A DNA stretch of 64,000 nucleotides from a virus (IMGVR_UViG_3300008952_000012:70530-134529), one strand, 5' to 3'; positions 1-64,000 are shown, counted from the first letter of the stretch. The notes: generated by a model not told the origin, from the letters alone. Translations and numbers: made by a program.

Positions 1-7
1 CACCCCG

Positions 8-3000
8 ATGGGGTGGACTGCTGGGATATCCAACGACAAGGTTAACTTTCAGAAGGCGAACAACATCCCTCTATACGTGGCCGAGATGTCGGCGTTCCCC
101 GGATCGGTTTTGTCGCTTACCGACATTCGATTCAGGGTCTCCAGACAAGACCAGAAGAACAGTATTTACGTCGGTCAGGTAAACCCACGCAAGTCCGAAG
201 CTGATGACTCGGCTAGGAGGCTTCGGACTAATGGGGGTTATATTGACGACTCCATGAACTTCAAGACTTTGAGCGAGGCTCTTAGAGCGCTTGATTTCTG
301 GTGCCGTGGGACACCGACAAGACACTGGACGATTGAAATCGTCGGCTCGACGTATGAGTACTGCTATGACCCAGAGGACGCAGGCTTGGCTGACAACCAT
401 GAGCACCACGGAATAGAGTATCCTGTGAGGATTCCTGTCAATGGTCTTACCATTCGGGGACTACCGGGGAGGAACCCGGACCGTCTCGATAAAGTCACAG
501 GTACGACGGGGTGGGATGCTGGAAGCAAATTTGGCGGGGCTGCGTATAAGCATAAGGAGTTTGAAACCCCTGTTGTCCACTACAGCCATCCTCTAGCAAA
601 ACCCGTCCCCGGGCTGTTTGACCTCAACGGGAAGTTCGGCCTCACGTTTGAGAATATTAGTTTCAAATACTGTGGGGACATGGACAATATCATCAACAAG
701 CAGGGCGACTGGGCTGCCGACGTACGCGACGTGCCCCAAGACGTTATTTTCTGCGCTGGTAACTATGATTACGAAAGGTGGGAACTGGTTGACGTTGACG
801 ACCTTGATTATAACCACGACCGTGAGAACTTCGATAATCTGTATGGTGGCCGAAACGCTCCAACCAATGCCGCGTACACCGGTGGGTGGACGTTTAGGAA
901 TATTTATATTCAGGATGGCGGCGGGCTGCTGACGACCCTCGACGCCAAGTACTCGATTGATAACATCGTTGTGGAGAACTGTCAGGCGAACTCGGTTCTG
1001 AGCTTTGTTACCCTGGGGATCGACACCTCAGACCTCCCCGGCGACCAGGAAGGAAGGGGTAACGGGAAGCACATCTGCCGAGTATCGATCAAGAACAACT
1101 CGGCCTCGTTCCCAGCCACTAACCACAAAGTAAACGGCCAACCCGGTAGTGCCCTAATTTTAGGACCCCTGACCACGTGGGTTCCAAATCAGGGTGACGA
1201 TCTTTTCGGTGAGTATTACACTGAGAACTTCGGAGCGAACGGCCCAGGAACGATAGGAAAGTATGACTCAAAGTACATGTGCGGCGTGTACGCCACACAG
1301 TGCAAGGAAATTGTTGTTGAGAACAACACGTTCAAGAGCTTCTATTGCGGCGTCGTCTTCGGTAAGCCGCTCAAGCTAGATCTTACCCCTGAGCCCGGTT
1401 ACAACTTTGAGCCGTACTGCGAAGGCATCATTACGTCCAATGTTATCCAGAACACCCAGTCCCATGGGGTGGTTTGTTTTTCTGGGGCGTCTTGCTTGAG
1501 CAACATCAGTGTCACAGACAATGTGATCAAAGACCCAGGCGCTCCGCACGGAGCATCTAACGCCCAGGAGCATCCGAACATCTTTGAGTGGGAATCTTGG
1601 GGAATCTACGCATATATGCGCGGTGCCCAGATTACCGGCAATAAGATTTACAATGAATGGAGAGTCTCCCCCGAAAGCAACTGGACCAACGGAGGACCTA
1701 ACGCTGGTTTTGACTGGGTAGACAGGTCGGGAATTGAGTACGCTACCCGTATGCCGTGTAAGGCTGGGGGCATTTGGCTTCAAGACGCGAACAGCGGAGC
1801 CACACAATCTGAAGCCAACATCATATCTGACAACCACATAAGCCTCGGAGGCAGGGCGTTATACGGAGTTCTTCTCAGTTCTTATTGCGAAAGAACCGTA
1901 ATCTCGAACAACGTTATTGAGTATAAGGCTGCGAAGGCAGGCATTGCTGCAGACGCCCCGGATTACAATGATACTGATTTTGCTGAAATGCTTGGTAAGT
2001 ATCCGTGGTCAGTTTTTGTATCAAGGTACTGTGATGAAAACATCATCACCGACAATGTGCTTGGCGCTAACATCTGGCTCGACAAGAACTGTGATAACAG
2101 CATCGTATCTGGGAATATCATTAGAGCGCCGTATAAGCTCACAAACCCAGTAGCTAGTGGACAGGGCGGATGTCTTCTTAGGGTAGCGGCGTGGGGGACA
2201 ACGATCTCCAATAACAAGCTTCATTGCGGCATGATCTCTGTCGGCGCAGATGGAGCACCGGCCACTAACACATCCATCGTCGGAAATGATCTAACCCCGT
2301 TTGGTTCTGTTATGTGGCCAGTAAACAATGCGGGCCCAATTAAATGGATGACCGGCATTTTTGTTAATGGGGGTGGGGTGAACATCCTTATTGATGGGAA
2401 CATAACCAACGGCGGGAACATCAAGGCCGAGGGGACAGGGCCCTGGCATAACATGAGGATTGTGAACAATGTGACCGGGATGCTCCCGGTGGCCACCAAT
2501 CACCCCGATGGGTATGGGGGGCTTATCCCTGGCGGAAACATTTCAATAGAGCTTGGTGACGGGTGCACGATTAGCGGGAACAGCACGTACTCTGGTTATA
2601 TATCAGTGGGTAATACGAGCAATTTGATGCAACAAACGGGCGGGGACATTATCCCCGGCAGTCCTAACGATTGTAACAATGCGTCCATCGTCAATAATAA
2701 AACTTACGGCGGAACCATTTACGCCATGAGTCACGGGTTTGTAATAGCTCATAACGATGTCACAAGGGGCCTGACCAATTTCGGTGACGGTGACTACTCA
2801 ACCGATTTCCACAGAGGAAAGATCAGAGTGTTCGATGGTCGAGATGGCATAATCTCTGACAACATTGTTGGGACCAGCATCGACGCCATAGACACTGATC
2901 TGGTGAAGATTGATAACAACAAAGTGCAGGGGGGTATTTACCTTCTTAACTCCCCAAATTCGATGGTCTCAAACAACACCTGTATGCATGGAGATACCCA

Positions 3001-4123
3001 GCAGGTAGATTCCACGACTGCTCACAACCTCTACGCTTACAACTGCTCCGGCCTCCATGTCCATGGGAACAGGTTTATCCCGAGTGGGTTGACGGAGAAT
3101 AAGTACGGGTACATTAACTACATCCCTCACCCAGGGATTATGCATCCGTACGCAGCAGGCGCGGCCCAGTTTAACCTGTATAACACCAACTCTCAGTGGG
3201 CGGACGGTGGCGATGGGAACGTAGGAAGCGGCACTCCGCCACCCCTAGGAACTCAGCACCTGTTTGATGATATTAAGGGGATTATCTACATCAATAGTTG
3301 CCCAGACACAACCTTTACTAGCAACCACGCCTCTAAGATAGAATTCCTGGGCGACTGTGCTAGGCCCACGGTGTCCGACAACTTCTTCCTCTGGGGAGGT
3401 GCTTGGCCATGTCACCTAAACAACAAAGCCATCACTATGGGGCCGGGGGCGTACACCAACTTCACAATTTCTAACAATAGATGTATGGGGTCAATATGGC
3501 TGAAGGTGGACTTGGACGGGGTCGCTACCGGTTGTGGGGAAGACCACATGGGCAGCATCACTGGAAATAAGGTGGGCACCTATCTGATCCAAGGCACTGA
3601 GCACATCGTTGCCAATGCTGCCAACTCCTGGGGCGGCAGCGGGCCGTGGAGAGGTGGTGGCGGACTGATTATATGTGACGCTCCCGGAGGCGTAATCATT
3701 AACGGCAACAGTCTGTGCACCCAAAAGGGTCAGATGTTCAACAATACTTCCGACTATAATAACGATTACGATGGGAGAGAATACGGCTTCATACTGATGA
3801 ATATGAAGAATCTTGCCTCTACCAGATCTACCCCAAACCACAGTTGGCCACCCACAATGTTGTCGTGGTCCATCATAGGCAATATCATCGGCGGTTATTA
3901 CGCGTATGAAGTTTACCACTACGACGCTGTTAATAATTCCTATTCCGAGACGGGAACTGGTGGCTGGGCTGATACCGGAGCCACAGCGGAGGGGATGCAA
4001 ATCTACGGATCAGGCATAGATCACCACCACGCAAACGATGGCTGGAGGAATGCCAGCAATTTCACGAGCGCTAATCATGTACACGTCACTCTTGCGCCGT
4101 CAGGCTCCCTGGACAATCAATAG
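8..4123 (+). CDS. Right-handed parallel beta-helix protein, tail spike/fibre or depolymerase-like; frame is open to the window edge, so probably 5'-truncated
   Basis: Dozens of I/V-x-x-N-x-I/V repeats (IVVENCQ, ITSNVI, VTDNVI, ITGNKI, ISDNHI, ISNNVI, VSGNII); Asn/Gly rich. Confidence 0.75.
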   Translation: MGWTAGISNDKVNFQKANNIPLYVAEMSAFPGSVLSLTDIRFRVSRQDQKNSIYVGQVNPRKSEADDSARRLRTNGGYIDDSMNFKTLSEALRALDFWCRGTPTRHWTIEIVGSTYEYCYDPEDAGLADNHEHHGIEYPVRIPVNGLTIRGLPGRNPDRLDKVTGTTGWDAGSKFGGAAYKHKEFETPVVHYSHPLAKPVPGLFDLNGKFGLTFENISFKYCGDMDNIINKQGDWAADVRDVPQDVIFCAGNYDYERWELVDVDDLDYNHDRENFDNLYGGRNAPTNAAYTGGWTFRNIYIQDGGGLLTTLDAKYSIDNIVVENCQANSVLSFVTLGIDTSDLPGDQEGRGNGKHICRVSIKNNSASFPATNHKVNGQPGSALILGPLTTWVPNQGDDLFGEYYTENFGANGPGTIGKYDSKYMCGVYATQCKEIVVENNTFKSFYCGVVFGKPLKLDLTPEPGYNFEPYCEGIITSNVIQNTQSHGVVCFSGASCLSNISVTDNVIKDPGAPHGASNAQEHPNIFEWESWGIYAYMRGAQITGNKIYNEWRVSPESNWTNGGPNAGFDWVDRSGIEYATRMPCKAGGIWLQDANSGATQSEANIISDNHISLGGRALYGVLLSSYCERTVISNNVIEYKAAKAGIAADAPDYNDTDFAEMLGKYPWSVFVSRYCDENIITDNVLGANIWLDKNCDNSIVSGNIIRAPYKLTNPVASGQGGCLLRVAAWGTTISNNKLHCGMISVGADGAPATNTSIVGNDLTPFGSVMWPVNNAGPIKWMTGIFVNGGGVNILIDGNITNGGNIKAEGTGPWHNMRIVNNVTGMLPVATNHPDGYGGLIPGGNISIELGDGCTISGNSTYSGYISVGNTSNLMQQTGGDIIPGSPNDCNNASIVNNKTYGGTIYAMSHGFVIAHNDVTRGLTNFGDGDYSTDFHRGKIRVFDGRDGIISDNIVGTSIDAIDTDLVKIDNNKVQGGIYLLNSPNSMVSNNTCMHGDTQQVDSTTAHNLYAYNCSGLHVHGNRFIPSGLTENKYGYINYIPHPGIMHPYAAGAAQFNLYNTNSQWADGGDGNVGSGTPPPLGTQHLFDDIKGIIYINSCPDTTFTSNHASKIEFLGDCARPTVSDNFFLWGGAWPCHLNNKAITMGPGAYTNFTISNNRCMGSIWLKVDLDGVATGCGEDHMGSITGNKVGTYLIQGTEHIVANAANSWGGSGPWRGGGGLIICDAPGGVIINGNSLCTQKGQMFNNTSDYNNDYDGREYGFILMNMKNLASTRSTPNHSWPPTMLSWSIIGNIIGGYYAYEVYHYDAVNNSYSETGTGGWADTGATAEGMQIYGSGIDHHHANDGWRNASNFTSANHVHVTLAPSGSLDNQ

Positions 4124-4146
4124 CTAAAAAGATTCCACGCCAGACC

Positions 4147-4193
4147 GCCCTCCCCCAAGGCTTCTTTTTTTTCGCCTTTAATTGGGGGAGGGT
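4147..4193. terminator. GC-rich hairpin between convergent genes, probably a bidirectional terminator
   Basis: CCCTCCCCCAA(4148-4158) pairs with TTGGGGGAGGG(4182-4192); inner AAGGC/GCCTT stem and T-rich loop. Confidence 0.55.
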
Positions 4194-4233
4194 GATCGGA
4201 ATGGAGCATTGGTTACTACTCGCTGAGAGTAGC

Positions 4234-4623
4234 CTACGAAATAGCACCAGAAGCAGCGGCCTCAGTAGCACCAGCCACGAGGGCTTCGGCAAGCTTCTGC
4301 TTGTTCATCTTCGAGTAACCAGAGACACCTTGCTCACGAGCAGCGAGGCGCAAGTCCTTGACAGACTTTGCGTCCATGACTGCTTGCACGGCTTCGGTAA
4401 CCACGGGCTTCGCGGCCTTCTTGGTCTTCGTCTTCTGGGTTGTGTTTGCAAGCTTCTTGGCCTCGATACGCTTGCGTGCAAGTGCACGACGCTTCTGGGC
4501 GCTACGCTTGATAGAGTTGGAAGTTCCTTCGATACCTTTCACGGTATAGAAAGTTGTGACGCCAATAAGAACAGCTTGGACGGCACGGATGAGGGCGGGG
4601 TTCTTCAAAAAGTTACCAACCAT
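4234..4623 (-). CDS. Basic protein with a C-terminal Rho-N-like helix-extension-helix domain
   Basis: SVKDLRLAAREQGVSGYSKMNKQKLAEAL fits the Rho_N pattern; AGGAG RBS upstream. Confidence 0.65.
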   Translation of the reverse strand: MVGNFLKNPALIRAVQAVLIGVTTFYTVKGIEGTSNSIKRSAQKRRALARKRIEAKKLANTTQKTKTKKAAKPVVTEAVQAVMDAKSVKDLRLAAREQGVSGYSKMNKQKLAEALVAGATEAAASGAIS

Positions 4624-4680
4624 AATATCCTCCTTCAGGATGCATGTGGATTTCGATGAGAGAGTATTCTTCCATCACTA

Positions 4681-4690
4681 TTCTTATGCC
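4681..4690 (-). promoter_or_regulatory. Candidate phage promoter motif copy 1 (GGCATAAGAA)
   Basis: Intergenic, 58 nt upstream of the 4623 start; recurs at 5683, 21392 and 25582. Confidence 0.5.
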
Positions 4691-4691
4691 T

Positions 4692-4718
4692 AAAAAGGGG
4701 GGCGTTTTTGCGCCCCCC
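4692..4718 (-). terminator. Intrinsic terminator
   Basis: Minus strand GGGGGGCG-CAAAAA-CGCCCCCC-TTTTT just downstream of the phosphoesterase stop. Confidence 0.75.
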
Positions 4719-4733
4719 GAGCCATATTAGGCT

Positions 4734-5507
4734 CTAATTAATGTGGATAGGGTCGCAGTAGACCGTGTCCGCTTTCACGGACAGATACCCAACGTCACCG
4801 TTGCGAAACAGAAGCGCTGCACAAAGCTGCCCACCGTGAACACACCCGAGGTCAAGACCTGTGGCGTGCTTGAACTTCTTGGGATTTCCATCTTGGTTCA
4901 GCCAGGGCTGGTGGCCAAAATAGACATGCCCGAATCTGTTGTCATACAGTTCGGCCCAGAAGACATCTCGGTCTGTCTCTTCCCCAAACGTGACCATAGA
5001 ACCGGCATCGTCTACGAAGCGAATGAACATTGTTCTTTCCGCCCGCCGTCGTTGCTTGTTCGACAGTTCGCTTAGATCATCAGGCATCGTTTCCATTTTA
5101 GGAGTGATCCCGCCATGAACAACAGAGAAGCCGTCACGCTTCACGTAAGTAACGACCTTGAAGCGTAACCAATCGCGAAGCTCCTGGTCTGTTGACTCCA
5201 TGACTCCAGAGAGTTCAATGGAGCCCTTCATCTCCATAGCCTTCTCCACGTCTCCGGCTTCGGCCTTCTTCCAGAATCGAATGTTCTTCGACTCGTGGTT
5301 TCCCTGAACAACGGTCGCCAAGCTACCCATGTCACGTACGTACCGGAGCACTCCTGCACTATCCGGCCCCTTGTCAACGAGATCACCAACGAAGATAAAC
5401 TCGTTCACCGCGTCATCTGTGGGCGTCATGAGCCGATCTATCGCGCCCATTAGCTCCTTGAGTTCTTTGAGACATCCGTGGACGTCGCCAATGATTGCTT
5501 TTGCCAT
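4734..5507 (-). CDS. Calcineurin-like metallophosphoesterase (PrpE/ApaH/Pnkp-phosphatase type)
   Basis: GDVHG, GDLVDKGPDS, GNHE, VHGG, GHQP, LDLGCVHGG motifs; start moved to the ATG at 5507 behind a GGAG RBS. Confidence 0.9.
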   Translation of the reverse strand: MAKAIIGDVHGCLKELKELMGAIDRLMTPTDDAVNEFIFVGDLVDKGPDSAGVLRYVRDMGSLATVVQGNHESKNIRFWKKAEAGDVEKAMEMKGSIELSGVMESTDQELRDWLRFKVVTYVKRDGFSVVHGGITPKMETMPDDLSELSNKQRRRAERTMFIRFVDDAGSMVTFGEETDRDVFWAELYDNRFGHVYFGHQPWLNQDGNPKKFKHATGLDLGCVHGGQLCAALLFRNGDVGYLSVKADTVYCDPIHIN

Positions 5508-5647
5508 TTCTCCTCCTTTACCAGTCCTGTGCCTGAGCACTTTGTGCATCTGTCAGAAGCCTCCTTTAGGCTACTTCCGTATCCGTTACAGTGACCACAT
5601 TCAACGTACCCATACTTTTGGGGATTGAGCATTACTTCGAAATCCAT
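5450..5647 (-). CDS. Small protein with DnaJ-type CxxCxGxG zinc finger
   Basis: CGHCNGYG and CTKCSGTG; GGAGG RBS. Confidence 0.6.
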   Translation of the reverse strand: MDFEVMLNPQKYGYVECGHCNGYGSSLKEASDRCTKCSGTGLVKEEKWQKQSLATSTDVSKNSRS

Positions 5648-5682
5648 ACCTTCCTCCTAAGGTTGTTGTGGGGCCTCCATAG

Positions 5683-5692
5683 TTCTTATGCC
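5683..5692 (-). promoter_or_regulatory. Candidate phage promoter motif copy 2 (GGCATAAGAA)
   Basis: 36 nt upstream of the 5647 start, downstream of a terminator. Confidence 0.5.
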
Positions 5693-5719
5693 ATTATTAT
5701 CGTGTGATATTGCGCACAT

Positions 5720-5760
5720 AAAAAAAGAGAGGAGGCCTTCCGAAGAAGACCCCCTCTCTC
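5720..5760 (-). terminator. Intrinsic terminator with cUUCGg tetraloop
   Basis: Minus strand GAGAGAGGGGGTCTTC-TTCG-GAAGGCCTCCTCTC-TTTTTTT. Confidence 0.85.
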
Positions 5761-5786
5761 ACCACAACCCCGAAGGAGGACGGGGA

Positions 5787-6533
5787 CTACTTTACGTACT
5801 TGCTAGGATTAGGAATTCTTGTGAGATCCTTAATCATGTCATCATCCTCATCCACAATGAGTGTGTTGACGACATAGACTAGCGCGTTCGCGAGTAGATT
5901 ATTTGCGTCCGTCTGCTCCTGTCGAACAGCCTGTAGTTGGGCCTCAAGACTTGAGAGCCTATCCAACAGGCCGCTGACATCGAAAGCCTCTTGCACAACA
6001 GGTGCGCTAACAGACTCTACCTGAGCAGCTTCTTCCGCAGGTGTCTCAACCTTCTTGAAGCCCGTCTTAGCACTCTTTTTAGTAGCCACAGCCTTTTTCT
6101 TTTTGGTTGCTGTTGCTTTCTTTGCAGGTGCTTTATTTTCCGCCGTAGCGTCCTTACGTGGCCTACCGCGCTTCCTCTTGGGAGGCGCAGCTTCAGGCTT
6201 TTCCGCCGTCTCTTCTTTGGCCTCGCTATCTTCAACATCCCCGTCTTCAGGTTCTGGCGGCCACTCAGGAGCGGTGCCGTCACCCAGAATAAACTTCTGT
6301 AGACGCTTGATGTACGGCCCAACGCCGCTGCGGAATGTGTCCTCGATCCCGACGCCACTGATGCTTAGGCCAGCGAATTCTTCCGCTCTCTCATGAATCC
6401 ATGAGACTACCTCAGCTTCTTTCATCGTGTACGCGTCGAGAGGCTCAAGCCCCATTCCTACGATTGCAATTTTTCTCAATTCGGCACGGTCTAAAGGACC
6501 GAGCATTTTCTTTGTAAAGCGTTTAGTCGCCAT
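5787..6533 (-). CDS. Hypothetical DNA-binding protein with AT-hook and Lys/Ala-rich linker
   Basis: KRKRGRPRK; KKATATKKKKAVATKKSAK; C-terminal coiled coil; start at ATG 6533 behind GGAGG. Confidence 0.55.
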   Translation of the reverse strand: MATKRFTKKMLGPLDRAELRKIAIVGMGLEPLDAYTMKEAEVVSWIHERAEEFAGLSISGVGIEDTFRSGVGPYIKRLQKFILGDGTAPEWPPEPEDGDVEDSEAKEETAEKPEAAPPKRKRGRPRKDATAENKAPAKKATATKKKKAVATKKSAKTGFKKVETPAEEAAQVESVSAPVVQEAFDVSGLLDRLSSLEAQLQAVRQEQTDANNLLANALVYVVNTLIVDEDDDMIKDLTRIPNPSKYVK

Positions 6534-6813
6534 AGTTTTTTTCCTCCATAAGCTTGCTGTGACAATACACAACTACGCCATCATGATGATTGTAACAATT
6601 ACCATCACAAGGCAGTGATAGCTTGTTGCGGTTCTCCTTAATATACTCTGTTAACTTGTCTCTGATTGGGTTAAGGGCGCTGTTTGGGACTTCATCAGTC
6701 TTATACTGAAGAAAGTCGTGTAATTGCTCTACGGGGGTTGATGGGCACGCCCGGACTCCCATCTGTTCCCATACGATGTGTAATAGCTCGCTTTTGTTTG
6801 TTTTCGGGTTCAA
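6523..6813 (-). CDS. Hypothetical protein
   Basis: Tiles between neighbours; Cys/His cluster CDGNCYNHH..C. Confidence 0.5.
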   Translation of the reverse strand: MNPKTNKSELLHIVWEQMGVRACPSTPVEQLHDFLQYKTDEVPNSALNPIRDKLTEYIKENRNKLSLPCDGNCYNHHDGVVVYCHSKLMEEKNYGD

Positions 6814-7245
6814 TCACAACTCCTGGATGCTAAATCGAATACCTACAAAGTCATTATCCGGCCCGTGGTGCTTTTTCACAAACTCTTCAATAAAGCACGA
6901 GTCGTCGATTGCCAAGCACTCAGCGATAACGTCCTCTAGCACCTTTACGAGGTTAGACACATCGCGCCGCTTATATCTAGTCTTCGCCTTCTTTGGCCAT
7001 CCTTTATTGTACAATGATGGCAGAAAATAGTGAATATTCAATCGGTACGGGTGATCCGGGTTCAGCGGTTTTTTGCTGAAACCTACCTGCTTTGCTATTT
7101 GAACAGAGGCTCTCGCCTTGAACTGCTTCATTTTAGACGAAGGGCGTGGCCCACGTGTTGTGTAGACATACATGTCGTTTACCGATGGGGGGAGAATTGA
7201 AATCTCGGCCTCGAAAACAACAGTATTGTCGTCATTAATCTTCAT
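6814..7245 (-). CDS. rusA: RusA-family Holliday junction resolvase
   Basis: LPPSVNDMY and RRDVSNLVKVLEDVI..IDDS match the RusA D-x-x-N-x-x-K-x-x-x-D...DD signature. Confidence 0.8.
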   Translation of the reverse strand: MKINDDNTVVFEAEISILPPSVNDMYVYTTRGPRPSSKMKQFKARASVQIAKQVGFSKKPLNPDHPYRLNIHYFLPSLYNKGWPKKAKTRYKRRDVSNLVKVLEDVIAECLAIDDSCFIEEFVKKHHGPDNDFVGIRFSIQEL

Positions 7246-7807
7246 TCCCTATCCGTTTAAATGCCCCTGGGTATGATTTCGTAGACTGTTTAGGGGGGGA
7301 TGTAAAAAAGTCTTCATCTCTGTCACTTTCGTTCTGGGTTCTAAACCATAGTTCTCTTCCGATCCTATCCATACACTTGCTTACTTTCCGCTTCCGGTCT
7401 TCCTGGACGGCCAGCTTAGCCTTGAAGTACGTATAGTCGCGAAGCGCTCCGACGACGTCTGGGTCTGTTTCAACCGCTGCCTTTCTCTGATCCGAGTTTG
7501 TCAGCTTGGAGTCTGATGCGACACGCTTTGTCGCCTCGGCGCTCTTAAGCCCCAACCTAGCTTTGCTCACAGAGGAGTAACACGTATCCTGCGCAACCTG
7601 ATCAGTGAGATAAGCATAGTAGGACAAGAACTCGTCGTATAGATCTTTTAGGAACCCATTTGACTTACTGCTCAGCCCCGGCGGGATAATTGGTTCCGTA
7701 CCCGGTGGCTCTTTACTTGGAGAAAACCCGGTTACCCGGAGGTCTTCTTCTAACGTTTCTCGTAGGTCAAGGAAGAGGTCCCCTCCCTTGCTATTTTTTC
7801 CTGCCAT
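7235..7807 (-). CDS. Hypothetical helical protein, possibly UvsY-like recombination mediator
   Basis: Long amphipathic/coiled-coil helices, located in the recombination cluster; function is a guess. Confidence 0.45.
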   Translation of the reverse strand: MAGKNSKGGDLFLDLRETLEEDLRVTGFSPSKEPPGTEPIIPPGLSSKSNGFLKDLYDEFLSYYAYLTDQVAQDTCYSSVSKARLGLKSAEATKRVASDSKLTNSDQRKAAVETDPDVVGALRDYTYFKAKLAVQEDRKRKVSKCMDRIGRELWFRTQNESDRDEDFFTSPPKQSTKSYPGAFKRIGNED

Positions 7808-7826
7808 TTATCCCCCTTCCGGATGG

Positions 7827-8534
7827 TTAAAATTCTGGGTTGCACACATGGGCAAACTTGCATGTTCTACAAACCCACTTGTCCGGCTCTCGCGGAGGCT
7901 CAGTACCTTTCTCGATATGGCCCTCCACGTGCTTTATGACATCAAGAACGTCTTCCCAGACCGAGTTTTCAAACTTAATCTTGAAGAGCCTCATTGAGCC
8001 CGTGGCACGGTTTACATAAAGAAGCTGGCACCGTGGGATATCCAACGCAAACATGTATGCGTGGATTTGGTAGATGTGATCAACCTTCGGCTTTGTCAGG
8101 TTTCTGTAGACACTTTCGCCCACAGTCTTTATTTCCAGAACCCACTCTTTGTCGTAGAAAACCCCGTCGCAATGACCGGCAATATGCAGGTCCTCAAAAT
8201 TTACCGGGACCTCAGACTTAAAGTCATCAAACTTCTTTTCTAACTTCGACTGGATCATGTCATGCAGGGCGTGCCCCATGTCAAACAGCATCCGTAGGTC
8301 TGCCGGGATTCTGCTCTCTGGCTCTTCGCCAGTTCTGTCGTACCAAACTGCCCTTTTACAAGCACCGGGGTTTAATGAAGAGGGGTGGTAAACGTTTGTC
8401 TTCCTGCTCCACTCTTCTTTGTTCATCTCCTCGTGGAGAGTATCCAGCGCGTTTATTACATCAAAACTTTTATCCCATTCCGGGGCCTCTTCCCTGAGGC
8501 ACCTTTCTGGTATCTTGAATTTCTTCTTTGTCAT
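7827..8534 (-). CDS. Cas4-like PD-(D/E)XK exonuclease with 4-Cys Fe-S motif
   Basis: PSSL..C, GHALH, GHCDG, LEIKT, QIHAYM, CRTCKFAHVC. Confidence 0.85.
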   Translation of the reverse strand: MTKKKFKIPERCLREEAPEWDKSFDVINALDTLHEEMNKEEWSRKTNVYHPSSLNPGACKRAVWYDRTGEEPESRIPADLRMLFDMGHALHDMIQSKLEKKFDDFKSEVPVNFEDLHIAGHCDGVFYDKEWVLEIKTVGESVYRNLTKPKVDHIYQIHAYMFALDIPRCQLLYVNRATGSMRLFKIKFENSVWEDVLDVIKHVEGHIEKGTEPPREPDKWVCRTCKFAHVCNPEF

Positions 8535-9331
8535 CAGATTCCCTTTGCGAACTCAAGAAACTTCTCATAGCTCATAAGAATGTATTCGTTGGAGTTGGCT
8601 GTAAATGTTATTCCAGCCCCAGATAGAAGCTTCTGTACGTGATGCAGAGTCACGGTAAAGCTTTTCTTTGGCGGCCTACCGCCAAGAGCCCTGACCTCAG
8701 AAAACGAGGACAGGTGGCTTTCTTCGAGTTCCTGCTTTGGAACAATGGCGATTTCCCCGCCTTTTCGTAATTCAATAATATAAGCTGGGACCTTGCCCTG
8801 TGAGTAAGCCTGCTTCCTCAGAAAATCCAAGTCTTTAAGGCTCAGGCTGACGCGGTCGGACTTAGTCGTCTTTGCCTCTACAAGGATGCTCGGCGTCACG
8901 ACATCTCTTTTATAGCCCCACCGAGATCCGGATGCTGGTTGCCGCTTACCATCGAGGTCGTCAGCGATTCTAGTTTCTTGCTTTTTGCTTATCTCGTGGT
9001 TTGTTAGCACGGCTTCAGCCTCCTCTATTACAATGTAATAGTTCTTGTTTTCGTATATTTCCCCGGCAACCTTGGTCCAGTCTATCCGCCCCAAGATCAT
9101 TCTTGCTAACTCTAAAAACTTCTCTGGTACATGTGCGAGGACCGCAAGGCCACTGCTTACGTGCGTAATGTTATAATCAGATTCCGTGCGCGCACCGCCA
9201 GGGGTCTTATGCATAAAGAGCCCGGGCAGAAACGGCAGCGCATCGATTAGTACAAACTTTCCTTGCGGCCCCGTACATATACTAAGTCTAGCCATCAGCG
9301 GTTCTTTCCAGTACGGCTGCTCTGACTTCAT
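8534..9331 (-). CDS. Hjc-like PD-(D/E)XK nuclease with N-terminal extension
   Basis: QETRIA..L..KRQPASGS..KRDV...LVEAKTT. Confidence 0.65.
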   Translation of the reverse strand: MKSEQPYWKEPLMARLSICTGPQGKFVLIDALPFLPGLFMHKTPGGARTESDYNITHVSSGLAVLAHVPEKFLELARMILGRIDWTKVAGEIYENKNYYIVIEEAEAVLTNHEISKKQETRIADDLDGKRQPASGSRWGYKRDVVTPSILVEAKTTKSDRVSLSLKDLDFLRKQAYSQGKVPAYIIELRKGGEIAIVPKQELEESHLSSFSEVRALGGRPPKKSFTVTLHHVQKLLSGAGITFTANSNEYILMSYEKFLEFAKGI

Positions 9332-10337
9332 TGACCAGCTTCGGGGAAGACTCTAAGACCTTAACTACACCCTCGATGCCGCCCTCAATTTTATCCTCGT
9401 AATCAAGGATGTAGTAAAAGCGCCCCTTGTTGAACACGACGTTGTGGGCCTTGGCGCTGTTAGCTAGGTCTATAATCATGTCTACGCCCTCATTAAACAT
9501 GAATACGTATTCACCCTCAGCGCCCTCAGAGATGCCGTGCTTACCCTTACTAATCTTCCACTTGACTTCCTTGCCGACCTTTTTGCCACTCTTTTTAATA
9601 AACGCACCTGAGCGTAGATGAATATCTACCGCTTTGGCGTGCTTTAAAGCGTAACCACCGGGCTGGGTGAATGGGTTGTACTTAGCGGAGTGCGCATTCA
9701 TGTTTGCTCTGACCGGGTTGATCATCACAACGCATGTCTTGTTTGGACCCTCCTCGCCGGGGACACGCATGGCGGAGTAGAACTTCCGACAGAAGTTACT
9801 CAGAAGACTTGCCCACGTAGCGATTTTAGCGTCCTCACCAAGGCCTTTTACGACGTTGTCTCTGGTTTCACCGGAGCCCAATTCGTTGATCACTAGAAGC
9901 TGAAACTTCTGGGACCGCACGATCTCAAGCATAACGTCTAGCATCACCTCTGCGGGCTTCTCGGAATCTTCAGCAGCTAGGTCAACGAACATGAAGTTGC
10001 CTACCCCAGATAGCTGAACACCCGCTAGCTCCATGAATGATGGGTCAGGTTTGTACCCAAAAGACATCCACGCGATGTTGGCGTCGTTTTTGTACTTACG
10101 TTGAACTTCGGCAATTACGAGATTGGACAAGTAGTCCTTACCAACCCCATCAGGACCGAAAAGCTGAACCATTGATCCTGCCGGTAGCCCACCTTTCAGA
10201 GCTATATCAAGTGACAATATCCCAGTTGGGAGTCTAGTATCGAACGGGGTAGCCACCTCAGACATCGGTTGGATGACCGCTGCTCCCCCCATTCTTTTCT
10301 GTACGCTCTTAATTAGTTGGCTAATGTCGTCGGCCAT
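9288..10337 (-). CDS. recA: RecA/UvsX-family protein with degenerate ATPase motifs
   Basis: PTGILSLDIALKGGLPAG, FGPDGVGK, INPVRA, QPGGYALKHA, KGKHG. Confidence 0.8.
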   Translation of the reverse strand: MADDISQLIKSVQKRMGGAAVIQPMSEVATPFDTRLPTGILSLDIALKGGLPAGSMVQLFGPDGVGKDYLSNLVIAEVQRKYKNDANIAWMSFGYKPDPSFMELAGVQLSGVGNFMFVDLAAEDSEKPAEVMLDVMLEIVRSQKFQLLVINELGSGETRDNVVKGLGEDAKIATWASLLSNFCRKFYSAMRVPGEEGPNKTCVVMINPVRANMNAHSAKYNPFTQPGGYALKHAKAVDIHLRSGAFIKKSGKKVGKEVKWKISKGKHGISEGAEGEYVFMFNEGVDMIIDLANSAKAHNVVFNKGRFYYILDYEDKIEGGIEGVVKVLESSPKLVNEVRAAVLERTADG

Positions 10338-10582
10338 TATTCCTCCTCTAGCTCCTTCTTCAATTTCTCAAACTCAGCGTTGAGGGTAGGGCTAATCTCG
10401 TCCAAGTTTTCGTCATAGAGCTTTCGCATGTCATCAAATAGTTTCTTCTTAAAGCCCTTTATCATGCCAGGGGCCTCACCAGAGGCCACCTTCTCCATAG
10501 CGTCGTCTTCTGTTTCACACAGCTTCATCTTTATGAGCGTGGCTATCACTTGGGACGAATCCCCATATTTAGTCATTGACAT
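10337..10582 (-). CDS. Hypothetical protein
   Basis: Overlapping start/stop tiling with neighbours. Confidence 0.55.
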   Translation of the reverse strand: MSMTKYGDSSQVIATLIKMKLCETEDDAMEKVASGEAPGMIKGFKKKLFDDMRKLYDENLDEISPTLNAEFEKLKKELEEE

Positions 10583-11081
10583 TGGTCACCCCTTTATTAG
10601 CAAGTCTTCCCAAAGTAACCTCACGCTCTGACACAATCGCCAGTGCATGGTCTTTTCCGATAACCCCAAGGTTTACCGTCAGGTATGCTCCGTTGGATAA
10701 CTCAATAATCGCTGAATCATCTCCGGAGCACAAGAATACGTTTGAGATAGCATCCCCCTCCTGCAAGCATGTGTTTACCGCGCCGACAATTTCTCGTAGG
10801 GATTCGCGCTTAACATCGAAAATATTTCCGAGTTCCTCATTCATAACTATCTCCTTTTGACTTCTCGTCTTTTGTTTAATCTCCCACTCAGCGGCGGAAG
10901 CCTTTGATCTATTAGGGTACCCTCTTGAGTAGAGCAACCTAACAGGTCTTCTAGATCTTGTATATCTTGCTCCACGCTTGGAGTTATTATGCTCCCAGAT
11001 GCGCCTACCTACGTCGGTTGTTACACCAGCGTAGATAGACCCATCTGAGCACGAAGCTAAATATACAAACCAAATTCCCAC
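10569..11081 (-). CDS. GIY-YIG nuclease (YazA-like), in frame with a second domain that has its own RBS
   Basis: FVYLASCSDGSIYAGVTTDVGRRIWEHN..GARYTR.RRPVRLLY; AAGGAG precedes Met80 (ATG at 10844). Confidence 0.8.
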   Translation of the reverse strand: MGIWFVYLASCSDGSIYAGVTTDVGRRIWEHNNSKRGARYTRSRRPVRLLYSRGYPNRSKASAAEWEIKQKTRSQKEIVMNEELGNIFDVKRESLREIVGAVNTCLQEGDAISNVFLCSGDDSAIIELSNGAYLTVNLGVIGKDHALAIVSEREVTLGRLANKGVTNVND

Positions 11082-11083
11082 TA

Positions 11084-11419
11084 TTACTCCGGGAGAAGCG
11101 AAAGCTGCCTTGGGGGTGGTGGGATAAGCTCCCAGACCGTAGCCCCTCTACCGCTTCGCGTAGGCCTTCGATTGCCGCTGTCTCGTATGTGTCCGGACAG
11201 AACTAGCTCCCGTCTCCGAGCGCTTGCCGTCTGGTGGCGCATATCAAGAGCCGCCTCTACCTCATCATCCGTAGCGCCCCGAGTACCAGCCTCCTTAATA
11301 AAGGCCAGAACTTTGAACCGGAGCGTAGAAGACGATGTCTCTATAGAATCGGCTGCTGCCTCGCTTGTATCTGAACCTCTTACATATGGGGGTCTGCCCC
11401 CGTAAAGGTCATTACTCAT
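11084..11419 (-). CDS. Winged-helix DNA-binding protein
   Basis: GATDDEVEAALDMRHQTASARRRELVLSGHIRDSG.RR.TRSGR.A.VW. Confidence 0.65.
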   Translation of the reverse strand: MSNDLYGGRPPYVRGSDTSEAAADSIETSSSTLRFKVLAFIKEAGTRGATDDEVEAALDMRHQTASARRRELVLSGHIRDSGNRRPTRSGRGATVWELIPPPPRQLSLLPE

Positions 11420-11646
11420 TCTCCCTCCTCATCTAGTTGTTCCCCCGTTTGTATTTCAAAATGCTTTATTTCTCCAGTGGAGAGGCACTCCACGGAGGCT
11501 ACAGTTTCTTCATCTCTAATTCTGCTTAATGAGTTGCTAAGGGCTTCTCTGAAGCCATCGGCCTTAAGCTCTTCTTCGATTATTACACGGTAATGAAGCT
11601 CCATCATACATTCTCCTCGTAGTAGTGGAGTGCAGTTGGGGCCCAC
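11416..11646 (-). CDS. Hypothetical protein; true start probably the internal ATG near 11606
   Basis: Tiling; GAGGAG upstream of MMELHY. Confidence 0.45.
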   Translation of the reverse strand: MGPNCTPLLRGECMMELHYRVIIEEELKADGFREALSNSLSRIRDEETVASVECLSTGEIKHFEIQTGEQLDEEGE

Positions 11647-11867
11647 AGCGTGATGCCATCATCCAACTCCCTGTAGGTGGGGTCTTCGTGCTTTACCGCT
11701 ACGGTTTTTCTAGTCGTTACTTCGCCATCAATGGTCGTCTGGAAATCCTTAAACCCCACCACGACCCCAAAAAGCCCCGGCGAGTAGGTGCATCCGACTT
11801 TATCACCGATGACAAACTGGGCATTAATAGGGACTCGGACCAGTACGGTGTTCTCTGCTTCCATCAT
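11604..11867 (-). CDS. Hypothetical small beta-barrel-like protein
   Basis: Overlaps the polymerase stop; FVIGDKV..G..GVVVG pattern. Confidence 0.5.
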   Translation of the reverse strand: MMEAENTVLVRVPINAQFVIGDKVGCTYSPGLFGVVVGFKDFQTTIDGEVTTRKTVAVKHEDPTYRELDDGITLWAPTALHYYEENV

Positions 11868-13759
11868 TTACACTCCAGCCAGTTGTCCCCGTACTTGCTG
11901 GTGGTTTCCAGAGGGACATCTAGATCAAAATAGAATGGGTGAGCCATTAGCTCTCCGATCCTGTTGTTTAGATCCATATCATCTGCCCATTCATTGGGCA
12001 CCTCGAAGACAATCTCATCATGAACCTGGATAATCATTCGAGTGCCAGACTTCTCGACAAGTGGGTCTTCCCATATTCGAACCATAGCCATCTTGGTGAT
12101 GTCAGCGGCAGAGCCTTGGATGGGTGAGTTCTTCACCTTTCGTTCTGCCTGCGCAATGTCACCGCCGAGCCTGGACCTGAGTCCTGGCACAAGGCGTCTT
12201 CTCCCTAGAATGGTGGAGCAAAACCCGTGGGACCGCGCCTCAGTGATTGCTGCCTTGAAATACTTAGTGACCTTTGGGAAGGCCGAGAAGTACTGCTTTA
12301 TAAGCATTCTTGCTTCATCAACTGAGCAACTAAGGGTTCCAGCCAGCGCACCAGCGCCCTGTCCGTACATAAGACCGAAATTGATAGCCTTAGCCCCTTT
12401 CCTGTGAGCAAGAAGGCGCTCTTCGTAGTCGGACAGACTCTCACCCCTATCATCCTTCTCTCTTGCATGGATGATGTCTTCATACGGGACCTTGAACATT
12501 TTGGCGGCAGTTGATGAGTGAACGTCAAGACCGCTTTTTATTGATTTAGATAAGGTTGCGTCCCCGGATAGGTGAGCAAGAATTCGCATTTCCAATTGAG
12601 CATAGTCAGCGGCCATAAGCCTGTACCCTTGGCTCGGTAAGTATGCTGATCGGATATATGGGGGTTGGTTTTGTAAATTAGGATCGCTGGAGCTAAGTCG
12701 CCCCGTTCGCGCACCGGTCTGATTGAATGATGCGTGGACTTTCCCATCCACATGTATTTTTTCCAACAGATTTGAGATGTATGTCCCAAGCTTTTTATCG
12801 AGGTCTCTGTACTCCAACAATTTGGTTGCGTACTCACAACCGTCATTGGCCCACTTACCTAGAACAGCTTTATTTAGTTGCGGCTTACCCTTCTCCGTGT
12901 GTGATATAGGCGACCTACTTAGGTCCCCAAAGAAGAAATCTCCCATTTGATCATTACTGTTCAGGTTCACATAGAGCCTGCCAGTAGCCTTTCCGAACCA
13001 CTTCTGTATTCCAAGAAGACGGTCTTCAATCATGGGGGCCTGGGTAAGAAGCTCATCCTTGTTTACCACCACCCCATGCCGCTCCATCTCAAGGAGAATT
13101 CGCGTAAATGGGAGTTCTGTTTTGACATAGTAGTCCCACAGCGTTGGGTACTTCTCATCGCCAATGTCTAACGACAGAAGCTCTTCACGAACCCCGAAGA
13201 ACAACTTGTATGTTGCGTACGCATCGAGAGCCGCATAGTTGGTGACTACATCTTCATTTTCAGGGTCTAACAGAACCTCATGGAGCTTCCTCTTCCGAAG
13301 CATCTTCCCAAAAATAGACTTGAACGGGACCATGTCGATTTCGAGGTAGTGCTTAGATAAGAATTTAAGGTCGTGAGGCAACGTGTCATCAACAAGGGCG
13401 TGCATTACCATCGTGTCGTAGACTCGATAATGGTTGTGCTGTGCATGTCGATATACATCAATCCCAACATTAAGCAGCATCCAACAGTCGAAGTTGGCGT
13501 TGTGCATGATGAGTTTTATTTCGGGATTTTCTAGTAGGTCTTTGAAGTAAGGGATCACTTCGGGCCAGATGGCCCAACGTTCTTCGCCATCGCTAATAGC
13601 TAGGATGATGGCGCGGTCCTTCTGCCTGGACAGGCCGGTTGTTTCTGTATCAACCGCTAATATGGGCTTAGTCTCTAAGCGCTTTACGATATCCAGAGCG
13701 TCATCGGGTTCAGCAACCCGCACGGCTTCCGGGAGAACGGAAAACATTCCCATGCTCAC
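11864..13759 (-). CDS. polA: Family A DNA polymerase with 3'-5' exonuclease and no 5'-3' exonuclease
   Basis: ExoI VDTETTG, ExoII HNANFD, ExoIII YAALDA; motif A ADYAQLEMR, motif B RKGAKAINFGLMYG (Phe at the E. coli 762-equivalent), motif C VHDE. Confidence 0.95.
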   Translation of the reverse strand: MSMGMFSVLPEAVRVAEPDDALDIVKRLETKPILAVDTETTGLSRQKDRAIILAISDGEERWAIWPEVIPYFKDLLENPEIKLIMHNANFDCWMLLNVGIDVYRHAQHNHYRVYDTMVMHALVDDTLPHDLKFLSKHYLEIDMVPFKSIFGKMLRKRKLHEVLLDPENEDVVTNYAALDAYATYKLFFGVREELLSLDIGDEKYPTLWDYYVKTELPFTRILLEMERHGVVVNKDELLTQAPMIEDRLLGIQKWFGKATGRLYVNLNSNDQMGDFFFGDLSRSPISHTEKGKPQLNKAVLGKWANDGCEYATKLLEYRDLDKKLGTYISNLLEKIHVDGKVHASFNQTGARTGRLSSSDPNLQNQPPYIRSAYLPSQGYRLMAADYAQLEMRILAHLSGDATLSKSIKSGLDVHSSTAAKMFKVPYEDIIHAREKDDRGESLSDYEERLLAHRKGAKAINFGLMYGQGAGALAGTLSCSVDEARMLIKQYFSAFPKVTKYFKAAITEARSHGFCSTILGRRRLVPGLRSRLGGDIAQAERKVKNSPIQGSAADITKMAMVRIWEDPLVEKSGTRMIIQVHDEIVFEVPNEWADDMDLNNRIGELMAHPFYFDLDVPLETTSKYGDNWLECK

Positions 13760-13769
13760 CTCCTTGGTG

Positions 13770-13806
13770 AAAAAAGCATAAGACGGGGGAACCGAAGTCC
13801 CCCCGC
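13770..13806 (-). terminator. Intrinsic terminator with cUUCGg loop
   Basis: Minus strand GCGGGGGAC-TTCG-GTTCCCCCGT, then CTTATGCTTTTTT. Confidence 0.65.
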
Positions 13807-13826
13807 CCCTGCCTAGTCTTTAGAGA

Positions 13827-14978
13827 TTAGAACGGGATGCTGTCGTCGTCTTCCTCGTCGTGCCCCGCCTCATAGTGCTTATCTAGGATGGCTTGAGCAG
13901 CCCCATCAAAGGGGTTGTCCCGGCCCATAGACTTTGCTTGGTCATCCAGATCCTGCATGCCCAAGAAGTAATTGAAGTCAAACGGCTCCAGAGACGTTGA
14001 ATCAACATCCTCAAGAGTCTCCGACTTCATTGCGCTCACAATGTGAAAAGACGTACGCCCACCACTGACTTGGTCAGCAGCAATCACAATGTCACACTCT
14101 TCCCAGCCAAGCTGGATTGGGTTGTCGCACCCTGGGGTATAGGTCTTTCGACTCCCATAACCCTTTGGCTTGACGCACTCTACCACAGGGTCTGCCATAC
14201 CTACGTATTCACAGTCTTCACACTCAACCGAAGATGACCGCAAGGCATCCTCGTCCTCCTCGGAGATTCCCTCCTTAGATGTGTGAGAGGCAAGCACCAC
14301 TCCACAGTCCCCACACTTGTACCCAACCGTACTAATTTCCCCTTCGGGGCAGCTAGCACATTTGTTGGACACGTCCCCGAGTTTCTCTAAGAGAAGACGC
14401 TTCTGTGAGGGCCATAGCTCCCACCAAAGCTTTCTTCCGTAGACAATCTCGTAGTCAGCGTGGGCTGAGCTTGGATGGCTGATGCGACCGTTACGGTCTG
14501 GTGCAGGCACTCGCTCAAAAGTATGGTACTCATACCCGTTGCTGCTCGTATGTGGGATCTTGTAAAAATCCTCCATCACGAACACGGTAACCGCACACTT
14601 CTCATCGGCCCAGAAGCTTTCATTCTCATCTTCTGCACAGTAGTAATAGAGAACGCACGGAAGCTCCCGCTCCCCGTTCCAGCTATTACTGATGATCTGC
14701 CGCTTCTGCCCGGAGGGTGTCGTTACCCACTTGGCTTGGTACTTGTAGAAAACGCTCTTGCCGGTTGTTGGAACGATCCGAATACGGGTTTCCATCTCGT
14801 CAGGCTTGAACTTGTTGTCGCGCATCCGAAGCTTCCATGCCGGAGGCCTCTTCTGCTCAAAGTTCCTTTTAGCGCCATTGCTTCCGTAGGACTTATTACC
14901 ACCCTTCTTAGAAAGCATTTTGCTTCGAACTTTGGATTCTTTCTGTTGTTTGTGAAAGTCATCAAAACTAATTGGCAT
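13827..14978 (-). CDS. Single-stranded DNA-binding protein (gp32-like) with Cys-rich insertion
   Basis: RIRIVP strand, acidic aromatic-ending tail DEEDDDSIPF, position between primase and polymerase. Confidence 0.65.
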   Translation of the reverse strand: MPISFDDFHKQQKESKVRSKMLSKKGGNKSYGSNGAKRNFEQKRPPAWKLRMRDNKFKPDEMETRIRIVPTTGKSVFYKYQAKWVTTPSGQKRQIISNSWNGERELPCVLYYYCAEDENESFWADEKCAVTVFVMEDFYKIPHTSSNGYEYHTFERVPAPDRNGRISHPSSAHADYEIVYGRKLWWELWPSQKRLLLEKLGDVSNKCASCPEGEISTVGYKCGDCGVVLASHTSKEGISEEDEDALRSSSVECEDCEYVGMADPVVECVKPKGYGSRKTYTPGCDNPIQLGWEECDIVIAADQVSGGRTSFHIVSAMKSETLEDVDSTSLEPFDFNYFLGMQDLDDQAKSMGRDNPFDGAAQAILDKHYEAGHDEEDDDSIPF

Positions 14979-14996
14979 TTTTTTCTCCTTTTTTGG

Positions 14997-15962
14997 TCAC
15001 GGCCTAAGCGCCGCCTCAACTGCCAGTCTTATCTCTGTCTTTGTTAAATCATCTGGGGATATAGGTTCATCTGACCTATAGTCAGCGACCCGCACCTCAA
15101 TACCGTATAATTGTCTAATAATTTTGTCCGTGGCCTCCCTTCCTGCTTGGTCGTTATCAAGAAAAAGAACGACTCTATTTGAAACCCGCTGAAGAAGGAG
15201 CGCCTGCTCCCTGCTCATATGGGAACCAAGTAGAGCAACAGTATCGGAATATCCGGACTGTACGCACCATAGGCACGCCTTGAAACCCTCGCATACAACA
15301 ACGGGCATGTCAATACATGTATACATCCTGCGCGGGTAGAACTTATCCAATCCGTACAGGATTTTCTTCTTGTTAAGCTCGTAACTACGGTCAATTTCGT
15401 GAAGCTCTGCTCGGTATATTTTGTACCTTGGGTGCTCACCACGAACAGTTCTTCCGGATATTCCGACAAGGTTACCGTTATGGTCCCGCAGGGCAAACGT
15501 TACACGCTTCCTTTTTCTATCAAAACCCACGTCGTAGCTCTTTAGGATTTCCGGGTCATACCCATCATCTACTAAGCTTTTCGGCAGGTATTCAAACATC
15601 CCAAGTATGGCCTCGGGCAGAGTTGGCTGCTCAAGACTCAAGGTGTGTAGGGTTGGTGGCTTAGGCGGGGGGCTGTCCGCCAACTCCTTCTTTATCGCGT
15701 CTATCAGGCTTCGGCCAACGTTCAACTGCCGGAGCAGACTTGTTAGCGTCCAGCCTTCGTTGCACGTATGGCAAAAGGACATCCCAATATGTCTAGAGGA
15801 GCTAGACTTACCAACGTACACGTAGAAGGATGGCTTACTTTCCAGACCAGACTTGTGGAATGGGCAGTAAGCAGGGATGTTATCTCCGGGAGTCTCCGCT
15901 TCTACGAAGCGGATATGCCCAGATAATATTGTGATGATCTCTTCCTTGGATATACCGATCAT
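14997..15962 (-). CDS. dnaG: DnaG-type primase (CHC2 zinc finger plus TOPRIM)
   Basis: CPFH..KPSF..CHTC; VCEG; LFLDNDQAG. Confidence 0.9.
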   Translation of the reverse strand: MIGISKEEIITILSGHIRFVEAETPGDNIPAYCPFHKSGLESKPSFYVYVGKSSSSRHIGMSFCHTCNEGWTLTSLLRQLNVGRSLIDAIKKELADSPPPKPPTLHTLSLEQPTLPEAILGMFEYLPKSLVDDGYDPEILKSYDVGFDRKRKRVTFALRDHNGNLVGISGRTVRGEHPRYKIYRAELHEIDRSYELNKKKILYGLDKFYPRRMYTCIDMPVVVCEGFKACLWCVQSGYSDTVALLGSHMSREQALLLQRVSNRVVLFLDNDQAGREATDKIIRQLYGIEVRVADYRSDEPISPDDLTKTEIRLAVEAALRP

Positions 15963-17386
15963 CCCATTGCCACATCCTCATCAATCTCATCAGGCCCCCT
16001 GTCTCCGCGAGATTGCTCCATTAATGGACTGGCGACAACGGCGGTCACCTCCGGGAGAGAGTTTTCCCCCCCAAAGCCATCACCACCCTCTTCTGGGTCT
16101 TCCATGATGTCGCCTATTGAGTACAGATTGTCGTGGGCGTAACCGAAGTTTTCGGCAGCCAACGCGTGGATCGTGAAACCCTCATCAGTCGTTTCCCTGG
16201 CGGCAGCCAAGTGTATACTGATTTCTTGTTTACGCTTGTGGTAAACCAATCTGATACCAACATCGCAGTCCATCACCGCCCCAGTGTTCATAGCAAGTGA
16301 CGCGGTGCCCCTTGACTTTGAATACTTGTACGCTGACCGCTCGTTCTCCTGCAGGATTGCCAGAATAGGAATACTCGTTGTCTTGGCAATCTGTTTGATC
16401 TGTCTGTTAATGGCAGACAAGACCTTCCAATCAAGAGCGTTTGCGCTGGTGTTCACTCCAGGCAATTCGAGCATGTAGGACGAGTCCAACAGAACAAAGT
16501 GTGGTCGGTAGATATCCATCTTGCGACGAATCTCTGACGGCCCACCTGGAGACCCATCGGCCCTGTCACAGTCTGTGAAAATCAGTTCTCCCGGAAAATC
16601 GGGGGCACATGTTTCTTCAACCGACTGAAGCAGGTGTGTTTGTTCTGCTACAGAAAGAGACGCTGACTTTAGACGCGTGTAGTTGATCCCAGCGTTTATA
16701 GCCGTAATCCTTCTACGCATCTGGGGCCACGTCATCTCCTTACTGTAGATTAGGACGCGCCTTCCAGACGAGAACAGCTTAGCCGCGATGACTAACCCAA
16801 ACCAAGTTTTCATCGACTTGGGCAAGGCCCACACCATGATGAAATCCCCAGGCTGTATCCCCTGAGTCGCGGCGTTTAACCGTGTCCAGGGCCAAGGCAT
16901 TCCTGTTAGCCCTTGCGTGTCACCCGTTCTCCGTAGTTCCTCAATAGTCTCCTCAAGAGCTACTTTGGAAAATACGACGTCTTTTGAGTTGGTCGTCTTT
17001 TCTTGAAGACTCCCCACTGCGTCATAAAGCGTTGTCAGCGCTCCGAACGGGTCTTGCGCCGTTTCTTCTTGCCACGCACCAACCGCTTTTTCGCATTCCC
17101 TTTTGAGGTAACTCCCTTTGATTTTTTCACAGAGGTCTTGGATGTTCTCCAGGGCTCGTGGCAAATCTAAGCTTGGGAATTGCTCTGAAAGCGTTTGTTC
17201 GCTGGGGACGTGCCCGAAATTGTTTGGTCTTCGGTAATGTGCATCTATCGTTGAGAACAGAGACTTAGCCTCCATAGACCCAAGCGTCCTAAAATGCACT
17301 CCCTCCTTTAGGACAGACTCCCACGCTTTCGGCGGATTGTCTGCGCGAATAATACTAGATATTAACTGCAACTCCCAGTTTGCCAT
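15959..17386 (-). CDS. dnaB: DnaB/SF4-like replicative helicase
   Basis: GMPWPWTRLNAATQGIQPGDFIMV, SKEM, LLDSSY, ILQ; adjacent to primase. Confidence 0.8.
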   Translation of the reverse strand: MANWELQLISSIIRADNPPKAWESVLKEGVHFRTLGSMEAKSLFSTIDAHYRRPNNFGHVPSEQTLSEQFPSLDLPRALENIQDLCEKIKGSYLKRECEKAVGAWQEETAQDPFGALTTLYDAVGSLQEKTTNSKDVVFSKVALEETIEELRRTGDTQGLTGMPWPWTRLNAATQGIQPGDFIMVWALPKSMKTWFGLVIAAKLFSSGRRVLIYSKEMTWPQMRRRITAINAGINYTRLKSASLSVAEQTHLLQSVEETCAPDFPGELIFTDCDRADGSPGGPSEIRRKMDIYRPHFVLLDSSYMLELPGVNTSANALDWKVLSAINRQIKQIAKTTSIPILAILQENERSAYKYSKSRGTASLAMNTGAVMDCDVGIRLVYHKRKQEISIHLAAARETTDEGFTIHALAAENFGYAHDNLYSIGDIMEDPEEGGDGFGGENSLPEVTAVVASPLMEQSRGDRGPDEIDEDVAMG

Positions 17387-17395
17387 GCTCCCTCC

Positions 17396-17701
17396 TTAGA
17401 TTTCCCTGGTAACTAGACTTTTTATCTGTTTGTTGATTCTTTCTTCATTGGCCTCTTCGGACTCTGCTACCCGGTTAAGAAAAGAGGATTCAATAGCGTC
17501 AATAAGGCTGTTTGCAGCCTCCTGGACCTCCTCGACAGTGCCAGCATCGTCCACGTCAACACTTCCACATGCCCAATCACCAATCCGGTACCCGACCTTT
17601 GCGGTTACCTTTGATTGGCTGGATGGGCCGTGGATGTATTTTGCGACGTGAACTTCGTAGCACACAATCGTGTCAATCTTCACGTTCTCTAATTTTTTCA
17701 T
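17396..17701 (-). CDS. Hypothetical protein
   Basis: Tiling with overlapping ATGA junction. Confidence 0.55.
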   Translation of the reverse strand: MKKLENVKIDTIVCYEVHVAKYIHGPSSQSKVTAKVGYRIGDWACGSVDVDDAGTVEEVQEAANSLIDAIESSFLNRVAESEEANEERINKQIKSLVTREI

Positions 17702-18117
17702 TCTTCAAACCTGCCTTTGAACAAGCGCTCTTGTATGTCCGATACATGCCCAAGAAGAGCTTTTCCAAGGTGGTCTCGGGAACTCTCCCAAGCTAAGTCG
17801 TATGCCATTTCGTGACCGGTCCTGATTGAGTCCTCATCCTGATCACACCTAAGCGTTACAGAAGAAAACACCTCAACACCGTAGGGGACTTTATCCCACT
17901 GACCATCCCCGTATCTAACTGCGTCAGAGACTTTGGTAGCCACGGATGCGGTCACGGTTGCAGTGTCCCCATCCCCACTCACCAGGGAAGTAACTGGGAC
18001 CTGTTCTTCGATTCTTTCAGCCATGTCTTTCTCCTCAAAGTTAGCGTCTTTCCATGATTTTCTAATGTGGACAGTGCGGGACGCATGAGCGCCCCGCACC
18101 TTGAAGCCTTTGCCCAT
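17698..18117 (-). CDS. Hypothetical protein
   Basis: Tiling in the minus-strand operon. Confidence 0.55.
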   Translation of the reverse strand: MGKGFKVRGAHASRTVHIRKSWKDANFEEKDMAERIEEQVPVTSLVSGDGDTATVTASVATKVSDAVRYGDGQWDKVPYGVEVFSSVTLRCDQDEDSIRTGHEMAYDLAWESSRDHLGKALLGHVSDIQERLFKGRFEE

Positions 18118-18549
18118 CTAGCTCACCTTGATCTTGATCTCCGAGGGACCGTTGACTCTAGGTGTTCCAAGTACCTTTTCACGGAACTTGTTGACCTGAT
18201 CAGCGTTAAACTGTCCAGAGATCAAGCCCTGCTCAATGGCCTTGTTGTTGATTTTTCCGATAACCCCGGGGGTAGTCAAAACCTCCATGGGGAGATCGTG
18301 AGCAGTGTAGTCCCAAGACTCGGGAGCCTTTTGTCGGGTAAAGGAACCAATAGTCAAAGAGTCGTTACCCTCTACGGATTTCAAAGCAGCTTTGGCTTCT
18401 TTGTGTAGAGCGTTGTACCGCTCGGCAAGGTCATAAAGAATATCGAAAGTCTTTTGGTGATCATCGATAAACTCAGCCACTGCGGTTCGCGCTTCTTCAA
18501 AACGGTTGCAGGCTTCCTCAGCCTTCTTTCTTGTACTTCTGTAGCTCAT
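18118..18549 (-). CDS. Hypothetical protein, N-terminal coiled coil (Gam/gp157-like architecture)
   Basis: GGAGG RBS; long helix followed by a beta-rich segment. Confidence 0.55.
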   Translation of the reverse strand: MSYRSTRKKAEEACNRFEEARTAVAEFIDDHQKTFDILYDLAERYNALHKEAKAALKSVEGNDSLTIGSFTRQKAPESWDYTAHDLPMEVLTTPGVIGKINNKAIEQGLISGQFNADQVNKFREKVLGTPRVNGPSEIKIKVS

Positions 18550-18560
18550 TTGTGTCCTCC

Positions 18561-19214
18561 TTAGACGTTGAACTGTTTTGCCACATCAAGGGCGTCCCTG
18601 ATGTTTCCAATTGTCTTATTCCACATACCTCCGACGTTTTGTGACGGGTTGCGGAACAGTTGATTGATTGATGGCAGAACCATCATGGGAACCGGGTATT
18701 CAACCAAGTTTCCCTGTATGAAAGCTTCTGTCACCCTTCCACGCGCATCTGACAGCGATGTGGGCCTCGTCGTAACGCCCTTCATGGCGGCGCTCCCAAA
18801 GGCTAAGATGACGTGTGGCTCAATTATGTTTATCTCCGCATGCAAGCGTTCTTGGCAAGCGGATATCTCGCCCGTCTTTGGTGCGGGTAGCATTTCTATT
18901 CGCCCACGAGTTCTCGGGCTTAAGCTAGCGCTAGGGCAAGAGACGACGGGGGTGACCCACACGTAGCTTGGGTCTATCCCGGAGCGCTTGAAAAGCGATG
19001 AGAGAAACTTCCCCTCACCGCCATCAAGCGGGTTCCCCGTAACGGCTGCTCTTGGGCTTACGCGGTCAACTACCGCTACAATTTTAGTGTGTATTTTCCC
19101 CCGACCACTGATCATAACCTTTCGGTTCTTGTGGAGCGGGCACGCCGAGCAACCCCTGTATTCAAAGAGCACGGCGTCAATCTTCTCTTCCAATGCTCTT
19201 GTGTTTGAATCCAT
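18561..19214 (-). CDS. Family 4 uracil-DNA glycosylase-like protein with degenerate active site
   Basis: CSACPLH, CP, EISAC..RL..EI..I.P.VILAFG; GEAP and HP motifs absent. Confidence 0.75.
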   Translation of the reverse strand: MDSNTRALEEKIDAVLFEYRGCSACPLHKNRKVMISGRGKIHTKIVAVVDRVSPRAAVTGNPLDGGEGKFLSSLFKRSGIDPSYVWVTPVVSCPSASLSPRTRGRIEMLPAPKTGEISACQERLHAEINIIEPHVILAFGSAAMKGVTTRPTSLSDARGRVTEAFIQGNLVEYPVPMMVLPSINQLFRNPSQNVGGMWNKTIGNIRDALDVAKQFNV

Positions 19215-20607
19215 TTGCTAAAATCTTCCGGCGTAAGTTTCTACACATAGCCCCTGCTGGGCCAAATTTATAATCGTCGATTACAACTACAATTGGTTCC
19301 TTTTTGTTTGGGTATCGTCTTTCGATCCTACCCTTACCTTGCTGAAAAGAGCCCCAGGCCTTGAACGGCGTAGCAAAAACAAGCGTGTCTAGCGCGGAAA
19401 CATCCAAACCCTCCCTGGCTATGCCGAAGGTCGCAAACGTTACGTTGCTATCACGAATTACTTTTGTGCGCATATCACCTGAGGTGTCCCCAGTGACAAC
19501 ACCGGCTGTATACCTTTCCATACAGTGAGTGTCGAGCAACTTTCGCAAAAGTATGTCGGGGTGGTCTTTACTGTGGGTAAGGACTAGGATTTTTCTTCCC
19601 TTCCCCAAAGCGTCGTATACGACTGAAAGGATTTCCCTGTTTCGGGTCCCAGACTTTGAGAAGTATGTGTACATTTTACCGGCAGAAAATTCCCCGGTAA
19701 TATCACGAATTTCCGACGCGTCCTTTGGCATGGTTGTCCCAACCTTCTTAAAGAAGATCTTGGCCTCAAGGTCGCCAACGAGATCGCTATGGAATATTGG
19801 TCCAATATGCGAGTAGTAGACGTCCTCAAGACCATCTTCCCTTACGGGGGTTGCGGTCAATCCGTATCTATTACCGTAAAATAAAGGAGCCGTTTGGCTG
19901 AATGTGGACGCGGACAGGTGATGAACTTCATCAAAAATCACGGTCCCAAATCTAGCCCTGATCTCCTGGGGTACATCGTGCGCTCTTTTGGACAGCGTGT
20001 GTATCATTGCTAGTACCAGGGGCTTGTCCCATTCTTCTTTTGGGCCCTGCACGATGCCTATATCACTCTCCTGTATACCCAGGAACTCTAGCGCCCGTTC
20101 TTTCCATTGGTCCATTAGCCCAGAGTTGTTAACAATGACTATGGCTGGGTAGCCTCTTTCTGCTATCTTTTTTAGAGCGAGTACAGTTTTTCCCTTGCCA
20201 CAGGCTAGGTTCAAAACCCCAAAAGATTGCTTTTTGAAGGCCTCCCAGGCGATTTTTTGATCTTTGTCTCTGGGGGTAATTCTATCCCCAAAATCAAACT
20301 TCTCAAGAGAATCACTGAGCGGAAGCTCCGTCCAGTGTCCTATTTTAGATTTCCACTCTTCTTCTGTAAAAAAGTGTCGAGCTATTACTACGTAATCCCC
20401 AACCTCCCTTGCGAGTGGATATGTATTAGTATCTCCTGTCCGTTCATTAACCGATACGATCTTTGCAGCGTTTATTAGCGCTGATTTGTTTGGGATGTCC
20501 TCAGAAGGTATCCACATCCAAGCCGAACGATATGATCCGGAAAGGGACTTGCCTGAATCGGACTCGGGAAAATAAACCTTGTCCGAGTTCTTCTTCTTGT
20601 TAGCCAA
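19177..20607 (-). CDS. SF2 helicase (UvsW/XPB-like)
   Basis: LACGKGKT, IFDEVHH, GLTATP, REGLD, QGKGRIER. Confidence 0.9.
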   Translation of the reverse strand: MANKKKNSDKVYFPESDSGKSLSGSYRSAWMWIPSEDIPNKSALINAAKIVSVNERTGDTNTYPLAREVGDYVVIARHFFTEEEWKSKIGHWTELPLSDSLEKFDFGDRITPRDKDQKIAWEAFKKQSFGVLNLACGKGKTVLALKKIAERGYPAIVIVNNSGLMDQWKERALEFLGIQESDIGIVQGPKEEWDKPLVLAMIHTLSKRAHDVPQEIRARFGTVIFDEVHHLSASTFSQTAPLFYGNRYGLTATPVREDGLEDVYYSHIGPIFHSDLVGDLEAKIFFKKVGTTMPKDASEIRDITGEFSAGKMYTYFSKSGTRNREILSVVYDALGKGRKILVLTHSKDHPDILLRKLLDTHCMERYTAGVVTGDTSGDMRTKVIRDSNVTFATFGIAREGLDVSALDTLVFATPFKAWGSFQQGKGRIERRYPNKKEPIVVVIDDYKFGPAGAMCRNLRRKILANGFKHKSIGRED

Positions 20608-20608
20608 G

Positions 20609-21049
20609 TCAGTCCTCCAGTATTTTTGTTATGTTTTGTCGAATAAAGTATTCGATACTGTCCGTCCTTTTTCCGTCCAGGTTCTCAAAGAAGAGGTTAA
20701 GTAGCCGGTCTACCTTGTCGGCATCCACCTCAGTTTCAGTAATAAACTTCTTAAGTTCGGAATTTGCTGATGGTCCAAATGCCCGTTTTTTGGCTAGTTT
20801 TTTGTCGCTTCTCTCTTTGCAGACAGAGGCTATAATCTGCTTAGCCTCCTGATCCACATCGGGGTCCACGTTTAGCGCCACGAACATTTTCATTAGGCTT
20901 TGGTTGGAGGGAGCCGAACCGCCAGATTCATACAGGCGGACGGTTTCCCTACTCAGGCCACATTCGGTCGCGAACTGCCTAGAGGAGTACCCTCGCTCCG
21001 TTCGCATCCTTTGGAGCATGGCCCCAAAGTGGTTTACTTTTTCTCCCAC
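20609..21049 (-). CDS. XRE-family HTH transcriptional regulator
   Basis: FGAMLQRMRTERGYSSRQFATECGLSRETVRLYESG..PS. Confidence 0.85.
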   Translation of the reverse strand: MGEKVNHFGAMLQRMRTERGYSSRQFATECGLSRETVRLYESGGSAPSNQSLMKMFVALNVDPDVDQEAKQIIASVCKERSDKKLAKKRAFGPSANSELKKFITETEVDADKVDRLLNLFFENLDGKRTDSIEYFIRQNITKILED

Positions 21050-21051
21050 AG

Positions 21052-21345
21052 CTACTCCTCATCATCATCGGATTCCCCGCCGTCTTGACAGCTATCTTTG
21101 TATACGACAAGATCTTCTTTGTCACAAGTTTCTTCCTGGTCAAGAAGGTGTTGATCTGAATCTTCTGGATTTGCGAGTTGCTTTGACGTGTTATTATTTC
21201 CTTGTGATCGGAGTTGATTGGAAATGGAAGACAGCATATCGGCTAAGCCGTCTATAGCTATCTCAAGGAAGTCTTTTCCTTGCGGGTCCTGTAACTCCTT
21301 TGGTACTTCTACTTTAATGGTATATCTATTATCATCAGTTGACAT
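21052..21345 (-). CDS. Hypothetical acidic protein, first gene of the leftward unit
   Basis: GGAGG RBS before ATG 21345. Confidence 0.55.
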   Translation of the reverse strand: MSTDDNRYTIKVEVPKELQDPQGKDFLEIAIDGLADMLSSISNQLRSQGNNNTSKQLANPEDSDQHLLDQEETCDKEDLVVYKDSCQDGGESDDDEE

Positions 21346-21391
21346 GTTCACTAGCCTCCGGGTTTGGTGTAATTGAGTGTGGGTAGCATGG

Positions 21392-21401
21392 TGCTTATAC
21401 C
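21392..21401 (-). promoter_or_regulatory. Candidate phage promoter motif copy 3 (GGTATAAGCA) in the divergent region
   Basis: 47 nt upstream of the 21345 start. Confidence 0.5.
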
Positions 21402-21431
21402 AAAAAGCTAATAGCCCTTGTGGAGAACGGC

Positions 21432-22481
21432 ATGACAGAATTTTCAGGTACATACGACCATTACGACGATAACGGCCTTTTGCTCCGAAAGGAGATGGGC
21501 GAGAAAGGGATTCCCCCTGTGATCAAGACCGCTGCTGATTTATCGAATCCAGCAACGAGGCATGAGGGGGATTACGCGGTTGTCGCGGAGACACAGCGGG
21601 GGGTTGCTTACAAGTATCCAGTATCAGATGCTGGAAACGCTGTAGCGTCTGCCGTATATTTTTCTGAGTACGGGCACAAACTCCCGCAAGAACTCAGAAA
21701 GACCGCAGCAGCAGCCATTAATGAAGCCCTCTCTGGTTTCGGGTTTACGCCCCCGGAGGACCTTACCAAGACAGCCTCGATGGAACTTGGTTACAGCGGA
21801 GAGGGGGACAACATGTCTCTTGAAAAGCTGTTTGGTGTTGGCGGCGAAGACGACCCAATGGAGGTTGTGGAAGACGCTTTTTCCAAGCTGAGCCCCCGTG
21901 GCAAGAGCCGATTGGCCATGCAGGTCAAGGAGGCCGGTCTGCTTGAGAACGCCCCGGAAGAGCTTTCTGACTACTTGTCGCGAGACATCCCCGGAGTTGG
22001 GCCTAACTTTGACACTGCTGTTGACACCCGGAAGCTTGTCCTCTTGGACGCAAACGCTTCGGAGGAGCTAGACGAGCTTCAAAAGACATCGCAGTCTAAG
22101 TTTCTTAACCCAGAAGCCGTTGCGGAAGAACTTTCCCTGTTTGACCAAAAGCACCAGATCACGCATTTGTATGATCGCGTAATAATCGATCCATGGAAAG
22201 CGGTTCACAGCGAGTCTGAAAAGACGGCTTCTTACGGGATTAAGATTGACGCTGACCAAATTAGTGATGCTGTTGACAGTTCTAAGGTTGTTGAAATCAA
22301 CGGTAAAGAGTATACATCTGACGCAATTAATTCCTGGACCAACGATTCTGGGGCAGAAAAGCTGACCGACGCCTTTGGCGAAGAGTTCGCTAATGAATTC
22401 AAGGAAGACCCTGCGGTTGTTCTTGAGAGCCTCCCGGTTACTCACAGGAATGCAATAGCGCGGATGATTGATGATAACTGA
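21432..22481 (+). CDS. Putative virion/head protein with four KTA motifs
   Basis: IKTAA, RKTAA, TKTAS, EKTAS; first gene of the structural strand; GGAG RBS. Confidence 0.55.
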   Translation: MTEFSGTYDHYDDNGLLLRKEMGEKGIPPVIKTAADLSNPATRHEGDYAVVAETQRGVAYKYPVSDAGNAVASAVYFSEYGHKLPQELRKTAAAAINEALSGFGFTPPEDLTKTASMELGYSGEGDNMSLEKLFGVGGEDDPMEVVEDAFSKLSPRGKSRLAMQVKEAGLLENAPEELSDYLSRDIPGVGPNFDTAVDTRKLVLLDANASEELDELQKTSQSKFLNPEAVAEELSLFDQKHQITHLYDRVIIDPWKAVHSESEKTASYGIKIDADQISDAVDSSKVVEINGKEYTSDAINSWTNDSGAEKLTDAFGEEFANEFKEDPAVVLESLPVTHRNAIARMIDDN

Positions 22482-23145
22482 TAGCGCCACACAACCTGCC
22501 AGGGAACAGGAGCCGATTCGAGCGGCCTTTACAAACAAGGATATCCACCCGCTTGTTCTAAACCTGATCCTGGTCAAAGAATTTGGACCGGAGTATCTTT
22601 CTTGGGAACCTGAGACATGTTGGGTAGAAATATCTAAAACGTGGAACTCAACGGTTTCTGAGGTAAACAGGAACAAAATCCAAGCAGTTCGCACGTGCCA
22701 CACTACGGACCAGCCGTACGAAAGATGGGAAGTGTTTGATTCTGTTTCACTGGGACTCCTTGGTGTGCCACCGAAATTCGACTTAATCCAGAAGCCGACT
22801 CCACACCGAGCGGCTTTTGCGTTAGAGGTGCTGTCCCAGATAAAAGAAAGCCGGAAGGTCTCAGATGAGGTGTATAGGTACGTATCTGCATGCATGCTGG
22901 ACTACGGCATGGTTTTCGGCACCGGCCCTTTAAGTCCGTGCAATAAAATAATGGCTACGCTATTAGATCGGCATGGGAGGTCTCAGCAGGCCTCCGTTGG
23001 GGAAGCGATTCGAGAAAGCAAGCAGCCCACATTTGATGGAAATAGCGATAGCGACGTCCAGCTTATGAAAACTTTGTCTGTTAAAGACTTCCTTGAGGGC
23101 ACGTCAAGGATGCTTCTCATACAGCTAAAGAAGCATCTTTCGTAG
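22468..23145 (+). CDS. Hypothetical protein immediately upstream of portal
   Basis: Tiling; globular composition. Confidence 0.6.
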   Translation: MMITDSATQPAREQEPIRAAFTNKDIHPLVLNLILVKEFGPEYLSWEPETCWVEISKTWNSTVSEVNRNKIQAVRTCHTTDQPYERWEVFDSVSLGLLGVPPKFDLIQKPTPHRAAFALEVLSQIKESRKVSDEVYRYVSACMLDYGMVFGTGPLSPCNKIMATLLDRHGRSQQASVGEAIRESKQPTFDGNSDSDVQLMKTLSVKDFLEGTSRMLLIQLKKHLS

Positions 23146-23157
23146 GGAGCGATTACT

Positions 23158-25179
23158 ATGGCGTATGGAAATGACCGGTCGGGACGACACACTCTCGGGA
23201 GCAGATCTCGCGCAAAAACAATTGGGCGTCCCGAGTCTTTTTACCCCAGCCCATTCTTTGACGTAGCGCAGAATTATCTACCAAAGACCATCAAAGAGAC
23301 CTTTGACTGGTGCCTGTACTACCAACTAACAAACCCACTCATCAGCGCCGTTACTAGCAAGCTGGCAACTTACCCAATCACTGACCTTATCTATGAGGAT
23401 GACAATGAGGGTTTGGTTGAAATGTATCGGGACATGTTCGAGGGGCAGTTTTTGCTTCGGCAGTTCCTCATCGAAACAAACCTAGACAGGTACACTTACG
23501 GAAACGCTTTTGTGTCCGTCTCGTTCCCGTTCAAAAAGACCCTTAAGTGTAAGCACTGCAGCGCTACAAAGCCTGCCAAGGATATCAAGTACAAATGGAA
23601 GAACTTTAGATTCCACATCACGTGCGACAGTTGCCTCCAGAGCGGCGTAGCCGAGGTCAAGGACGAACACATAAAGTCCGCTAAGCAGATCAGGCTTATT
23701 CGTTGGAACCCTAAGAGTATTACCGTAAAATACAACGAAGTAACTGGAGCTAGTCAGTACTACTATTCGATGCCAAGGCACATGCGTAACGACATTATGC
23801 TTGGCAAGCCTTCAATGGTTGAGACCATCCCACAGGTTTTCATAGAGGCGCTCAGGAAAAAGAAGTCGATCCTCTTAGAAAGCTCCAAACTGTTCCACTG
23901 CAAGAGAGCCGCGATTTCCCGTGACCCGTCCGATAGTGGGTGGGGTGCTCCACTAATCCTTCCTGTTTTGAAAGACATATTTTTCTTGCAGGTTCTCAGA
24001 AAAGCACAAGAAGCCGTTGCCCTTGAGCATATTGTCCCCATGAGGGTGATGTTTCCCCAGGTAACCACTGACGGAAACAACCCCTACGCCCACGTCAATC
24101 TCCAGGACTGGCAGAACGAGGTTGTGGGTCAGATAAAAAAATGGCGGATGGACAATAACCACATACCGGTTATGCCCGTTCCTGTTGGCTATCAAATGAT
24201 TGGTGGGCAGGGGAAGTCGCTCCTTCTCCATCAAGAACTGCGCGTATATAACGACCAAATAATTGCTGGCATGGGCGTCCCCACCGGGTTTTTCTATGGT
24301 GAGCAGCAGTACTCTGGCGCATCCGTCAACATGCGGGCGCTTGAAAATGAGTTTCTCGGGAACCGTCAGGACATGCTCAGGCTTGTAGAGTTTGTAAGAG
24401 ATCGTGTCTGCGCGTTCTTAGACATGCCGAAAATGACGCTGAAGTTTAAGCCGTTCAAGATGGCTGACGATATTCAGAGAGCGTCGTTCGACATGAATTT
24501 GGCCAACGCCGGGATGATTAGTAGGCGCAGCTTCTTGGAGTCTCGTGACTTTAACTTTGACACTGAGCAGGAGCTTATTCACGAAGAAGGCAAGAAGCTC
24601 AATAGAGCCCAACGAGAAGGTATGATTTCCAACGCCGAGTCTCAGGGCGAAGCGATGCTTATCAATACCCGATACCAAATCCAGTCCCAAGAGCTTCAAA
24701 TGGAAGCCCAGCAGCAGCAACAGGCCAGCGGGCTGATGCCACCACAGCAACCCGGCCAACCCGGCCAACAGGCTGGCCCGCCGCCAGGACCGCCTCAGGA
24801 GGGGGCTCCCCCGGAAGCAGCGCAGCAACCGGGGCAAGAGGGTGGTGCCCCGCCGCCCGAGCAGCAACAGGCAAGCGGTCAGCCGCCGCCTGAGCAAGGG
24901 GCACCACTTCCCCCAGAAGCGGGTGTAGACCAAAGCCCTGTCGGCGCAGGAAACACCGGGCAGATGGTTGACCTGTTTGCGCAAGCCAAGCGGCTTACGG
25001 CGCAGATAAAGAAAATGGCGGAAGTAGATAGATACCGGGCGCTGGCACAGTTACGTGCCAGCAATCCCGATATCTATATGCTTGTAAACAACGCTCTATC
25101 TGGTGCTGGCATAAAGACCATGCAGCAGTTACCCGAAAAGCTTCCTCCTAGGGCAAACCCAGACAGGGCACAAATTTAG
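23158..25179 (+). CDS. Portal protein with zinc-finger insertion and Gln/Pro-rich C-terminal region
   Basis: NPLISAV.SKLA, YGNAFV, IRWNPKSI, GWGAPLILP, IAGMGVPTGFFYG...SGASV. Confidence 0.75.
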   Translation: MAYGNDRSGRHTLGSRSRAKTIGRPESFYPSPFFDVAQNYLPKTIKETFDWCLYYQLTNPLISAVTSKLATYPITDLIYEDDNEGLVEMYRDMFEGQFLLRQFLIETNLDRYTYGNAFVSVSFPFKKTLKCKHCSATKPAKDIKYKWKNFRFHITCDSCLQSGVAEVKDEHIKSAKQIRLIRWNPKSITVKYNEVTGASQYYYSMPRHMRNDIMLGKPSMVETIPQVFIEALRKKKSILLESSKLFHCKRAAISRDPSDSGWGAPLILPVLKDIFFLQVLRKAQEAVALEHIVPMRVMFPQVTTDGNNPYAHVNLQDWQNEVVGQIKKWRMDNNHIPVMPVPVGYQMIGGQGKSLLLHQELRVYNDQIIAGMGVPTGFFYGEQQYSGASVNMRALENEFLGNRQDMLRLVEFVRDRVCAFLDMPKMTLKFKPFKMADDIQRASFDMNLANAGMISRRSFLESRDFNFDTEQELIHEEGKKLNRAQREGMISNAESQGEAMLINTRYQIQSQELQMEAQQQQQASGLMPPQQPGQPGQQAGPPPGPPQEGAPPEAAQQPGQEGGAPPPEQQQASGQPPPEQGAPLPPEAGVDQSPVGAGNTGQMVDLFAQAKRLTAQIKKMAEVDRYRALAQLRASNPDIYMLVNNALSGAGIKTMQQLPEKLPPRANPDRAQI

Positions 25180-25410
25180 CTATGTATTTTGAGTTGCTAT
25201 CAGTATTGCGGACATCTCGTTGCATCTATCGCACCTACCTCTCTGGTAGAACGATGAAGGATGGTCCTCTTGTTTGATACAACGAGAACATACCCACGCA
25301 ACGCAACCTGTATTCTCAATGAAGTGAATACATTCGCCGCAGTTTCTGGGTTCGTTACACCAGATCCCAGCAACATCACAGGCAATGGCTTTTGGTGCGC
25401 GGGTACTCAT
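25180..25410 (-). CDS. Small Cys-rich protein
   Basis: 76 aa with 9 Cys including CGEC, CSRC, CDRC. Confidence 0.55.
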   Translation of the reverse strand: MSTRAPKAIACDVAGIWCNEPRNCGECIHFIENTGCVAWVCSRCIKQEDHPSSFYQRGRCDRCNEMSAILIATQNT

Positions 25411-25422
25411 TTAGTTAACTAC

Positions 25423-25542
25423 CTAGTTGCAGGGTACGAGTGCGCCATTAACGGCGTTCGCAAACTCCGCGCACGTACTCAAGTAAACGGTTTTCGTCAC
25501 AGTTCTTGTGTAAATCCTACTAAGATTTTGTACAAGTTTCAT
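25423..25542 (-). CDS. 39-aa peptide MKLVQNLSRIYTRTVTKTVYLSTCAEFANAVNGALVPCN (below ORF-track cutoff)
   Basis: AGGAG RBS 7 nt before ATG; downstream of promoter motif copy 4; ends 12 nt before the next minus-strand ORF. Confidence 0.55.
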   Translation of the reverse strand: MKLVQNLSRIYTRTVTKTVYLSTCAEFANAVNGALVPCN

Positions 25543-25581
25543 ATCGCTTCTCCTTTTTGTTTAGGGCAGTATTACCCATAA

Positions 25582-25591
25582 TTCTTATACC
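25582..25591 (-). promoter_or_regulatory. Candidate phage promoter motif copy 4 (GGTATAAGAA)
   Basis: 40 nt upstream of the 25542 start. Confidence 0.5.
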
Positions 25592-25624
25592 TAATACGGA
25601 GGCCGGGTTAGCACGGAGGAATAA

Positions 25625-28600
25625 ATGTCTAATATTCTAGATCCCCAGAGGGTGATGCAAGCCCTCGAAGACGGGACCGTAGAGCAAATAAGTAGCTTCT
25701 TCCCACTGGAAGGTAAGAAGCATGCCTTGGTCGCGAACAAGATCTACTCGGGCGGGGAAGTAGATTTAGATGATATTGCAAGCCAGAAGAATGCGAGACT
25801 CCGTGGCCGGACATGGGCACAGGGGCTGTATGGCGATTTCACCCTTGTTAACAAGGAAACCGGCAAGCCGGTTGACTCTGTAAAAAGGCTTAAAATAGCC
25901 AGCCTCCCTAAGATCACTAGGCGATACAGTTACATTGTTGATGGGACCGAGTACCAAGTAGACAACCAGTGGAGACTTAAGTCTGGCGTCTACACGAGAA
26001 GAAAGGCCAACGGGGAGCTTGAAAGCCAATTCAATCTAGCTGAGGGGCGCGGGTTCCGAATGGGCTTTGACCCAGCTAAGCGGCGATTCCTGGTTACCTA
26101 CGGGTCCTCTAACGTGCAGCTTCTCCCAGTCCTTCAAGCCCTAGGCGTTTCAGACGAGAAGATTAGAAGCGTTTGGGGAGACACGCTGTACTCCAGAAGT
26201 ATGGCGGATAAAAAGCGCGGGGAGGTCGTGAAGCTCGCAAAGGTTCTCTCGCGGGGCGCGACCCCGGCTAACGATTCTGAGGCGGCAGAGATTGTTAAAG
26301 CCTCTTACGGGGAAACCAAACTCCTCCCGGACACTACTAAGATAACGCTGGGAACATCGTTTTCAGCGGTTACGGGTGACGCGCTGCTTGCGACATCATC
26401 TAAATTATTAGGTGTTAATAAGGGCGAGCAGGAAGTCGATAACCGCGATTCGTTACGCTTCAAGGAACTTTGGTCGATCAATGACCACATCCCAGAACGA
26501 ATTCAAAACTCACAGCGAAGAATTAAGTACAAGCTGGGCAATAACATCGATAGGAAAGACAGCGTCCGATCCATTATTACGTCTGACATCTTTAACATAC
26601 CCATTAAGACTTTTTTCACGTCTACGAGCCTTTCGCAGCAGACATCGCAAGTAAACCCAGTAGACATGATGGGCGGGTTCCTTAGGACCACCATTATGGG
26701 ACAGGGTGGGATTATGAGCGAGAACGCTGTGTCTGAAGACGCTAAGCTCATTGACTCCAGCTACCTTGGGTTCATAGACCCCGTACATACCCCAGAAGGA
26801 AAAAGGTCTGGGATAAGCGGTCACTTAGCTTTGGGTGTGGAGAAGCACGGCACAACCCCTAAGATTCAGGTATACGATGTTGCGGCAAAGAAGTTTGCCT
26901 CCAAGAGCCCGGGCGAGCTTGTGGGGAAGGCCGTAGCTTTCCCTGATCAGTATTCTTTTTCCGGCAAGGCCCCAAAAGCTCTTGAGGACATGATCACCGT
27001 CGTAAAAAAAGACGGTGGTGACCCGGAGAAGGTTCTCCCTTCTGAGGTTGATTTCATAGTCAAAACGCCCAAGCAGTTATTCTCCATAACTTCTAATCTT
27101 GTCCCGTTTCTACCGTCTGATCAAGCTAACCGCGCAGGGATGGCCACAAGACACCTTGAGCAAGCCATCTCCCTCAAAGACCGGGAAGAGCCACTGGTTC
27201 AGGTTACGTCTGGAAATCCCAGTGAGAAGTACGGCACCTGGGAAAAGATCGTGGGGTCCTTCACCAGCCACACAAGCCGCGTTTCCGGTACGGTGGAGAC
27301 CGTTGGGAAGAACAAAGTTGTCATCAAGGCCGCCAACGGGGAAAAGCATGTGGTGCCCCTTTATGAGAACTTCCCCCTCAACGATAAAAAGGCATTCATA
27401 TCGAGCACCCCAACTGTGGCCAAGGGCGACAAGGTAAAGGTCGGCCAATCCGTAGCCGACACTAACTTCACGAAGAACGGGACCCTAGCCATGGGCACAA
27501 ATCTTCGTGTTGGGTATCTTCCGTATAAAGGGCTGGTTTTCGAGGACGGTATCGTAATCAGCGAAGGCGCTTCCAAGAAGCTGACCAGCGAGCATCTCCA
27601 CAAGAATAGGGCATATGTAGAGAAGTCTATGGCCGTGGGCCTAAAGAAGTTTAGAGCGAACTTCCCGGGATACGTGACTGAAGAGAACGCCACAAAGCTT
27701 GACGAGGACGGGGTTATTAAAAAAGGTCAAAAAGTTGACCCCGGCGACGTATTAATGACGGTTTTACAGAAAACCGAGCCGTCAAAAGAGCAGATACTTC
27801 TTAAAGGCATCCATAAGTCACTCATAAGGCCGTACAAGAACAAGTCCGTTACGTGGGACAAACCGTATACTGGTGTTGTCACTGACGTGGTTCGTAATGG
27901 TCGGGAGATCGTTGCCTACGTCAAGACAGAAGAGTCTGCTGACGTTGGGGATAAGCTTACCGGTAGGCACGGCAATAAGGGCGTTATTACGGCGGTGATA
28001 CCGGACGAGGAGATGCCTAAAGATGCCGAGGGCAACCCCATTCAACTTATTCTCAACCCCTCCGGTGTCCCAGGAAGGATCAACCTCGGGCAGGTTTTGG
28101 AGACCAGTCTCGGGAAAGTCGCTAAAAAGCGCGGAGAGCCCTATGCCGTTGAAAATTTCCAAGCTAACGACGGTAAGAAGATTGTTACCGTACGCGAGCA
28201 TAAACGTAAGATTAAGACTACCGGCGGGGACACTAAAGAGATCACGGTTAAAGAGCATAAGCGTGAGCTTGGGTACCAGGAAAGAGTTAAACAGATTCTA
28301 TCTGAAGAGGGTGTCTCTGAAACGACTGAACTGTTTGACCCTGAGACCGGTAAGAGTTTGGGGGAGGTGTTGGTTGGGCAACACTACACGCTGAAACTCA
28401 TGCATCAGGTCGATAAGAAGCTCAGATCCCGGGCTCACGGCTACGGCCACGACTACGATGCTAACTTGGTGCCAAAGGGCGGAGGCACGTCAGGGGCTGC
28501 CCAGAGATTCGGTGAGCTAGGCCTGTATGCGATGCTTGCCCACGGCGCGACATCGAATATTCGAGAGGCGCTAACGTATAAAAGCGATAAGGCGCAAGAC

Positions 28601-31600
28601 GAGGTCTGGACAGCTATTCAGACCGGATCGATTCTCCCCGCCCCAAAACCCTCCTTTGCGTACGAAAAATTCCTTGCTTACATGCAGGCCCTAGGCCTCA
28701 ACGTAGAGAAGGAGGGTAACGGTTTAATTGTTAGCCCCCTTACGGATAAGCAGATCCGATCTGCCTCGAACGGAGAGATAAAGGACGGGAGTAAAGTAAT
28801 CCGTGGAAAGGATTTAAAGCCTGAAAAGGACGGATTGTTTGACGAGACCATCACTGGCGGACCCGGGGGTAAGCACTGGTCTCACATCGCACTAGGGATG
28901 ACCATCCCAAACCCGATGTTCGAAAAGTCAATTCGATCCCTTCTCGGAATAACCGGCAAAGAGTACGACAGCGTCGTAGCTGGCACGCACGGGTTTAATG
29001 AGAACCGTGAAATCGTTCCCGCTGGCGAGGGGGTAGCCTCCGGCCCAGAAGGCTTAGCCAAGGCTCTCGGGGGCGTGAACGTAGACAAGGATCTCGCAAG
29101 TGCGAAAACGGATATCAAAACAGCGAGAAGAAACAACCTCGATAAGCTCAACAAGAAAATTAAATATCTGTTGATGCTGAAGAAGAACGACCTGTCCCCA
29201 GAGGAGGCGTTCACTACATCCGCTGTGCCGGTCTTACCACCAGTATTCAGGCCAATTACAGCCATGGAGGGCGGTGACCTGAATATTGACGGCACAAACA
29301 TGCTTTATCGGGACATCGCAATACTTAACCAGAAGGTGAAGGAATCAGCCGGAGTTCTTCCGGACGAGGCCATTGCGGCTCTCCGTGGCGACTTGTACGA
29401 CGCAGTTGATGCGCTGATGGGAGTATCATCACCGTCCGAGTCGGCCACCACAATGGACGGGCAGACGCGACCTCCCGGCATTCTTACCATTCTTTCCGGA
29501 AGGCAGTCTCCCAAGCAGAGCTTCTTCCACAAGAGGATTCTGGACAGGAAACAAGACATCACCATGCGTTCGGTGATTGTCCCAAATATGGATCTTCATC
29601 TTGACGAGATTGGCTTACCCAAGAAGGGGGCCATGAAGATTTATAGACCGTTCGTGGTCAAAGAGCTTGTCCGAATGGGGTACACGCCACTTAAGGCCCG
29701 TGAGGAGATCGAGAAGAAATCACCTCTGGCCGACAGAGCATTAGAGGTTGCTGTCACTAAGAGGCCAGTGTTCTTTAAGCGCGACCCGGTGCTTCACAAG
29801 TTTGGGATAATGGCATTCAAGCCACGGCTTCATAACGAATCCTCTATCCACATTCACCCGCTTGTTACCGGCGGTTTCAACGCTGACTTTGACGGTGACA
29901 CTATGGCGGTGTTTCTTCCGGTTTCCCAGGAGTCTATTGACGAGGCTTACAAACTCCTCCCATCAAAGAACCTGTTTAATCCGGCCACCGGGAAAGTTAT
30001 GTATCAGCCCACGCTTGAGGGTCAGCTAGGGCTGTACCTACTCACGCAAATGGGTAAAAAAACGAACAAAGCTTTTGGGAGTGACAAGGAAGCAATAGAG
30101 GCGGCTAAGTCAGGAAAAACCTCGATGACCGATGTTGTTTCGGTCGGGGGAGTAAAGACAACTGCAGGGAGATTACTGTTTAATAACTCACTTCCTAAGA
30201 AGGTTAGATCAAACGATATCCTCTCAAACCCCGACATGGTCATGGGCAAGAAAAATCTGCAGAGCGTTCTCCGGGACGTTGCAACCAAAACCCCGGCTGA
30301 GTTCCAGGTGGCTGCGGACAAGATTAAGGACCTGGGGTTTGGTCATGCCTACAACATCGGGTTCTCTTTTGCTTTGGGGGACTTTGACGCCCTTAGAGAC
30401 ATGCGCACCAAGGCGATGAAGGCAGCAAAAGTTAAAGAAGCCGTAATCCGCAAGCAAGAGCGCATGAAGATGATCTCCTCGGAGGCGGCTGATAAGAAGG
30501 TCGTAGACCTGTACACGGCAGTGACCCAAGACATGTCCTCAGAGGCAAAGAAGGTCTTGGACAAGAAGGACAACAAGCTGAGGCTCATGGAAAAAGCTGG
30601 CGTTAAACCGGCGTGGGCCCAATTGCAGCAGATGCTAATCGGACCAATGCTGCTCGAAAACGCCAAAGGGAGGGTCATACCGGTACCGGTGGATCGGTCC
30701 TATTCAGAGGGCTTACGGTCTTCAGACTACTGGGTTGCGTCTTCCGGGGCGCGAAAAGGGCTTATCGAAAAAGTACAGTCCGTGCAAAAGCCCGGAGCGC
30801 TTAACAAGCAGTTGGCCAATACGATGATGTCCTATGTCATAACCGAAAATGACTGTGGAACGACAAAGGGCATCGCTTTAGATGCGGCAGACTCTGATCT
30901 TGTTGATCGGTTCACAGCCAAGCCCTTAAGCGCGAAGGGGCTCAAGATTTCAGCGAACACGGCGCTTACACCAGCGCTGGTCTCTAAGATCAAGAGCGCG
31001 AAGGTGTCTAAGATAGTCGTTAAGTCGCCGCTGAAATGTGAATCCAAGAAAGGTCTTTGCTCAAAGTGTTACGGAATACAGAGCAACGGACTTCCGATCT
31101 CAAAGGGGACAAACATTGGGATTATCGCTGGCACCGCTCTGGGGGAGCGCGGGACGCAGCTTTCAATGAAAACGTTCCACACCGGAGGGGTAGCAGGATC
31201 TTCCGGCGGGGTGGTCGGCGGAATCGACAGGATCAGCCAGTTGCTGAAGATGCCAGCTACGCTACCCAACGCTGCTGTTTTGTCACCGGTGTCGGCTACG
31301 GTGTCCAGTATCAAAGAGAGCCCCGTTGGCGGTTACGACCTAACAATCGGGAGCGAGGACATTTACGTCCCAGCCGGTAGAACCTTGAGTATATCCAAGG
31401 GGTCAAAGGTCAAAAAGGGGCAGAAGATCTCTAGCGGAATTATCGACCCTAGAGATCTGCTTGAGAAAACGAACGTAGACACAGTCCAGGCGTACATCGC
31501 GGACGAAATAAATAAGGTGTACAAAACAGAGGGGATAAAGCGGCGAAACATAGAGGTGGTAACTAAGGCGATCACCAACCTTGGGAGAGTCGTTAATCCT

Positions 31601-31894
31601 GGTGGATCAGACTTTATTCGCAATGATTATATATCTACGTCTTACGCGAATGCGTTAAACAGGTCTGGGAAGCTGAAAGAACCCATCGTTGTTGCGCCGA
31701 CGCTTCGGGGCATAGAAACTCTTCCCCTTGACCAAACAACGGACTGGGTAGCGAGGCTTCAGTATAGAAAATTAAAAGAAACCTTTATACGAGCAGCAAA
31801 CGAGGGCTGGGAATCTGATATCCATGGGGTTCATCCAACGCCCGGAATAGCTTATTCTGCTGAATTCGGGAAAGGCGAGGAGGGCCCCTACTAA
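25625..31894 (+). CDS. rpoBC: Single-chain fused beta-beta' multisubunit-type RNA polymerase (2089 aa)
   Basis: beta: GDKLTGRHGNKG, LNPSGVPGRINLGQ, YTLKLMHQVDKK, QRFGE; beta': KPEKDGLF, VLPPVFRP, KRDPVLH, NADFDGD (nt 29879-29899), GARKG, CSKCYG, GTQLSMKTFHTGG. Confidence 0.95.
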   Translation: MSNILDPQRVMQALEDGTVEQISSFFPLEGKKHALVANKIYSGGEVDLDDIASQKNARLRGRTWAQGLYGDFTLVNKETGKPVDSVKRLKIASLPKITRRYSYIVDGTEYQVDNQWRLKSGVYTRRKANGELESQFNLAEGRGFRMGFDPAKRRFLVTYGSSNVQLLPVLQALGVSDEKIRSVWGDTLYSRSMADKKRGEVVKLAKVLSRGATPANDSEAAEIVKASYGETKLLPDTTKITLGTSFSAVTGDALLATSSKLLGVNKGEQEVDNRDSLRFKELWSINDHIPERIQNSQRRIKYKLGNNIDRKDSVRSIITSDIFNIPIKTFFTSTSLSQQTSQVNPVDMMGGFLRTTIMGQGGIMSENAVSEDAKLIDSSYLGFIDPVHTPEGKRSGISGHLALGVEKHGTTPKIQVYDVAAKKFASKSPGELVGKAVAFPDQYSFSGKAPKALEDMITVVKKDGGDPEKVLPSEVDFIVKTPKQLFSITSNLVPFLPSDQANRAGMATRHLEQAISLKDREEPLVQVTSGNPSEKYGTWEKIVGSFTSHTSRVSGTVETVGKNKVVIKAANGEKHVVPLYENFPLNDKKAFISSTPTVAKGDKVKVGQSVADTNFTKNGTLAMGTNLRVGYLPYKGLVFEDGIVISEGASKKLTSEHLHKNRAYVEKSMAVGLKKFRANFPGYVTEENATKLDEDGVIKKGQKVDPGDVLMTVLQKTEPSKEQILLKGIHKSLIRPYKNKSVTWDKPYTGVVTDVVRNGREIVAYVKTEESADVGDKLTGRHGNKGVITAVIPDEEMPKDAEGNPIQLILNPSGVPGRINLGQVLETSLGKVAKKRGEPYAVENFQANDGKKIVTVREHKRKIKTTGGDTKEITVKEHKRELGYQERVKQILSEEGVSETTELFDPETGKSLGEVLVGQHYTLKLMHQVDKKLRSRAHGYGHDYDANLVPKGGGTSGAAQRFGELGLYAMLAHGATSNIREALTYKSDKAQDEVWTAIQTGSILPAPKPSFAYEKFLAYMQALGLNVEKEGNGLIVSPLTDKQIRSASNGEIKDGSKVIRGKDLKPEKDGLFDETITGGPGGKHWSHIALGMTIPNPMFEKSIRSLLGITGKEYDSVVAGTHGFNENREIVPAGEGVASGPEGLAKALGGVNVDKDLASAKTDIKTARRNNLDKLNKKIKYLLMLKKNDLSPEEAFTTSAVPVLPPVFRPITAMEGGDLNIDGTNMLYRDIAILNQKVKESAGVLPDEAIAALRGDLYDAVDALMGVSSPSESATTMDGQTRPPGILTILSGRQSPKQSFFHKRILDRKQDITMRSVIVPNMDLHLDEIGLPKKGAMKIYRPFVVKELVRMGYTPLKAREEIEKKSPLADRALEVAVTKRPVFFKRDPVLHKFGIMAFKPRLHNESSIHIHPLVTGGFNADFDGDTMAVFLPVSQESIDEAYKLLPSKNLFNPATGKVMYQPTLEGQLGLYLLTQMGKKTNKAFGSDKEAIEAAKSGKTSMTDVVSVGGVKTTAGRLLFNNSLPKKVRSNDILSNPDMVMGKKNLQSVLRDVATKTPAEFQVAADKIKDLGFGHAYNIGFSFALGDFDALRDMRTKAMKAAKVKEAVIRKQERMKMISSEAADKKVVDLYTAVTQDMSSEAKKVLDKKDNKLRLMEKAGVKPAWAQLQQMLIGPMLLENAKGRVIPVPVDRSYSEGLRSSDYWVASSGARKGLIEKVQSVQKPGALNKQLANTMMSYVITENDCGTTKGIALDAADSDLVDRFTAKPLSAKGLKISANTALTPALVSKIKSAKVSKIVVKSPLKCESKKGLCSKCYGIQSNGLPISKGTNIGIIAGTALGERGTQLSMKTFHTGGVAGSSGGVVGGIDRISQLLKMPATLPNAAVLSPVSATVSSIKESPVGGYDLTIGSEDIYVPAGRTLSISKGSKVKKGQKISSGIIDPRDLLEKTNVDTVQAYIADEINKVYKTEGIKRRNIEVVTKAITNLGRVVNPGGSDFIRNDYISTSYANALNRSGKLKEPIVVAPTLRGIETLPLDQTTDWVARLQYRKLKETFIRAANEGWESDIHGVHPTPGIAYSAEFGKGEEGPY

Positions 31895-33351
31895 TGGGTG
31901 ACGAACAATTCGAAGATACCTTTGCAAAGACCCCCGACCAATCTGACGGGCCCGCCAGCATACAACTGGCGCAGATAACTAGTGTGAACGTAAAAGAGTA
32001 CACGGTGGACGTAATGACCACCTACACTCATAAGCCTCTCGTTGATATTCCGTTTTCCTCGCCTCTCTGCCACAGAGACCATCGCGGCGGGATGTACTTT
32101 ATGCCAGAGGCGGAGGCGTACTGCTACGTATGCGAATGCCAGGACGGCACGGCCTTTGTACTGGGGTTCATAACGAACCCGGTAAACGTTACTCCGCAGG
32201 AGTTCGATGAGTTGGAAGGCGGCAAGGGGCTAGAGCTTATTGCCGAGGCTGCCGACATTGGACCAAGTTTCAAAGGGGCCCGCGCCCCAATGGAGCCGGG
32301 GGACATTTTCCTGGGTACCATTGATGGCAACAGTGTGGTCGTTAGGCGCGGTGGGATGGTTCAGATTGGGTCTACCTCTTTAGCCCAAAGGATTTATCTC
32401 CCCGTGGAGAACGTGATCAGGGATTATTTTCAGCGCTATCAGGCATATAGCCCAGTGGGGGAGATTGAGTGGGGGCACGCCATTCTCGTTGAAGGGGAGA
32501 AACCAACTCAGCAGGGCGGTTATCTTGCTAAAGAGTATTTGGACGATAATATCCCACCAGAAGTGCTTGAGGTGGCCGAAGAGACCCCCGTCCTGGTTAA
32601 GTACAACATCAAGGATTTGTGCCAAGAGGATGTAACAAAGGGGAAGTACACGGTTGAACTGAGGGTCGGAAGACTAACGGAAGATCAGCTTGACCCAGAG
32701 GAAGACCCAGAACACGTATTCGGGCAGGGTGACCACAAGGCTTCTGATGACGCCCGTGTAAAGAAACCAGTCAAGGCGGCAGACGGTGATAAGGGAATCT
32801 TGGATGAAAAAGACAAAACCAAGGGTGTCCTAAGCTTCACAATCTATCAGCACGATAAAGATACTGATGATAAAAAACGTGTCAGGTACGTCTTCCAACT
32901 AAGCCGTGATGGGGATAATCTCATCTTTACGCGTGGGAATATACACGTAGAAGTATCCCAAACGGTATATGCCAATATACGAGAAGGGGCAAAAATCGTA
33001 TATGGTGATAAAGGTGGAAGCGGAGATTCGAAAGAAAACAAGCAGTCGGTAATTGAGTTATTACAGGATAATGACTTTAAGGCGTTCATTAAGAACATGG
33101 TTATAGAGTGCATGGAGGGTTACCACCTAATTTCCCCAAAGGAAGTTTATATAGAGGGGGAGGACGTAGTGCAGCTAGGAAAGAAAAATCAGGGGGGGAC
33201 CGATCAGCAGGTCGTTTTGCTTGATGATTTAGCTACTTGGCTCACTACAAGCTTTTCCTGCATGACGGCTTGGGGCCCCAGTGGCCCTGTCATCACTGCG
33301 CCGACGCAAGCAGACATCGCTTCTAAAAGCGTTAAGGCCAAAAAGGGGTAA
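31894..33351 (+). CDS. Baseplate spike/hub protein (gpV/gp5-like N-terminal OB fold)
   Basis: LAQITSVNVKEYTVDV, G.YFMPE....YV, EPGD; beta-rich C-terminal half. Confidence 0.55.
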   Translation: MGDEQFEDTFAKTPDQSDGPASIQLAQITSVNVKEYTVDVMTTYTHKPLVDIPFSSPLCHRDHRGGMYFMPEAEAYCYVCECQDGTAFVLGFITNPVNVTPQEFDELEGGKGLELIAEAADIGPSFKGARAPMEPGDIFLGTIDGNSVVVRRGGMVQIGSTSLAQRIYLPVENVIRDYFQRYQAYSPVGEIEWGHAILVEGEKPTQQGGYLAKEYLDDNIPPEVLEVAEETPVLVKYNIKDLCQEDVTKGKYTVELRVGRLTEDQLDPEEDPEHVFGQGDHKASDDARVKKPVKAADGDKGILDEKDKTKGVLSFTIYQHDKDTDDKKRVRYVFQLSRDGDNLIFTRGNIHVEVSQTVYANIREGAKIVYGDKGGSGDSKENKQSVIELLQDNDFKAFIKNMVIECMEGYHLISPKEVYIEGEDVVQLGKKNQGGTDQQVVLLDDLATWLTTSFSCMTAWGPSGPVITAPTQADIASKSVKAKKG

Positions 33352-33353
33352 CC

Positions 33354-33836
33354 ATGCCATTAGCAAGCGCCGGTACATTGATGAAATCAGCCGTTAACGA
33401 TAACGTAGTTGGTAAGCTTAAAGATGGCGATGAGGCCAATCCGAGTTACCATGCCGGTGATGAGTGGGCTACTGTTGCGGAGGCGTTCTTTAAGAACGGG
33501 ATAAGCCCATCTTGGACTACGCACGATGCCGGTAAGGCCGCATTCTCTTCAACAATGGGCCCAGAGCTTCCGGCAGATCCGTCTTCTATGGCCATTTTCG
33601 GTGCCGCGTTTGTTGCTTATGCAGCCACTTGCGTAGCGAGCACTGCTCCGGGGGCCGGGTTTTCTGCCCCACCAGTTCCCCCTCCAGCGCCGCCGGTTTG
33701 GACAATGAGTCTGGACGCATCTGATTCTGCTGACACTATGGTAGACCAGTTGCTAACAGACTTGGTTACGTGGGCTCTCACTGGGATGCAAACACTGATA
33801 CCACCAGCCGTGGGAACATCGCCCCCATGGTCATAA
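33354..33836 (+). CDS. Small Ala/Pro-rich virion protein following the spike gene
   Basis: Position and composition only. Confidence 0.45.
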   Translation: MPLASAGTLMKSAVNDNVVGKLKDGDEANPSYHAGDEWATVAEAFFKNGISPSWTTHDAGKAAFSSTMGPELPADPSSMAIFGAAFVAYAATCVASTAPGAGFSAPPVPPPAPPVWTMSLDASDSADTMVDQLLTDLVTWALTGMQTLIPPAVGTSPPWS

Positions 33837-33941
33837 AGGCAAAGGAGTAGTCAGTGACTTCAACAACTGATAAATACGCTGTATTATTAAAACGGACTAA
33901 GAACCAAGCGACACAGGATTCTAAGTCGTAGGAGTTAAATC

Positions 33942-35924
33942 ATGGAACTAATTAGAAAACTGCAAGGCCCTGTGTTTGAGAAGACCGCCGGTAAGTTCTT
34001 GCTTGGTGATAACCCGAACACGTACGCGAGCGAGCTTATCGCCCACCTGTATAAGCAGCACCCATATCTGGGGCAGTATCAGGTAAACATTTCGATCCAA
34101 GGGCAGGACCAGAGCATGGGATTCCTATACGGAGTCTTCTTGGTCAGCCAGTCCTCAGACGTGCCCCCTCCAGATGGGCAGCAGCAGATGGGGCAGGTCA
34201 TCAGTCAGGGGCAGCCACAGGCGGACCCGAAGGAAAGTATCCGGGTTCCTATCATTGTGGAGAACAAGAGAGCGTACTCCTACGACGTTTTCATTACTCC
34301 AGACGGTAGATTCTTGCCGCTTAGTGAAGAGAGGATTGCTTCGGCAATGTTTGATTCTTCACCGTATTCAGCCGCCCCTCCACTTAAAGGCACGGCTGGC
34401 GGCCTAAGTTCCCCGTCCTCCCAAAACGTGAATCCGGACATACCAACTGGGGCAATGGGAGGCCCTGGTGGTGGAGTGTCCATGGACAAAGTGTCCTCCC
34501 TGGACTTCATTAGGATTTCAAGCGATAGCGTAAACGGGTTCCTTAACCGTATCGCGACCGACCAGACCCTGGTTGACGCCGCGTCCATTAACGAAAGTTT
34601 CGCTGGCGCTCTTTCTAAGCTCGCATCTGTTGGGCAAAGACCTGAGGATGCGGATGATGAGGTGTCAATTGATGACTTTGACGCAGCCGTAATCACCAAG
34701 GTGTCCGGCGGGTACAAGGTAAAAACCGCTGTCGCGGAAGGTAATCTTGGAAGCGAGTTCTTCATAGAGAACAAGCACGCAGAAACTATCCCAGTTGATT
34801 TGCGACAAGCCGTTGTTAAGCACGGATCAGTTTTATTAACCAGTAATACTGAGGAACTTTTGGGGGTTCTGCCGACATACGGGCTTGAGGCTGCTGAGTC
34901 CTCTGGTGTGTATTCGGTAATAAACAAGCACGGAAGCGCTCAGAGGGCCGCAGTTATTACCGATGTAATATCTATCGAAGGTAAGCCTCTGGACTTGAGC
35001 TTGGTTGTCGGAGAGTCTGGGGCGTCAGTTCAAGAGAAGGTCGCTGGCATCCAGTGTGGAGAGTTGGACTTTGAAGCCCTTGCCGGTGGAGAACCTTTTG
35101 GCGACGGTGTGTTTGTCTTCAAAACTGCGGGGGCTGTCTCTGAGCCTTTGGACATTAAGCACGCAGTCTTTAGCGGCGACAAGAACCCAGAGTACATTTG
35201 CGAGCACCCGCTGCGAGGCCGAGTTACCATTAAAACTGCTAATATTAAAAAGCCACTCCAGGAGACAGACACCTCTTTTCTGATCCCAAGCGACACCATC
35301 TTCGTGCCGCTTCAGTTTGGCGGTCGTTACGGCTCAGACGAGTACACCGTAGAGAAGATCGCCAGCAGAAAAGATGCCATCAACAAGGTCAAACTTGTGT
35401 CTGATGGATCAGAGTTTTCCTTCTCTGGTAAGCCTGTCGAGCACTTGGAGAAAAACGCTAATATGACAGCGGAAGAAGCGTTGCTTCGTATCGGGCTCTT
35501 GGGTGGAACGCCTGAGGGGGCGTTGATGAAGTTAGCAACCGCTGCTGGAGGCGAGGAGGTTACGTTTGTTCCAAGCCGAAGAATTATTAACGATCTTCCT
35601 GGCAGCGATGCTGATGAGGAGATTACTAGACTGGCGGAGGTTATTCGATTAGACCTCACGAAAGAGGCTGCTGCCCTCTCAGGGGCAGACACAGTGGATT
35701 CAGTATTATCGCTTAATTTTATTACCCCAGAGAATGTTCAGGGGTACATTGATGCACTACCAACTTTTGAGGAGTCTGCGTCGAAGCTTGCTGAGTTGCT
35801 CGTTGGGGTACGGCTCGGCTTATCTGATGTTCCTGAAGCGGCGGTATCCTCCGCTCTTCGAGGATTAGAGCGTGCGGTCCAAGGACTTAAGAAGCTCCAA
35901 ATCAGGTCAAATGCGACGATGTAA
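33942..35924 (+). CDS. Putative head/internal protein with many K-x-A motifs
   Basis: EKTAG, SKLAS, EKIAS, EKNAN, MKLAT, TKEAA; AGGAG RBS. Confidence 0.55.
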   Translation: MELIRKLQGPVFEKTAGKFLLGDNPNTYASELIAHLYKQHPYLGQYQVNISIQGQDQSMGFLYGVFLVSQSSDVPPPDGQQQMGQVISQGQPQADPKESIRVPIIVENKRAYSYDVFITPDGRFLPLSEERIASAMFDSSPYSAAPPLKGTAGGLSSPSSQNVNPDIPTGAMGGPGGGVSMDKVSSLDFIRISSDSVNGFLNRIATDQTLVDAASINESFAGALSKLASVGQRPEDADDEVSIDDFDAAVITKVSGGYKVKTAVAEGNLGSEFFIENKHAETIPVDLRQAVVKHGSVLLTSNTEELLGVLPTYGLEAAESSGVYSVINKHGSAQRAAVITDVISIEGKPLDLSLVVGESGASVQEKVAGIQCGELDFEALAGGEPFGDGVFVFKTAGAVSEPLDIKHAVFSGDKNPEYICEHPLRGRVTIKTANIKKPLQETDTSFLIPSDTIFVPLQFGGRYGSDEYTVEKIASRKDAINKVKLVSDGSEFSFSGKPVEHLEKNANMTAEEALLRIGLLGGTPEGALMKLATAAGGEEVTFVPSRRIINDLPGSDADEEITRLAEVIRLDLTKEAAALSGADTVDSVLSLNFITPENVQGYIDALPTFEESASKLAELLVGVRLGLSDVPEAAVSSALRGLERAVQGLKKLQIRSNATM

Positions 35925-35929
35925 TAGCT

Positions 35930-36760
35930 ATGAAGCAACCGAACGAATATTGGCTAAAATATATGCTAATGTTCTCGGGCCTGACCCTGGAGCAGATTGT
36001 CGAAATGGCAGTCATGTACGAGATGGTGCCGCCAGAAATAAACTACCTGACAGCACTTAGAGACAAGCTCCTAGAGACGCGCCCGACACCATTCCGCATG
36101 ACCTCACCAGCCACCCGTGCGTGGGTGCGTAGGCAGAGGTTTATGTCGCTTGCCAAAGAAGAAAAGTACGCCGTAAAGGCAAGGGGTCTTCTTGGAGACA
36201 CACGGGTTCGCCCAGTCATAGAGGCCTTAATTTTATCAGACATGCCTCATGACGAGGTGTCTTCATACACTAAGAATATCACGGGCACACATGTTTCCAA
36301 ACGTGCACTAGAAATGTACCAGCACTACTTCTGGAATCGCGATTTACTATCGACCAGACAATGGTTCGCCTACCTGGAAACGCACCCGAAAAAAAGGGTT
36401 CTAAAGGCTTGTCACGCACAGGGACCAAAGTACGCTTTATGGAAGTCCGGGTTCCGCCCGGAGTTGGCGCAGCAGGAGGTTTTGAAGGGACTGTTCGACG
36501 AGTCGGCTATGCGGTTTTTCGAAACAACGGTTATGCCCAACAGTAAAGATACGGCCATGACCGCTAAGCTCTGGGCCGAGAACATATTCAGGGCTACGGA
36601 AGAGTTGAACAGGACGGGTGACGCTGTACAGCAGGTTGTAGACGGGCTTAGAGATATTGCAATCAAGCTCGGCAAGAGAGACATTTCCAGCATTCACGAG
36701 TTAGAGAGTCCGTCTCAAAACGACGACGACGAGGAGGAGGGCACTGATGTTCGGGAATGA
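35930..36760 (+). CDS. Hypothetical helical protein (terminase small subunit or transcription-factor candidate)
   Basis: Helical composition, HTH-like segments, acidic tail; function not established. Confidence 0.5.
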   Translation: MKQPNEYWLKYMLMFSGLTLEQIVEMAVMYEMVPPEINYLTALRDKLLETRPTPFRMTSPATRAWVRRQRFMSLAKEEKYAVKARGLLGDTRVRPVIEALILSDMPHDEVSSYTKNITGTHVSKRALEMYQHYFWNRDLLSTRQWFAYLETHPKKRVLKACHAQGPKYALWKSGFRPELAQQEVLKGLFDESAMRFFETTVMPNSKDTAMTAKLWAENIFRATEELNRTGDAVQQVVDGLRDIAIKLGKRDISSIHELESPSQNDDDEEEGTDVRE

Positions 36761-37070
36761 TTTCACCATACAGGCAATAATATTCAAACCGGCAAAAACC
36801 AACATCCCAGGGGTTCGATCCGAGTACTACTTAACCGATAATGGAATCAAGTTTCACCTGTGGGCGGAGCCTGAGTTCCCAGAAGATTTTGGGAAGTTGA
36901 TTCTGAAGGCGTGGGCTAAGTTTCCGAAAGAAGCCATCATTGTAGAGTACGTTCCGGAGGTTAAAAGCTGGTACGCGGAGATTAAGGAAGTCGGTATCGG
37001 TTTAAGTGAAATGTTAATAGAGAGCCTGCTTAAAAAGATAGCGGCGGAGGTAGAAAAAGAGCATGGCTAA
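36747..37070 (+). CDS. Hypothetical protein
   Basis: Tiling; GGAGG upstream. Confidence 0.55.
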   Translation: MFGNDFTIQAIIFKPAKTNIPGVRSEYYLTDNGIKFHLWAEPEFPEDFGKLILKAWAKFPKEAIIVEYVPEVKSWYAEIKEVGIGLSEMLIESLLKKIAAEVEKEHG

Positions 37071-37800
37071 AAAACCAAAGAAGCAGAACCCTACCTACTT
37101 CAAAGCTCTTGCGGCTTCCGCCCCCGTATTCGGCGCTAAGGCCATCCTCGGTGATCTGCCCAAGGGTGCCCTGGAAAAAGCGATACAGTTGAAGATAACG
37201 AAGGGAACCAAGTTACCGGCGGGCCTCAAAGAAGGCTTTAAGGGTAGAGGTCTTGGGAGAGCTTTGGGTGCTGGGACTGGCGTCCTAACGGCACCTATTT
37301 ATCTTCGCGGCCTGCAGCTTCTCGGATCTAATAAGGCCTCAGACAAGAAGAAGGGGATGGGGCTCATAGCCGGAACCACCGGCGTGTACCAGCTTCAGAA
37401 GGGCCTCAATGAGGGGCTATTCGAGCATGCGCAAAAGGGGATGTTTAAGCGTGATGCAGCGTGGCGAGGGTTGGGTTTAGGGCTTGGGAGATTATCCTAT
37501 AAAGTTCCGGCTGCACTCATCATGGCTAATGCCATAGCCAAGGGCCAAAAGAAGGGCAAAAAGAAGAAGAACCTTGCAAGTATCGCAGCCATTGGTGCTG
37601 CGTCTGGGGCGGGTAGCCGAGTCGGGGATGTAATCAGCGACAAGGTGTGGATGCGAGCAACTCAAGGTAACAAAATTAATCTTAACAAAGCGCTGGGCAG
37701 AAAGCTTCTTGGCGCTGGTGCTGGCGGCGCTGCGGGTGGGCTCCTTGGTGGACTGATTCTGTCTAAGGCAATCTCCATGGCCAAGGACTCACTTAAATAA
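37063..37800 (+). CDS. Basic Gly/Ala-rich protein with membrane-like helices
   Basis: GxxxG-rich segments such as LLGAGAGGAAGGLLGGLIL. Confidence 0.55.
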   Translation: MAKKPKKQNPTYFKALAASAPVFGAKAILGDLPKGALEKAIQLKITKGTKLPAGLKEGFKGRGLGRALGAGTGVLTAPIYLRGLQLLGSNKASDKKKGMGLIAGTTGVYQLQKGLNEGLFEHAQKGMFKRDAAWRGLGLGLGRLSYKVPAALIMANAIAKGQKKGKKKKNLASIAAIGAASGAGSRVGDVISDKVWMRATQGNKINLNKALGRKLLGAGAGGAAGGLLGGLILSKAISMAKDSLK

Positions 37801-37813
37801 TAGGACGGACAAA

Positions 37814-38419
37814 ATGGATACTAAAGAAAACCAAAAGAAAACGCTTGTCAAAGCGCTTATGAATAAGCTGAGCGCGATGGAGATGCCGGGGAACCAGATG
37901 GGCGGCAAGCCTGCGCCGAACACCGGCTTATTAAAGGCGGACCCCAAGATTCAGGCTGCCGTGGCCGAGGCCAAAAAGATGAATAAGGGCAATTTGGCGA
38001 CCGGTATAAAAGCCGTAGCAGCCAAAAACCAAAAACCGGCCAATCCTGGCGGGCCGATGGGCGGCCCACCACCAAACGTACAAGCGGCACCGCCTGCCGA
38101 CGCCACCACGCCCCCACCTCTCCCTGCGCAGCAGCCGCCCAACCAAGTAGCTGCCCCAGTCAAGAAATCACCCGTTGCGTTGGCTGCTGGCGCAGCCCAA
38201 CCTGCCCCGCCGACCGAGGACCAGAGGAAAGAACAGGCCAAAACTGAGCATACGCAAAGAGCCTTGGTTGCGAACAATTCGGTAGCCCCCGCTCCGCCGC
38301 CCCAGGATATGCAGCAGGTTGCACTGAAGAGACAGAAGGCTACTAAGAAGGGCGGGTCTTTTCAGGCGAGACTAGACAGGGCTCGCGCCCGGGCTGCTCA
38401 AGGCACGGAGACGGCGTAA
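37814..38419 (+). CDS. Pro/Ala/Gln-rich low-complexity protein
   Basis: Composition; tiling. Confidence 0.55.
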   Translation: MDTKENQKKTLVKALMNKLSAMEMPGNQMGGKPAPNTGLLKADPKIQAAVAEAKKMNKGNLATGIKAVAAKNQKPANPGGPMGGPPPNVQAAPPADATTPPPLPAQQPPNQVAAPVKKSPVALAAGAAQPAPPTEDQRKEQAKTEHTQRALVANNSVAPAPPPQDMQQVALKRQKATKKGGSFQARLDRARARAAQGTETA

Positions 38420-40239
38420 TGAGTCTGGGTGACTATCTCCTAAAGTCCGCAGCAGCGGAAAAAACGGAAGGAAAGAAGCCGCATGGCACCGGCATACCTT
38501 CTATGAAGGAGTGGTTCGCCCCATACCCACACCAAAAAAGAGCCATCGATAGGATGTTCGCCAACAAAGGCAAGATCATCCTTGCCCACGAGATGGGTAC
38601 AGGTAAAACCGCTGCATCCATCTACGGGTTTGAGCGGCTACGGCATGAAGGAAAAGCGAAAAGAGCGCTAGTTGTTGTTCCGTCAGGCCTTCGGGCCAAC
38701 TTCGCTGAAGGCGGCGTACAGAAGTTTACGACAAGCTCTGTACAGGTCATCGGGTCACAATCCGAGGTCTCTAAAAAATCTGGCTATGTCCGCCCAGGAA
38801 ACGAAGCCCAGACCGACTACACAATCGTAAGCTACGCCCAGTTCCGTAGAGACCCTGAGGGGTTTATGCAGAGAACCGGGTCGGACACCCTCATACTCGA
38901 TGAGTTCCACAAGACAAGAAACGAGAAAGCGGCAACGTTCAAAGCCGCCCTCGCTGCCAGAAGGTACGCACATAACTTCATGGGCCTGACGGCATCATTG
39001 ATTAACAATAACCCCGGAGAGGTCGCATCACTGATGACCATCTCTGAGAAGAACCGTAGCTTATCCCCCGCTGAGTTCAGGAAAAGATTTACGAAGACCA
39101 TCGGATACACCAAGGGGTTTGGTGGCGGATCGAAGAAGATTAAGGGGTACAAAAACGTAGAAGAGCTAAAGGCTCGGACGCAGCCGAAGATAGATCACGT
39201 ACGCACGCAGGACCTTAAGGGCAAAACAATGCCTCGGAAAGACGTCCAAAACGTAGACGTGGAGATGTCTCCCAAGCAGTACCAGCTTTACCAGCTTGCG
39301 TTAGATAGGCTTGGTCCGCTCAAGGAGCGTGTGCTCCGAAGCGACCCAAACGTGTCAGTCAGGGAAGCCGAGTTCCTGTTCGCCCAGATTTCTGCGGCCA
39401 GACAGGTTGCTAACTCGATGCACACTGCCAGGAAGGACATTACCCCGAAAAGGTCGGCAAAGATTACCCCCAAGGTCCACAGACTACTTGAGGACACCCA
39501 AAAGCACCTGGGTGAGAAAACCGACAACAAGGTTGTGCTTTACTCGAACCTGATCAGGGGCGGGGTTGACGTTCTGTCGGCTGGGCTGAAAGATCGCGGC
39601 ATTGATCATGCAGTGTTCGTCGGAAAAGGCAGAGAGATTGGTGGGAAGAAGATTACTTCCATCCTAAGGCAGCAGGGTGTTAGCGATTACAAGGAAGGCA
39701 AGAAACGGGTTATCGTCCTTAGTGGGGCAGGGGCCGAGGGGCTGGACCTAAAAAACTCTACGGCGTTCTACGCCCTAGATGGCCACTTTAACCCACAAAA
39801 AGTTCTTCAAGCAGAAGGCAGAGCCAGAAGGCTTGGCGGACAATCCCACAGGCCTGAGACAGAAAGAGCCGTTGATGTTAGACGCTATCGAAGCACGGTC
39901 CCAGAAGAATCTAAGCCTGGGGTTATAGGCAGGTTCTTCGGCAAAAAAACCCCGAAAACCACAGACCAGTGGATGTCTGATGTGGCCGGGAGAAAGTATA
40001 GGGAACAGGAGCAGTTCTATAAGGCTTTCCGGGAGCCGCCGAAACACATTTATAAGTACAGAGATAAGAACGGGAGGGTTCGTTATGTTTACCCCAAGAA
40101 GCCAAAAGGGCAGAAAAGCAAACCTGGAATTTTCTCCAGACTTTTCTCCAGAAAGCCCTCCATCCCAACTCCTGAACAAGTTGGGCGTACGACAGGTACC
40201 CAGCTTGCGCTTAGCTCAAGACCACCAACGGTGTCTTGA
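38419..40239 (+). CDS. SNF2-family helicase/ATPase
   Basis: HEMGTGKT, LILDEFH, GLTAS..NN, SGAGAEGLDL, QAEGRARR. Confidence 0.9.
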   Translation: MSLGDYLLKSAAAEKTEGKKPHGTGIPSMKEWFAPYPHQKRAIDRMFANKGKIILAHEMGTGKTAASIYGFERLRHEGKAKRALVVVPSGLRANFAEGGVQKFTTSSVQVIGSQSEVSKKSGYVRPGNEAQTDYTIVSYAQFRRDPEGFMQRTGSDTLILDEFHKTRNEKAATFKAALAARRYAHNFMGLTASLINNNPGEVASLMTISEKNRSLSPAEFRKRFTKTIGYTKGFGGGSKKIKGYKNVEELKARTQPKIDHVRTQDLKGKTMPRKDVQNVDVEMSPKQYQLYQLALDRLGPLKERVLRSDPNVSVREAEFLFAQISAARQVANSMHTARKDITPKRSAKITPKVHRLLEDTQKHLGEKTDNKVVLYSNLIRGGVDVLSAGLKDRGIDHAVFVGKGREIGGKKITSILRQQGVSDYKEGKKRVIVLSGAGAEGLDLKNSTAFYALDGHFNPQKVLQAEGRARRLGGQSHRPETERAVDVRRYRSTVPEESKPGVIGRFFGKKTPKTTDQWMSDVAGRKYREQEQFYKAFREPPKHIYKYRDKNGRVRYVYPKKPKGQKSKPGIFSRLFSRKPSIPTPEQVGRTTGTQLALSSRPPTVS

Positions 40240-40369
40240 TTGTGTGCAGTTTGTTTATGCCGCTGGTCGTTCCCATAAGGGTGATGGGGAATGTTCTCTA
40301 CACCGCACACCGGTTCGGGAAGACTTTACGTGCGATTCCTGGAAAGCGGTCAGCGATGACGAAGAGTGA
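40181..40369 (+). CDS. Small Cys-rich ORF overlapping the SNF2 3' end in another frame
   Basis: PSLRLAQDHQRCLDCVQF..GECSLH..V.EDFTCDSW; start (TTG) uncertain. Confidence 0.45.
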   Translation: MGVRQVPSLRLAQDHQRCLDCVQFVYAAGRSHKGDGECSLHRTPVREDFTCDSWKAVSDDEE

Positions 40370-40547
40370 TTACAACAGTACCGGCCTTCTTATTGACCGA
40401 GATCTTGGCGCGTGGGATGAAATCTTTGACTAATTGTATTACCAATTGTTTATTATGCTGTGATATTGGTGGCCACAGCTTTAGCACGTAGGTGTTCTCG
40501 TCTGTATGAGTGTATTCGATAAAATCATTACCGACCGCTCTAGACAA
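40350..40547 (-). CDS. Possible small antisense ORF filling the gap before terminase
   Basis: Protein-like composition, but no RBS. Confidence 0.3.
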   Translation of the reverse strand: MSRAVGNDFIEYTHTDENTYVLKLWPPISQHNKQLVIQLVKDFIPRAKISVNKKAGTVVITLRHR

Positions 40548-42210
40548 CGAGCCCGCAAACTTATGGATGGTTTCCTTGGCAATGTCGCTCCCGTATGAAA
40601 TAGCAGAGGATAACCCCGAACGGTCCTCACTGTTCCCTTCAGAATTTGTTGGGTCCTTTTTCAGAATTCCCTCCTTGGGCGAGCTTGAGCGGTTTTCGTT
40701 TAAGGGCAGGCGCTACCTCGTGCCCATATATGACACCCCAGCACAGAGGCTACTGCTTCAGTGTGGTCGTCAGGTTGAGAAGAGTACAACTCTTGGAAAT
40801 ATTATACTAACATATTCTTTGTTACGTAGGCACTTCAGGTCTCTGTTTGTGAGTCCCACACAGCAGCAGACTGAGACATTCTCCCGCGACAGAATCGCCA
40901 CGCCTACTGAACTATCGGATACTCTGAAAGCATTTACGCGTGGTGATGGGACCAAAGACAACGTGCTTTACAAAAAGTACGTAACTGGGTCCGACATCAC
41001 TCTCCGGTACGCCTTTCTTCATGCTGACCGTGTTCGTGGTATTTCGGCAGATATGCTTCTTCTGGATGAGATCCAGGATATTTTGACCGACGTTATCCCT
41101 GTTATCGAGGAAGCGCTGTCCCACTCCCCGTTTAAGATACTTAGGTACTCAGGGACGCCCAAGAGTTTAGACAATACGATTAGTTACTACTGGAACCAGT
41201 TCTCTACCCAGAATGAATGGGTCATCCCGTGCGAGAGATGTAATAAGTGGAACATGATCGGTGAGAACAACATTGGGGACCACGGGCTTATTTGCGAGAA
41301 GTGCGGGAAGGGTATCTCGGCTGATCACCCAAAAGCGCGGTGGGCATCCATGCGATCACCGGCGTGGCTAAGAAATCCGCCGGTCAAGGAGCCATTCGAG
41401 GGGTATAGAATACCCCAGGTCATAGCTCCATGGGTTAACTGGGGCGATATTCTTGATAAGCGGAAGCGCTATACGAGGGCCCAGTTTTTCAACGAAGTTC
41501 TCGGCCTTGGTTATGACTCTGGGGAGAAACCCATAACCAGGGAGTTGCTCATAGATCACTGTTCCAACGAGCGTAATGACCTTGAAACAGCAGTGAAAAT
41601 CAGTTCCCGTGGAACCGGGAGTTGCTGCATCGGGATTGACTGGGGGACCGGCGAGAATACGTACACCGTCTTAACGGTTGGTAAGTACTTCGCTAATAAG
41701 TTCAGGTTTATCTATTTTAAACGATTTGAGGGGCCTGAAGCTGAGCCCGAGCCCATGATGAACAAGATCATCAACCTTGTGCACACATTTAAGGCGGAGT
41801 GTGTTGGGGTTGACTACGGCGGAGGTTTTGACAGGAACGACAAGTTGATACGAACGCTGGGGCTGACACGTATCGCAAGATATCAGTATGTAAATACACG
41901 ACGTATATACTTCGACAAAACGCTCGCACGGTTTATGGTTAATAGGACGGAGGCACTGATGGCGGTCATTAATGCCCTCAACCGGAAAGATACATTTCAA
42001 CTTCCTAGTTGGGAGTCTTTCGAGACACCCTACGCAAGCGACCTTCTTTCAGTATTTACTGAGTACAACGAGGCACGAAGAACGACTATTGTTAATAAGA
42101 CACCGGGCACAACGGACGATACATTGCATGCAATGACTTACTGTTTTCTGGCGTCTATGATAAAGCACCCAAGACCTGATATTATAGCCCCGAGTGGAGA
42201 CAGAGACTAA
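40510..42210 (+). CDS. terL: Terminase large subunit (true start may be the ATG at 40582)
   Basis: GRQVEKST, RVRGISAD.LLLDEIQD, YSGTPK, CxxC..CxxC insert, nuclease IGIDWG and DDTLHA. Confidence 0.9.
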   Translation: MYSIKSLPTALDNEPANLWMVSLAMSLPYEIAEDNPERSSLFPSEFVGSFFRIPSLGELERFSFKGRRYLVPIYDTPAQRLLLQCGRQVEKSTTLGNIILTYSLLRRHFRSLFVSPTQQQTETFSRDRIATPTELSDTLKAFTRGDGTKDNVLYKKYVTGSDITLRYAFLHADRVRGISADMLLLDEIQDILTDVIPVIEEALSHSPFKILRYSGTPKSLDNTISYYWNQFSTQNEWVIPCERCNKWNMIGENNIGDHGLICEKCGKGISADHPKARWASMRSPAWLRNPPVKEPFEGYRIPQVIAPWVNWGDILDKRKRYTRAQFFNEVLGLGYDSGEKPITRELLIDHCSNERNDLETAVKISSRGTGSCCIGIDWGTGENTYTVLTVGKYFANKFRFIYFKRFEGPEAEPEPMMNKIINLVHTFKAECVGVDYGGGFDRNDKLIRTLGLTRIARYQYVNTRRIYFDKTLARFMVNRTEALMAVINALNRKDTFQLPSWESFETPYASDLLSVFTEYNEARRTTIVNKTPGTTDDTLHAMTYCFLASMIKHPRPDIIAPSGDRD

Positions 42211-42768
42211 ATGTTCGCTAAACACGCCAAACTCAAATCTTTGCTAAAAGCAAAGCTACGTGAGGCGGGGCTTTTGAAAAAGCTCCGGGCGGGGGAACTG
42301 AAGTTCCCGGACGCTAGTAGTAAGTCTACGCTTTTCGCTGTCCCGGACTCCCTAAAAAATGTTCGAGGCCTTACTCCAGATGACTTAGCTAAGATCAAAA
42401 AGCATCATTACGGGAGGGCGGCTGCCAGGAACCCAGATAAAGGTTTTGCTGGAGCAGTAAGTGAACTTGGGGAAAAGGGTGTTATATCAGAGGGTGATAT
42501 GATTCGATTAATAAACGAACACCCGCACTGGGCAAATCTTGCTCAGGGGCTTCAGGCCAAAGGTCTTCCAACTAAATCCTTAGGCGTTACCGCTAAGGAT
42601 ATGAAGGATCATGGCCCTGGCGTCAGTGCCTTTGGTGAGGTGGTCACGAGAGATCTTGTAAAAGGCCTTGGCGATGCCCTGAAACCAATAAGGGGCAAGT
42701 TGCAGGGCAAAAAGATAAATATCAACATCCGGAGCGCCGGAGAGCCGCACCTACGGGTAGTTAAATAG
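42211..42768 (+). CDS. Basic hypothetical protein with N-terminal AKHA motif
   Basis: Tiling after terL. Confidence 0.55.
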   Translation: MFAKHAKLKSLLKAKLREAGLLKKLRAGELKFPDASSKSTLFAVPDSLKNVRGLTPDDLAKIKKHHYGRAAARNPDKGFAGAVSELGEKGVISEGDMIRLINEHPHWANLAQGLQAKGLPTKSLGVTAKDMKDHGPGVSAFGEVVTRDLVKGLGDALKPIRGKLQGKKININIRSAGEPHLRVVK

Positions 42769-42780
42769 AAGGGGTAAATC

Positions 42781-43842
42781 ATGGATTTTGTTCAGTATCT
42801 GTCTTCAAAGGAAGACGCAGGCGTGTCTCCCGAAAGCCTAAGACAGCTTGGTAGTAGAGCCGCCGCTAGGTTTGTTCAGGAGAAGACACCCCTCAACACG
42901 TCTATTTCAGAAATGGCCAAAGAGGCCTCACTGAATCTTGAGCAGGTACGGCGCGTTGCTGAGTACGCTAATAACGCTACGTTTGCACACCTGTTTAAGA
43001 ATGGGTATGAGAAGAACATTACGTTTCCTATGGCAGACGCTGCTGCGGTTATGCAGGAAAAGGATTCTTCTGTTGTGAAGACCGCGACCGCCGATGCGCG
43101 ACGACTGCTCACTGGGAAATATATCCCCGGGCAAGAGTACGTTAGCATTGACGATGCTTTTGGAGTATCCGAGGATATGGAAAAGGCAGCGGGCCTGTCT
43201 GAAACGGAACGTCATGTGAAAGCATTAGAGTTTTTAGACCTAAAAAGGGAGTCTGATAGGCTGGACAGCGAAATAAAGCTCGCTGCCGATGAGTTCGCGC
43301 TCAAGCTTCACAATCTTAAAGATTTGTGCAAGGAGGCGTCCAATAGTGGCTTCACCCCAAGTACTATTGGCGCGGCAATTGAGGCGGCACACCCCTCCGA
43401 TGGTCTCCTCGCTGTCATCAAAACTGACTTCGAGGATGCGGTTTCGTTCGGGCATATGGACAAGCTTGCCTTTGGCGGCATGGCCGTTATGCCCGGAAAT
43501 CCCGTAACAGGTCTCACGCAAGATCTAGAAGGCGTTAGCGGTAAATTAGTTACTGCCCAGCAAGCAATGCACAGAGTTCAAATGGCTATGACCGAGCTAC
43601 TCGGAATCTTACGCGGGCCTGCCCCAGGAAGCGAGATGGCCAACACAGTCTTCAACCCAGGCGGAATGGGCTCTCAGCCCGCACCTCCCCCCGGGGCTCC
43701 GGTTGGTCCGCCGGGAACGGCTCCTTCCCAAGCAGCCCCTCCCCAGTCTCCCGCTTCAGCCGGAGCCCCTCCTTCACCCGAAGCGCCCGCAGTGCCACAG
43801 GGCCAAGCGGGTCTGGGTCAGTTATTTGGGGGTAATAAATGA
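42781..43842 (+). CDS. Putative head/internal protein with five K-x-A motifs and Pro-rich tail
   Basis: AKEAS, VKTAT, EKAAG, CKEAS, DKLAF. Confidence 0.55.
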   Translation: MDFVQYLSSKEDAGVSPESLRQLGSRAAARFVQEKTPLNTSISEMAKEASLNLEQVRRVAEYANNATFAHLFKNGYEKNITFPMADAAAVMQEKDSSVVKTATADARRLLTGKYIPGQEYVSIDDAFGVSEDMEKAAGLSETERHVKALEFLDLKRESDRLDSEIKLAADEFALKLHNLKDLCKEASNSGFTPSTIGAAIEAAHPSDGLLAVIKTDFEDAVSFGHMDKLAFGGMAVMPGNPVTGLTQDLEGVSGKLVTAQQAMHRVQMAMTELLGILRGPAPGSEMANTVFNPGGMGSQPAPPPGAPVGPPGTAPSQAAPPQSPASAGAPPSPEAPAVPQGQAGLGQLFGGNK

Positions 43843-44510
43843 TCGATCCCGGTCGAAAAATCATTCTCTTAGAGCGGCTTGAGAAGCATGCCGCCGCTGG
43901 AGACACCTGGGACAACCTTCTATCTTCTATTAAGGGTGGAGTTAACCGGGCTAAGAATGCACCAATCCTTGGCGGCGCTTCAGCAAAAGCTATGTATGAC
44001 AGAGCAGGGCAAGCTGCTTGGTCTGGGCCGTCTAAAACGCTTGCTTACCCTTTTAAATCAGGTACCGAGCGAGTCAAGGAGCTTCTTCTCGGGGAGAAAG
44101 CCACGTCTGGCCCCCACAAAGGGAAAAGACTCCAGCCTGTTCCTGGAGGTCCTAGCGGGTACCACGGCGGACTTAAGGTAATCGAAAAAGCTGAGTATGA
44201 CGCAATCAAGGGCGGAACAAAGGCTGGTGAGGTTACGGCAAGTAAGATCGGTGGGAAGACCTTTTACTTCAAACGTAAGTTTAGGCCGGGTGGCTTAGCC
44301 GGTGTAGTTATGCGTCACCCTGGGAAATCTGCTCTTGGGGCTCTTGCCCTGTACTGGTTATCTAAGAAAGATAACCGACAAGCTGCTGGACAGGCTGCTC
44401 AAGGGATGCTCCCAAAGATGCCTAGCGGCCCAACAGAGGACGCCCAGAAAGAGTGGTCGCAGCAACTGTCTTACAAGAATCCTCTGTCAGCACAAGCGTG
44501 GGGGAGCTAA
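43839..44510 (+). CDS. Basic Gly-rich protein, candidate internal/ejection protein
   Basis: N-terminal LEKHAA; hydrophobic SALGALALYWL segment. Confidence 0.55.
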   Translation: MIDPGRKIILLERLEKHAAAGDTWDNLLSSIKGGVNRAKNAPILGGASAKAMYDRAGQAAWSGPSKTLAYPFKSGTERVKELLLGEKATSGPHKGKRLQPVPGGPSGYHGGLKVIEKAEYDAIKGGTKAGEVTASKIGGKTFYFKRKFRPGGLAGVVMRHPGKSALGALALYWLSKKDNRQAAGQAAQGMLPKMPSGPTEDAQKEWSQQLSYKNPLSAQAWGS

Positions 44511-45070
44511 TGGACAACGAAACCAGACAATATCTTTTGGAAAAGCTTGGCGCGGCTCTCGCCGCCAAGGAGGTAGAAATGGACAAGGAAGCCAAGTTTA
44601 GTCTTATGAAGGCGCTTAAGAACTCTGGTATCGCCCGCATGTATCGTGGGGCGCTCGGACCACCGAACAGCAGCGTAAGAGAGGGCTTAAAGAAGGCTCT
44701 CGTTTGGGGAACGGGAGCGGCTGGGCTCACCGCTGGTATTCGCGGCATGGACCATGCGATTGATTCCGTTCGGACACCCATGCATAAGAAGAAGGCCTTC
44801 AATGACATGATGGATGACAATCCGAAGCTTAAGAAAGAAAACCCGAAAGACGTAGCAAGAATTTTTAATACCCTGCACACCTTTAATCCGGTCATGGCTG
44901 GCGACCCGTTGGTGGCCGGGTCTTTCATGCGAAGAGCGCTTCAGTTCAAAGAAGAAGGGTTACAGCCGGTAGACGTCAAGACCTTGGCAGAGGTTCGGAA
45001 GCTACACAGTGACGGGAAGCGTAAAGAAACCCTTCTTCAGTCTATGTTTGGTTCTAGCCTGCCAGGGTAA
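44510..45070 (+). CDS. Candidate internal/ejection protein
   Basis: TAATG coupling; LEKLGA and DKEA; hydrophobic ALVWGTGAAGLTAGI. Confidence 0.55.
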   Translation: MDNETRQYLLEKLGAALAAKEVEMDKEAKFSLMKALKNSGIARMYRGALGPPNSSVREGLKKALVWGTGAAGLTAGIRGMDHAIDSVRTPMHKKKAFNDMMDDNPKLKKENPKDVARIFNTLHTFNPVMAGDPLVAGSFMRRALQFKEEGLQPVDVKTLAEVRKLHSDGKRKETLLQSMFGSSLPG

Positions 45071-45078
45071 AAGAAGAC

Positions 45079-45765
45079 ATGAGTGATGGTCGTAAAAAGA
45101 ACAATTTTAGTGAGTCTAGGGCTGCCGAGTTTTTGGCGTCCACGCCGGGGAAGGGTCTGTCCGCAGCCGCCTTCTCTGCGGCCTCGCTGTTCGCTTTACG
45201 AAAGATTCTTCGTACAAGAAGCATCAATAAGCGTCTTCCAAAGATTTTCAAAGATCCTAAGGGAGAAATCAGAGGTCTTTCTAACAAAGATACAGCGAGC
45301 GCAGCGGCTTTTTCTGGCGGGCTTGGAGCTTTGTTTGCTGAACCGGATAAGTCTACTTACGCAAACAATCTACATAAACGACTTCTTTCGGGCGGGAAGC
45401 TCAGTAAATCTGAAAAGAAATACATTGTCGGAGACCTCAGACCCCGAAGGAAGAAAAAGTCCAAAACTGGGTTTGGGGACGTATATTGGTCACCCTCAAA
45501 ATGGGGCGCTGCAAGTGCGGCCTTTTCCGGGCTTGGCGAGCTTGCTTCCAAAAAAGATGGGGCAAAAGGGTTTGCGTTTACTCCTAGGAAGGCTGGCGCA
45601 GCGGCGCTATTATCCTTCCCCACTATGTATGGGGAGGGTAAGTTGAGAAAAGCGATACAGACTAGGGCGCTATCTAGCAGGCTTAGCAAGGGGAAAGACC
45701 TTCTACCGGCGGAGCTTAGTCTTCTCAAAACAATGAGAAAGATTAAGGCAGAGGGTGGGAAATAA
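45079..45765 (+). CDS. Highly basic protein with repeated SAA(A)FS hydrophobic segments
   Basis: SAAAFS twice, SAAFS once. Confidence 0.55.
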   Translation: MSDGRKKNNFSESRAAEFLASTPGKGLSAAAFSAASLFALRKILRTRSINKRLPKIFKDPKGEIRGLSNKDTASAAAFSGGLGALFAEPDKSTYANNLHKRLLSGGKLSKSEKKYIVGDLRPRRKKKSKTGFGDVYWSPSKWGAASAAFSGLGELASKKDGAKGFAFTPRKAGAAALLSFPTMYGEGKLRKAIQTRALSSRLSKGKDLLPAELSLLKTMRKIKAEGGK

Positions 45766-47447
45766 TGCTTAAGCTTCTTACATTCCCGGGATCAGACGAT
45801 GACGGAAACATCTTCGTCCAAGCTATCAAGCCTTCCGACGATCTCACGAAGGTCGCAGACGGAAGCCTTTCCCCTGAGATATCTAACTATATAGGGACGT
45901 TATCGAGTAGCCCGTCTTGCCTGTTTATTCTTGTCAACGCCCTTGGCGCTGGGGAGTATTATGGCAGTAATATTAACGGTGATTACTTCGAGGAGTCTGA
46001 ACTGAGCCCTAAGGTTCCTACAGACCTAGCCGGGTACAAGACATTTTCTAACGCTGGTATTTACCGACACCACAAGAACAAAGACATCACCAAGTCTATG
46101 GGCAAGGTGGTGTTCTCTAATTACAACCCAGTTATGCACAGGGTTGAGTTAATCATCCGCATGGACAGGGAAAAGGCTGAGCAAGAGGGCCATGGGGACT
46201 TGGTTCGCCGCCTTGATGCCGGAGAGAGCCCAGCGGTTAGCATGGGGTGCAAGGTTAAATATGACGTGTGCTCGATCTGTGGGCATAAATCTAAAACCAG
46301 GGCAGACTACTGCGTCCACACAAAGACCATGATGGGGAAGGTGTTCCCGGACGGTCGCAAAGTCTTTGTATATAACCCAAGACCCCGGTTTTTTGACCTT
46401 AGCTTTGTTGTTATCGGGGCTGATAGGACTAGCTACGCCATGGCAAAGGTGGCTTCTGTCTTGGGCGGCTCCTCTGCCTACGCTGCTGAAGTAGAGAACT
46501 TGCGCGACGGGGATACACTAAGCCGTCTTAAAGAGAAGCTGGCTAAGAAACAAAAAGTCTCGCAGATCCTGAAACAGGTCCCTGCAATGTCTGCTAAGGT
46601 TCTTCCGCCTATAACGAATTCGGAGCCTAGCCTTGGGTGTTCTTGCCTTAATAGGCTTGGGGGTCATCCGGTATCAAAAGTTTTAACAACCTCTGCCTCT
46701 AGTGGGATTGTATTGAAGCCCCAGGAGTTCCAGAGAATCATTCTGGTCCGAATGGGACACAGGCCACTGGCCGACAAACTTGACAGCATGGGGCAAATTT
46801 TTCCAGAATCGCCGCACGTTGATCGAAGTATTGTTTTGGGCAGGCCACATGATCATTCGCACCGAATCAGAGATTTGTTAATGAATATTCTCCAACAAAG
46901 GAGTATGTTCAGCCCGGTATTGCGGAAACGCATTATTGTTATTAAGAGAATGGGGCCTTCTACAGAGGGTCACCCCCAGCATATGCTAGGGATGCGGAAA
47001 TTAAGTGGCATTAATGATACCAATCTATCAAGTGGGGAAAAGGCTCTTCTTAATAAGATCGGTGCAAGTTACAATGGTTACCGCGAACAACTATTAGAGA
47101 AAATAGGCTCTATAGTTGATAATATAACGAGAGGTGATATAAAATTGCTTTCTGCAATAGACAATGGCACAGGGTTAGAAGACGCGTTTACCGGAGGGAA
47201 AATGACTAAAGAAGCATCGCTGCCGTTTGCTTTGTTAGGCGTTCTCCCCATGGCGTATCTTTACGGGGCCCACGCAAGAAAACAGCGAGGTCGCGGCGAA
47301 CCCCTTAGTGCTCTTGATAAATTTGTAGAAAAACATCCGGTTTTGGCATCATCTGTCTTCCTTGGGCTAACTCGCATGGGCGCAAAAATGCAATCTGCGG
47401 GGTTGTTCAAAAAGGGACTGGAGAAACTCCTTGCCAAAATCGACTAA
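45765..47447 (+). CDS. Prohead (capsid maturation) protease, HK97/assemblin-type, with zinc finger and long C-terminal extension
   Basis: IYRHH (His), AVSMGC (Ser), CSICGH..YCVH, FDLSFV..GAD; upstream of scaffold-like and capsid genes. Confidence 0.75.
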   Translation: MLKLLTFPGSDDDGNIFVQAIKPSDDLTKVADGSLSPEISNYIGTLSSSPSCLFILVNALGAGEYYGSNINGDYFEESELSPKVPTDLAGYKTFSNAGIYRHHKNKDITKSMGKVVFSNYNPVMHRVELIIRMDREKAEQEGHGDLVRRLDAGESPAVSMGCKVKYDVCSICGHKSKTRADYCVHTKTMMGKVFPDGRKVFVYNPRPRFFDLSFVVIGADRTSYAMAKVASVLGGSSAYAAEVENLRDGDTLSRLKEKLAKKQKVSQILKQVPAMSAKVLPPITNSEPSLGCSCLNRLGGHPVSKVLTTSASSGIVLKPQEFQRIILVRMGHRPLADKLDSMGQIFPESPHVDRSIVLGRPHDHSHRIRDLLMNILQQRSMFSPVLRKRIIVIKRMGPSTEGHPQHMLGMRKLSGINDTNLSSGEKALLNKIGASYNGYREQLLEKIGSIVDNITRGDIKLLSAIDNGTGLEDAFTGGKMTKEASLPFALLGVLPMAYLYGAHARKQRGRGEPLSALDKFVEKHPVLASSVFLGLTRMGAKMQSAGLFKKGLEKLLAKID

Positions 47448-47545
47448 TCGCCATGCGGTATTTAGGTTGTATATCGACCGAAGATGGTGCCCCGGCAGGA
47501 CCGTGTTAAACGTTAACAACAAAATCCCTTAAGGAGGGTAAAGCG

Positions 47546-48172
47546 ATGAATGAACTTCTAGCACAGGCCTACGGTACAGCCGACAATATCCAGAAGAACT
47601 CTGGCGTAGAGAAGACTGCTGAGGCCGCACTACTTGAAGAGCTTGAGAAAATTGCCAGCGCTGAGGGCATTGATCTCAACGAATTTGATGACAATGACAT
47701 CATGGAAATCATTGGCGAGGCACTCGGTGAAACCGAGAAAGTCGCGTCTGTGGAGACCGAGGAAGATGTCGCGGATGAGGGCGAGGCCAAGCTGGCCGAG
47801 GCCGACTTCCTTGGCCGGACCATGGCTCATTCTTTTTATGATGAGCTTACGTCCATCCAGCACGTCGGTGGTACCGAAAAGACTGCAACTGGTCGTCCCA
47901 GTGATGCTTTCTTGAAGGTTGCCGCAGGCGCGGAGACCGTCACCGAAGAGACCGAGAATGTCGATCCCGAGATGCTGAAGGCGTTTGAGGACGCTTCTAT
48001 GGCTCGTGCGACCGAGATTATCGACTATCTCGACAGTGGCGAGGTTAAGCAGTCTTCCGCAGCGTACGATGATGAGGAGCTTGATGCTGCCGTCACCCAG
48101 CGTGCCGGAGAGCTTCTCAGCGAGGCTGGCTACGACGTAGAGGCTATTTCTGCGGCACTTATGGGTGAGTAA
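47546..48172 (+). CDS. Acidic scaffold/internal core protein with five K-x-A motifs
   Basis: EKTAE, EKIAS, EKVAS, EKTAT, LKVAA; AAGGAGG RBS. Confidence 0.6.
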   Translation: MNELLAQAYGTADNIQKNSGVEKTAEAALLEELEKIASAEGIDLNEFDDNDIMEIIGEALGETEKVASVETEEDVADEGEAKLAEADFLGRTMAHSFYDELTSIQHVGGTEKTATGRPSDAFLKVAAGAETVTEETENVDPEMLKAFEDASMARATEIIDYLDSGEVKQSSAAYDDEELDAAVTQRAGELLSEAGYDVEAISAALMGE

Positions 48173-48177
48173 TTACT

Positions 48178-48369
48178 GTGTCTAATTCGGGTAAACCATC
48201 AAAAGAGAGACTTGAACGGCTTAAAGAAGTGTTCCGCAAAGCCCAGGAAGAGGGGGAAGATTCCCTGAAAACTGGATCTAAGGAACTCAGAAATAATCCT
48301 GACAAGGCTGCCTTGTTTACCCTATTAGCTGGTAATATAATCCATAGGAGCAAGTCGCAGGAGCGATAA
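48178..48369 (+). CDS. Small hypothetical protein
   Basis: Fills the gap between neighbours; GTG start. Confidence 0.45.
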   Translation: MSNSGKPSKERLERLKEVFRKAQEEGEDSLKTGSKELRNNPDKAALFTLLAGNIIHRSKSQER

Positions 48370-48377
48370 CAAGAGAC

Positions 48378-48407
48378 AACCCCCGCCCGGGGCAACTCGG
48401 GTGGGGT
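48378..48407 (+). promoter_or_regulatory. 13-bp RNA hairpin with GCAA (GNRA) tetraloop and no U-tract
   Basis: AACCCCGCCCGGG-GCAA-CTCGGGTGGGGTT, two G-U pairs. Confidence 0.6.
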
Positions 48408-48430
48408 TAGTCCCCAGGAGAAAAGCAAAT

Positions 48431-49183
48431 ATGTCATCTTTAGACACACTAATACAGAAGCTTGCTGGGGCTGCCTCTTCCGCTTCCACGTCCGAACCTT
48501 CTTCGGCGCACACGACTAGCACGGAAGCGACGCTAACAGACCCCGTATACGTAGAGAAATTGGCCTCTGCCGTTGATTTCATTATTGATACGTGGGGAGG
48601 TGAGCCGGAAGAGGTTGGGACCCAAACTCGACCAGAGCTAGTAGAAACCAAAACCGCACAGGTAGAAGAGCCAGTTGCGGAGGCGGTTGAAATAGAATCT
48701 GTTAACCAGATTTCAGATCTTTTGAAAAACAAGCTTCAAACAAAGCTGGCCTCTAAAAGAGAGGCAGAGAGTGCTGCGATTGAAGCGCGTGGATCTCAAA
48801 TCGCTGAAGGCGTTTTGAGTAAACTCCTCGAATTGAGGAGTGACGTAGCTGATTTGACTAAGGAGATTCCTGAGTCCTCGGAAGAGGACGATGATGTAAT
48901 CTCCCAAAGTTTTTATTCAGGTAGTAGCAATGAAGAAGAAAAGTCTGACTCAAATGAGGCAGACGGCGAAGCAGCGATCAAGGCAGCAGCCGCAGATCAA
49001 AGCTTAGCTGATGTGCTGAATGCAGCACTAGGTACTGACGAACAGTCCGATGAGAGCGTCCAAGAGGACGTGAAGACCGCTGGGGTTCGTGGTAGCGAGG
49101 GGTCTTCTAAGACCCGCAAGGCGGCTACTCATCTTCTAAAGCAGAAGTTGTTAGCCAAAACAGGTGAGGAGGCACAATCATGA
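48431..49183 (+). CDS. Acidic scaffold-like protein with five K-x-A motifs
   Basis: QKLAG, EKLAS, TKTAQ, TKLAS, VKTAG; AGGAG RBS. Confidence 0.6.
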   Translation: MSSLDTLIQKLAGAASSASTSEPSSAHTTSTEATLTDPVYVEKLASAVDFIIDTWGGEPEEVGTQTRPELVETKTAQVEEPVAEAVEIESVNQISDLLKNKLQTKLASKREAESAAIEARGSQIAEGVLSKLLELRSDVADLTKEIPESSEEDDDVISQSFYSGSSNEEEKSDSNEADGEAAIKAAAADQSLADVLNAALGTDEQSDESVQEDVKTAGVRGSEGSSKTRKAATHLLKQKLLAKTGEEAQS

Positions 49184-49527
49184 GCACACTAACCAAAGAA
49201 TCAACCCAAGAGGTGTTATCCCAAGTACCAACCGCTCTTAGAGCGCTGGTCGAGGAGAACACTAAGCTTGCCTCTGCTATTGCAGAGTATGAGCGTCGGG
49301 ATAAAGCGGAGGAAATTGTCTCAATGATGGATGCCCGTGGTTTCTCAGACCGAGCAACTCCTTTTAAGAAGAAGGTGGCAGCCCTGTTAGCTTCTAAGAA
49401 GGATCTGTCTGTAGTTAAGGAAGCCCTGGCCCTATCCGCACCTGATCTGTCCTTTGCATCTCTATCCGACGTGCCGGATTCTAATGATGCAACATCCGCC
49501 TTCGAGAACTTTCTTCTCGAAGATTAA
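49180..49527 (+). CDS. Scaffold-like coiled-coil protein
   Basis: ENTKLASAI coiled coil; C-terminal SAFENFLLED typical of scaffold ends. Confidence 0.55.
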   Translation: MSTLTKESTQEVLSQVPTALRALVEENTKLASAIAEYERRDKAEEIVSMMDARGFSDRATPFKKKVAALLASKKDLSVVKEALALSAPDLSFASLSDVPDSNDATSAFENFLLED

Positions 49528-49549
49528 CTAGAAACTGGAGGAAAGAAAA

Positions 49550-50176
49550 ATGGCATTACAACCATTACAAGCCACCAGACGGCGGAGTGTTAGCCCTACC
49601 ACGACTACCCTTAACATGCTTGTTGAGGATATCGACTGTAGTGCTTTTGCTACTGCGCCTGAAGATGGCCAATTCATTGTCGCCGTTTCCAAGACTGGAA
49701 ACGATGGCACTGGTGAAACGATCAGCTCCGATGATGCAAGTTCCACCACCCCCGGAGGCCACGGTCTCTGCATGGTGTGGGGTTCTGCTCAGCGTTCTGA
49801 TCGTCAAGCCCGTGGCGACGCCCGTGTTCCCGTAATCCGTAAGGGTGGGGGACGTTTTCGTACTAAGTGCTTTTTGCACGATGATGACGATGGCACCTTA
49901 GCAACTAATTACGCCGAGGGTGCGCCCTTGACTGTTGCTCAGCCCGCCGCTGCAAGCCCTCTTCAGGGGTCTGCTGATCGTCTGTTGCTTTGTCCCGCTG
50001 GGGCAAACTTCACTGGCCTGAACGGTACTACTCACACAGCCGCTGATGGCGCTGGTGATAACTGCTGGATTGTCGGATACGTCATTCGTGTAATCACTGA
50101 CTCTACTGTCTCCGGAACCGGAGAGATTGAGTTTTACTTGTACGACCAACCCCGACTCACCCGGATTGACGGCTAA
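49550..50176 (+). CDS. Probable capsid decoration/cement protein
   Basis: Beta-rich, directly upstream of the major capsid gene. Confidence 0.5.
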   Translation: MALQPLQATRRRSVSPTTTTLNMLVEDIDCSAFATAPEDGQFIVAVSKTGNDGTGETISSDDASSTTPGGHGLCMVWGSAQRSDRQARGDARVPVIRKGGGRFRTKCFLHDDDDGTLATNYAEGAPLTVAQPAAASPLQGSADRLLLCPAGANFTGLNGTTHTAADGAGDNCWIVGYVIRVITDSTVSGTGEIEFYLYDQPRLTRIDG

Positions 50177-50190
50177 AGGAGGATAAAGAT

Positions 50191-51387
50191 ATGTCTAGTG
50201 TACCATCTGAAGTCCTCAACGAGCTTTTTGTTAGTAAGCTCGATTCTGAGGCCGGAAAAGAAAAGATTGCTGCCCTTGGTGGCGATTACATCCGTGACCG
50301 TTTACGTGAGGAGAGTTTTGCTCGCAAGATCCTCCCCCCGAAGTCGGTTTCTCGCTCTGACCTTCAGGTCAGTGTTAGTCACGATACCCTGGTTAAGATC
50401 GTAGAGGTCGAACCCCAGAGCCGTGCCATGTCGTTATCTTTCCGGGGTCAGCCCTCGGTTAAGTACTACACCGGCCCGCGTTTTGAGGTGCCCTTCCACA
50501 CGGTGGGCTCCGAGCGATACGAGCAGACTGAGCAGGAATTGATGGCATACACGATGCCTATTACGGAGATCATCCGTCGTAACATCGTGAACGACATCCA
50601 AGAGGTTGAGGACACTGTGTTCTTGAACCACATGGAGTCGGCTTGTCAGTCCTTGCAACAGGATGCACAGGGTCTTACGTTTGGCAATACTTATGCCAAT
50701 GCTGATTCTTTCACGGCTTTGAACGTGAATAACGGCGTTGCAGAGGTCGGCAAGTGTAAGGGTGTTGACGTTCTTCAAAACGCTAATGGGGCTTTGGCCG
50801 CTGACGCTGCGAACGACGAGGACCTTGCGTTCCCCGTCCAGAAGGATGACTTCATTAAGCTGTTCCAGCTTTTCACGGGCTCGGGTAACCGGGGTTCGCG
50901 TCTTCGCTGCGATCAGTTCCTGATGACTGATACCGATTTTGAGGATCTTAACGCCTGGGTCCATGCGGACATGGGTGAGAAGATTGTCGGTGAGACTACT
51001 GTTGATGGGTACAAGTACTCTACGGTCATTGGCCGTAAGTTCGTCCGTACCTTGAAGACAGATATTCTGCGACCCGGCAGCATTTATGCCTTCGCTGCTT
51101 CCGAGTATCTCGGTGGTTTCTTGCTTCTCAATAAGACGAAGTTCTACGCTGACAAAGAGCGTAACCGAGTTTCGTTTGAGGCGTGGGAAGATATCGGCAT
51201 GTACATCGGTAACGTTGCTGGTGTTCGTAAGTTGGAGTTGTTTGCTGGATCTGTTGATCCGCTGACTGACCCCACTCAGAACCCCAATACGCGTGCCGCA
51301 CGCTTGCCGGTTGACGAAGCCGACCTCGGTCAGAAGAACAACCTCGTTGAGGAAGGCCAGACCTTCCCTGCGGTGTCGTCCTTCTAG
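50191..51387 (+). CDS. Major capsid protein (HK97/encapsulin-like fold)
   Basis: RDRLREESFARKILPP, DIQEVEDTVF, FEAWEDIGMYIGN; strong RBS and following terminator. Confidence 0.8.
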   Translation: MSSVPSEVLNELFVSKLDSEAGKEKIAALGGDYIRDRLREESFARKILPPKSVSRSDLQVSVSHDTLVKIVEVEPQSRAMSLSFRGQPSVKYYTGPRFEVPFHTVGSERYEQTEQELMAYTMPITEIIRRNIVNDIQEVEDTVFLNHMESACQSLQQDAQGLTFGNTYANADSFTALNVNNGVAEVGKCKGVDVLQNANGALAADAANDEDLAFPVQKDDFIKLFQLFTGSGNRGSRLRCDQFLMTDTDFEDLNAWVHADMGEKIVGETTVDGYKYSTVIGRKFVRTLKTDILRPGSIYAFAASEYLGGFLLLNKTKFYADKERNRVSFEAWEDIGMYIGNVAGVRKLELFAGSVDPLTDPTQNPNTRAARLPVDEADLGQKNNLVEEGQTFPAVSSF

Positions 51388-51398
51388 TGTTGTCCCTT

Positions 51399-51450
51399 GT
51401 GGGGGTGCCCCCTGGCTTCGGCTGGGGGGCACTTCCCACTTACTTTATTT
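51399..51450 (+). terminator. Terminator hairpin with cUUCGg loop after the capsid gene
   Basis: GTGCCCCCTGGC-TTCG-GCTGGGGGGCAC, outer GTGGG/CCCAC stem, T-rich tail. Confidence 0.7.
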
Positions 51451-51466
51451 GGAGGTAATAAAAGAC

Positions 51467-52024
51467 ATGCCTTACATCATTAAAGCATTGATTGGCGGTC
51501 GGAGAGATCCACTGCATAGGCCCAAAAAGGGCGGTAGGCATTTGTCCCCTGCCTCTCGACGCGCATATGGGCGGTTGACAATTGGGAACAGAACTATCAA
51601 GCGCGGAAAGCAGATTTCCGTCAGCGATACTGTTTACGAACAGTTCAAATCTAAAATCGACGCCTTGGCGGAAAGCGGGATCATCGCTTTAACCAAGACC
51701 GGCCAGACTAAAGGCGAATGGAAGCAGGAACAGCTTCACGCCCCGCCCCCGCCCGCTCCAGAACCGCCCGCACCAGCGCCGGAGGTTAAGGAAGAGGAAA
51801 GCCGTGGGGTAGTCGAAATTGAAATGGCCCCACCCGAGCCGGAGCCAGAAGTGGACGCAGCGCCTGAGCCTACTGAGATTGAGGAGCCCCCCGCCCCCAA
51901 GAAGCGCTCAAGCAGAAAAGCTAAGGCTGAGGAGGCTAAGGCTGAGGAGAAGGCCGAAGAGCCTCCCACGGAACCGGCTAAATCAAAGCGAAGGGGACGT
52001 CGCAAATCTAAGAAGGATGACTAA
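51467..52024 (+). CDS. Small-domain protein with Pro/Glu-rich and basic tail
   Basis: GGAGG RBS before ATG 51467. Confidence 0.6.
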   Translation: MPYIIKALIGGRRDPLHRPKKGGRHLSPASRRAYGRLTIGNRTIKRGKQISVSDTVYEQFKSKIDALAESGIIALTKTGQTKGEWKQEQLHAPPPPAPEPPAPAPEVKEEESRGVVEIEMAPPEPEPEVDAAPEPTEIEEPPAPKKRSSRKAKAEEAKAEEKAEEPPTEPAKSKRRGRRKSKKDD

Positions 52025-52287
52025 TGTTTATTCGAAGCGAGAGAAAGGCTTGGAATATTGCAGGAGTCTATCTGACCCCAGGCTCAACCATGCCCATCGA
52101 CCATGAGACGCTAAAAAAATACCAGCGTCTGGTTGACCGTGGTGATCTGGCCGTATTCGAAAAAGACCCTAACGCGAAGGCGAAAGCGGTACTCAAGGCA
52201 GAGTCCTCCGAGGACACCCCTAAAGAGAAACCGAAGGCCCGAACAAAGAGAAAGCGAAGCGCTAAGAAGAAGGTAGACGATGCCTAA
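52024..52287 (+). CDS. Small-domain protein with basic tail
   Basis: TAATG coupling. Confidence 0.55.
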   Translation: MFIRSERKAWNIAGVYLTPGSTMPIDHETLKKYQRLVDRGDLAVFEKDPNAKAKAVLKAESSEDTPKEKPKARTKRKRSAKKKVDDA

Positions 52288-52813
52288 TGATCCATTAGTT
52301 CCTAGCGGGGATGCACACGGAATAGACGCATCCGCTAAAAAGGGGTTACCAAAAAAGCTGGTAAACCTCATTGCGCTGATTCGCGCAAAGCTTAGGGACT
52401 ATCCGGAACTTAATCGTCTCATTGAGGGGAACGAAACCTCCGACCGAGAGATTGCATTCGCTGTAATGGAGGCCATTGATGACTTCAATACCTCACCCCC
52501 GCTCATTGGCGGCTTCGGGCTGGAGGATTTTCCCTCCACCTCCTTGCTTATTAGGGGCTCTATAATTAACGTGCTTGAGTCCGTTGGTCTCCTGCAAACA
52601 CGTAACCAAATGAACTATTCAGACGGCCAAGGCATACAAGTTGGTGTTTCTGACAAAGCTCCCATGCTCATGAACTGGATTAATCTCTATACGAACCAGT
52701 ATGAGCAGAAGAAGTTTCGTCTGAAACAGGCCATCAACCTTGGTGGCGCTCTGAATGGCACGGCAGTACCCTCCGAGTATGTGCTCGTGAACGGGTACTT
52801 TGATGACCTGTAG
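52280..52813 (+). CDS. Head-tail adaptor (neck) protein
   Basis: Helical N-terminus RAKLRD..LN.LI.G.E.SD.EI; position after capsid gene. Confidence 0.55.
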   Translation: MPNDPLVPSGDAHGIDASAKKGLPKKLVNLIALIRAKLRDYPELNRLIEGNETSDREIAFAVMEAIDDFNTSPPLIGGFGLEDFPSTSLLIRGSIINVLESVGLLQTRNQMNYSDGQGIQVGVSDKAPMLMNWINLYTNQYEQKKFRLKQAINLGGALNGTAVPSEYVLVNGYFDDL

Positions 52814-52824
52814 GAGAAACTGAG

Positions 52825-53199
52825 ATGGCGCAGATTCCAAATAAAAACAAGGTAAGCATCACCATCGCGGGTACTGGTATGGTGCAAGATGTTCCTATCC
52901 CCGACTCTGGTATGTACACCAAATTTGCGATTTCGATTCCAGCCGCCAACGTGGATGCCGTAGGGGTCTTGCAGGGCGACCTTGGGAACGGGTTTTTAGA
53001 TATCGTAAATGTTGATACAACCGGCGACGACGCCGTTGTAAGCGTAGGGCTTAGAGCGGGCGCTGTATCGATGGTCACTCTGGCTGCCCCATGTGCTGGC
53101 GGCGTTCAGCTTGGCGGCATAAACGTGAGCAACAACCAGACGGTTGTAGTCAATGTGATGATGACCGGGTCTCTATACAGTTCGGGGAGGAATTCATGA
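52825..53199 (+). CDS. Hypothetical beta-rich virion protein
   Basis: Composition and position. Confidence 0.5.
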   Translation: MAQIPNKNKVSITIAGTGMVQDVPIPDSGMYTKFAISIPAANVDAVGVLQGDLGNGFLDIVNVDTTGDDAVVSVGLRAGAVSMVTLAAPCAGGVQLGGINVSNNQTVVVNVMMTGSLYSSGRNS

Positions 53200-53555
53200 G
53201 CAACCCCTTTGATATTCTCGCCAGTGTAAATGATACCGATGACAACTACGCGGACAGGGTGGAGTTCTTCCTAAGCTTGAAGGAAAAGGTCGGCGCGTTA
53301 AACGTAAAAGCTGTGGCCAAGGATGAGGTAAAAGCTCTTCTAAAGTCTAAGGGAGTCAGTACCGCAAAGCTTAGAAGCTCTCTTGGCGGGAAGATGAATA
53401 AACCAAAAGACATCCCCGGTTATTCGTCTAAGCTTGGTCCGTCGGGAAAACAGGTAAAAGCGCCACCAGTCGAAAAGTCTAAAGATATAAAAGCACCTAA
53501 GAGCGAGACAAAGAAAAAGCTTGTCGAGGCTCTAAAAAGGATGAGCACGAAGTGA
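53196..53555 (+). CDS. Basic hypothetical protein
   Basis: GGGAGG RBS before ATG 53196. Confidence 0.55.
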   Translation: MSNPFDILASVNDTDDNYADRVEFFLSLKEKVGALNVKAVAKDEVKALLKSKGVSTAKLRSSLGGKMNKPKDIPGYSSKLGPSGKQVKAPPVEKSKDIKAPKSETKKKLVEALKRMSTK

Positions 53556-54448
53556 TAAAAGTTTCGGACATACGGGTACGAAGTTTCGACGTAGATTATT
53601 TAGATATCTACTGGGACATTGAGCCTGCGTTCGAAGACTTGAATAATTACGAGTTTGTCGTAGAAAAGGCCGAGAGTGAATTTGGCCCATACGAGCCTTT
53701 GACCGGGCCTATTATAGACAAATATCACGTACGGGATATTACCCTCCGTGGGCGGTTTACATATTACACTAAAATATACTATCGTATTCGTGTCCGTAAC
53801 CGAGAGACGGGGGATAGCTTGGTGTACCCGGAAACGGGTGGCGCGAAGCTGGCCGCTAAACCGGATTTAGCTGCTCTAGAGATGGCCAGAATAAACAACC
53901 TGCGACTGAAAGAGTTCTCCGGAAGGAAGCTGTGGATTTTCCCCAAAAGGAAAATGGGCCAGCGTTGCGGTCTCTGTTGGGACCAAACTTCAGGAAGAAA
54001 GACCCGGTCCCAGTGCCCAAATTGTTTCGATACCGCCTGGGTGGGCGGGTACCACGCGCCTGTAGAAGCATACGGTCTTATAGCCACGCCGAACGAACAG
54101 ACTATTCATGCGAACTTTGGCAACGTTGAAAATGAGAATACTTCTTTTATGCTGGGTAACTACCCTGAGTTGTTTGAGGGGGATCTTGTAGTAGAGGCGG
54201 AGAATGTGCGTTGGCGCATCGCCGCTTCCGTGTCCAAGGTGAAAAAAGCTAGATCCATGGTACGACAACAGGCTGCTTTGCATAGAATACCCAAAGGGGA
54301 TATCGAATACAGAATTCCTCTTAACCTTTCTGAGGATGAAGTCGGAATTTTGACAGCATCACCAGAAAGAAATTACACAAACCCTCAGACATTATCTGAG
54401 GCTAAATTATCTAACGTGTTAACTGACGTCTTTGGGAACCGGTCTTAG
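53552..54448 (+). CDS. Head-closure/neck protein with Ig/FN3-like N-terminus and zinc finger
   Basis: DIYW...YEFVVEKAESEFGPYE; CGLC..CPNC; position. Confidence 0.5.
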   Translation: MIKVSDIRVRSFDVDYLDIYWDIEPAFEDLNNYEFVVEKAESEFGPYEPLTGPIIDKYHVRDITLRGRFTYYTKIYYRIRVRNRETGDSLVYPETGGAKLAAKPDLAALEMARINNLRLKEFSGRKLWIFPKRKMGQRCGLCWDQTSGRKTRSQCPNCFDTAWVGGYHAPVEAYGLIATPNEQTIHANFGNVENENTSFMLGNYPELFEGDLVVEAENVRWRIAASVSKVKKARSMVRQQAALHRIPKGDIEYRIPLNLSEDEVGILTASPERNYTNPQTLSEAKLSNVLTDVFGNRS

Positions 54449-54449
54449 A

Positions 54450-55070
54450 ATGCCCTCTTTAGCCAATGAAACCACATTTGTACTCCCAGAAGATAGGCTA
54501 GTAGTAGCTACTCGGGCGTGGCTGGTTTTTTTGCAGGGCCTTTTCAGAAGCCGTCCTGCAGGTTGTCAGATGTGGTCTCCCAATATTGATGAGACTGAGA
54601 TTATAATTACAGATCAAAACCCCTCTCACTTAGAGAGCACTAACAATAGACCAATTATTTGCACAGCAAGGGGCCCAGCCACATGGTCAGGGACATCACT
54701 AAGTCAAGCGATGCAGCCAGTGTTTCACTCACCAAGAAAGGTGATGTCAGACATGATGGGGACATCGATGACGCTTAGTGTGGTAGCCAGAGAGGGCCTA
54801 GAAGCCCAGAGTCTGGCGTACTTGATTTTTAGAATGATACCTATCTTTAAGCCGCAGATTATGCGATTGGGAAGAATGCACGCTATTGGTAATAATATTA
54901 CCTTGACCCAGGAAACCCAAATGGGACAGATTGTTCCAGGCTCATCTACACCTGAATGGAAAATGGTCCAGTTAATGATTCCTTTTTACATACAGGATGT
55001 AATATCGGCAGATGAGAAGGACTTCTACTCGATGGTGCAAGCTGTTAACCTACATATGGGTTTGGGATAG
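54450..55070 (+). CDS. Tail terminator/completion protein
   Basis: Immediately upstream of sheath; alpha/beta pattern. Confidence 0.5.
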   Translation: MPSLANETTFVLPEDRLVVATRAWLVFLQGLFRSRPAGCQMWSPNIDETEIIITDQNPSHLESTNNRPIICTARGPATWSGTSLSQAMQPVFHSPRKVMSDMMGTSMTLSVVAREGLEAQSLAYLIFRMIPIFKPQIMRLGRMHAIGNNITLTQETQMGQIVPGSSTPEWKMVQLMIPFYIQDVISADEKDFYSMVQAVNLHMGLG

Positions 55071-55094
55071 CAAACCGACAGGAGTAATAAAGAA

Positions 55095-58000
55095 ATGGCA
55101 ACGCTTACTCGTCCAGGCGTAGAGATCGCACAAGAAATTACTGCGGGTGCGCCTACAATTTTGACCCCAACTTTGGTTCCGTGCCTAGTTGGTCCTTGTT
55201 TTCAAATAGTCTCTCCTCTGACCGAGGATGGTGCTTTAAATACTGGCGCGGTTGTGTCAGTAGCAGCACTTCTCCAGAGTGACCAGCCGCTGCCCGAATC
55301 CCTGAGTTTATCAGGGAGAACGCTGCAGCTTAAGGTCAACAACGGTCAGGTTCAGACCATTAATTTCCCAGTAACTATTAACGGTGAGGCTATCGATCAT
55401 GCTTTAACCGTTAATACGATCAACAAGCAGCTTACGGGCGCTGTTGCGGAAATTATCGGTGATAAACTGAACATCCTAACGAACTCGAAGGGTTCCAGTC
55501 AGAAGCTTGAATTGATTCTGATTGCTGACCCGAATGTTCGTGCTGACACGATTCTCGAACTGGACCACCTCCAAGGGCTGGTTATTTCGGGACAGAGTCA
55601 GTACTCGAACATTTCCTACACGGTGCCCTACTCCAGTTTCCCGTCGCCAATGGCCTCTGTGGACGAGGTGGTCATTTCGGACGAGAACACGAAGATGTAC
55701 CGGTATTTTGGTGGCACTTTGAGAGAGTTCTCTGAGGACAGCGCCATTAATATCAATGCCTATTCGTGGGGACCGATGCAAGTTGCCAACTGCACCGTTG
55801 CCTCTTCGCATGGACCTGCCTATGGGGACTCCAAGTCCTTCATGTTTGGTAAGGTCAAGGCCGGTTCAAAGACCGACACCCTGCAGCACCTTGGGTCTGA
55901 TGCATTTATGCACTTTCCCTTGTGTCACGATATTAGTCCTGATGGGGGCGAGTTAGCGGGGGCCACTCAATGGCCTGACCCAAGAGGGAAAAACCGACTC
56001 GTTATCAAGGCAGCGGGAATGAACGGCTACATGAGTAGCGGCAACATGGCGAACATGGGTGTCGCTGCGAGTGTGGGTACGGGCGGAAACGACCTTACTC
56101 TTACCATCAACCATGCAGCGCAGCCTGTTCCGGGAACCGTAGATTCTGCCGTAGTTGTTTACACTCCAGGCGCTGGTCTCGCGATCACAGTTTCTGACGA
56201 CACAACGTTTGCCACTCTTGAGGCGGCAATCGACTCTGCTGATATTCCCGCTAATGAGGTTTCTGTTTCACTTGAGTACGACGTGGATGACCCCGCCGTA
56301 GCTACCGTGAGAGATTTCAGCAATGGGAGTCCCGCAGGATCTCCGTGGAATAACACGAAACAAGTTGCTGGGCTGGAACTGTCTTGGGGCTCTGACCCAT
56401 ACGACTTCTCCATCAATGCCCCGCTGACGCAGGGCGTCGGTGCTGGCGGCGTAGCTGACCAGGAAGATCTCTCTAGCGCATATGTTTGTGGAGCGATCCC
56501 TATTGGCGGAGACACTGCCGATGATCTTGGCATCGCTGGGGAGACTATTAAAATCTCTATCGACGGCGGTGTGCCCATTGAGCATACTTTTGTCGGCGGA
56601 GATGGCGTTGTGGCGGCTCTTAATACAGCCCTTACAGGGGTAGGTACCGCGACCACGGTTGGCTACAATCTAGCCAACCCGCTTGGCGAAAGCTTCCAGC
56701 CCCTTCGAATTCAGACTGATTCGGACAATGGGCACGACTCAACTATTGAGATCATTGTCGATAACGCTACGGTCACCCAAAGACTCTTCTCTGGGTCTAT
56801 CTCGGCAACCTCTGGGGTTACAGCAATTGCGGCGCAGTCCGTCGCTCTTGATGAGGATCGTGGCGGGTTGCTTACGTCAGTCGCCTACAACAATGTTCCT
56901 GGCCAAAACGAGTCTGTTTATCAGCAGGCCATTGTCCCCGATACCGTAACCGTTCAGGTGGAGGGCGCTTTGGCTGTTCCGGCCATCTGTGCGGGAACTG
57001 ACAACCTCATGGAAGGTGGTCAGGTAGGAACGGCAGCTAACGCTGCTGCGGAACTCCACCTTGACCACGGCACTGGTGACGTACAGGTTGACATCAACTT
57101 CCCCCTTAACGGTTGGGCTGATCTAACCACCGCCGCTGCTGCCATTCAGGCAGGAATCGTGGGCGCTGGTATCGACGGAATCGTGTGTGCTTCTGAGCAC
57201 GCGGGAACGGTCGTTATCTCCCACTACGCTGCCAACCTTGGCGATACGTTGATTCTGAACTCCGCAAACACGGGCGCTGAAATTTCTGCCGCTCTTGGGA
57301 GTTGCTTTGACATTTCGTCTGCTTGCACCGCCGCCACGCTTACCCTGAGAGATTCTGGAGCTAGCCCCGCATTCCGAGTTGAATGTACCGCTGCTACTGG
57401 GCTCGGGAACCAAGTAAATGTCCCCGCTGGTTTAGACGAGTGGGTTATGGGTGGAGCAGAGGCAGCAAACACAGGCCGAGCAGCGACTCGAATTGATTAC
57501 TCCTCTGGAGACATCAATATTGCGTTTGCTGGCGATGACTTTGCTGGCGCTTACGATGCGGCTCATCCCATTTCTGTGAAACTTGGTCCTGCACCAACGG
57601 CCACTGTTACCTATAACCGCTCTTGGGCAAACACTGTCCAAGCGTCTAAGCAGGCTTACACGGGCAAGCTGCACCACGGGAGAAGCCACCGAACAGAGTT
57701 GTCTGACTTTGCTTGGAGTGACGGCGTGATTCTTGGCCGCATCTCTGCTCTCGAAGCCTTCTCTGCCCCCGGAGGTCCCTACCCCGGAGCGCAAGTAGTC
57801 CTTTCCGAGTTTGCGATGGACAACAAGCAGCTACTTAACAAGTGGTACTTTGTTGCTGACGGGGTGGTGGCTGGAGCTACCGATAACCCACGCGTAGAGC
57901 CAGAAGCCCACGGCAATGACCTTGAGCAGATTTACACCATCAAGCACGCTCTCAATAGAGACTCTGCTGGTGTTGCAATCTCTGGCGGGGCGGACATCTA

Positions 58001-59468
58001 TGTTGACTACACAGCCCTTCGACGGGATGTAACTGGTTCGGCTGCCGACCCAGGGTTATTAGTCTTTAATAGTATTGCCGAAGTTGAGGCAAACATCGGT
58101 CCTATCACCCCCGACAACCCGCTTGCATTTGGGATGTACTTGGCGTTCTTGAACACCACTAACATCAACATCGCAGCATTTGGGGTGGATGAGGTAACAG
58201 CCGATGCTCCGCAGGGGACCGTTAAGGCGTACGCAGAAGCTCTCGATTACCTTCAGTTGAAGGAAGTCTACGCGATGGCACCGTTGACCCACGACATGGA
58301 AGTGTTCAAGGTCTTCAACCAGCACGTAGTTGATATGTCGGCCCCCACGGGTAAAAAAGAGCGAATGACTATCTGCTGCCCAGAGCTTCCCTCTGAAAAG
58401 CCTTCTACCCTAGCGTTCTCGTCAACGGACTTCGAGGCAGTTGATATCGGAGGCGGGAAGTGGGAAATCACAGACGCTAACGGTGGAAACATCATGCTGG
58501 CTCTAAATGAGTCAACTGTGAAGGATTCCAACGGGCAGGCTCTTAGTGTCAGTGTTGGGGACTCTCTCCTTCCTGACCAAGATGTTTACCTTGACCGTGC
58601 TGGTGACCCGTACAGATATCTTGTTACAGGGCTGCCTGCCGCAGACACGATTCAAATCGAACCGACTAACGACGTGTGGCGTCCAGGTGTTTATGGCCCC
58701 GGGACAGGTGGAAACGATGACGCATATTACAACACCGCAAACCCCGTAGACTGGGCTTCAACCGGAGAAGCAGCAACCATCTTTGTCAGACAGGCGGCTA
58801 CTGATCTAGCTACCACTGGCGGCAAGTTGGCTACCTGCGAAACTCTGGCTGAGATCGCCGGTGGTCCTACAGGGTTCCAGAACAGACGACTTGTTTTGGT
58901 GCTCCCTGATCAGGTTGGAGTCTCTCTCGGCGGTCTCGAAGCTGCCGTTTCCGGCTACTACCTCTGCGGTGCCATCGCAGCCATGATTGGTCAGCAGAAC
59001 CCGTCGCAACCGTTTACCAACCTTCCTATGGTTGGCTTTACGCGCCCGATTGGTTCCAACGATCTGTTTAGCGAAAACGCTATGGCAACCGCTGCTGCCG
59101 GTGGCATTTATTGGATTATCCAGGACAACCCTGGTGGGGCTTTGGTGTCAAGACACCAGTTAACTACAGACCTCACTTCCATTAAGACCAGAGAACTCTC
59201 TATTCTTAAGGCTGTGGACTACGTAGCTAAATTGTTAAGAACCCAGGTGCGGCGCTTTATTGGCCGTAACAACATTACTAAGCAACTGCTCGAAGCTATC
59301 TCTCTTGGGATGCAGGGAGCGCTTGCTAGTGTGACTGGCTCTGTTGTGGCTGAGGCAACTCTTGATTCTTTGACTCAAGACGCTGATCAGCCGGATACTA
59401 TTAGAGCGGAAGTGACTTTGGTTCCGTTCTATCCCGCAAACTACATTAAGATCACTATTTACGTGTAA
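55095..59468 (+). CDS. Contractile tail sheath protein, unusually long (1457 aa)
   Basis: N-terminal RPGVEI; C-terminal QPFTN, RHQLTT..RELSI...VDY, VTLVPFYPANYIKITIYV. Confidence 0.85.
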   Translation: MATLTRPGVEIAQEITAGAPTILTPTLVPCLVGPCFQIVSPLTEDGALNTGAVVSVAALLQSDQPLPESLSLSGRTLQLKVNNGQVQTINFPVTINGEAIDHALTVNTINKQLTGAVAEIIGDKLNILTNSKGSSQKLELILIADPNVRADTILELDHLQGLVISGQSQYSNISYTVPYSSFPSPMASVDEVVISDENTKMYRYFGGTLREFSEDSAININAYSWGPMQVANCTVASSHGPAYGDSKSFMFGKVKAGSKTDTLQHLGSDAFMHFPLCHDISPDGGELAGATQWPDPRGKNRLVIKAAGMNGYMSSGNMANMGVAASVGTGGNDLTLTINHAAQPVPGTVDSAVVVYTPGAGLAITVSDDTTFATLEAAIDSADIPANEVSVSLEYDVDDPAVATVRDFSNGSPAGSPWNNTKQVAGLELSWGSDPYDFSINAPLTQGVGAGGVADQEDLSSAYVCGAIPIGGDTADDLGIAGETIKISIDGGVPIEHTFVGGDGVVAALNTALTGVGTATTVGYNLANPLGESFQPLRIQTDSDNGHDSTIEIIVDNATVTQRLFSGSISATSGVTAIAAQSVALDEDRGGLLTSVAYNNVPGQNESVYQQAIVPDTVTVQVEGALAVPAICAGTDNLMEGGQVGTAANAAAELHLDHGTGDVQVDINFPLNGWADLTTAAAAIQAGIVGAGIDGIVCASEHAGTVVISHYAANLGDTLILNSANTGAEISAALGSCFDISSACTAATLTLRDSGASPAFRVECTAATGLGNQVNVPAGLDEWVMGGAEAANTGRAATRIDYSSGDINIAFAGDDFAGAYDAAHPISVKLGPAPTATVTYNRSWANTVQASKQAYTGKLHHGRSHRTELSDFAWSDGVILGRISALEAFSAPGGPYPGAQVVLSEFAMDNKQLLNKWYFVADGVVAGATDNPRVEPEAHGNDLEQIYTIKHALNRDSAGVAISGGADIYVDYTALRRDVTGSAADPGLLVFNSIAEVEANIGPITPDNPLAFGMYLAFLNTTNINIAAFGVDEVTADAPQGTVKAYAEALDYLQLKEVYAMAPLTHDMEVFKVFNQHVVDMSAPTGKKERMTICCPELPSEKPSTLAFSSTDFEAVDIGGGKWEITDANGGNIMLALNESTVKDSNGQALSVSVGDSLLPDQDVYLDRAGDPYRYLVTGLPAADTIQIEPTNDVWRPGVYGPGTGGNDDAYYNTANPVDWASTGEAATIFVRQAATDLATTGGKLATCETLAEIAGGPTGFQNRRLVLVLPDQVGVSLGGLEAAVSGYYLCGAIAAMIGQQNPSQPFTNLPMVGFTRPIGSNDLFSENAMATAAAGGIYWIIQDNPGGALVSRHQLTTDLTSIKTRELSILKAVDYVAKLLRTQVRRFIGRNNITKQLLEAISLGMQGALASVTGSVVAEATLDSLTQDADQPDTIRAEVTLVPFYPANYIKITIYV

Positions 59469-59496
59469 TAGACCCCGCGTATAAGGAGAAAGAAAA

Positions 59497-59805
59497 ATGA
59501 GCAAAGCTTTTGGAACGCAGAAAAGACCCGCCGGTAAGGAGTTCCGTGACGGAACTGTTGGAGAAGCCCTTGACGAGGTGTACAAGGACGTTGACGCCGG
59601 GTTCCAGGCCCTGGAACAGGCCGCTGTCCCATCACTCACCGACAACAGTGGTGGCGGTGGTATTGGCAACTCTACTCTCGGCCCTGTAGGCGACACGAGC
59701 GGCGGTGATGAGAGTGGTGCAATCAACGCCAACTTCTCGAAAGTTAACGCCCAAGTGGATGTAATCTTGGTTGCATTGAGAGCCGCTGGAATTATCGCGG
59801 ACTAG
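59497..59805 (+). CDS. Small head-fibre/trimeric anchor-like protein
   Basis: LTDNSGG...INANF..V.A.V..ILVALRAAGII. Confidence 0.5.
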   Translation: MSKAFGTQKRPAGKEFRDGTVGEALDEVYKDVDAGFQALEQAAVPSLTDNSGGGGIGNSTLGPVGDTSGGDESGAINANFSKVNAQVDVILVALRAAGIIAD

Positions 59806-59837
59806 TCCACACGAAACCACTTGATAAGGAGTAATTC

Positions 59838-60602
59838 ATGCCCGGTTTAGAAAATTGGTCACCATATAAGACCCATGTGCAGGGTGGTCTGCGAGAGGGC
59901 AACTTCCTGAACGGGCAGTTCATCCTCATCTGTGCAGGACCCCCCTTCTTCAGTCAACTCGCTCTTGGCTCTGGCGACTCAGACCTATCGAATACCATCG
60001 TGTATCCGATTGGCTTGACCCAGAACATTGCGTTGTCCCAGAACAAAGCTATTAGTCGAATCTTTGAGATTGGTTCGGACAGAAGTTACTTCATCTCGGG
60101 CCGAAGTGTGGGGCAATTGTCCCTCGGTCGAGTTGTGTACCACGGTCCATCCTTGCTCCGTTGCTTGTACGCTTACTACGACACCACTAACGGTGGCGTG
60201 GATGAGTACAAAATTCGGCCACTCATGGAAACGGCGGGTCTAGGCATTAACCCCTTCTCTACAGAAGGTGCCGATAGCGTCAGTGCAGGACTTCACTCTG
60301 TGAAGATCCCGCCTGGGTACGACAACATGTTCTTGAACTTAGCTTCGGACTTGTTTAGTCAGCCTCTTGGAATCCTGCTGATCTTCAAAGACAACGAGGA
60401 AAACAACATCGCTACGGTCTATCTCGACCAGTGCTATGTTCCTCAGCACTCTTTGGCTGTTGATGCTCAGGGTCTGTTGATCCAGGAATCTGTGGGTATT
60501 CAGTACGAGAAGATGGTCCCAATCAAGTTGGCTCAACTTAACCTGATTCAGGGAATTCTGGCAGACGACACTGGCGGATTCTCTAGCGAATCCCAGGTGT
60601 AA
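59838..60602 (+). CDS. Tail tube protein
   Basis: IGLTQN..LSQNK..SRIFEIGS.RSYFISGR; follows sheath. Confidence 0.7.
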   Translation: MPGLENWSPYKTHVQGGLREGNFLNGQFILICAGPPFFSQLALGSGDSDLSNTIVYPIGLTQNIALSQNKAISRIFEIGSDRSYFISGRSVGQLSLGRVVYHGPSLLRCLYAYYDTTNGGVDEYKIRPLMETAGLGINPFSTEGADSVSAGLHSVKIPPGYDNMFLNLASDLFSQPLGILLIFKDNEENNIATVYLDQCYVPQHSLAVDAQGLLIQESVGIQYEKMVPIKLAQLNLIQGILADDTGGFSSESQV

Positions 60603-60603
60603 T

Positions 60604-60912
60604 ATGCCCCCTTGGTCAGAACTTGCTGCTGTTCTATTTTTAGCTGGTGTTGTCAGTTACGGCTTCACGGAAATAGTAAAGATTTCATGCCGAAAATGGG
60701 TTGGGACAGCCGTTAATAGCTCTGACCCCGTGTGGTGGCAGGTTCTGTTTCGAATAATCCCCATCGCAGTCGGGACTCTTATAGGTTGGAGGTTCTACGT
60801 AGAGCAACCAATCTGGGGTCTATCGGTCGGCTGTTCAGCGGGTATCTTGGCCGCAATTATTTATAAGAAGGCTAAAGAGATGATAGGTGCGTTAAGGAGT
60901 CCCCAAAAATGA
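60604..60912 (+). CDS. Small membrane protein, holin-like
   Basis: About three hydrophobic helices and a basic C-terminus. Confidence 0.5.
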   Translation: MPPWSELAAVLFLAGVVSYGFTEIVKISCRKWVGTAVNSSDPVWWQVLFRIIPIAVGTLIGWRFYVEQPIWGLSVGCSAGILAAIIYKKAKEMIGALRSPQK

Positions 60913-61991
60913 ATCCTTTAGAAAAACTAGCCACAAAGCAACATCTCATTAGTTTGCTTACCAAGACCGCTGAAGACGGGAAACCAGAAGCGAAACCCGC
61001 CAAGGTTGACATGCCAGCCACGCTGGTTCAAGACCGCCCAAGGGCTAAGTTTGATGTGCCACACGACAAGTACATCAAGCAGATAAAAAAGAAGCTGAAG
61101 CGACAGGCCAGACGGGACAAGGGGAGTGACCAGACCGCTTCGGTACACCGTACCCACCGGAGTGGTCCCGACAAGCCCAAGACAACCACGTGGACCCCAC
61201 CCGGTGGCGGCGGTGACAAGGCCAAGGCTACCCATCTTGGGGTGGACCACTACCAAGGCGTTGCGAAGCTTGTACAGGCACGAAGACGAGCGAAGTTCAA
61301 GCCGCTTTACCAGGGACCCGGTGACACCCCGGAGCAAGCGGCAAGAAAAGCAGCCACCCGTAAGAAGCACCAGAAGAGCGATCTTCAGACCAAGCTTTTT
61401 GGGGTCGGTTCTCTGAGGAGGGGGTGGAAGCCCCCGACTGATACCTCCAAATTAACTGGTATGCAGCGAGATTACTTGGCCAGAAACCAAGGCAACATGA
61501 GTAGCGTACTTGATGAGAAGGGCAACTTCTTACCAAAGAAGCCTTCGCAAGCAGTGGCGGCAGCGACGCCAAAGGCTCCGGCTAAGAAGGCTCCGGCTAA
61601 GTCCGCGTATGTTCCCCGACAAAGGCTGGGCCTGTCGTCGCCACTTGCGCGTACACCTGCGGCCAAACCGGCGGCCAAACCGGCGGCAACCCAAGCTGCA
61701 GCAACTCCTAAGACCACAGATCAACAGGGCCGTCCCACACGCACCCCGGACGGGAAGCCGATCCGATACATCGACATCAAGAAGCCGATGGTAATCAAGG
61801 GGTATGCACCACCCAAGTCTTTGGTTGGAGCCAACTACGCTTCGCGCAAGAGATACATTGAGCACATGGGCGGGAAGGCTGGAGACCGTTCTACGTGGAA
61901 CAAGGATGTCCGCGCAAAGATGAATGATTGGTGGAAGGGCCACGTTGCCGCCAAGCAAAAAGCTAAAGCAACCGCCCTGGCCCAAAGATAG
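60909..61991 (+). CDS. Lys/Ala/Pro-rich basic protein with two N-terminal K-x-A motifs
   Basis: LEKLAT, LTKTAE; histone-H1-like KAPAKKAPAK. Confidence 0.6.
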   Translation: MNPLEKLATKQHLISLLTKTAEDGKPEAKPAKVDMPATLVQDRPRAKFDVPHDKYIKQIKKKLKRQARRDKGSDQTASVHRTHRSGPDKPKTTTWTPPGGGGDKAKATHLGVDHYQGVAKLVQARRRAKFKPLYQGPGDTPEQAARKAATRKKHQKSDLQTKLFGVGSLRRGWKPPTDTSKLTGMQRDYLARNQGNMSSVLDEKGNFLPKKPSQAVAAATPKAPAKKAPAKSAYVPRQRLGLSSPLARTPAAKPAAKPAATQAAATPKTTDQQGRPTRTPDGKPIRYIDIKKPMVIKGYAPPKSLVGANYASRKRYIEHMGGKAGDRSTWNKDVRAKMNDWWKGHVAAKQKAKATALAQR

Positions 61992-62429
61992 TTACGGGGA
62001 GTTTACGGCGTAGGTGATTCCGACCGTAGTTCCTGTAGCGACCACGAATCCAACAGCAAACCAAAAGATCGGATGCTCGTACCACGACGGTGTAGCGGCT
62101 ATCGTGGCGTCCTGGTGTAGCTTGAAGAACTTGTCAGCACGTTCTTGCTCCGCAGAGAGCAGCGACTTGTAGCGAGTTTCTCTGGATGTCCACAGGCTCT
62201 TTTGGAACTCTAACTCAAGAGTTAGTCTTGGGACGTCTATCTTCAGGCACCGTAGCCCATCAGATGCCGCAGAGGTTGGTAAGAGAACCCCGGAGCACGG
62301 AGACACCACCGCCAAGGGCTCTTTACAGTCAGTTGTTGCTGGCGCTGGTGGAGGCGGGTCTTCTGCGAAGCTAACAGTGGGGGCGAGCGCTATAGATAGG
62401 CACAACAGTATCGATATAATGCTTTTCAC
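61992..62429 (-). CDS. Secreted/periplasmic coiled-coil protein with C-terminal TM anchor (spanin-like)
   Basis: GTG start overlapping the upstream stop; signal peptide ending VSFA; C-terminal IFWFAVGFVVATGTTVGITYAV. Confidence 0.5.
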   Translation of the reverse strand: MKSIISILLCLSIALAPTVSFAEDPPPPAPATTDCKEPLAVVSPCSGVLLPTSAASDGLRCLKIDVPRLTLELEFQKSLWTSRETRYKSLLSAEQERADKFFKLHQDATIAATPSWYEHPIFWFAVGFVVATGTTVGITYAVNSP

Positions 62430-62815
62430 TTGTCTTCCTTTTTCCTGTTGAGAAGGAACTTGCTCCATTCGCTGGCTACGGCTACGGGCCCCTTCACCTC
62501 AGCATCATTAAGCTCATCTTCTTCTTGCTTCAGGGCTTTGATTTTCTCTTCATGCTCTTCTTTTATCTTTTTCTCTTCTCGCCTAGATAGATTATTGGCT
62601 TCGGAGATTTTTTCCGAGTGTTCTTTTTCTACCTTAGCCACCTCTTTCTGAATATCGAGGAGCTTTTTATTAGTTGATGATCTTTTGAGGAGCGTGAAAG
62701 CTACCGCAATCAGAAAGAAAAAAGCAATAAGTGCCCAGTGGGGTAGCTTTTTTATCGCCTCCCAGGCCTTAGAAAAAAACCCCTTGATACCTAACCAGAT
62801 TGGTGCCCATTGCAT
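62426..62815 (-). CDS. i-spanin-like protein (N-terminal TM plus coiled coil)
   Basis: WALIAFFFLIAVAFTLL followed by a K/E heptad helix. Confidence 0.5.
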   Translation of the reverse strand: MQWAPIWLGIKGFFSKAWEAIKKLPHWALIAFFFLIAVAFTLLKRSSTNKKLLDIQKEVAKVEKEHSEKISEANNLSRREEKKIKEEHEEKIKALKQEEDELNDAEVKGPVAVASEWSKFLLNRKKEDK

Positions 62816-62838
62816 AACTCCTCCTCCTACTAATAGTT

Positions 62839-62871
62839 AAAAAAACGCGAACCTCATGGAACGCGCTTTTT
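62839..62871 (-). terminator. Probable intrinsic terminator
   Basis: Minus strand CGCG-TTCCATGAGGTT-CGCG-TTTTTTT; imperfect stem. Confidence 0.45.
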
Positions 62872-62879
62872 GTTATATA

Positions 62880-63302
62880 TTACCCTTTGGCAAGTACAAG
62901 TAGCTTTCCGTCTTCTTCTTTAACCTTTGCAACCAAACCCTGCCTCTTTAAAGCCTTTTGTGCCTTGAGAGCAGAGTACCACTGGTTTACTGATTGTGAG
63001 AAGCTGGACTTTGCTGACGTTTTAGAGACCAGGGCATTCCGGTCATCCATATCATCTACGCAAATTCCATAGGTACCATCCTCGCCCTTGGCAAAACCAA
63101 GGCCAGAGTAGCCACCATGGAAGCCCTGTTTTACGAGTATCTCTACCTGGGACTTGTGTGATTTATAGTACCCCTGGAGGGTTAACGTCTTGCCTTCTTC
63201 GGCTACTTCGATCATGTCCTCTGGGACACCGAGTCGCTTTAGGGCAGCAAGCACAGTTTTCTTGTCCTTCATGCAGGACTTGCAAGTTACTAGGTGTGAC
63301 AC
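62880..63302 (-). CDS. DUF1257-family protein
   Basis: MSH...K....D...L.AAL..LG, GF...EDG.Y, QWY...A.K.L..QG..EDG.L.L. Confidence 0.7.
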   Translation of the reverse strand: MSHLVTCKSCMKDKKTVLAALKRLGVPEDMIEVAEEGKTLTLQGYYKSHKSQVEILVKQGFHGGYSGLGFAKGEDGTYGICVDDMDDRNALVSKTSAKSSFSQSVNQWYSALKAQKALKRQGLVAKVKEEDGKLLVLAKG

Positions 63303-63304
63303 GC

Positions 63305-63883
63305 CTACTCCTTTAATGCTCTCAAAAGTCCGTGTCTGACATCCTTATCTGGAAACCCAGATATGGTTGCTAAATCACCGTCTAGGTGAACTTCAACACT
63401 CGGGATATCAGACAGATCTTCTTCTGAGATCCGGTTTGTGATGAATATTAATTCTTGGTTTAGAGACCCACGGAGGGGCTCATTACAATGCTGTTCTTTT
63501 ACGTATGGACCAGCGACAACTAGATCAAAGAAGTGGACGCCCTCTTGGGCCCAAAAAGCTTTCTCCTCTAGCTGCTCTCGGGTTAGTCCCGTGAACATAA
63601 TCACTGACATGTTTGGGTGTAGATCCCGTATTCTATTTAGGATGGCGCAGACTGGGCCCCACTGCTCTGTGGGCTCGCCGCCGCTTATGGTCACCCCATC
63701 TGGGTTCCCTGCGACTAGCTGCTCGTATACTGAAAACCACGTGTCTACGGAACCGCCGTCAGCGCTCCACGTATGTGAATTAAAGCACCCCGGACACCCA
63801 ATAGTACACCCCTGGACATGGAGAACATTCCTACGCCCAGGTCCGTTAACATAACTGTTCTTTGTTATCTTAGAGATCCGCAT
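63305..63883 (-). CDS. NrdG-like radical SAM protein
   Basis: SYVNGPG.R..L.VQGCTIGCPGCFN (CxxxCxxC), GVTISGGEPTEQ, DLVVAGPY, LRGSLNQ. Confidence 0.85.
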   Translation of the reverse strand: MRISKITKNSYVNGPGRRNVLHVQGCTIGCPGCFNSHTWSADGGSVDTWFSVYEQLVAGNPDGVTISGGEPTEQWGPVCAILNRIRDLHPNMSVIMFTGLTREQLEEKAFWAQEGVHFFDLVVAGPYVKEQHCNEPLRGSLNQELIFITNRISEEDLSDIPSVEVHLDGDLATISGFPDKDVRHGLLRALKE

Positions 63884-64000
63884 TCTAGCCCTCCCCGATG
63901 TCAGACCACAGCAACCAAGGGGCTATGATTGGCCCATCGTCAGGGTGCCCCCCTCCGTCACTATCTGTAGCCCAAACGTCGATAGAGATGCCCTCATCAT

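What the first reader, a model, noticed from the sequence alone, without database searches (positions are those of the whole stretch)
25625..31894. Phage-encoded single-chain, minimised bacterial-type beta-beta' RNA polymerase
One 2089-aa ORF contains all beta regions and then all beta' regions. The join is almost linkerless (...ALGLNVE-KEG-NGLIVSPLT..., about aa 1030, nt ~28710). The catalytic NADFDGD, beta GDK..GRHGNKG lysines, bridge helix, trigger loop (no SI3 insert) and the C-terminal beta' Zn site are intact. It is roughly 600 aa shorter than E. coli beta plus beta'. Established: cellular fusions occur in Helicobacter and Wolbachia; phiKZ/AR9 enzymes are split and crAss/N4 enzymes are far more divergent; a metagenomic phage group with multisubunit RNAP (mReC, Weinheimer and Aylward) has been reported, and I cannot check membership. 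Inference: a near-minimal two-barrel RNAP, possibly virion-packaged given its position between portal and spike.
Basis: partly seen in the sequence, partly recalled or inferred. Interest (0 to 1): 0.9.

Follow-up and report, generated by a model that had tools for sequence, protein, structure and literature searches.

The report
Single-chain phage RNA polymerase (fused beta-beta')
An uncultured marine phage of about 180 kb encodes both large subunits of a bacterial-type RNA polymerase as one 2089-residue protein next to its portal gene; it belongs to a very large, almost unstudied phage family that has its own sigma factor, has no alpha or omega subunit, and probably carries the enzyme in the virus particle.

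Summary
Window 25625-31894 (+) is one open frame of 2089 aa with all beta domains followed by all beta' domains. Beta residue 1340 of 1342 abuts beta' residue 15 with no linker. The catalytic motifs and the second Zn site are intact.

The fusion is not an assembly artefact. About 70 complete IMG/VR loci, more than 120 protein clusters at 90% identity and at least 150 clusters at 50% identity span the same joint.

- The N-terminal beta' Zn ribbon is deleted family-wide.
- The phage encodes a sigma factor. It lies outside the window and is present in 5 of 5 complete relatives, which have no alpha or omega.
- Cultured relatives exist: Salmonella phage Arash and Vibrio phages D69/D148/D181. They share the joint but are secondarily split inside beta'.
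- "Minimised" mostly means lacking the insertions SI1, SI2 and SI3.

In my tree the family lies outside all sampled bacteria (25-30% identity to any phylum). It does not match the mReC tables, which list separate beta and beta'. Virion packaging is inferred from the head-module position and from Arash particle proteomics; it was not tested here. This scan has reported the same family on other DNA. I found no paper describing it.

The parts
25625..31894 (+). Single ORF of 2089 aa: fused beta-beta' RNA polymerase core
25625..28714 (+). beta module (aa 1-1030). It lacks SI1 and SI2; the flap and flap-tip helix region are present
27947..27982 (+). beta active-site motif GDKLTGRHGNKG (aa 775-786; K777 and K785 = E. 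coli-type K1065 and K1073)
28700..28732 (+). Linkerless beta/beta' joint ...NVEKEG-NGLIV... (aa 1026-1036). The model shows a beta-hairpin: strands at aa 1025-1030 and 1033-1038 with a two-residue turn
28715..31891 (+). beta' module (aa 1031-2089). It lacks the first 14 residues, the Zn ribbon, most of SI3 and the last ~44 residues of the E. coli-type subunit
28856..28894 (+). Site of the deleted N-terminal Zn ribbon (GGPGGKHWSHIAL, aa 1078-1090; no cysteines)
29279..29410 (+). Clamp helices (aa 1219-1262), the predicted docking site of the phage sigma factor
29879..29899 (+). Catalytic NADFDGD (aa 1419-1425 = beta' 458-464)
30158..30163 (+). aa 1512/1513 (= beta' T572/T573): the point where Arash gp206/gp216 and D69 are split; continuous here
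30854..31069 (+). Second Zn site C1744, C1805, C1812, C1815 (= beta' C814, C888, C895, C898), invariant in the family
31142..31249 (+). Trigger-loop region (MKTFHTGG; H1852 = H936) without most of SI3
23158..25179 (+). Portal protein (673 aa), homologous to Arash gp204; lies upstream of the RNAP in 41 loci
31894..33351 (+). 485-aa protein whose start overlaps the RNAP stop (TAATG). It follows the RNAP in 52 distinct loci. Its model resembles membrane-piercing central spikes
38419..40239 (+). SNF2-type helicase (606 aa), homologue of Arash gp217, which was found in Arash particles

Best explanation
The gene encodes the catalytic core of a phage-owned, bacterial-type RNA polymerase in which beta and beta' form one polypeptide.

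Shown:
- The chain is intact and under purifying selection.
- It carries every catalytic element.
- It keeps the clamp helices and the flap.
- It has lost the N-terminal Zn ribbon, SI1, SI2 and most of SI3.
- It is conserved as a single frame across a very large clade of 170-200 kb contractile-tailed phages.
- These phages also encode a sigma-70-family protein and have no recognisable alpha or omega.

Inferred, with my probabilities:
- (a) The phage sigma docks on the clamp helices and directs the enzyme to phage promoters (about 0.75).
- (b) The covalent beta-beta' joint replaces the assembly role of alpha2 and omega, so the core works without host subunits (about 0.6).
- (c) The enzyme is made late with the head proteins, packed into the capsid with sigma and an SNF2 ATPase, and delivered with the DNA to start early transcription independently of the host polymerase (about 0.6).

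The split form in Arash and D69 is a secondary fission of this single-chain ancestor.
For: Architecture and motifs.

Family-wide conservation of the joint, the active site, the second Zn site and the Zn-ribbon loss:
- 88 intein-free members.
- Deep members L059, Arash and D69.
- About 70 complete IMG/VR loci, each with one frame.
- The best 150 clusters at 50% identity all span the joint.

Purifying selection: 7 of 7 differences in an independent contig are synonymous.

Not cellular:
- The best of 598 confirmed cellular beta' matches found in a scan of the GTDB species genomes are 26-32% identical and spread over many phyla.
- All 25 cellular rows form one clade and the phage rows another, both at 100 support.
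- Bacteria are 46-58% identical to each other but 25-30% identical to the phage enzyme.

Sigma:
- The 299-aa ORF at G000:C1:34543-35442 matches Arash gp10.
- It hits Sigma70_r3 above Pfam's cut-off.
- It is present in 5 of 5 complete relatives.
- It has at least 160 homologues (E <= 1e-5), several on contigs of the same lengths (170-182 kb) as those that carry the RNAP relatives.

Sigma-clamp model:
- Score 0.72; best of 3 controls 0.00.
- The mark was reached by 58 of 80 solved complexes and 2 of 110 mismatched pairs. These counts hold only roughly, because my own alignments were used.
- Runs agree in at least 46% of contacts; partner pLDDT is at least 62.
- The interface is RNAP aa 1219-1260 with sigma aa 84-128.
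- A like complex (sigma region 2 on the beta' clamp helices) is solved, so the pass may reflect likeness only.

Other subunits: no alpha or omega, and one RNAP gene each, in five 100%-complete relatives.

Packaging:
- The portal-RNAP-spike-like order is conserved.
- In Arash particles gp206 was the most-detected protein. gp216, sigma gp10 and helicase gp217 were also found (PMC10585845).

Split is derived: Arash and D69 are nested among single-chain forms, share the joint, and are cut between aa 1512 and 1513 without loss of residues. Cellular beta' is mostly unsplit.
Against: - No experiment exists on any single-chain member.
- The Arash enzyme is only 29-31% identical. Its proteome listed 116 of 272 proteins, including metabolic enzymes, and its authors themselves allow carry-over of abundant intracellular proteins.
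- The window's record is only 75% complete, so absence of other subunits rests on relatives.
- Alpha or omega analogues too divergent for Pfam cannot be excluded, nor can use of the host's alpha and omega.
- No long phage-specific promoter motif was found in this record. Only a 5-10-fold intergenic enrichment of TATTAT(T) appeared, and no sigma-70-type promoter excess around the gene.
- The tree is FastTree only, has no archaeal outgroup and samples bacteria unevenly.
Confidence: 0.62

Rival explanations
1. Non-virion enzyme. The single-chain polymerase is made during infection and transcribes middle or late genes only. It is not packed into particles, and its place beside the portal gene is an accident of gene order.
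For: No packaging signal or proteomics exists for any single-chain member. The Arash particle proteome is very inclusive (116 proteins). Complete relatives have only one polymerase gene, so the same enzyme must serve the later phases as well.
Against: The gene sits in a co-directional block of virion genes in 41 to 65 loci. An enzyme needed early but encoded among late genes makes most sense if it is carried over in the particle. In Arash it gave the highest spectrum count of all proteins, above the major capsid protein.
Confidence: 0.25
2. Hybrid enzyme. The phage chain is only the beta-beta' part and needs the host's alpha dimer, omega and/or host sigma to assemble and initiate.
For: No phage alpha or omega was found. 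The fold is bacterial-type throughout. The intergenic TATTAT enrichment looks like an ordinary -10 element.
Against: At 25-30% identity to any bacterial enzyme, host-specific alpha contacts are unlikely to be kept across a family whose members infect very different hosts (Salmonella, Vibrio, marine and peat samples). The beta' C-terminal tail, which in bacteria wraps omega (from memory, not tested), is missing. The phage has its own conserved sigma. PhiKZ/AR9-type phage enzymes work without alpha and omega (PMC7598289; from my own knowledge, its text was not read here).
Confidence: 0.2
3. It is simply a member of the published mReC group (Weinheimer and Aylward 2020), so nothing is new.
For: mReC was mined partly from IMG/VR. 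Some mReC enzymes are of similar total size (beta about 1000 aa plus beta' about 890-980 aa). Both groups branch outside cellular clades.
Against: The mReC tables list beta and beta' as different proteins, and none is of about 2089 aa. The paper mentions fusion only for crAss phages. mReC capsids match PF07068 and terminases match PF03237. Here the capsid protein has no Pfam hit and the terminase matches PF05876. The mReC-like cultured phage Carin-5 keeps its polymerase genes in the replication module, and they do not group with this family.
Confidence: 0.12
4. Assembly chimera, or a cellular rpoBC operon with a sequencing error that removes the stop codon.
For: None found.
Against: See: the same open joint appears in hundreds of independent assemblies. 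See: there is no close cellular relative. Virus genes lie on both sides.
Confidence: 0.01

Closest known systems
RNA polymerase of Salmonella phage Arash (gp206 + gp216, with sigma gp10) and of Vibrio phages D69/D148/D181
   Same: Same clade. Same linkerless beta-beta' joint and same loss of the Zn ribbon. Same portal-small ORF-polymerase order. Homologous sigma, SNF2 helicase, terminase and capsid protein.
   Different: Only 29-32% identical. In those phages the chain is cut at beta' 572/573 into pieces of about 1525 and 606 aa. These are separated by 2 small genes (D69), a stretch that includes an annotated homing endonuclease gene (D181/D148) or 9 genes (Arash). The records annotate 'subunit beta' or 'hypothetical', and the fusion is not remarked on.
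Cellular beta-beta' fusions of Helicobacteraceae and Wolbachia (Zakharova et al. 1999 and Lane and Darst 2010, as cited in PMC7483510); engineered E. coli fusion (from memory)
   Same: beta and beta' are joined C-terminus to N-terminus in one ORF, which shows that the topology is compatible with function.
   Different: Those are ordinary cellular enzymes of their phyla, with alpha, omega and the Zn ribbon. The phage family is 25-30% identical to any bacterium and lies outside all sampled cells. No Helicobacter or Wolbachia sequence was in my tree.
mReC phages (Weinheimer and Aylward 2020, PMC7481178) and similar cultured phages (Cobetia phage Carin-5, Rhizobium phage RHph_Y65)
   Same: Phage-encoded, bacterial-like beta and beta' recognisable by sequence. 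Deep-branching. Some have a sigma gene beside them.
   Different: beta and beta' are separate genes, in the replication module. RHph_Y65 keeps the Zn ribbon. The capsid and terminase families differ.
phiKZ/AR9 virion and non-virion multisubunit polymerases (PMC7598289, PMC8287921, PMC9209446)
   Same: Phage-owned two-barrel enzymes without alpha or omega. One set is carried in the particle.
   Different: There beta and beta' are each split into two or more proteins, there is no sigma-70-type factor, and each phage has two enzyme sets. Here there is one unsplit chain, one gene per genome and a sigma factor.
Single-chain virion polymerases of crAss-like phages (phi14:2 gp66), Thermus phage P23-45 gp96, and N4 vRNAP
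   Same: The proposed life-cycle logic is the same: one large polypeptide carried in the particle to start transcription.
   Different: Those are so divergent (crAss, P23-45) or unrelated (N4, T7-like) that they do not match the cellular profiles. This enzyme matches bacterial beta and beta' at E about 1e-90 to 1e-112 over its full length.

Membership tests
Bacterial-type multisubunit RNAP core (beta/beta') | beta double-psi barrel with the two active-site lysines (GDK...GRHGNKG) | tested here: met
   K777 and K785 align to K1065 and K1073. The motif is conserved in 88 relatives.
Bacterial-type multisubunit RNAP core (beta/beta') | beta' NADFDGD Mg site, bridge helix, trigger loop | tested here: met
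   aa 1419-1425 = 458-464; G1708 = G778; H1852 = H936. The three Asp and the Gly of DFDGD are invariant in 88 relatives; the other motif positions are 0.89-0.99 conserved.
Bacterial-type multisubunit RNAP core (beta/beta') | Two Zn sites in beta' (N-terminal ribbon C70/72/85/88 and C814/888/895/898) | tested here: not met
   The second site is intact. The N-terminal ribbon is deleted in all family members.
Bacterial-type multisubunit RNAP core (beta/beta') | Separate beta and beta' assembled on an alpha dimer with omega | tested here: not met
   It is one chain. No PF01000 or PF01192 match was found in the record or in five complete relatives. Use of the host's subunits is not testable here.
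Bacterial-type multisubunit RNAP core (beta/beta') | Sigma-70-family initiation factor binding the clamp helices | tested here: inconclusive
   A sigma gene is present. The complex model scored 0.72 against a best control of 0.00, but this is a textbook-like pair and no biochemistry exists.
Arash-like phage RNAP | Monophyly with Arash and D69, shared linkerless joint and Zn-ribbon loss | tested here: met
Arash-like phage RNAP | Portal-adjacent gene position, gp10-like sigma, gp217-like SNF2 helicase | tested here: met
Arash-like phage RNAP | beta' cut into two genes at about residue 572 | tested here: not met
   It is continuous here and in all metagenomic relatives.
Arash-like phage RNAP | Presence in purified particles | not testable with these tools
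   Known only for Arash (PMC10585845).
mReC (Weinheimer and Aylward 2020) | beta and beta' fall in the mReC clade of the RNAP tree | not testable with these tools
   No mReC sequences were at hand; only tables were available.
mReC (Weinheimer and Aylward 2020) | Capsid protein matches PF07068 and terminase matches PF03237/VOG01069 | tested here: not met
   The capsid protein (50191-51387) has no Pfam hit. The terminase (40510-42210) hits PF05876.
mReC (Weinheimer and Aylward 2020) | beta and beta' listed as two proteins | tested here: not met
   The tables give different gene ids and lengths, and no entry of about 2089 aa.
Cellular beta-beta' fusions (Helicobacter, Wolbachia) | Fusion inside an otherwise ordinary rpoBC of that bacterial lineage | tested here: not met
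   The chain is fused, but it is 25-30% identical to every bacterium and lies outside the cellular clade. Those two genera were not sampled.
phiKZ/AR9-type phage RNAPs | beta and beta' each split; no sigma; two enzyme sets per genome | tested here: not met
   One chain, one gene per complete genome, and sigma present.

The most novel reading that the evidence does not exclude
This family is a self-sufficient, sigma-dependent, bacterial-type RNA polymerase reduced to a single polypeptide. The chain folds and works without alpha or omega. It is packed into the capsid with its sigma factor and an SNF2 ATPase, and it passes through a contractile tail to launch infection. It would be the simplest known natural cellular-type holoenzyme (two proteins) and a distinct kind of virion polymerase.
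Probability: 0.4. Interest if true: 0.85.

Novelty: new variant of a known kind. Interest (0 to 1): 0.66.

Why it matters
Cellular-type RNA polymerases are normally assembled from five or more chains. A natural, widespread enzyme that keeps full-length sequence similarity to bacterial beta and beta', is one chain and seems to need only a sigma factor would be useful in two ways:
- as a simple model for assembly, initiation and the roles of alpha, omega and the Zn ribbon;
- as a possible tool for transcription that is orthogonal to the host's.

Ecologically the family is large: at least 150 clusters at 50% identity, from marine, vent, peat and gut-associated samples. So a host-independent transcription strategy may be common among 170-200 kb phages.

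Cultured members (Arash, Vibrio D69/D148/D181) make this directly testable. The many inteins in its catalytic motifs also mark the gene as a hot spot for mobile elements.

Tried and rejected
- **Promoters.** No long repeated motif was found in the 29 intergenic gaps of this 75%-complete record. Only RBS words, T-runs and TATTAT(T) were enriched. The sigma-70 consensus scan around the gene gave fewer hits than shuffles, and terminator-like sites were at chance level. I therefore make no claim about a promoter class here.
- **Second sigma at the Arash gp196 position.** ORF 21420-22481 has no Pfam or PHROG hit.
- **Small ORF 25261-25581 as an omega-like partner.** It has no Pfam hit and is conserved in only 8 loci. 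Dropped.
- **T7-like polymerase in relatives (PF00940).** The control genomes gave nothing either, so the answer is uninformative.
- **RNA evidence.** No RNA holder was listed among the sequencing runs. Contigs of runs X1 and X2 leave nt ~28672-28772 uncovered, which is no evidence either way.
- **mReC membership by contig name.** IMG/VR naming differs between versions. Shared metagenome ids had different contig lengths.
- **PHROGs.** Nine of ten neighbouring proteins gave no hit.
- **Alignment run.** A first MAFFT run on 88 full-length sequences timed out. It was repeated with a faster setting.


Full report
**1. Observation**

Window 25625-31894 (+) is a single open frame of 2089 codons.

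- Pfam places Rpb2 domains 3, 6 and 7 at aa 340-996 and Rpb1 domains 1, 2, 3 and 5 at aa 1165-1876.
- phmmer against PDB sequences matches bacterial beta' at E about 1e-112 and bacterial beta at E about 1e-90. The beta match covers aa 13-1027 against a 1100-residue beta (8syi_C).
- Alignment to Salmonella beta and beta' (from locus L086) puts phage aa 1030 opposite beta 1340 of 1342 and phage aa 1029 opposite beta' 15. The two subunits are joined head to tail with no linker, and the first 14 beta' residues are dropped.
- Matching motifs: NADFDGD = beta' 458-464; K777 and K785 = beta K1065 and K1073; C1744/C1805/C1812/C1815 = beta' C814/C888/C895/C898; H1852 = trigger-loop H936.
- Absent: SI2 (beta 941-1049), most of SI3 (about 166 residues in four gaps between beta' 940 and 1179), the SI1 region, and the last ~44 residues of beta'.
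The sequence reads GGPGGKHWSHIAL with no cysteine.

**2. Is the fusion real?**

- The window lies in a 134.5-kb IMG/VR virus record that CheckV rates 75% complete.
- The search for homologous proteins returned at least 120 clusters at 90% identity, 41-89% identical over 100% of the query. Lengths were 2010-2117 aa, or 2294-3258 aa with inteins. They sit on contigs of up to about 200 kb, many of 170-200 kb.
- 78 IMG/VR loci were fetched, and every complete one has one stop-free frame of 2060-2220 aa, longer with inteins.
- A junction-spanning 701-aa query against 1.84 billion cluster representatives gave 150 best hits at E <= 1e-127. All span the joint.
- In 88 intein-free members the joint has no indel.
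- A contig from a different study (hydrothermal-vent metagenome) bridges nt 28601-29066 with no gap. Its seven differences are all synonymous.
- A chimera or a lost stop codon is therefore excluded.

**3. Relation to cells and to other phages**

- A scan of one genome per GTDB species confirmed 598 cellular beta' matches. The best are only 26-32% identical. They are spread over Actinomycetota, Bacillota, Chloroflexota, Patescibacteria, Atribacterota and others, so no donor phylum stands out.
- In a concatenated beta + beta' tree (58 rows, 2028 columns, FastTree) the 25 cellular rows form one clade and the 32 phage rows another, each with support 100.
- Bacterial phyla are 46-58% identical to each other and 25-30% identical to the phage enzyme. 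Deep members of the phage family are themselves only 26-32% identical.
- Caveats: the method was FastTree only, there was no archaeal outgroup, and the bacteria were chosen as best hits.

Cultured relatives:

- The closest are Salmonella phage Arash and Vibrio phages D69/D148/D181, at 29-32% identity.
- They share the linkerless joint and the Zn-ribbon loss and the portal-small ORF-polymerase order.
- Their chain is cut between the residues equivalent to aa 1512 and 1513 (beta' T572/T573), with no residue lost.
- The intervening DNA holds two small genes (D69), a stretch that includes an annotated homing endonuclease gene (D181/D148) or nine genes (Arash).
- They branch among single-chain forms, after L059/L060 (support 96). 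Cellular beta' is mostly unsplit. The split is therefore most parsimoniously secondary.

mReC:

- The paper's tables list beta and beta' as different proteins (for example 1002 + 891, 1364 + 1004 and 1407 + 1301 aa), and none is of about 2089 aa.
- The text mentions fusion only for crAss phages.
- mReC capsids match PF07068 and terminases match PF03237. The window's capsid protein has no Pfam hit and its terminase matches PF05876.
- Membership is therefore not supported by what could be tested. A joint tree was not possible.
- Phages with separate beta and beta' (Carin-5, RHph_Y65) keep these genes in the replication module, and RHph_Y65 retains the Zn ribbon.

**4. The rest of the machine**

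- A 299-aa ORF outside the window (G000:C1:34543-35442) is 30% identical to Arash gp10.
- It hits Sigma70_r3 above Pfam's cut-off (34 bits against 25.3) and Sigma70_r4 weakly.
- It is found in 5 of 5 relatives rated 100% complete, three of them with terminal repeats.
- It has at least 160 homologues, several on contigs of the same lengths (170-182 kb) as those that carry the RNAP relatives.
- Those five genomes each have exactly one polymerase gene and no match to alpha (PF01000) or omega (PF01192). Two of them have an extra small sigma.

Structure predictions:

- A predicted complex of sigma with RNAP aa 940-1345 scored 0.72, against a best of 3 controls of 0.00.
- The mark was reached by 58 of 80 solved complexes and 2 of 110 mismatched pairs. 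These counts hold only roughly because I used my own alignments.
- The runs agree in at least 46% of contacts, and the partner's pLDDT is at least 62.
- The contacts join RNAP aa 1219-1260 (the clamp helices) to sigma aa 84-128.
- The sigma region 2-clamp helix complex is solved for bacteria, so this pass may only reflect likeness.
- The AlphaFold model of aa 940-1345 (pLDDT 77, above 90 over the core) shows the joint as a tight beta-hairpin. It matches the beta' clamp of bacterial structures (Foldseek E about 1e-15).

**5. Gene context and packaging**

- The polymerase lies in a long co-directional block. The order is portal (23158-25179), small ORF, polymerase, a 485-aa protein whose start overlaps the polymerase stop, further unknowns, an SNF2 helicase (38419-40239), terminase (40510-42210) and capsid protein (50191-51387).
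- The portal precedes the polymerase in 41 loci. The 485-aa protein follows it in 52 distinct loci.
- The model of the 485-aa protein (pLDDT 65) resembles membrane-piercing spikes: R2 pyocin, phi92 gp138, P2 gpV and VgrG. Foldseek probability is 1.0 and E is 7e-5 to 4e-3, with low TM scores.
- In Arash particles gp206 gave the highest spectrum count (3516). gp216, sigma gp10 and helicase gp217 were also found. That list holds 116 proteins, and the authors allow contamination by abundant proteins (PMC10585845).
- Packaging is thus a fair inference, not a result.

**6. Mechanism proposed**

- Shown: an intact, selected, single-chain core with clamp helices and flap, and a phage sigma.
- Inferred: sigma-directed initiation; independence from alpha and omega, because the covalent joint and the hairpin tie the two halves together and the omega-binding tail is gone; and delivery in the particle for early transcription, with the same enzyme serving later phases, perhaps with a second sigma.

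**7. Prior knowledge**

- I found no paper that describes this single-chain family. Searches are. Papers read are.
- Cellular fusions in Helicobacteraceae and Wolbachia are cited in PMC7483510.
- This scan has reported the same family several times on other genomes, with the same closest relatives. Those notes are unchecked and did not supply my evidence.

**8. Verdict**

This is a new variant of a known kind. Interest is 0.66.

Noticed in passing
family proteins P0029-P0119 (relatives of window 25625-31894): 33 of 121 relatives carry 1-2 inteins, at 8 or more different sites. Most interrupt conserved or catalytic motifs: HTPEG (aa ~390), GDK|L (~779, the commonest), GVPGR (~819), just after NADFDGD (~1425), the Zn site (~1812) and the trigger loop MKxFH| (~1850). 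Others lie at aa ~636 and ~985.
   Followed up: partly
window 31894-33351 (+): A 485-aa protein is translationally coupled to the polymerase (TAATG overlap) and conserved right after it in 52 distinct loci. No homologue was detected in the Arash and D69 stretches I held. Its model has an N-terminal OB-like barrel plus a beta-rich body resembling central spikes.
   Followed up: partly
G000:C1:3928-5517 (-), outside the window: A 529-aa ORF has TROVE (Ro60) and vWA domains: a Ro60-like RNA-binding protein in a phage.
   Followed up: no
window 2-4123 (+) and G000:C1:7965-74652: A run of giant ORFs (1373, 1877, 1601, 1187, 991, 2716, 2293, 1777 and 2518 aa) lies upstream. One has a Baseplate_J start and one has Ig, FN3 and cadherin domains. 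The rest have no Pfam hit.
   Followed up: partly
whole record, intergenic gaps (e.g. window 5550-5786, 33837-33941, 40434-40509): Apart from ribosome-binding words and T-runs, the only enriched intergenic word is TATTAT(T), at 5-10 fold. It is a -10-like element of unknown reader.
   Followed up: partly
Vibrio phages D181 and D148 (hits H1, H2): A homing endonuclease gene is annotated in the stretch that spans the polymerase pieces, which hints at how the split arose or is maintained. Its exact position was not checked.
   Followed up: no
window 38419-40239 (+): An SNF2/RapA-like ATPase lies between the polymerase and the terminase. Its Arash homologue gp217 is abundant in particles.
   Followed up: no
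window 4734-21453 (-): A block of about 25 minus-strand genes runs opposite to the virion block and meets it head to head at 21420-21453. It was not annotated here.
   Followed up: no
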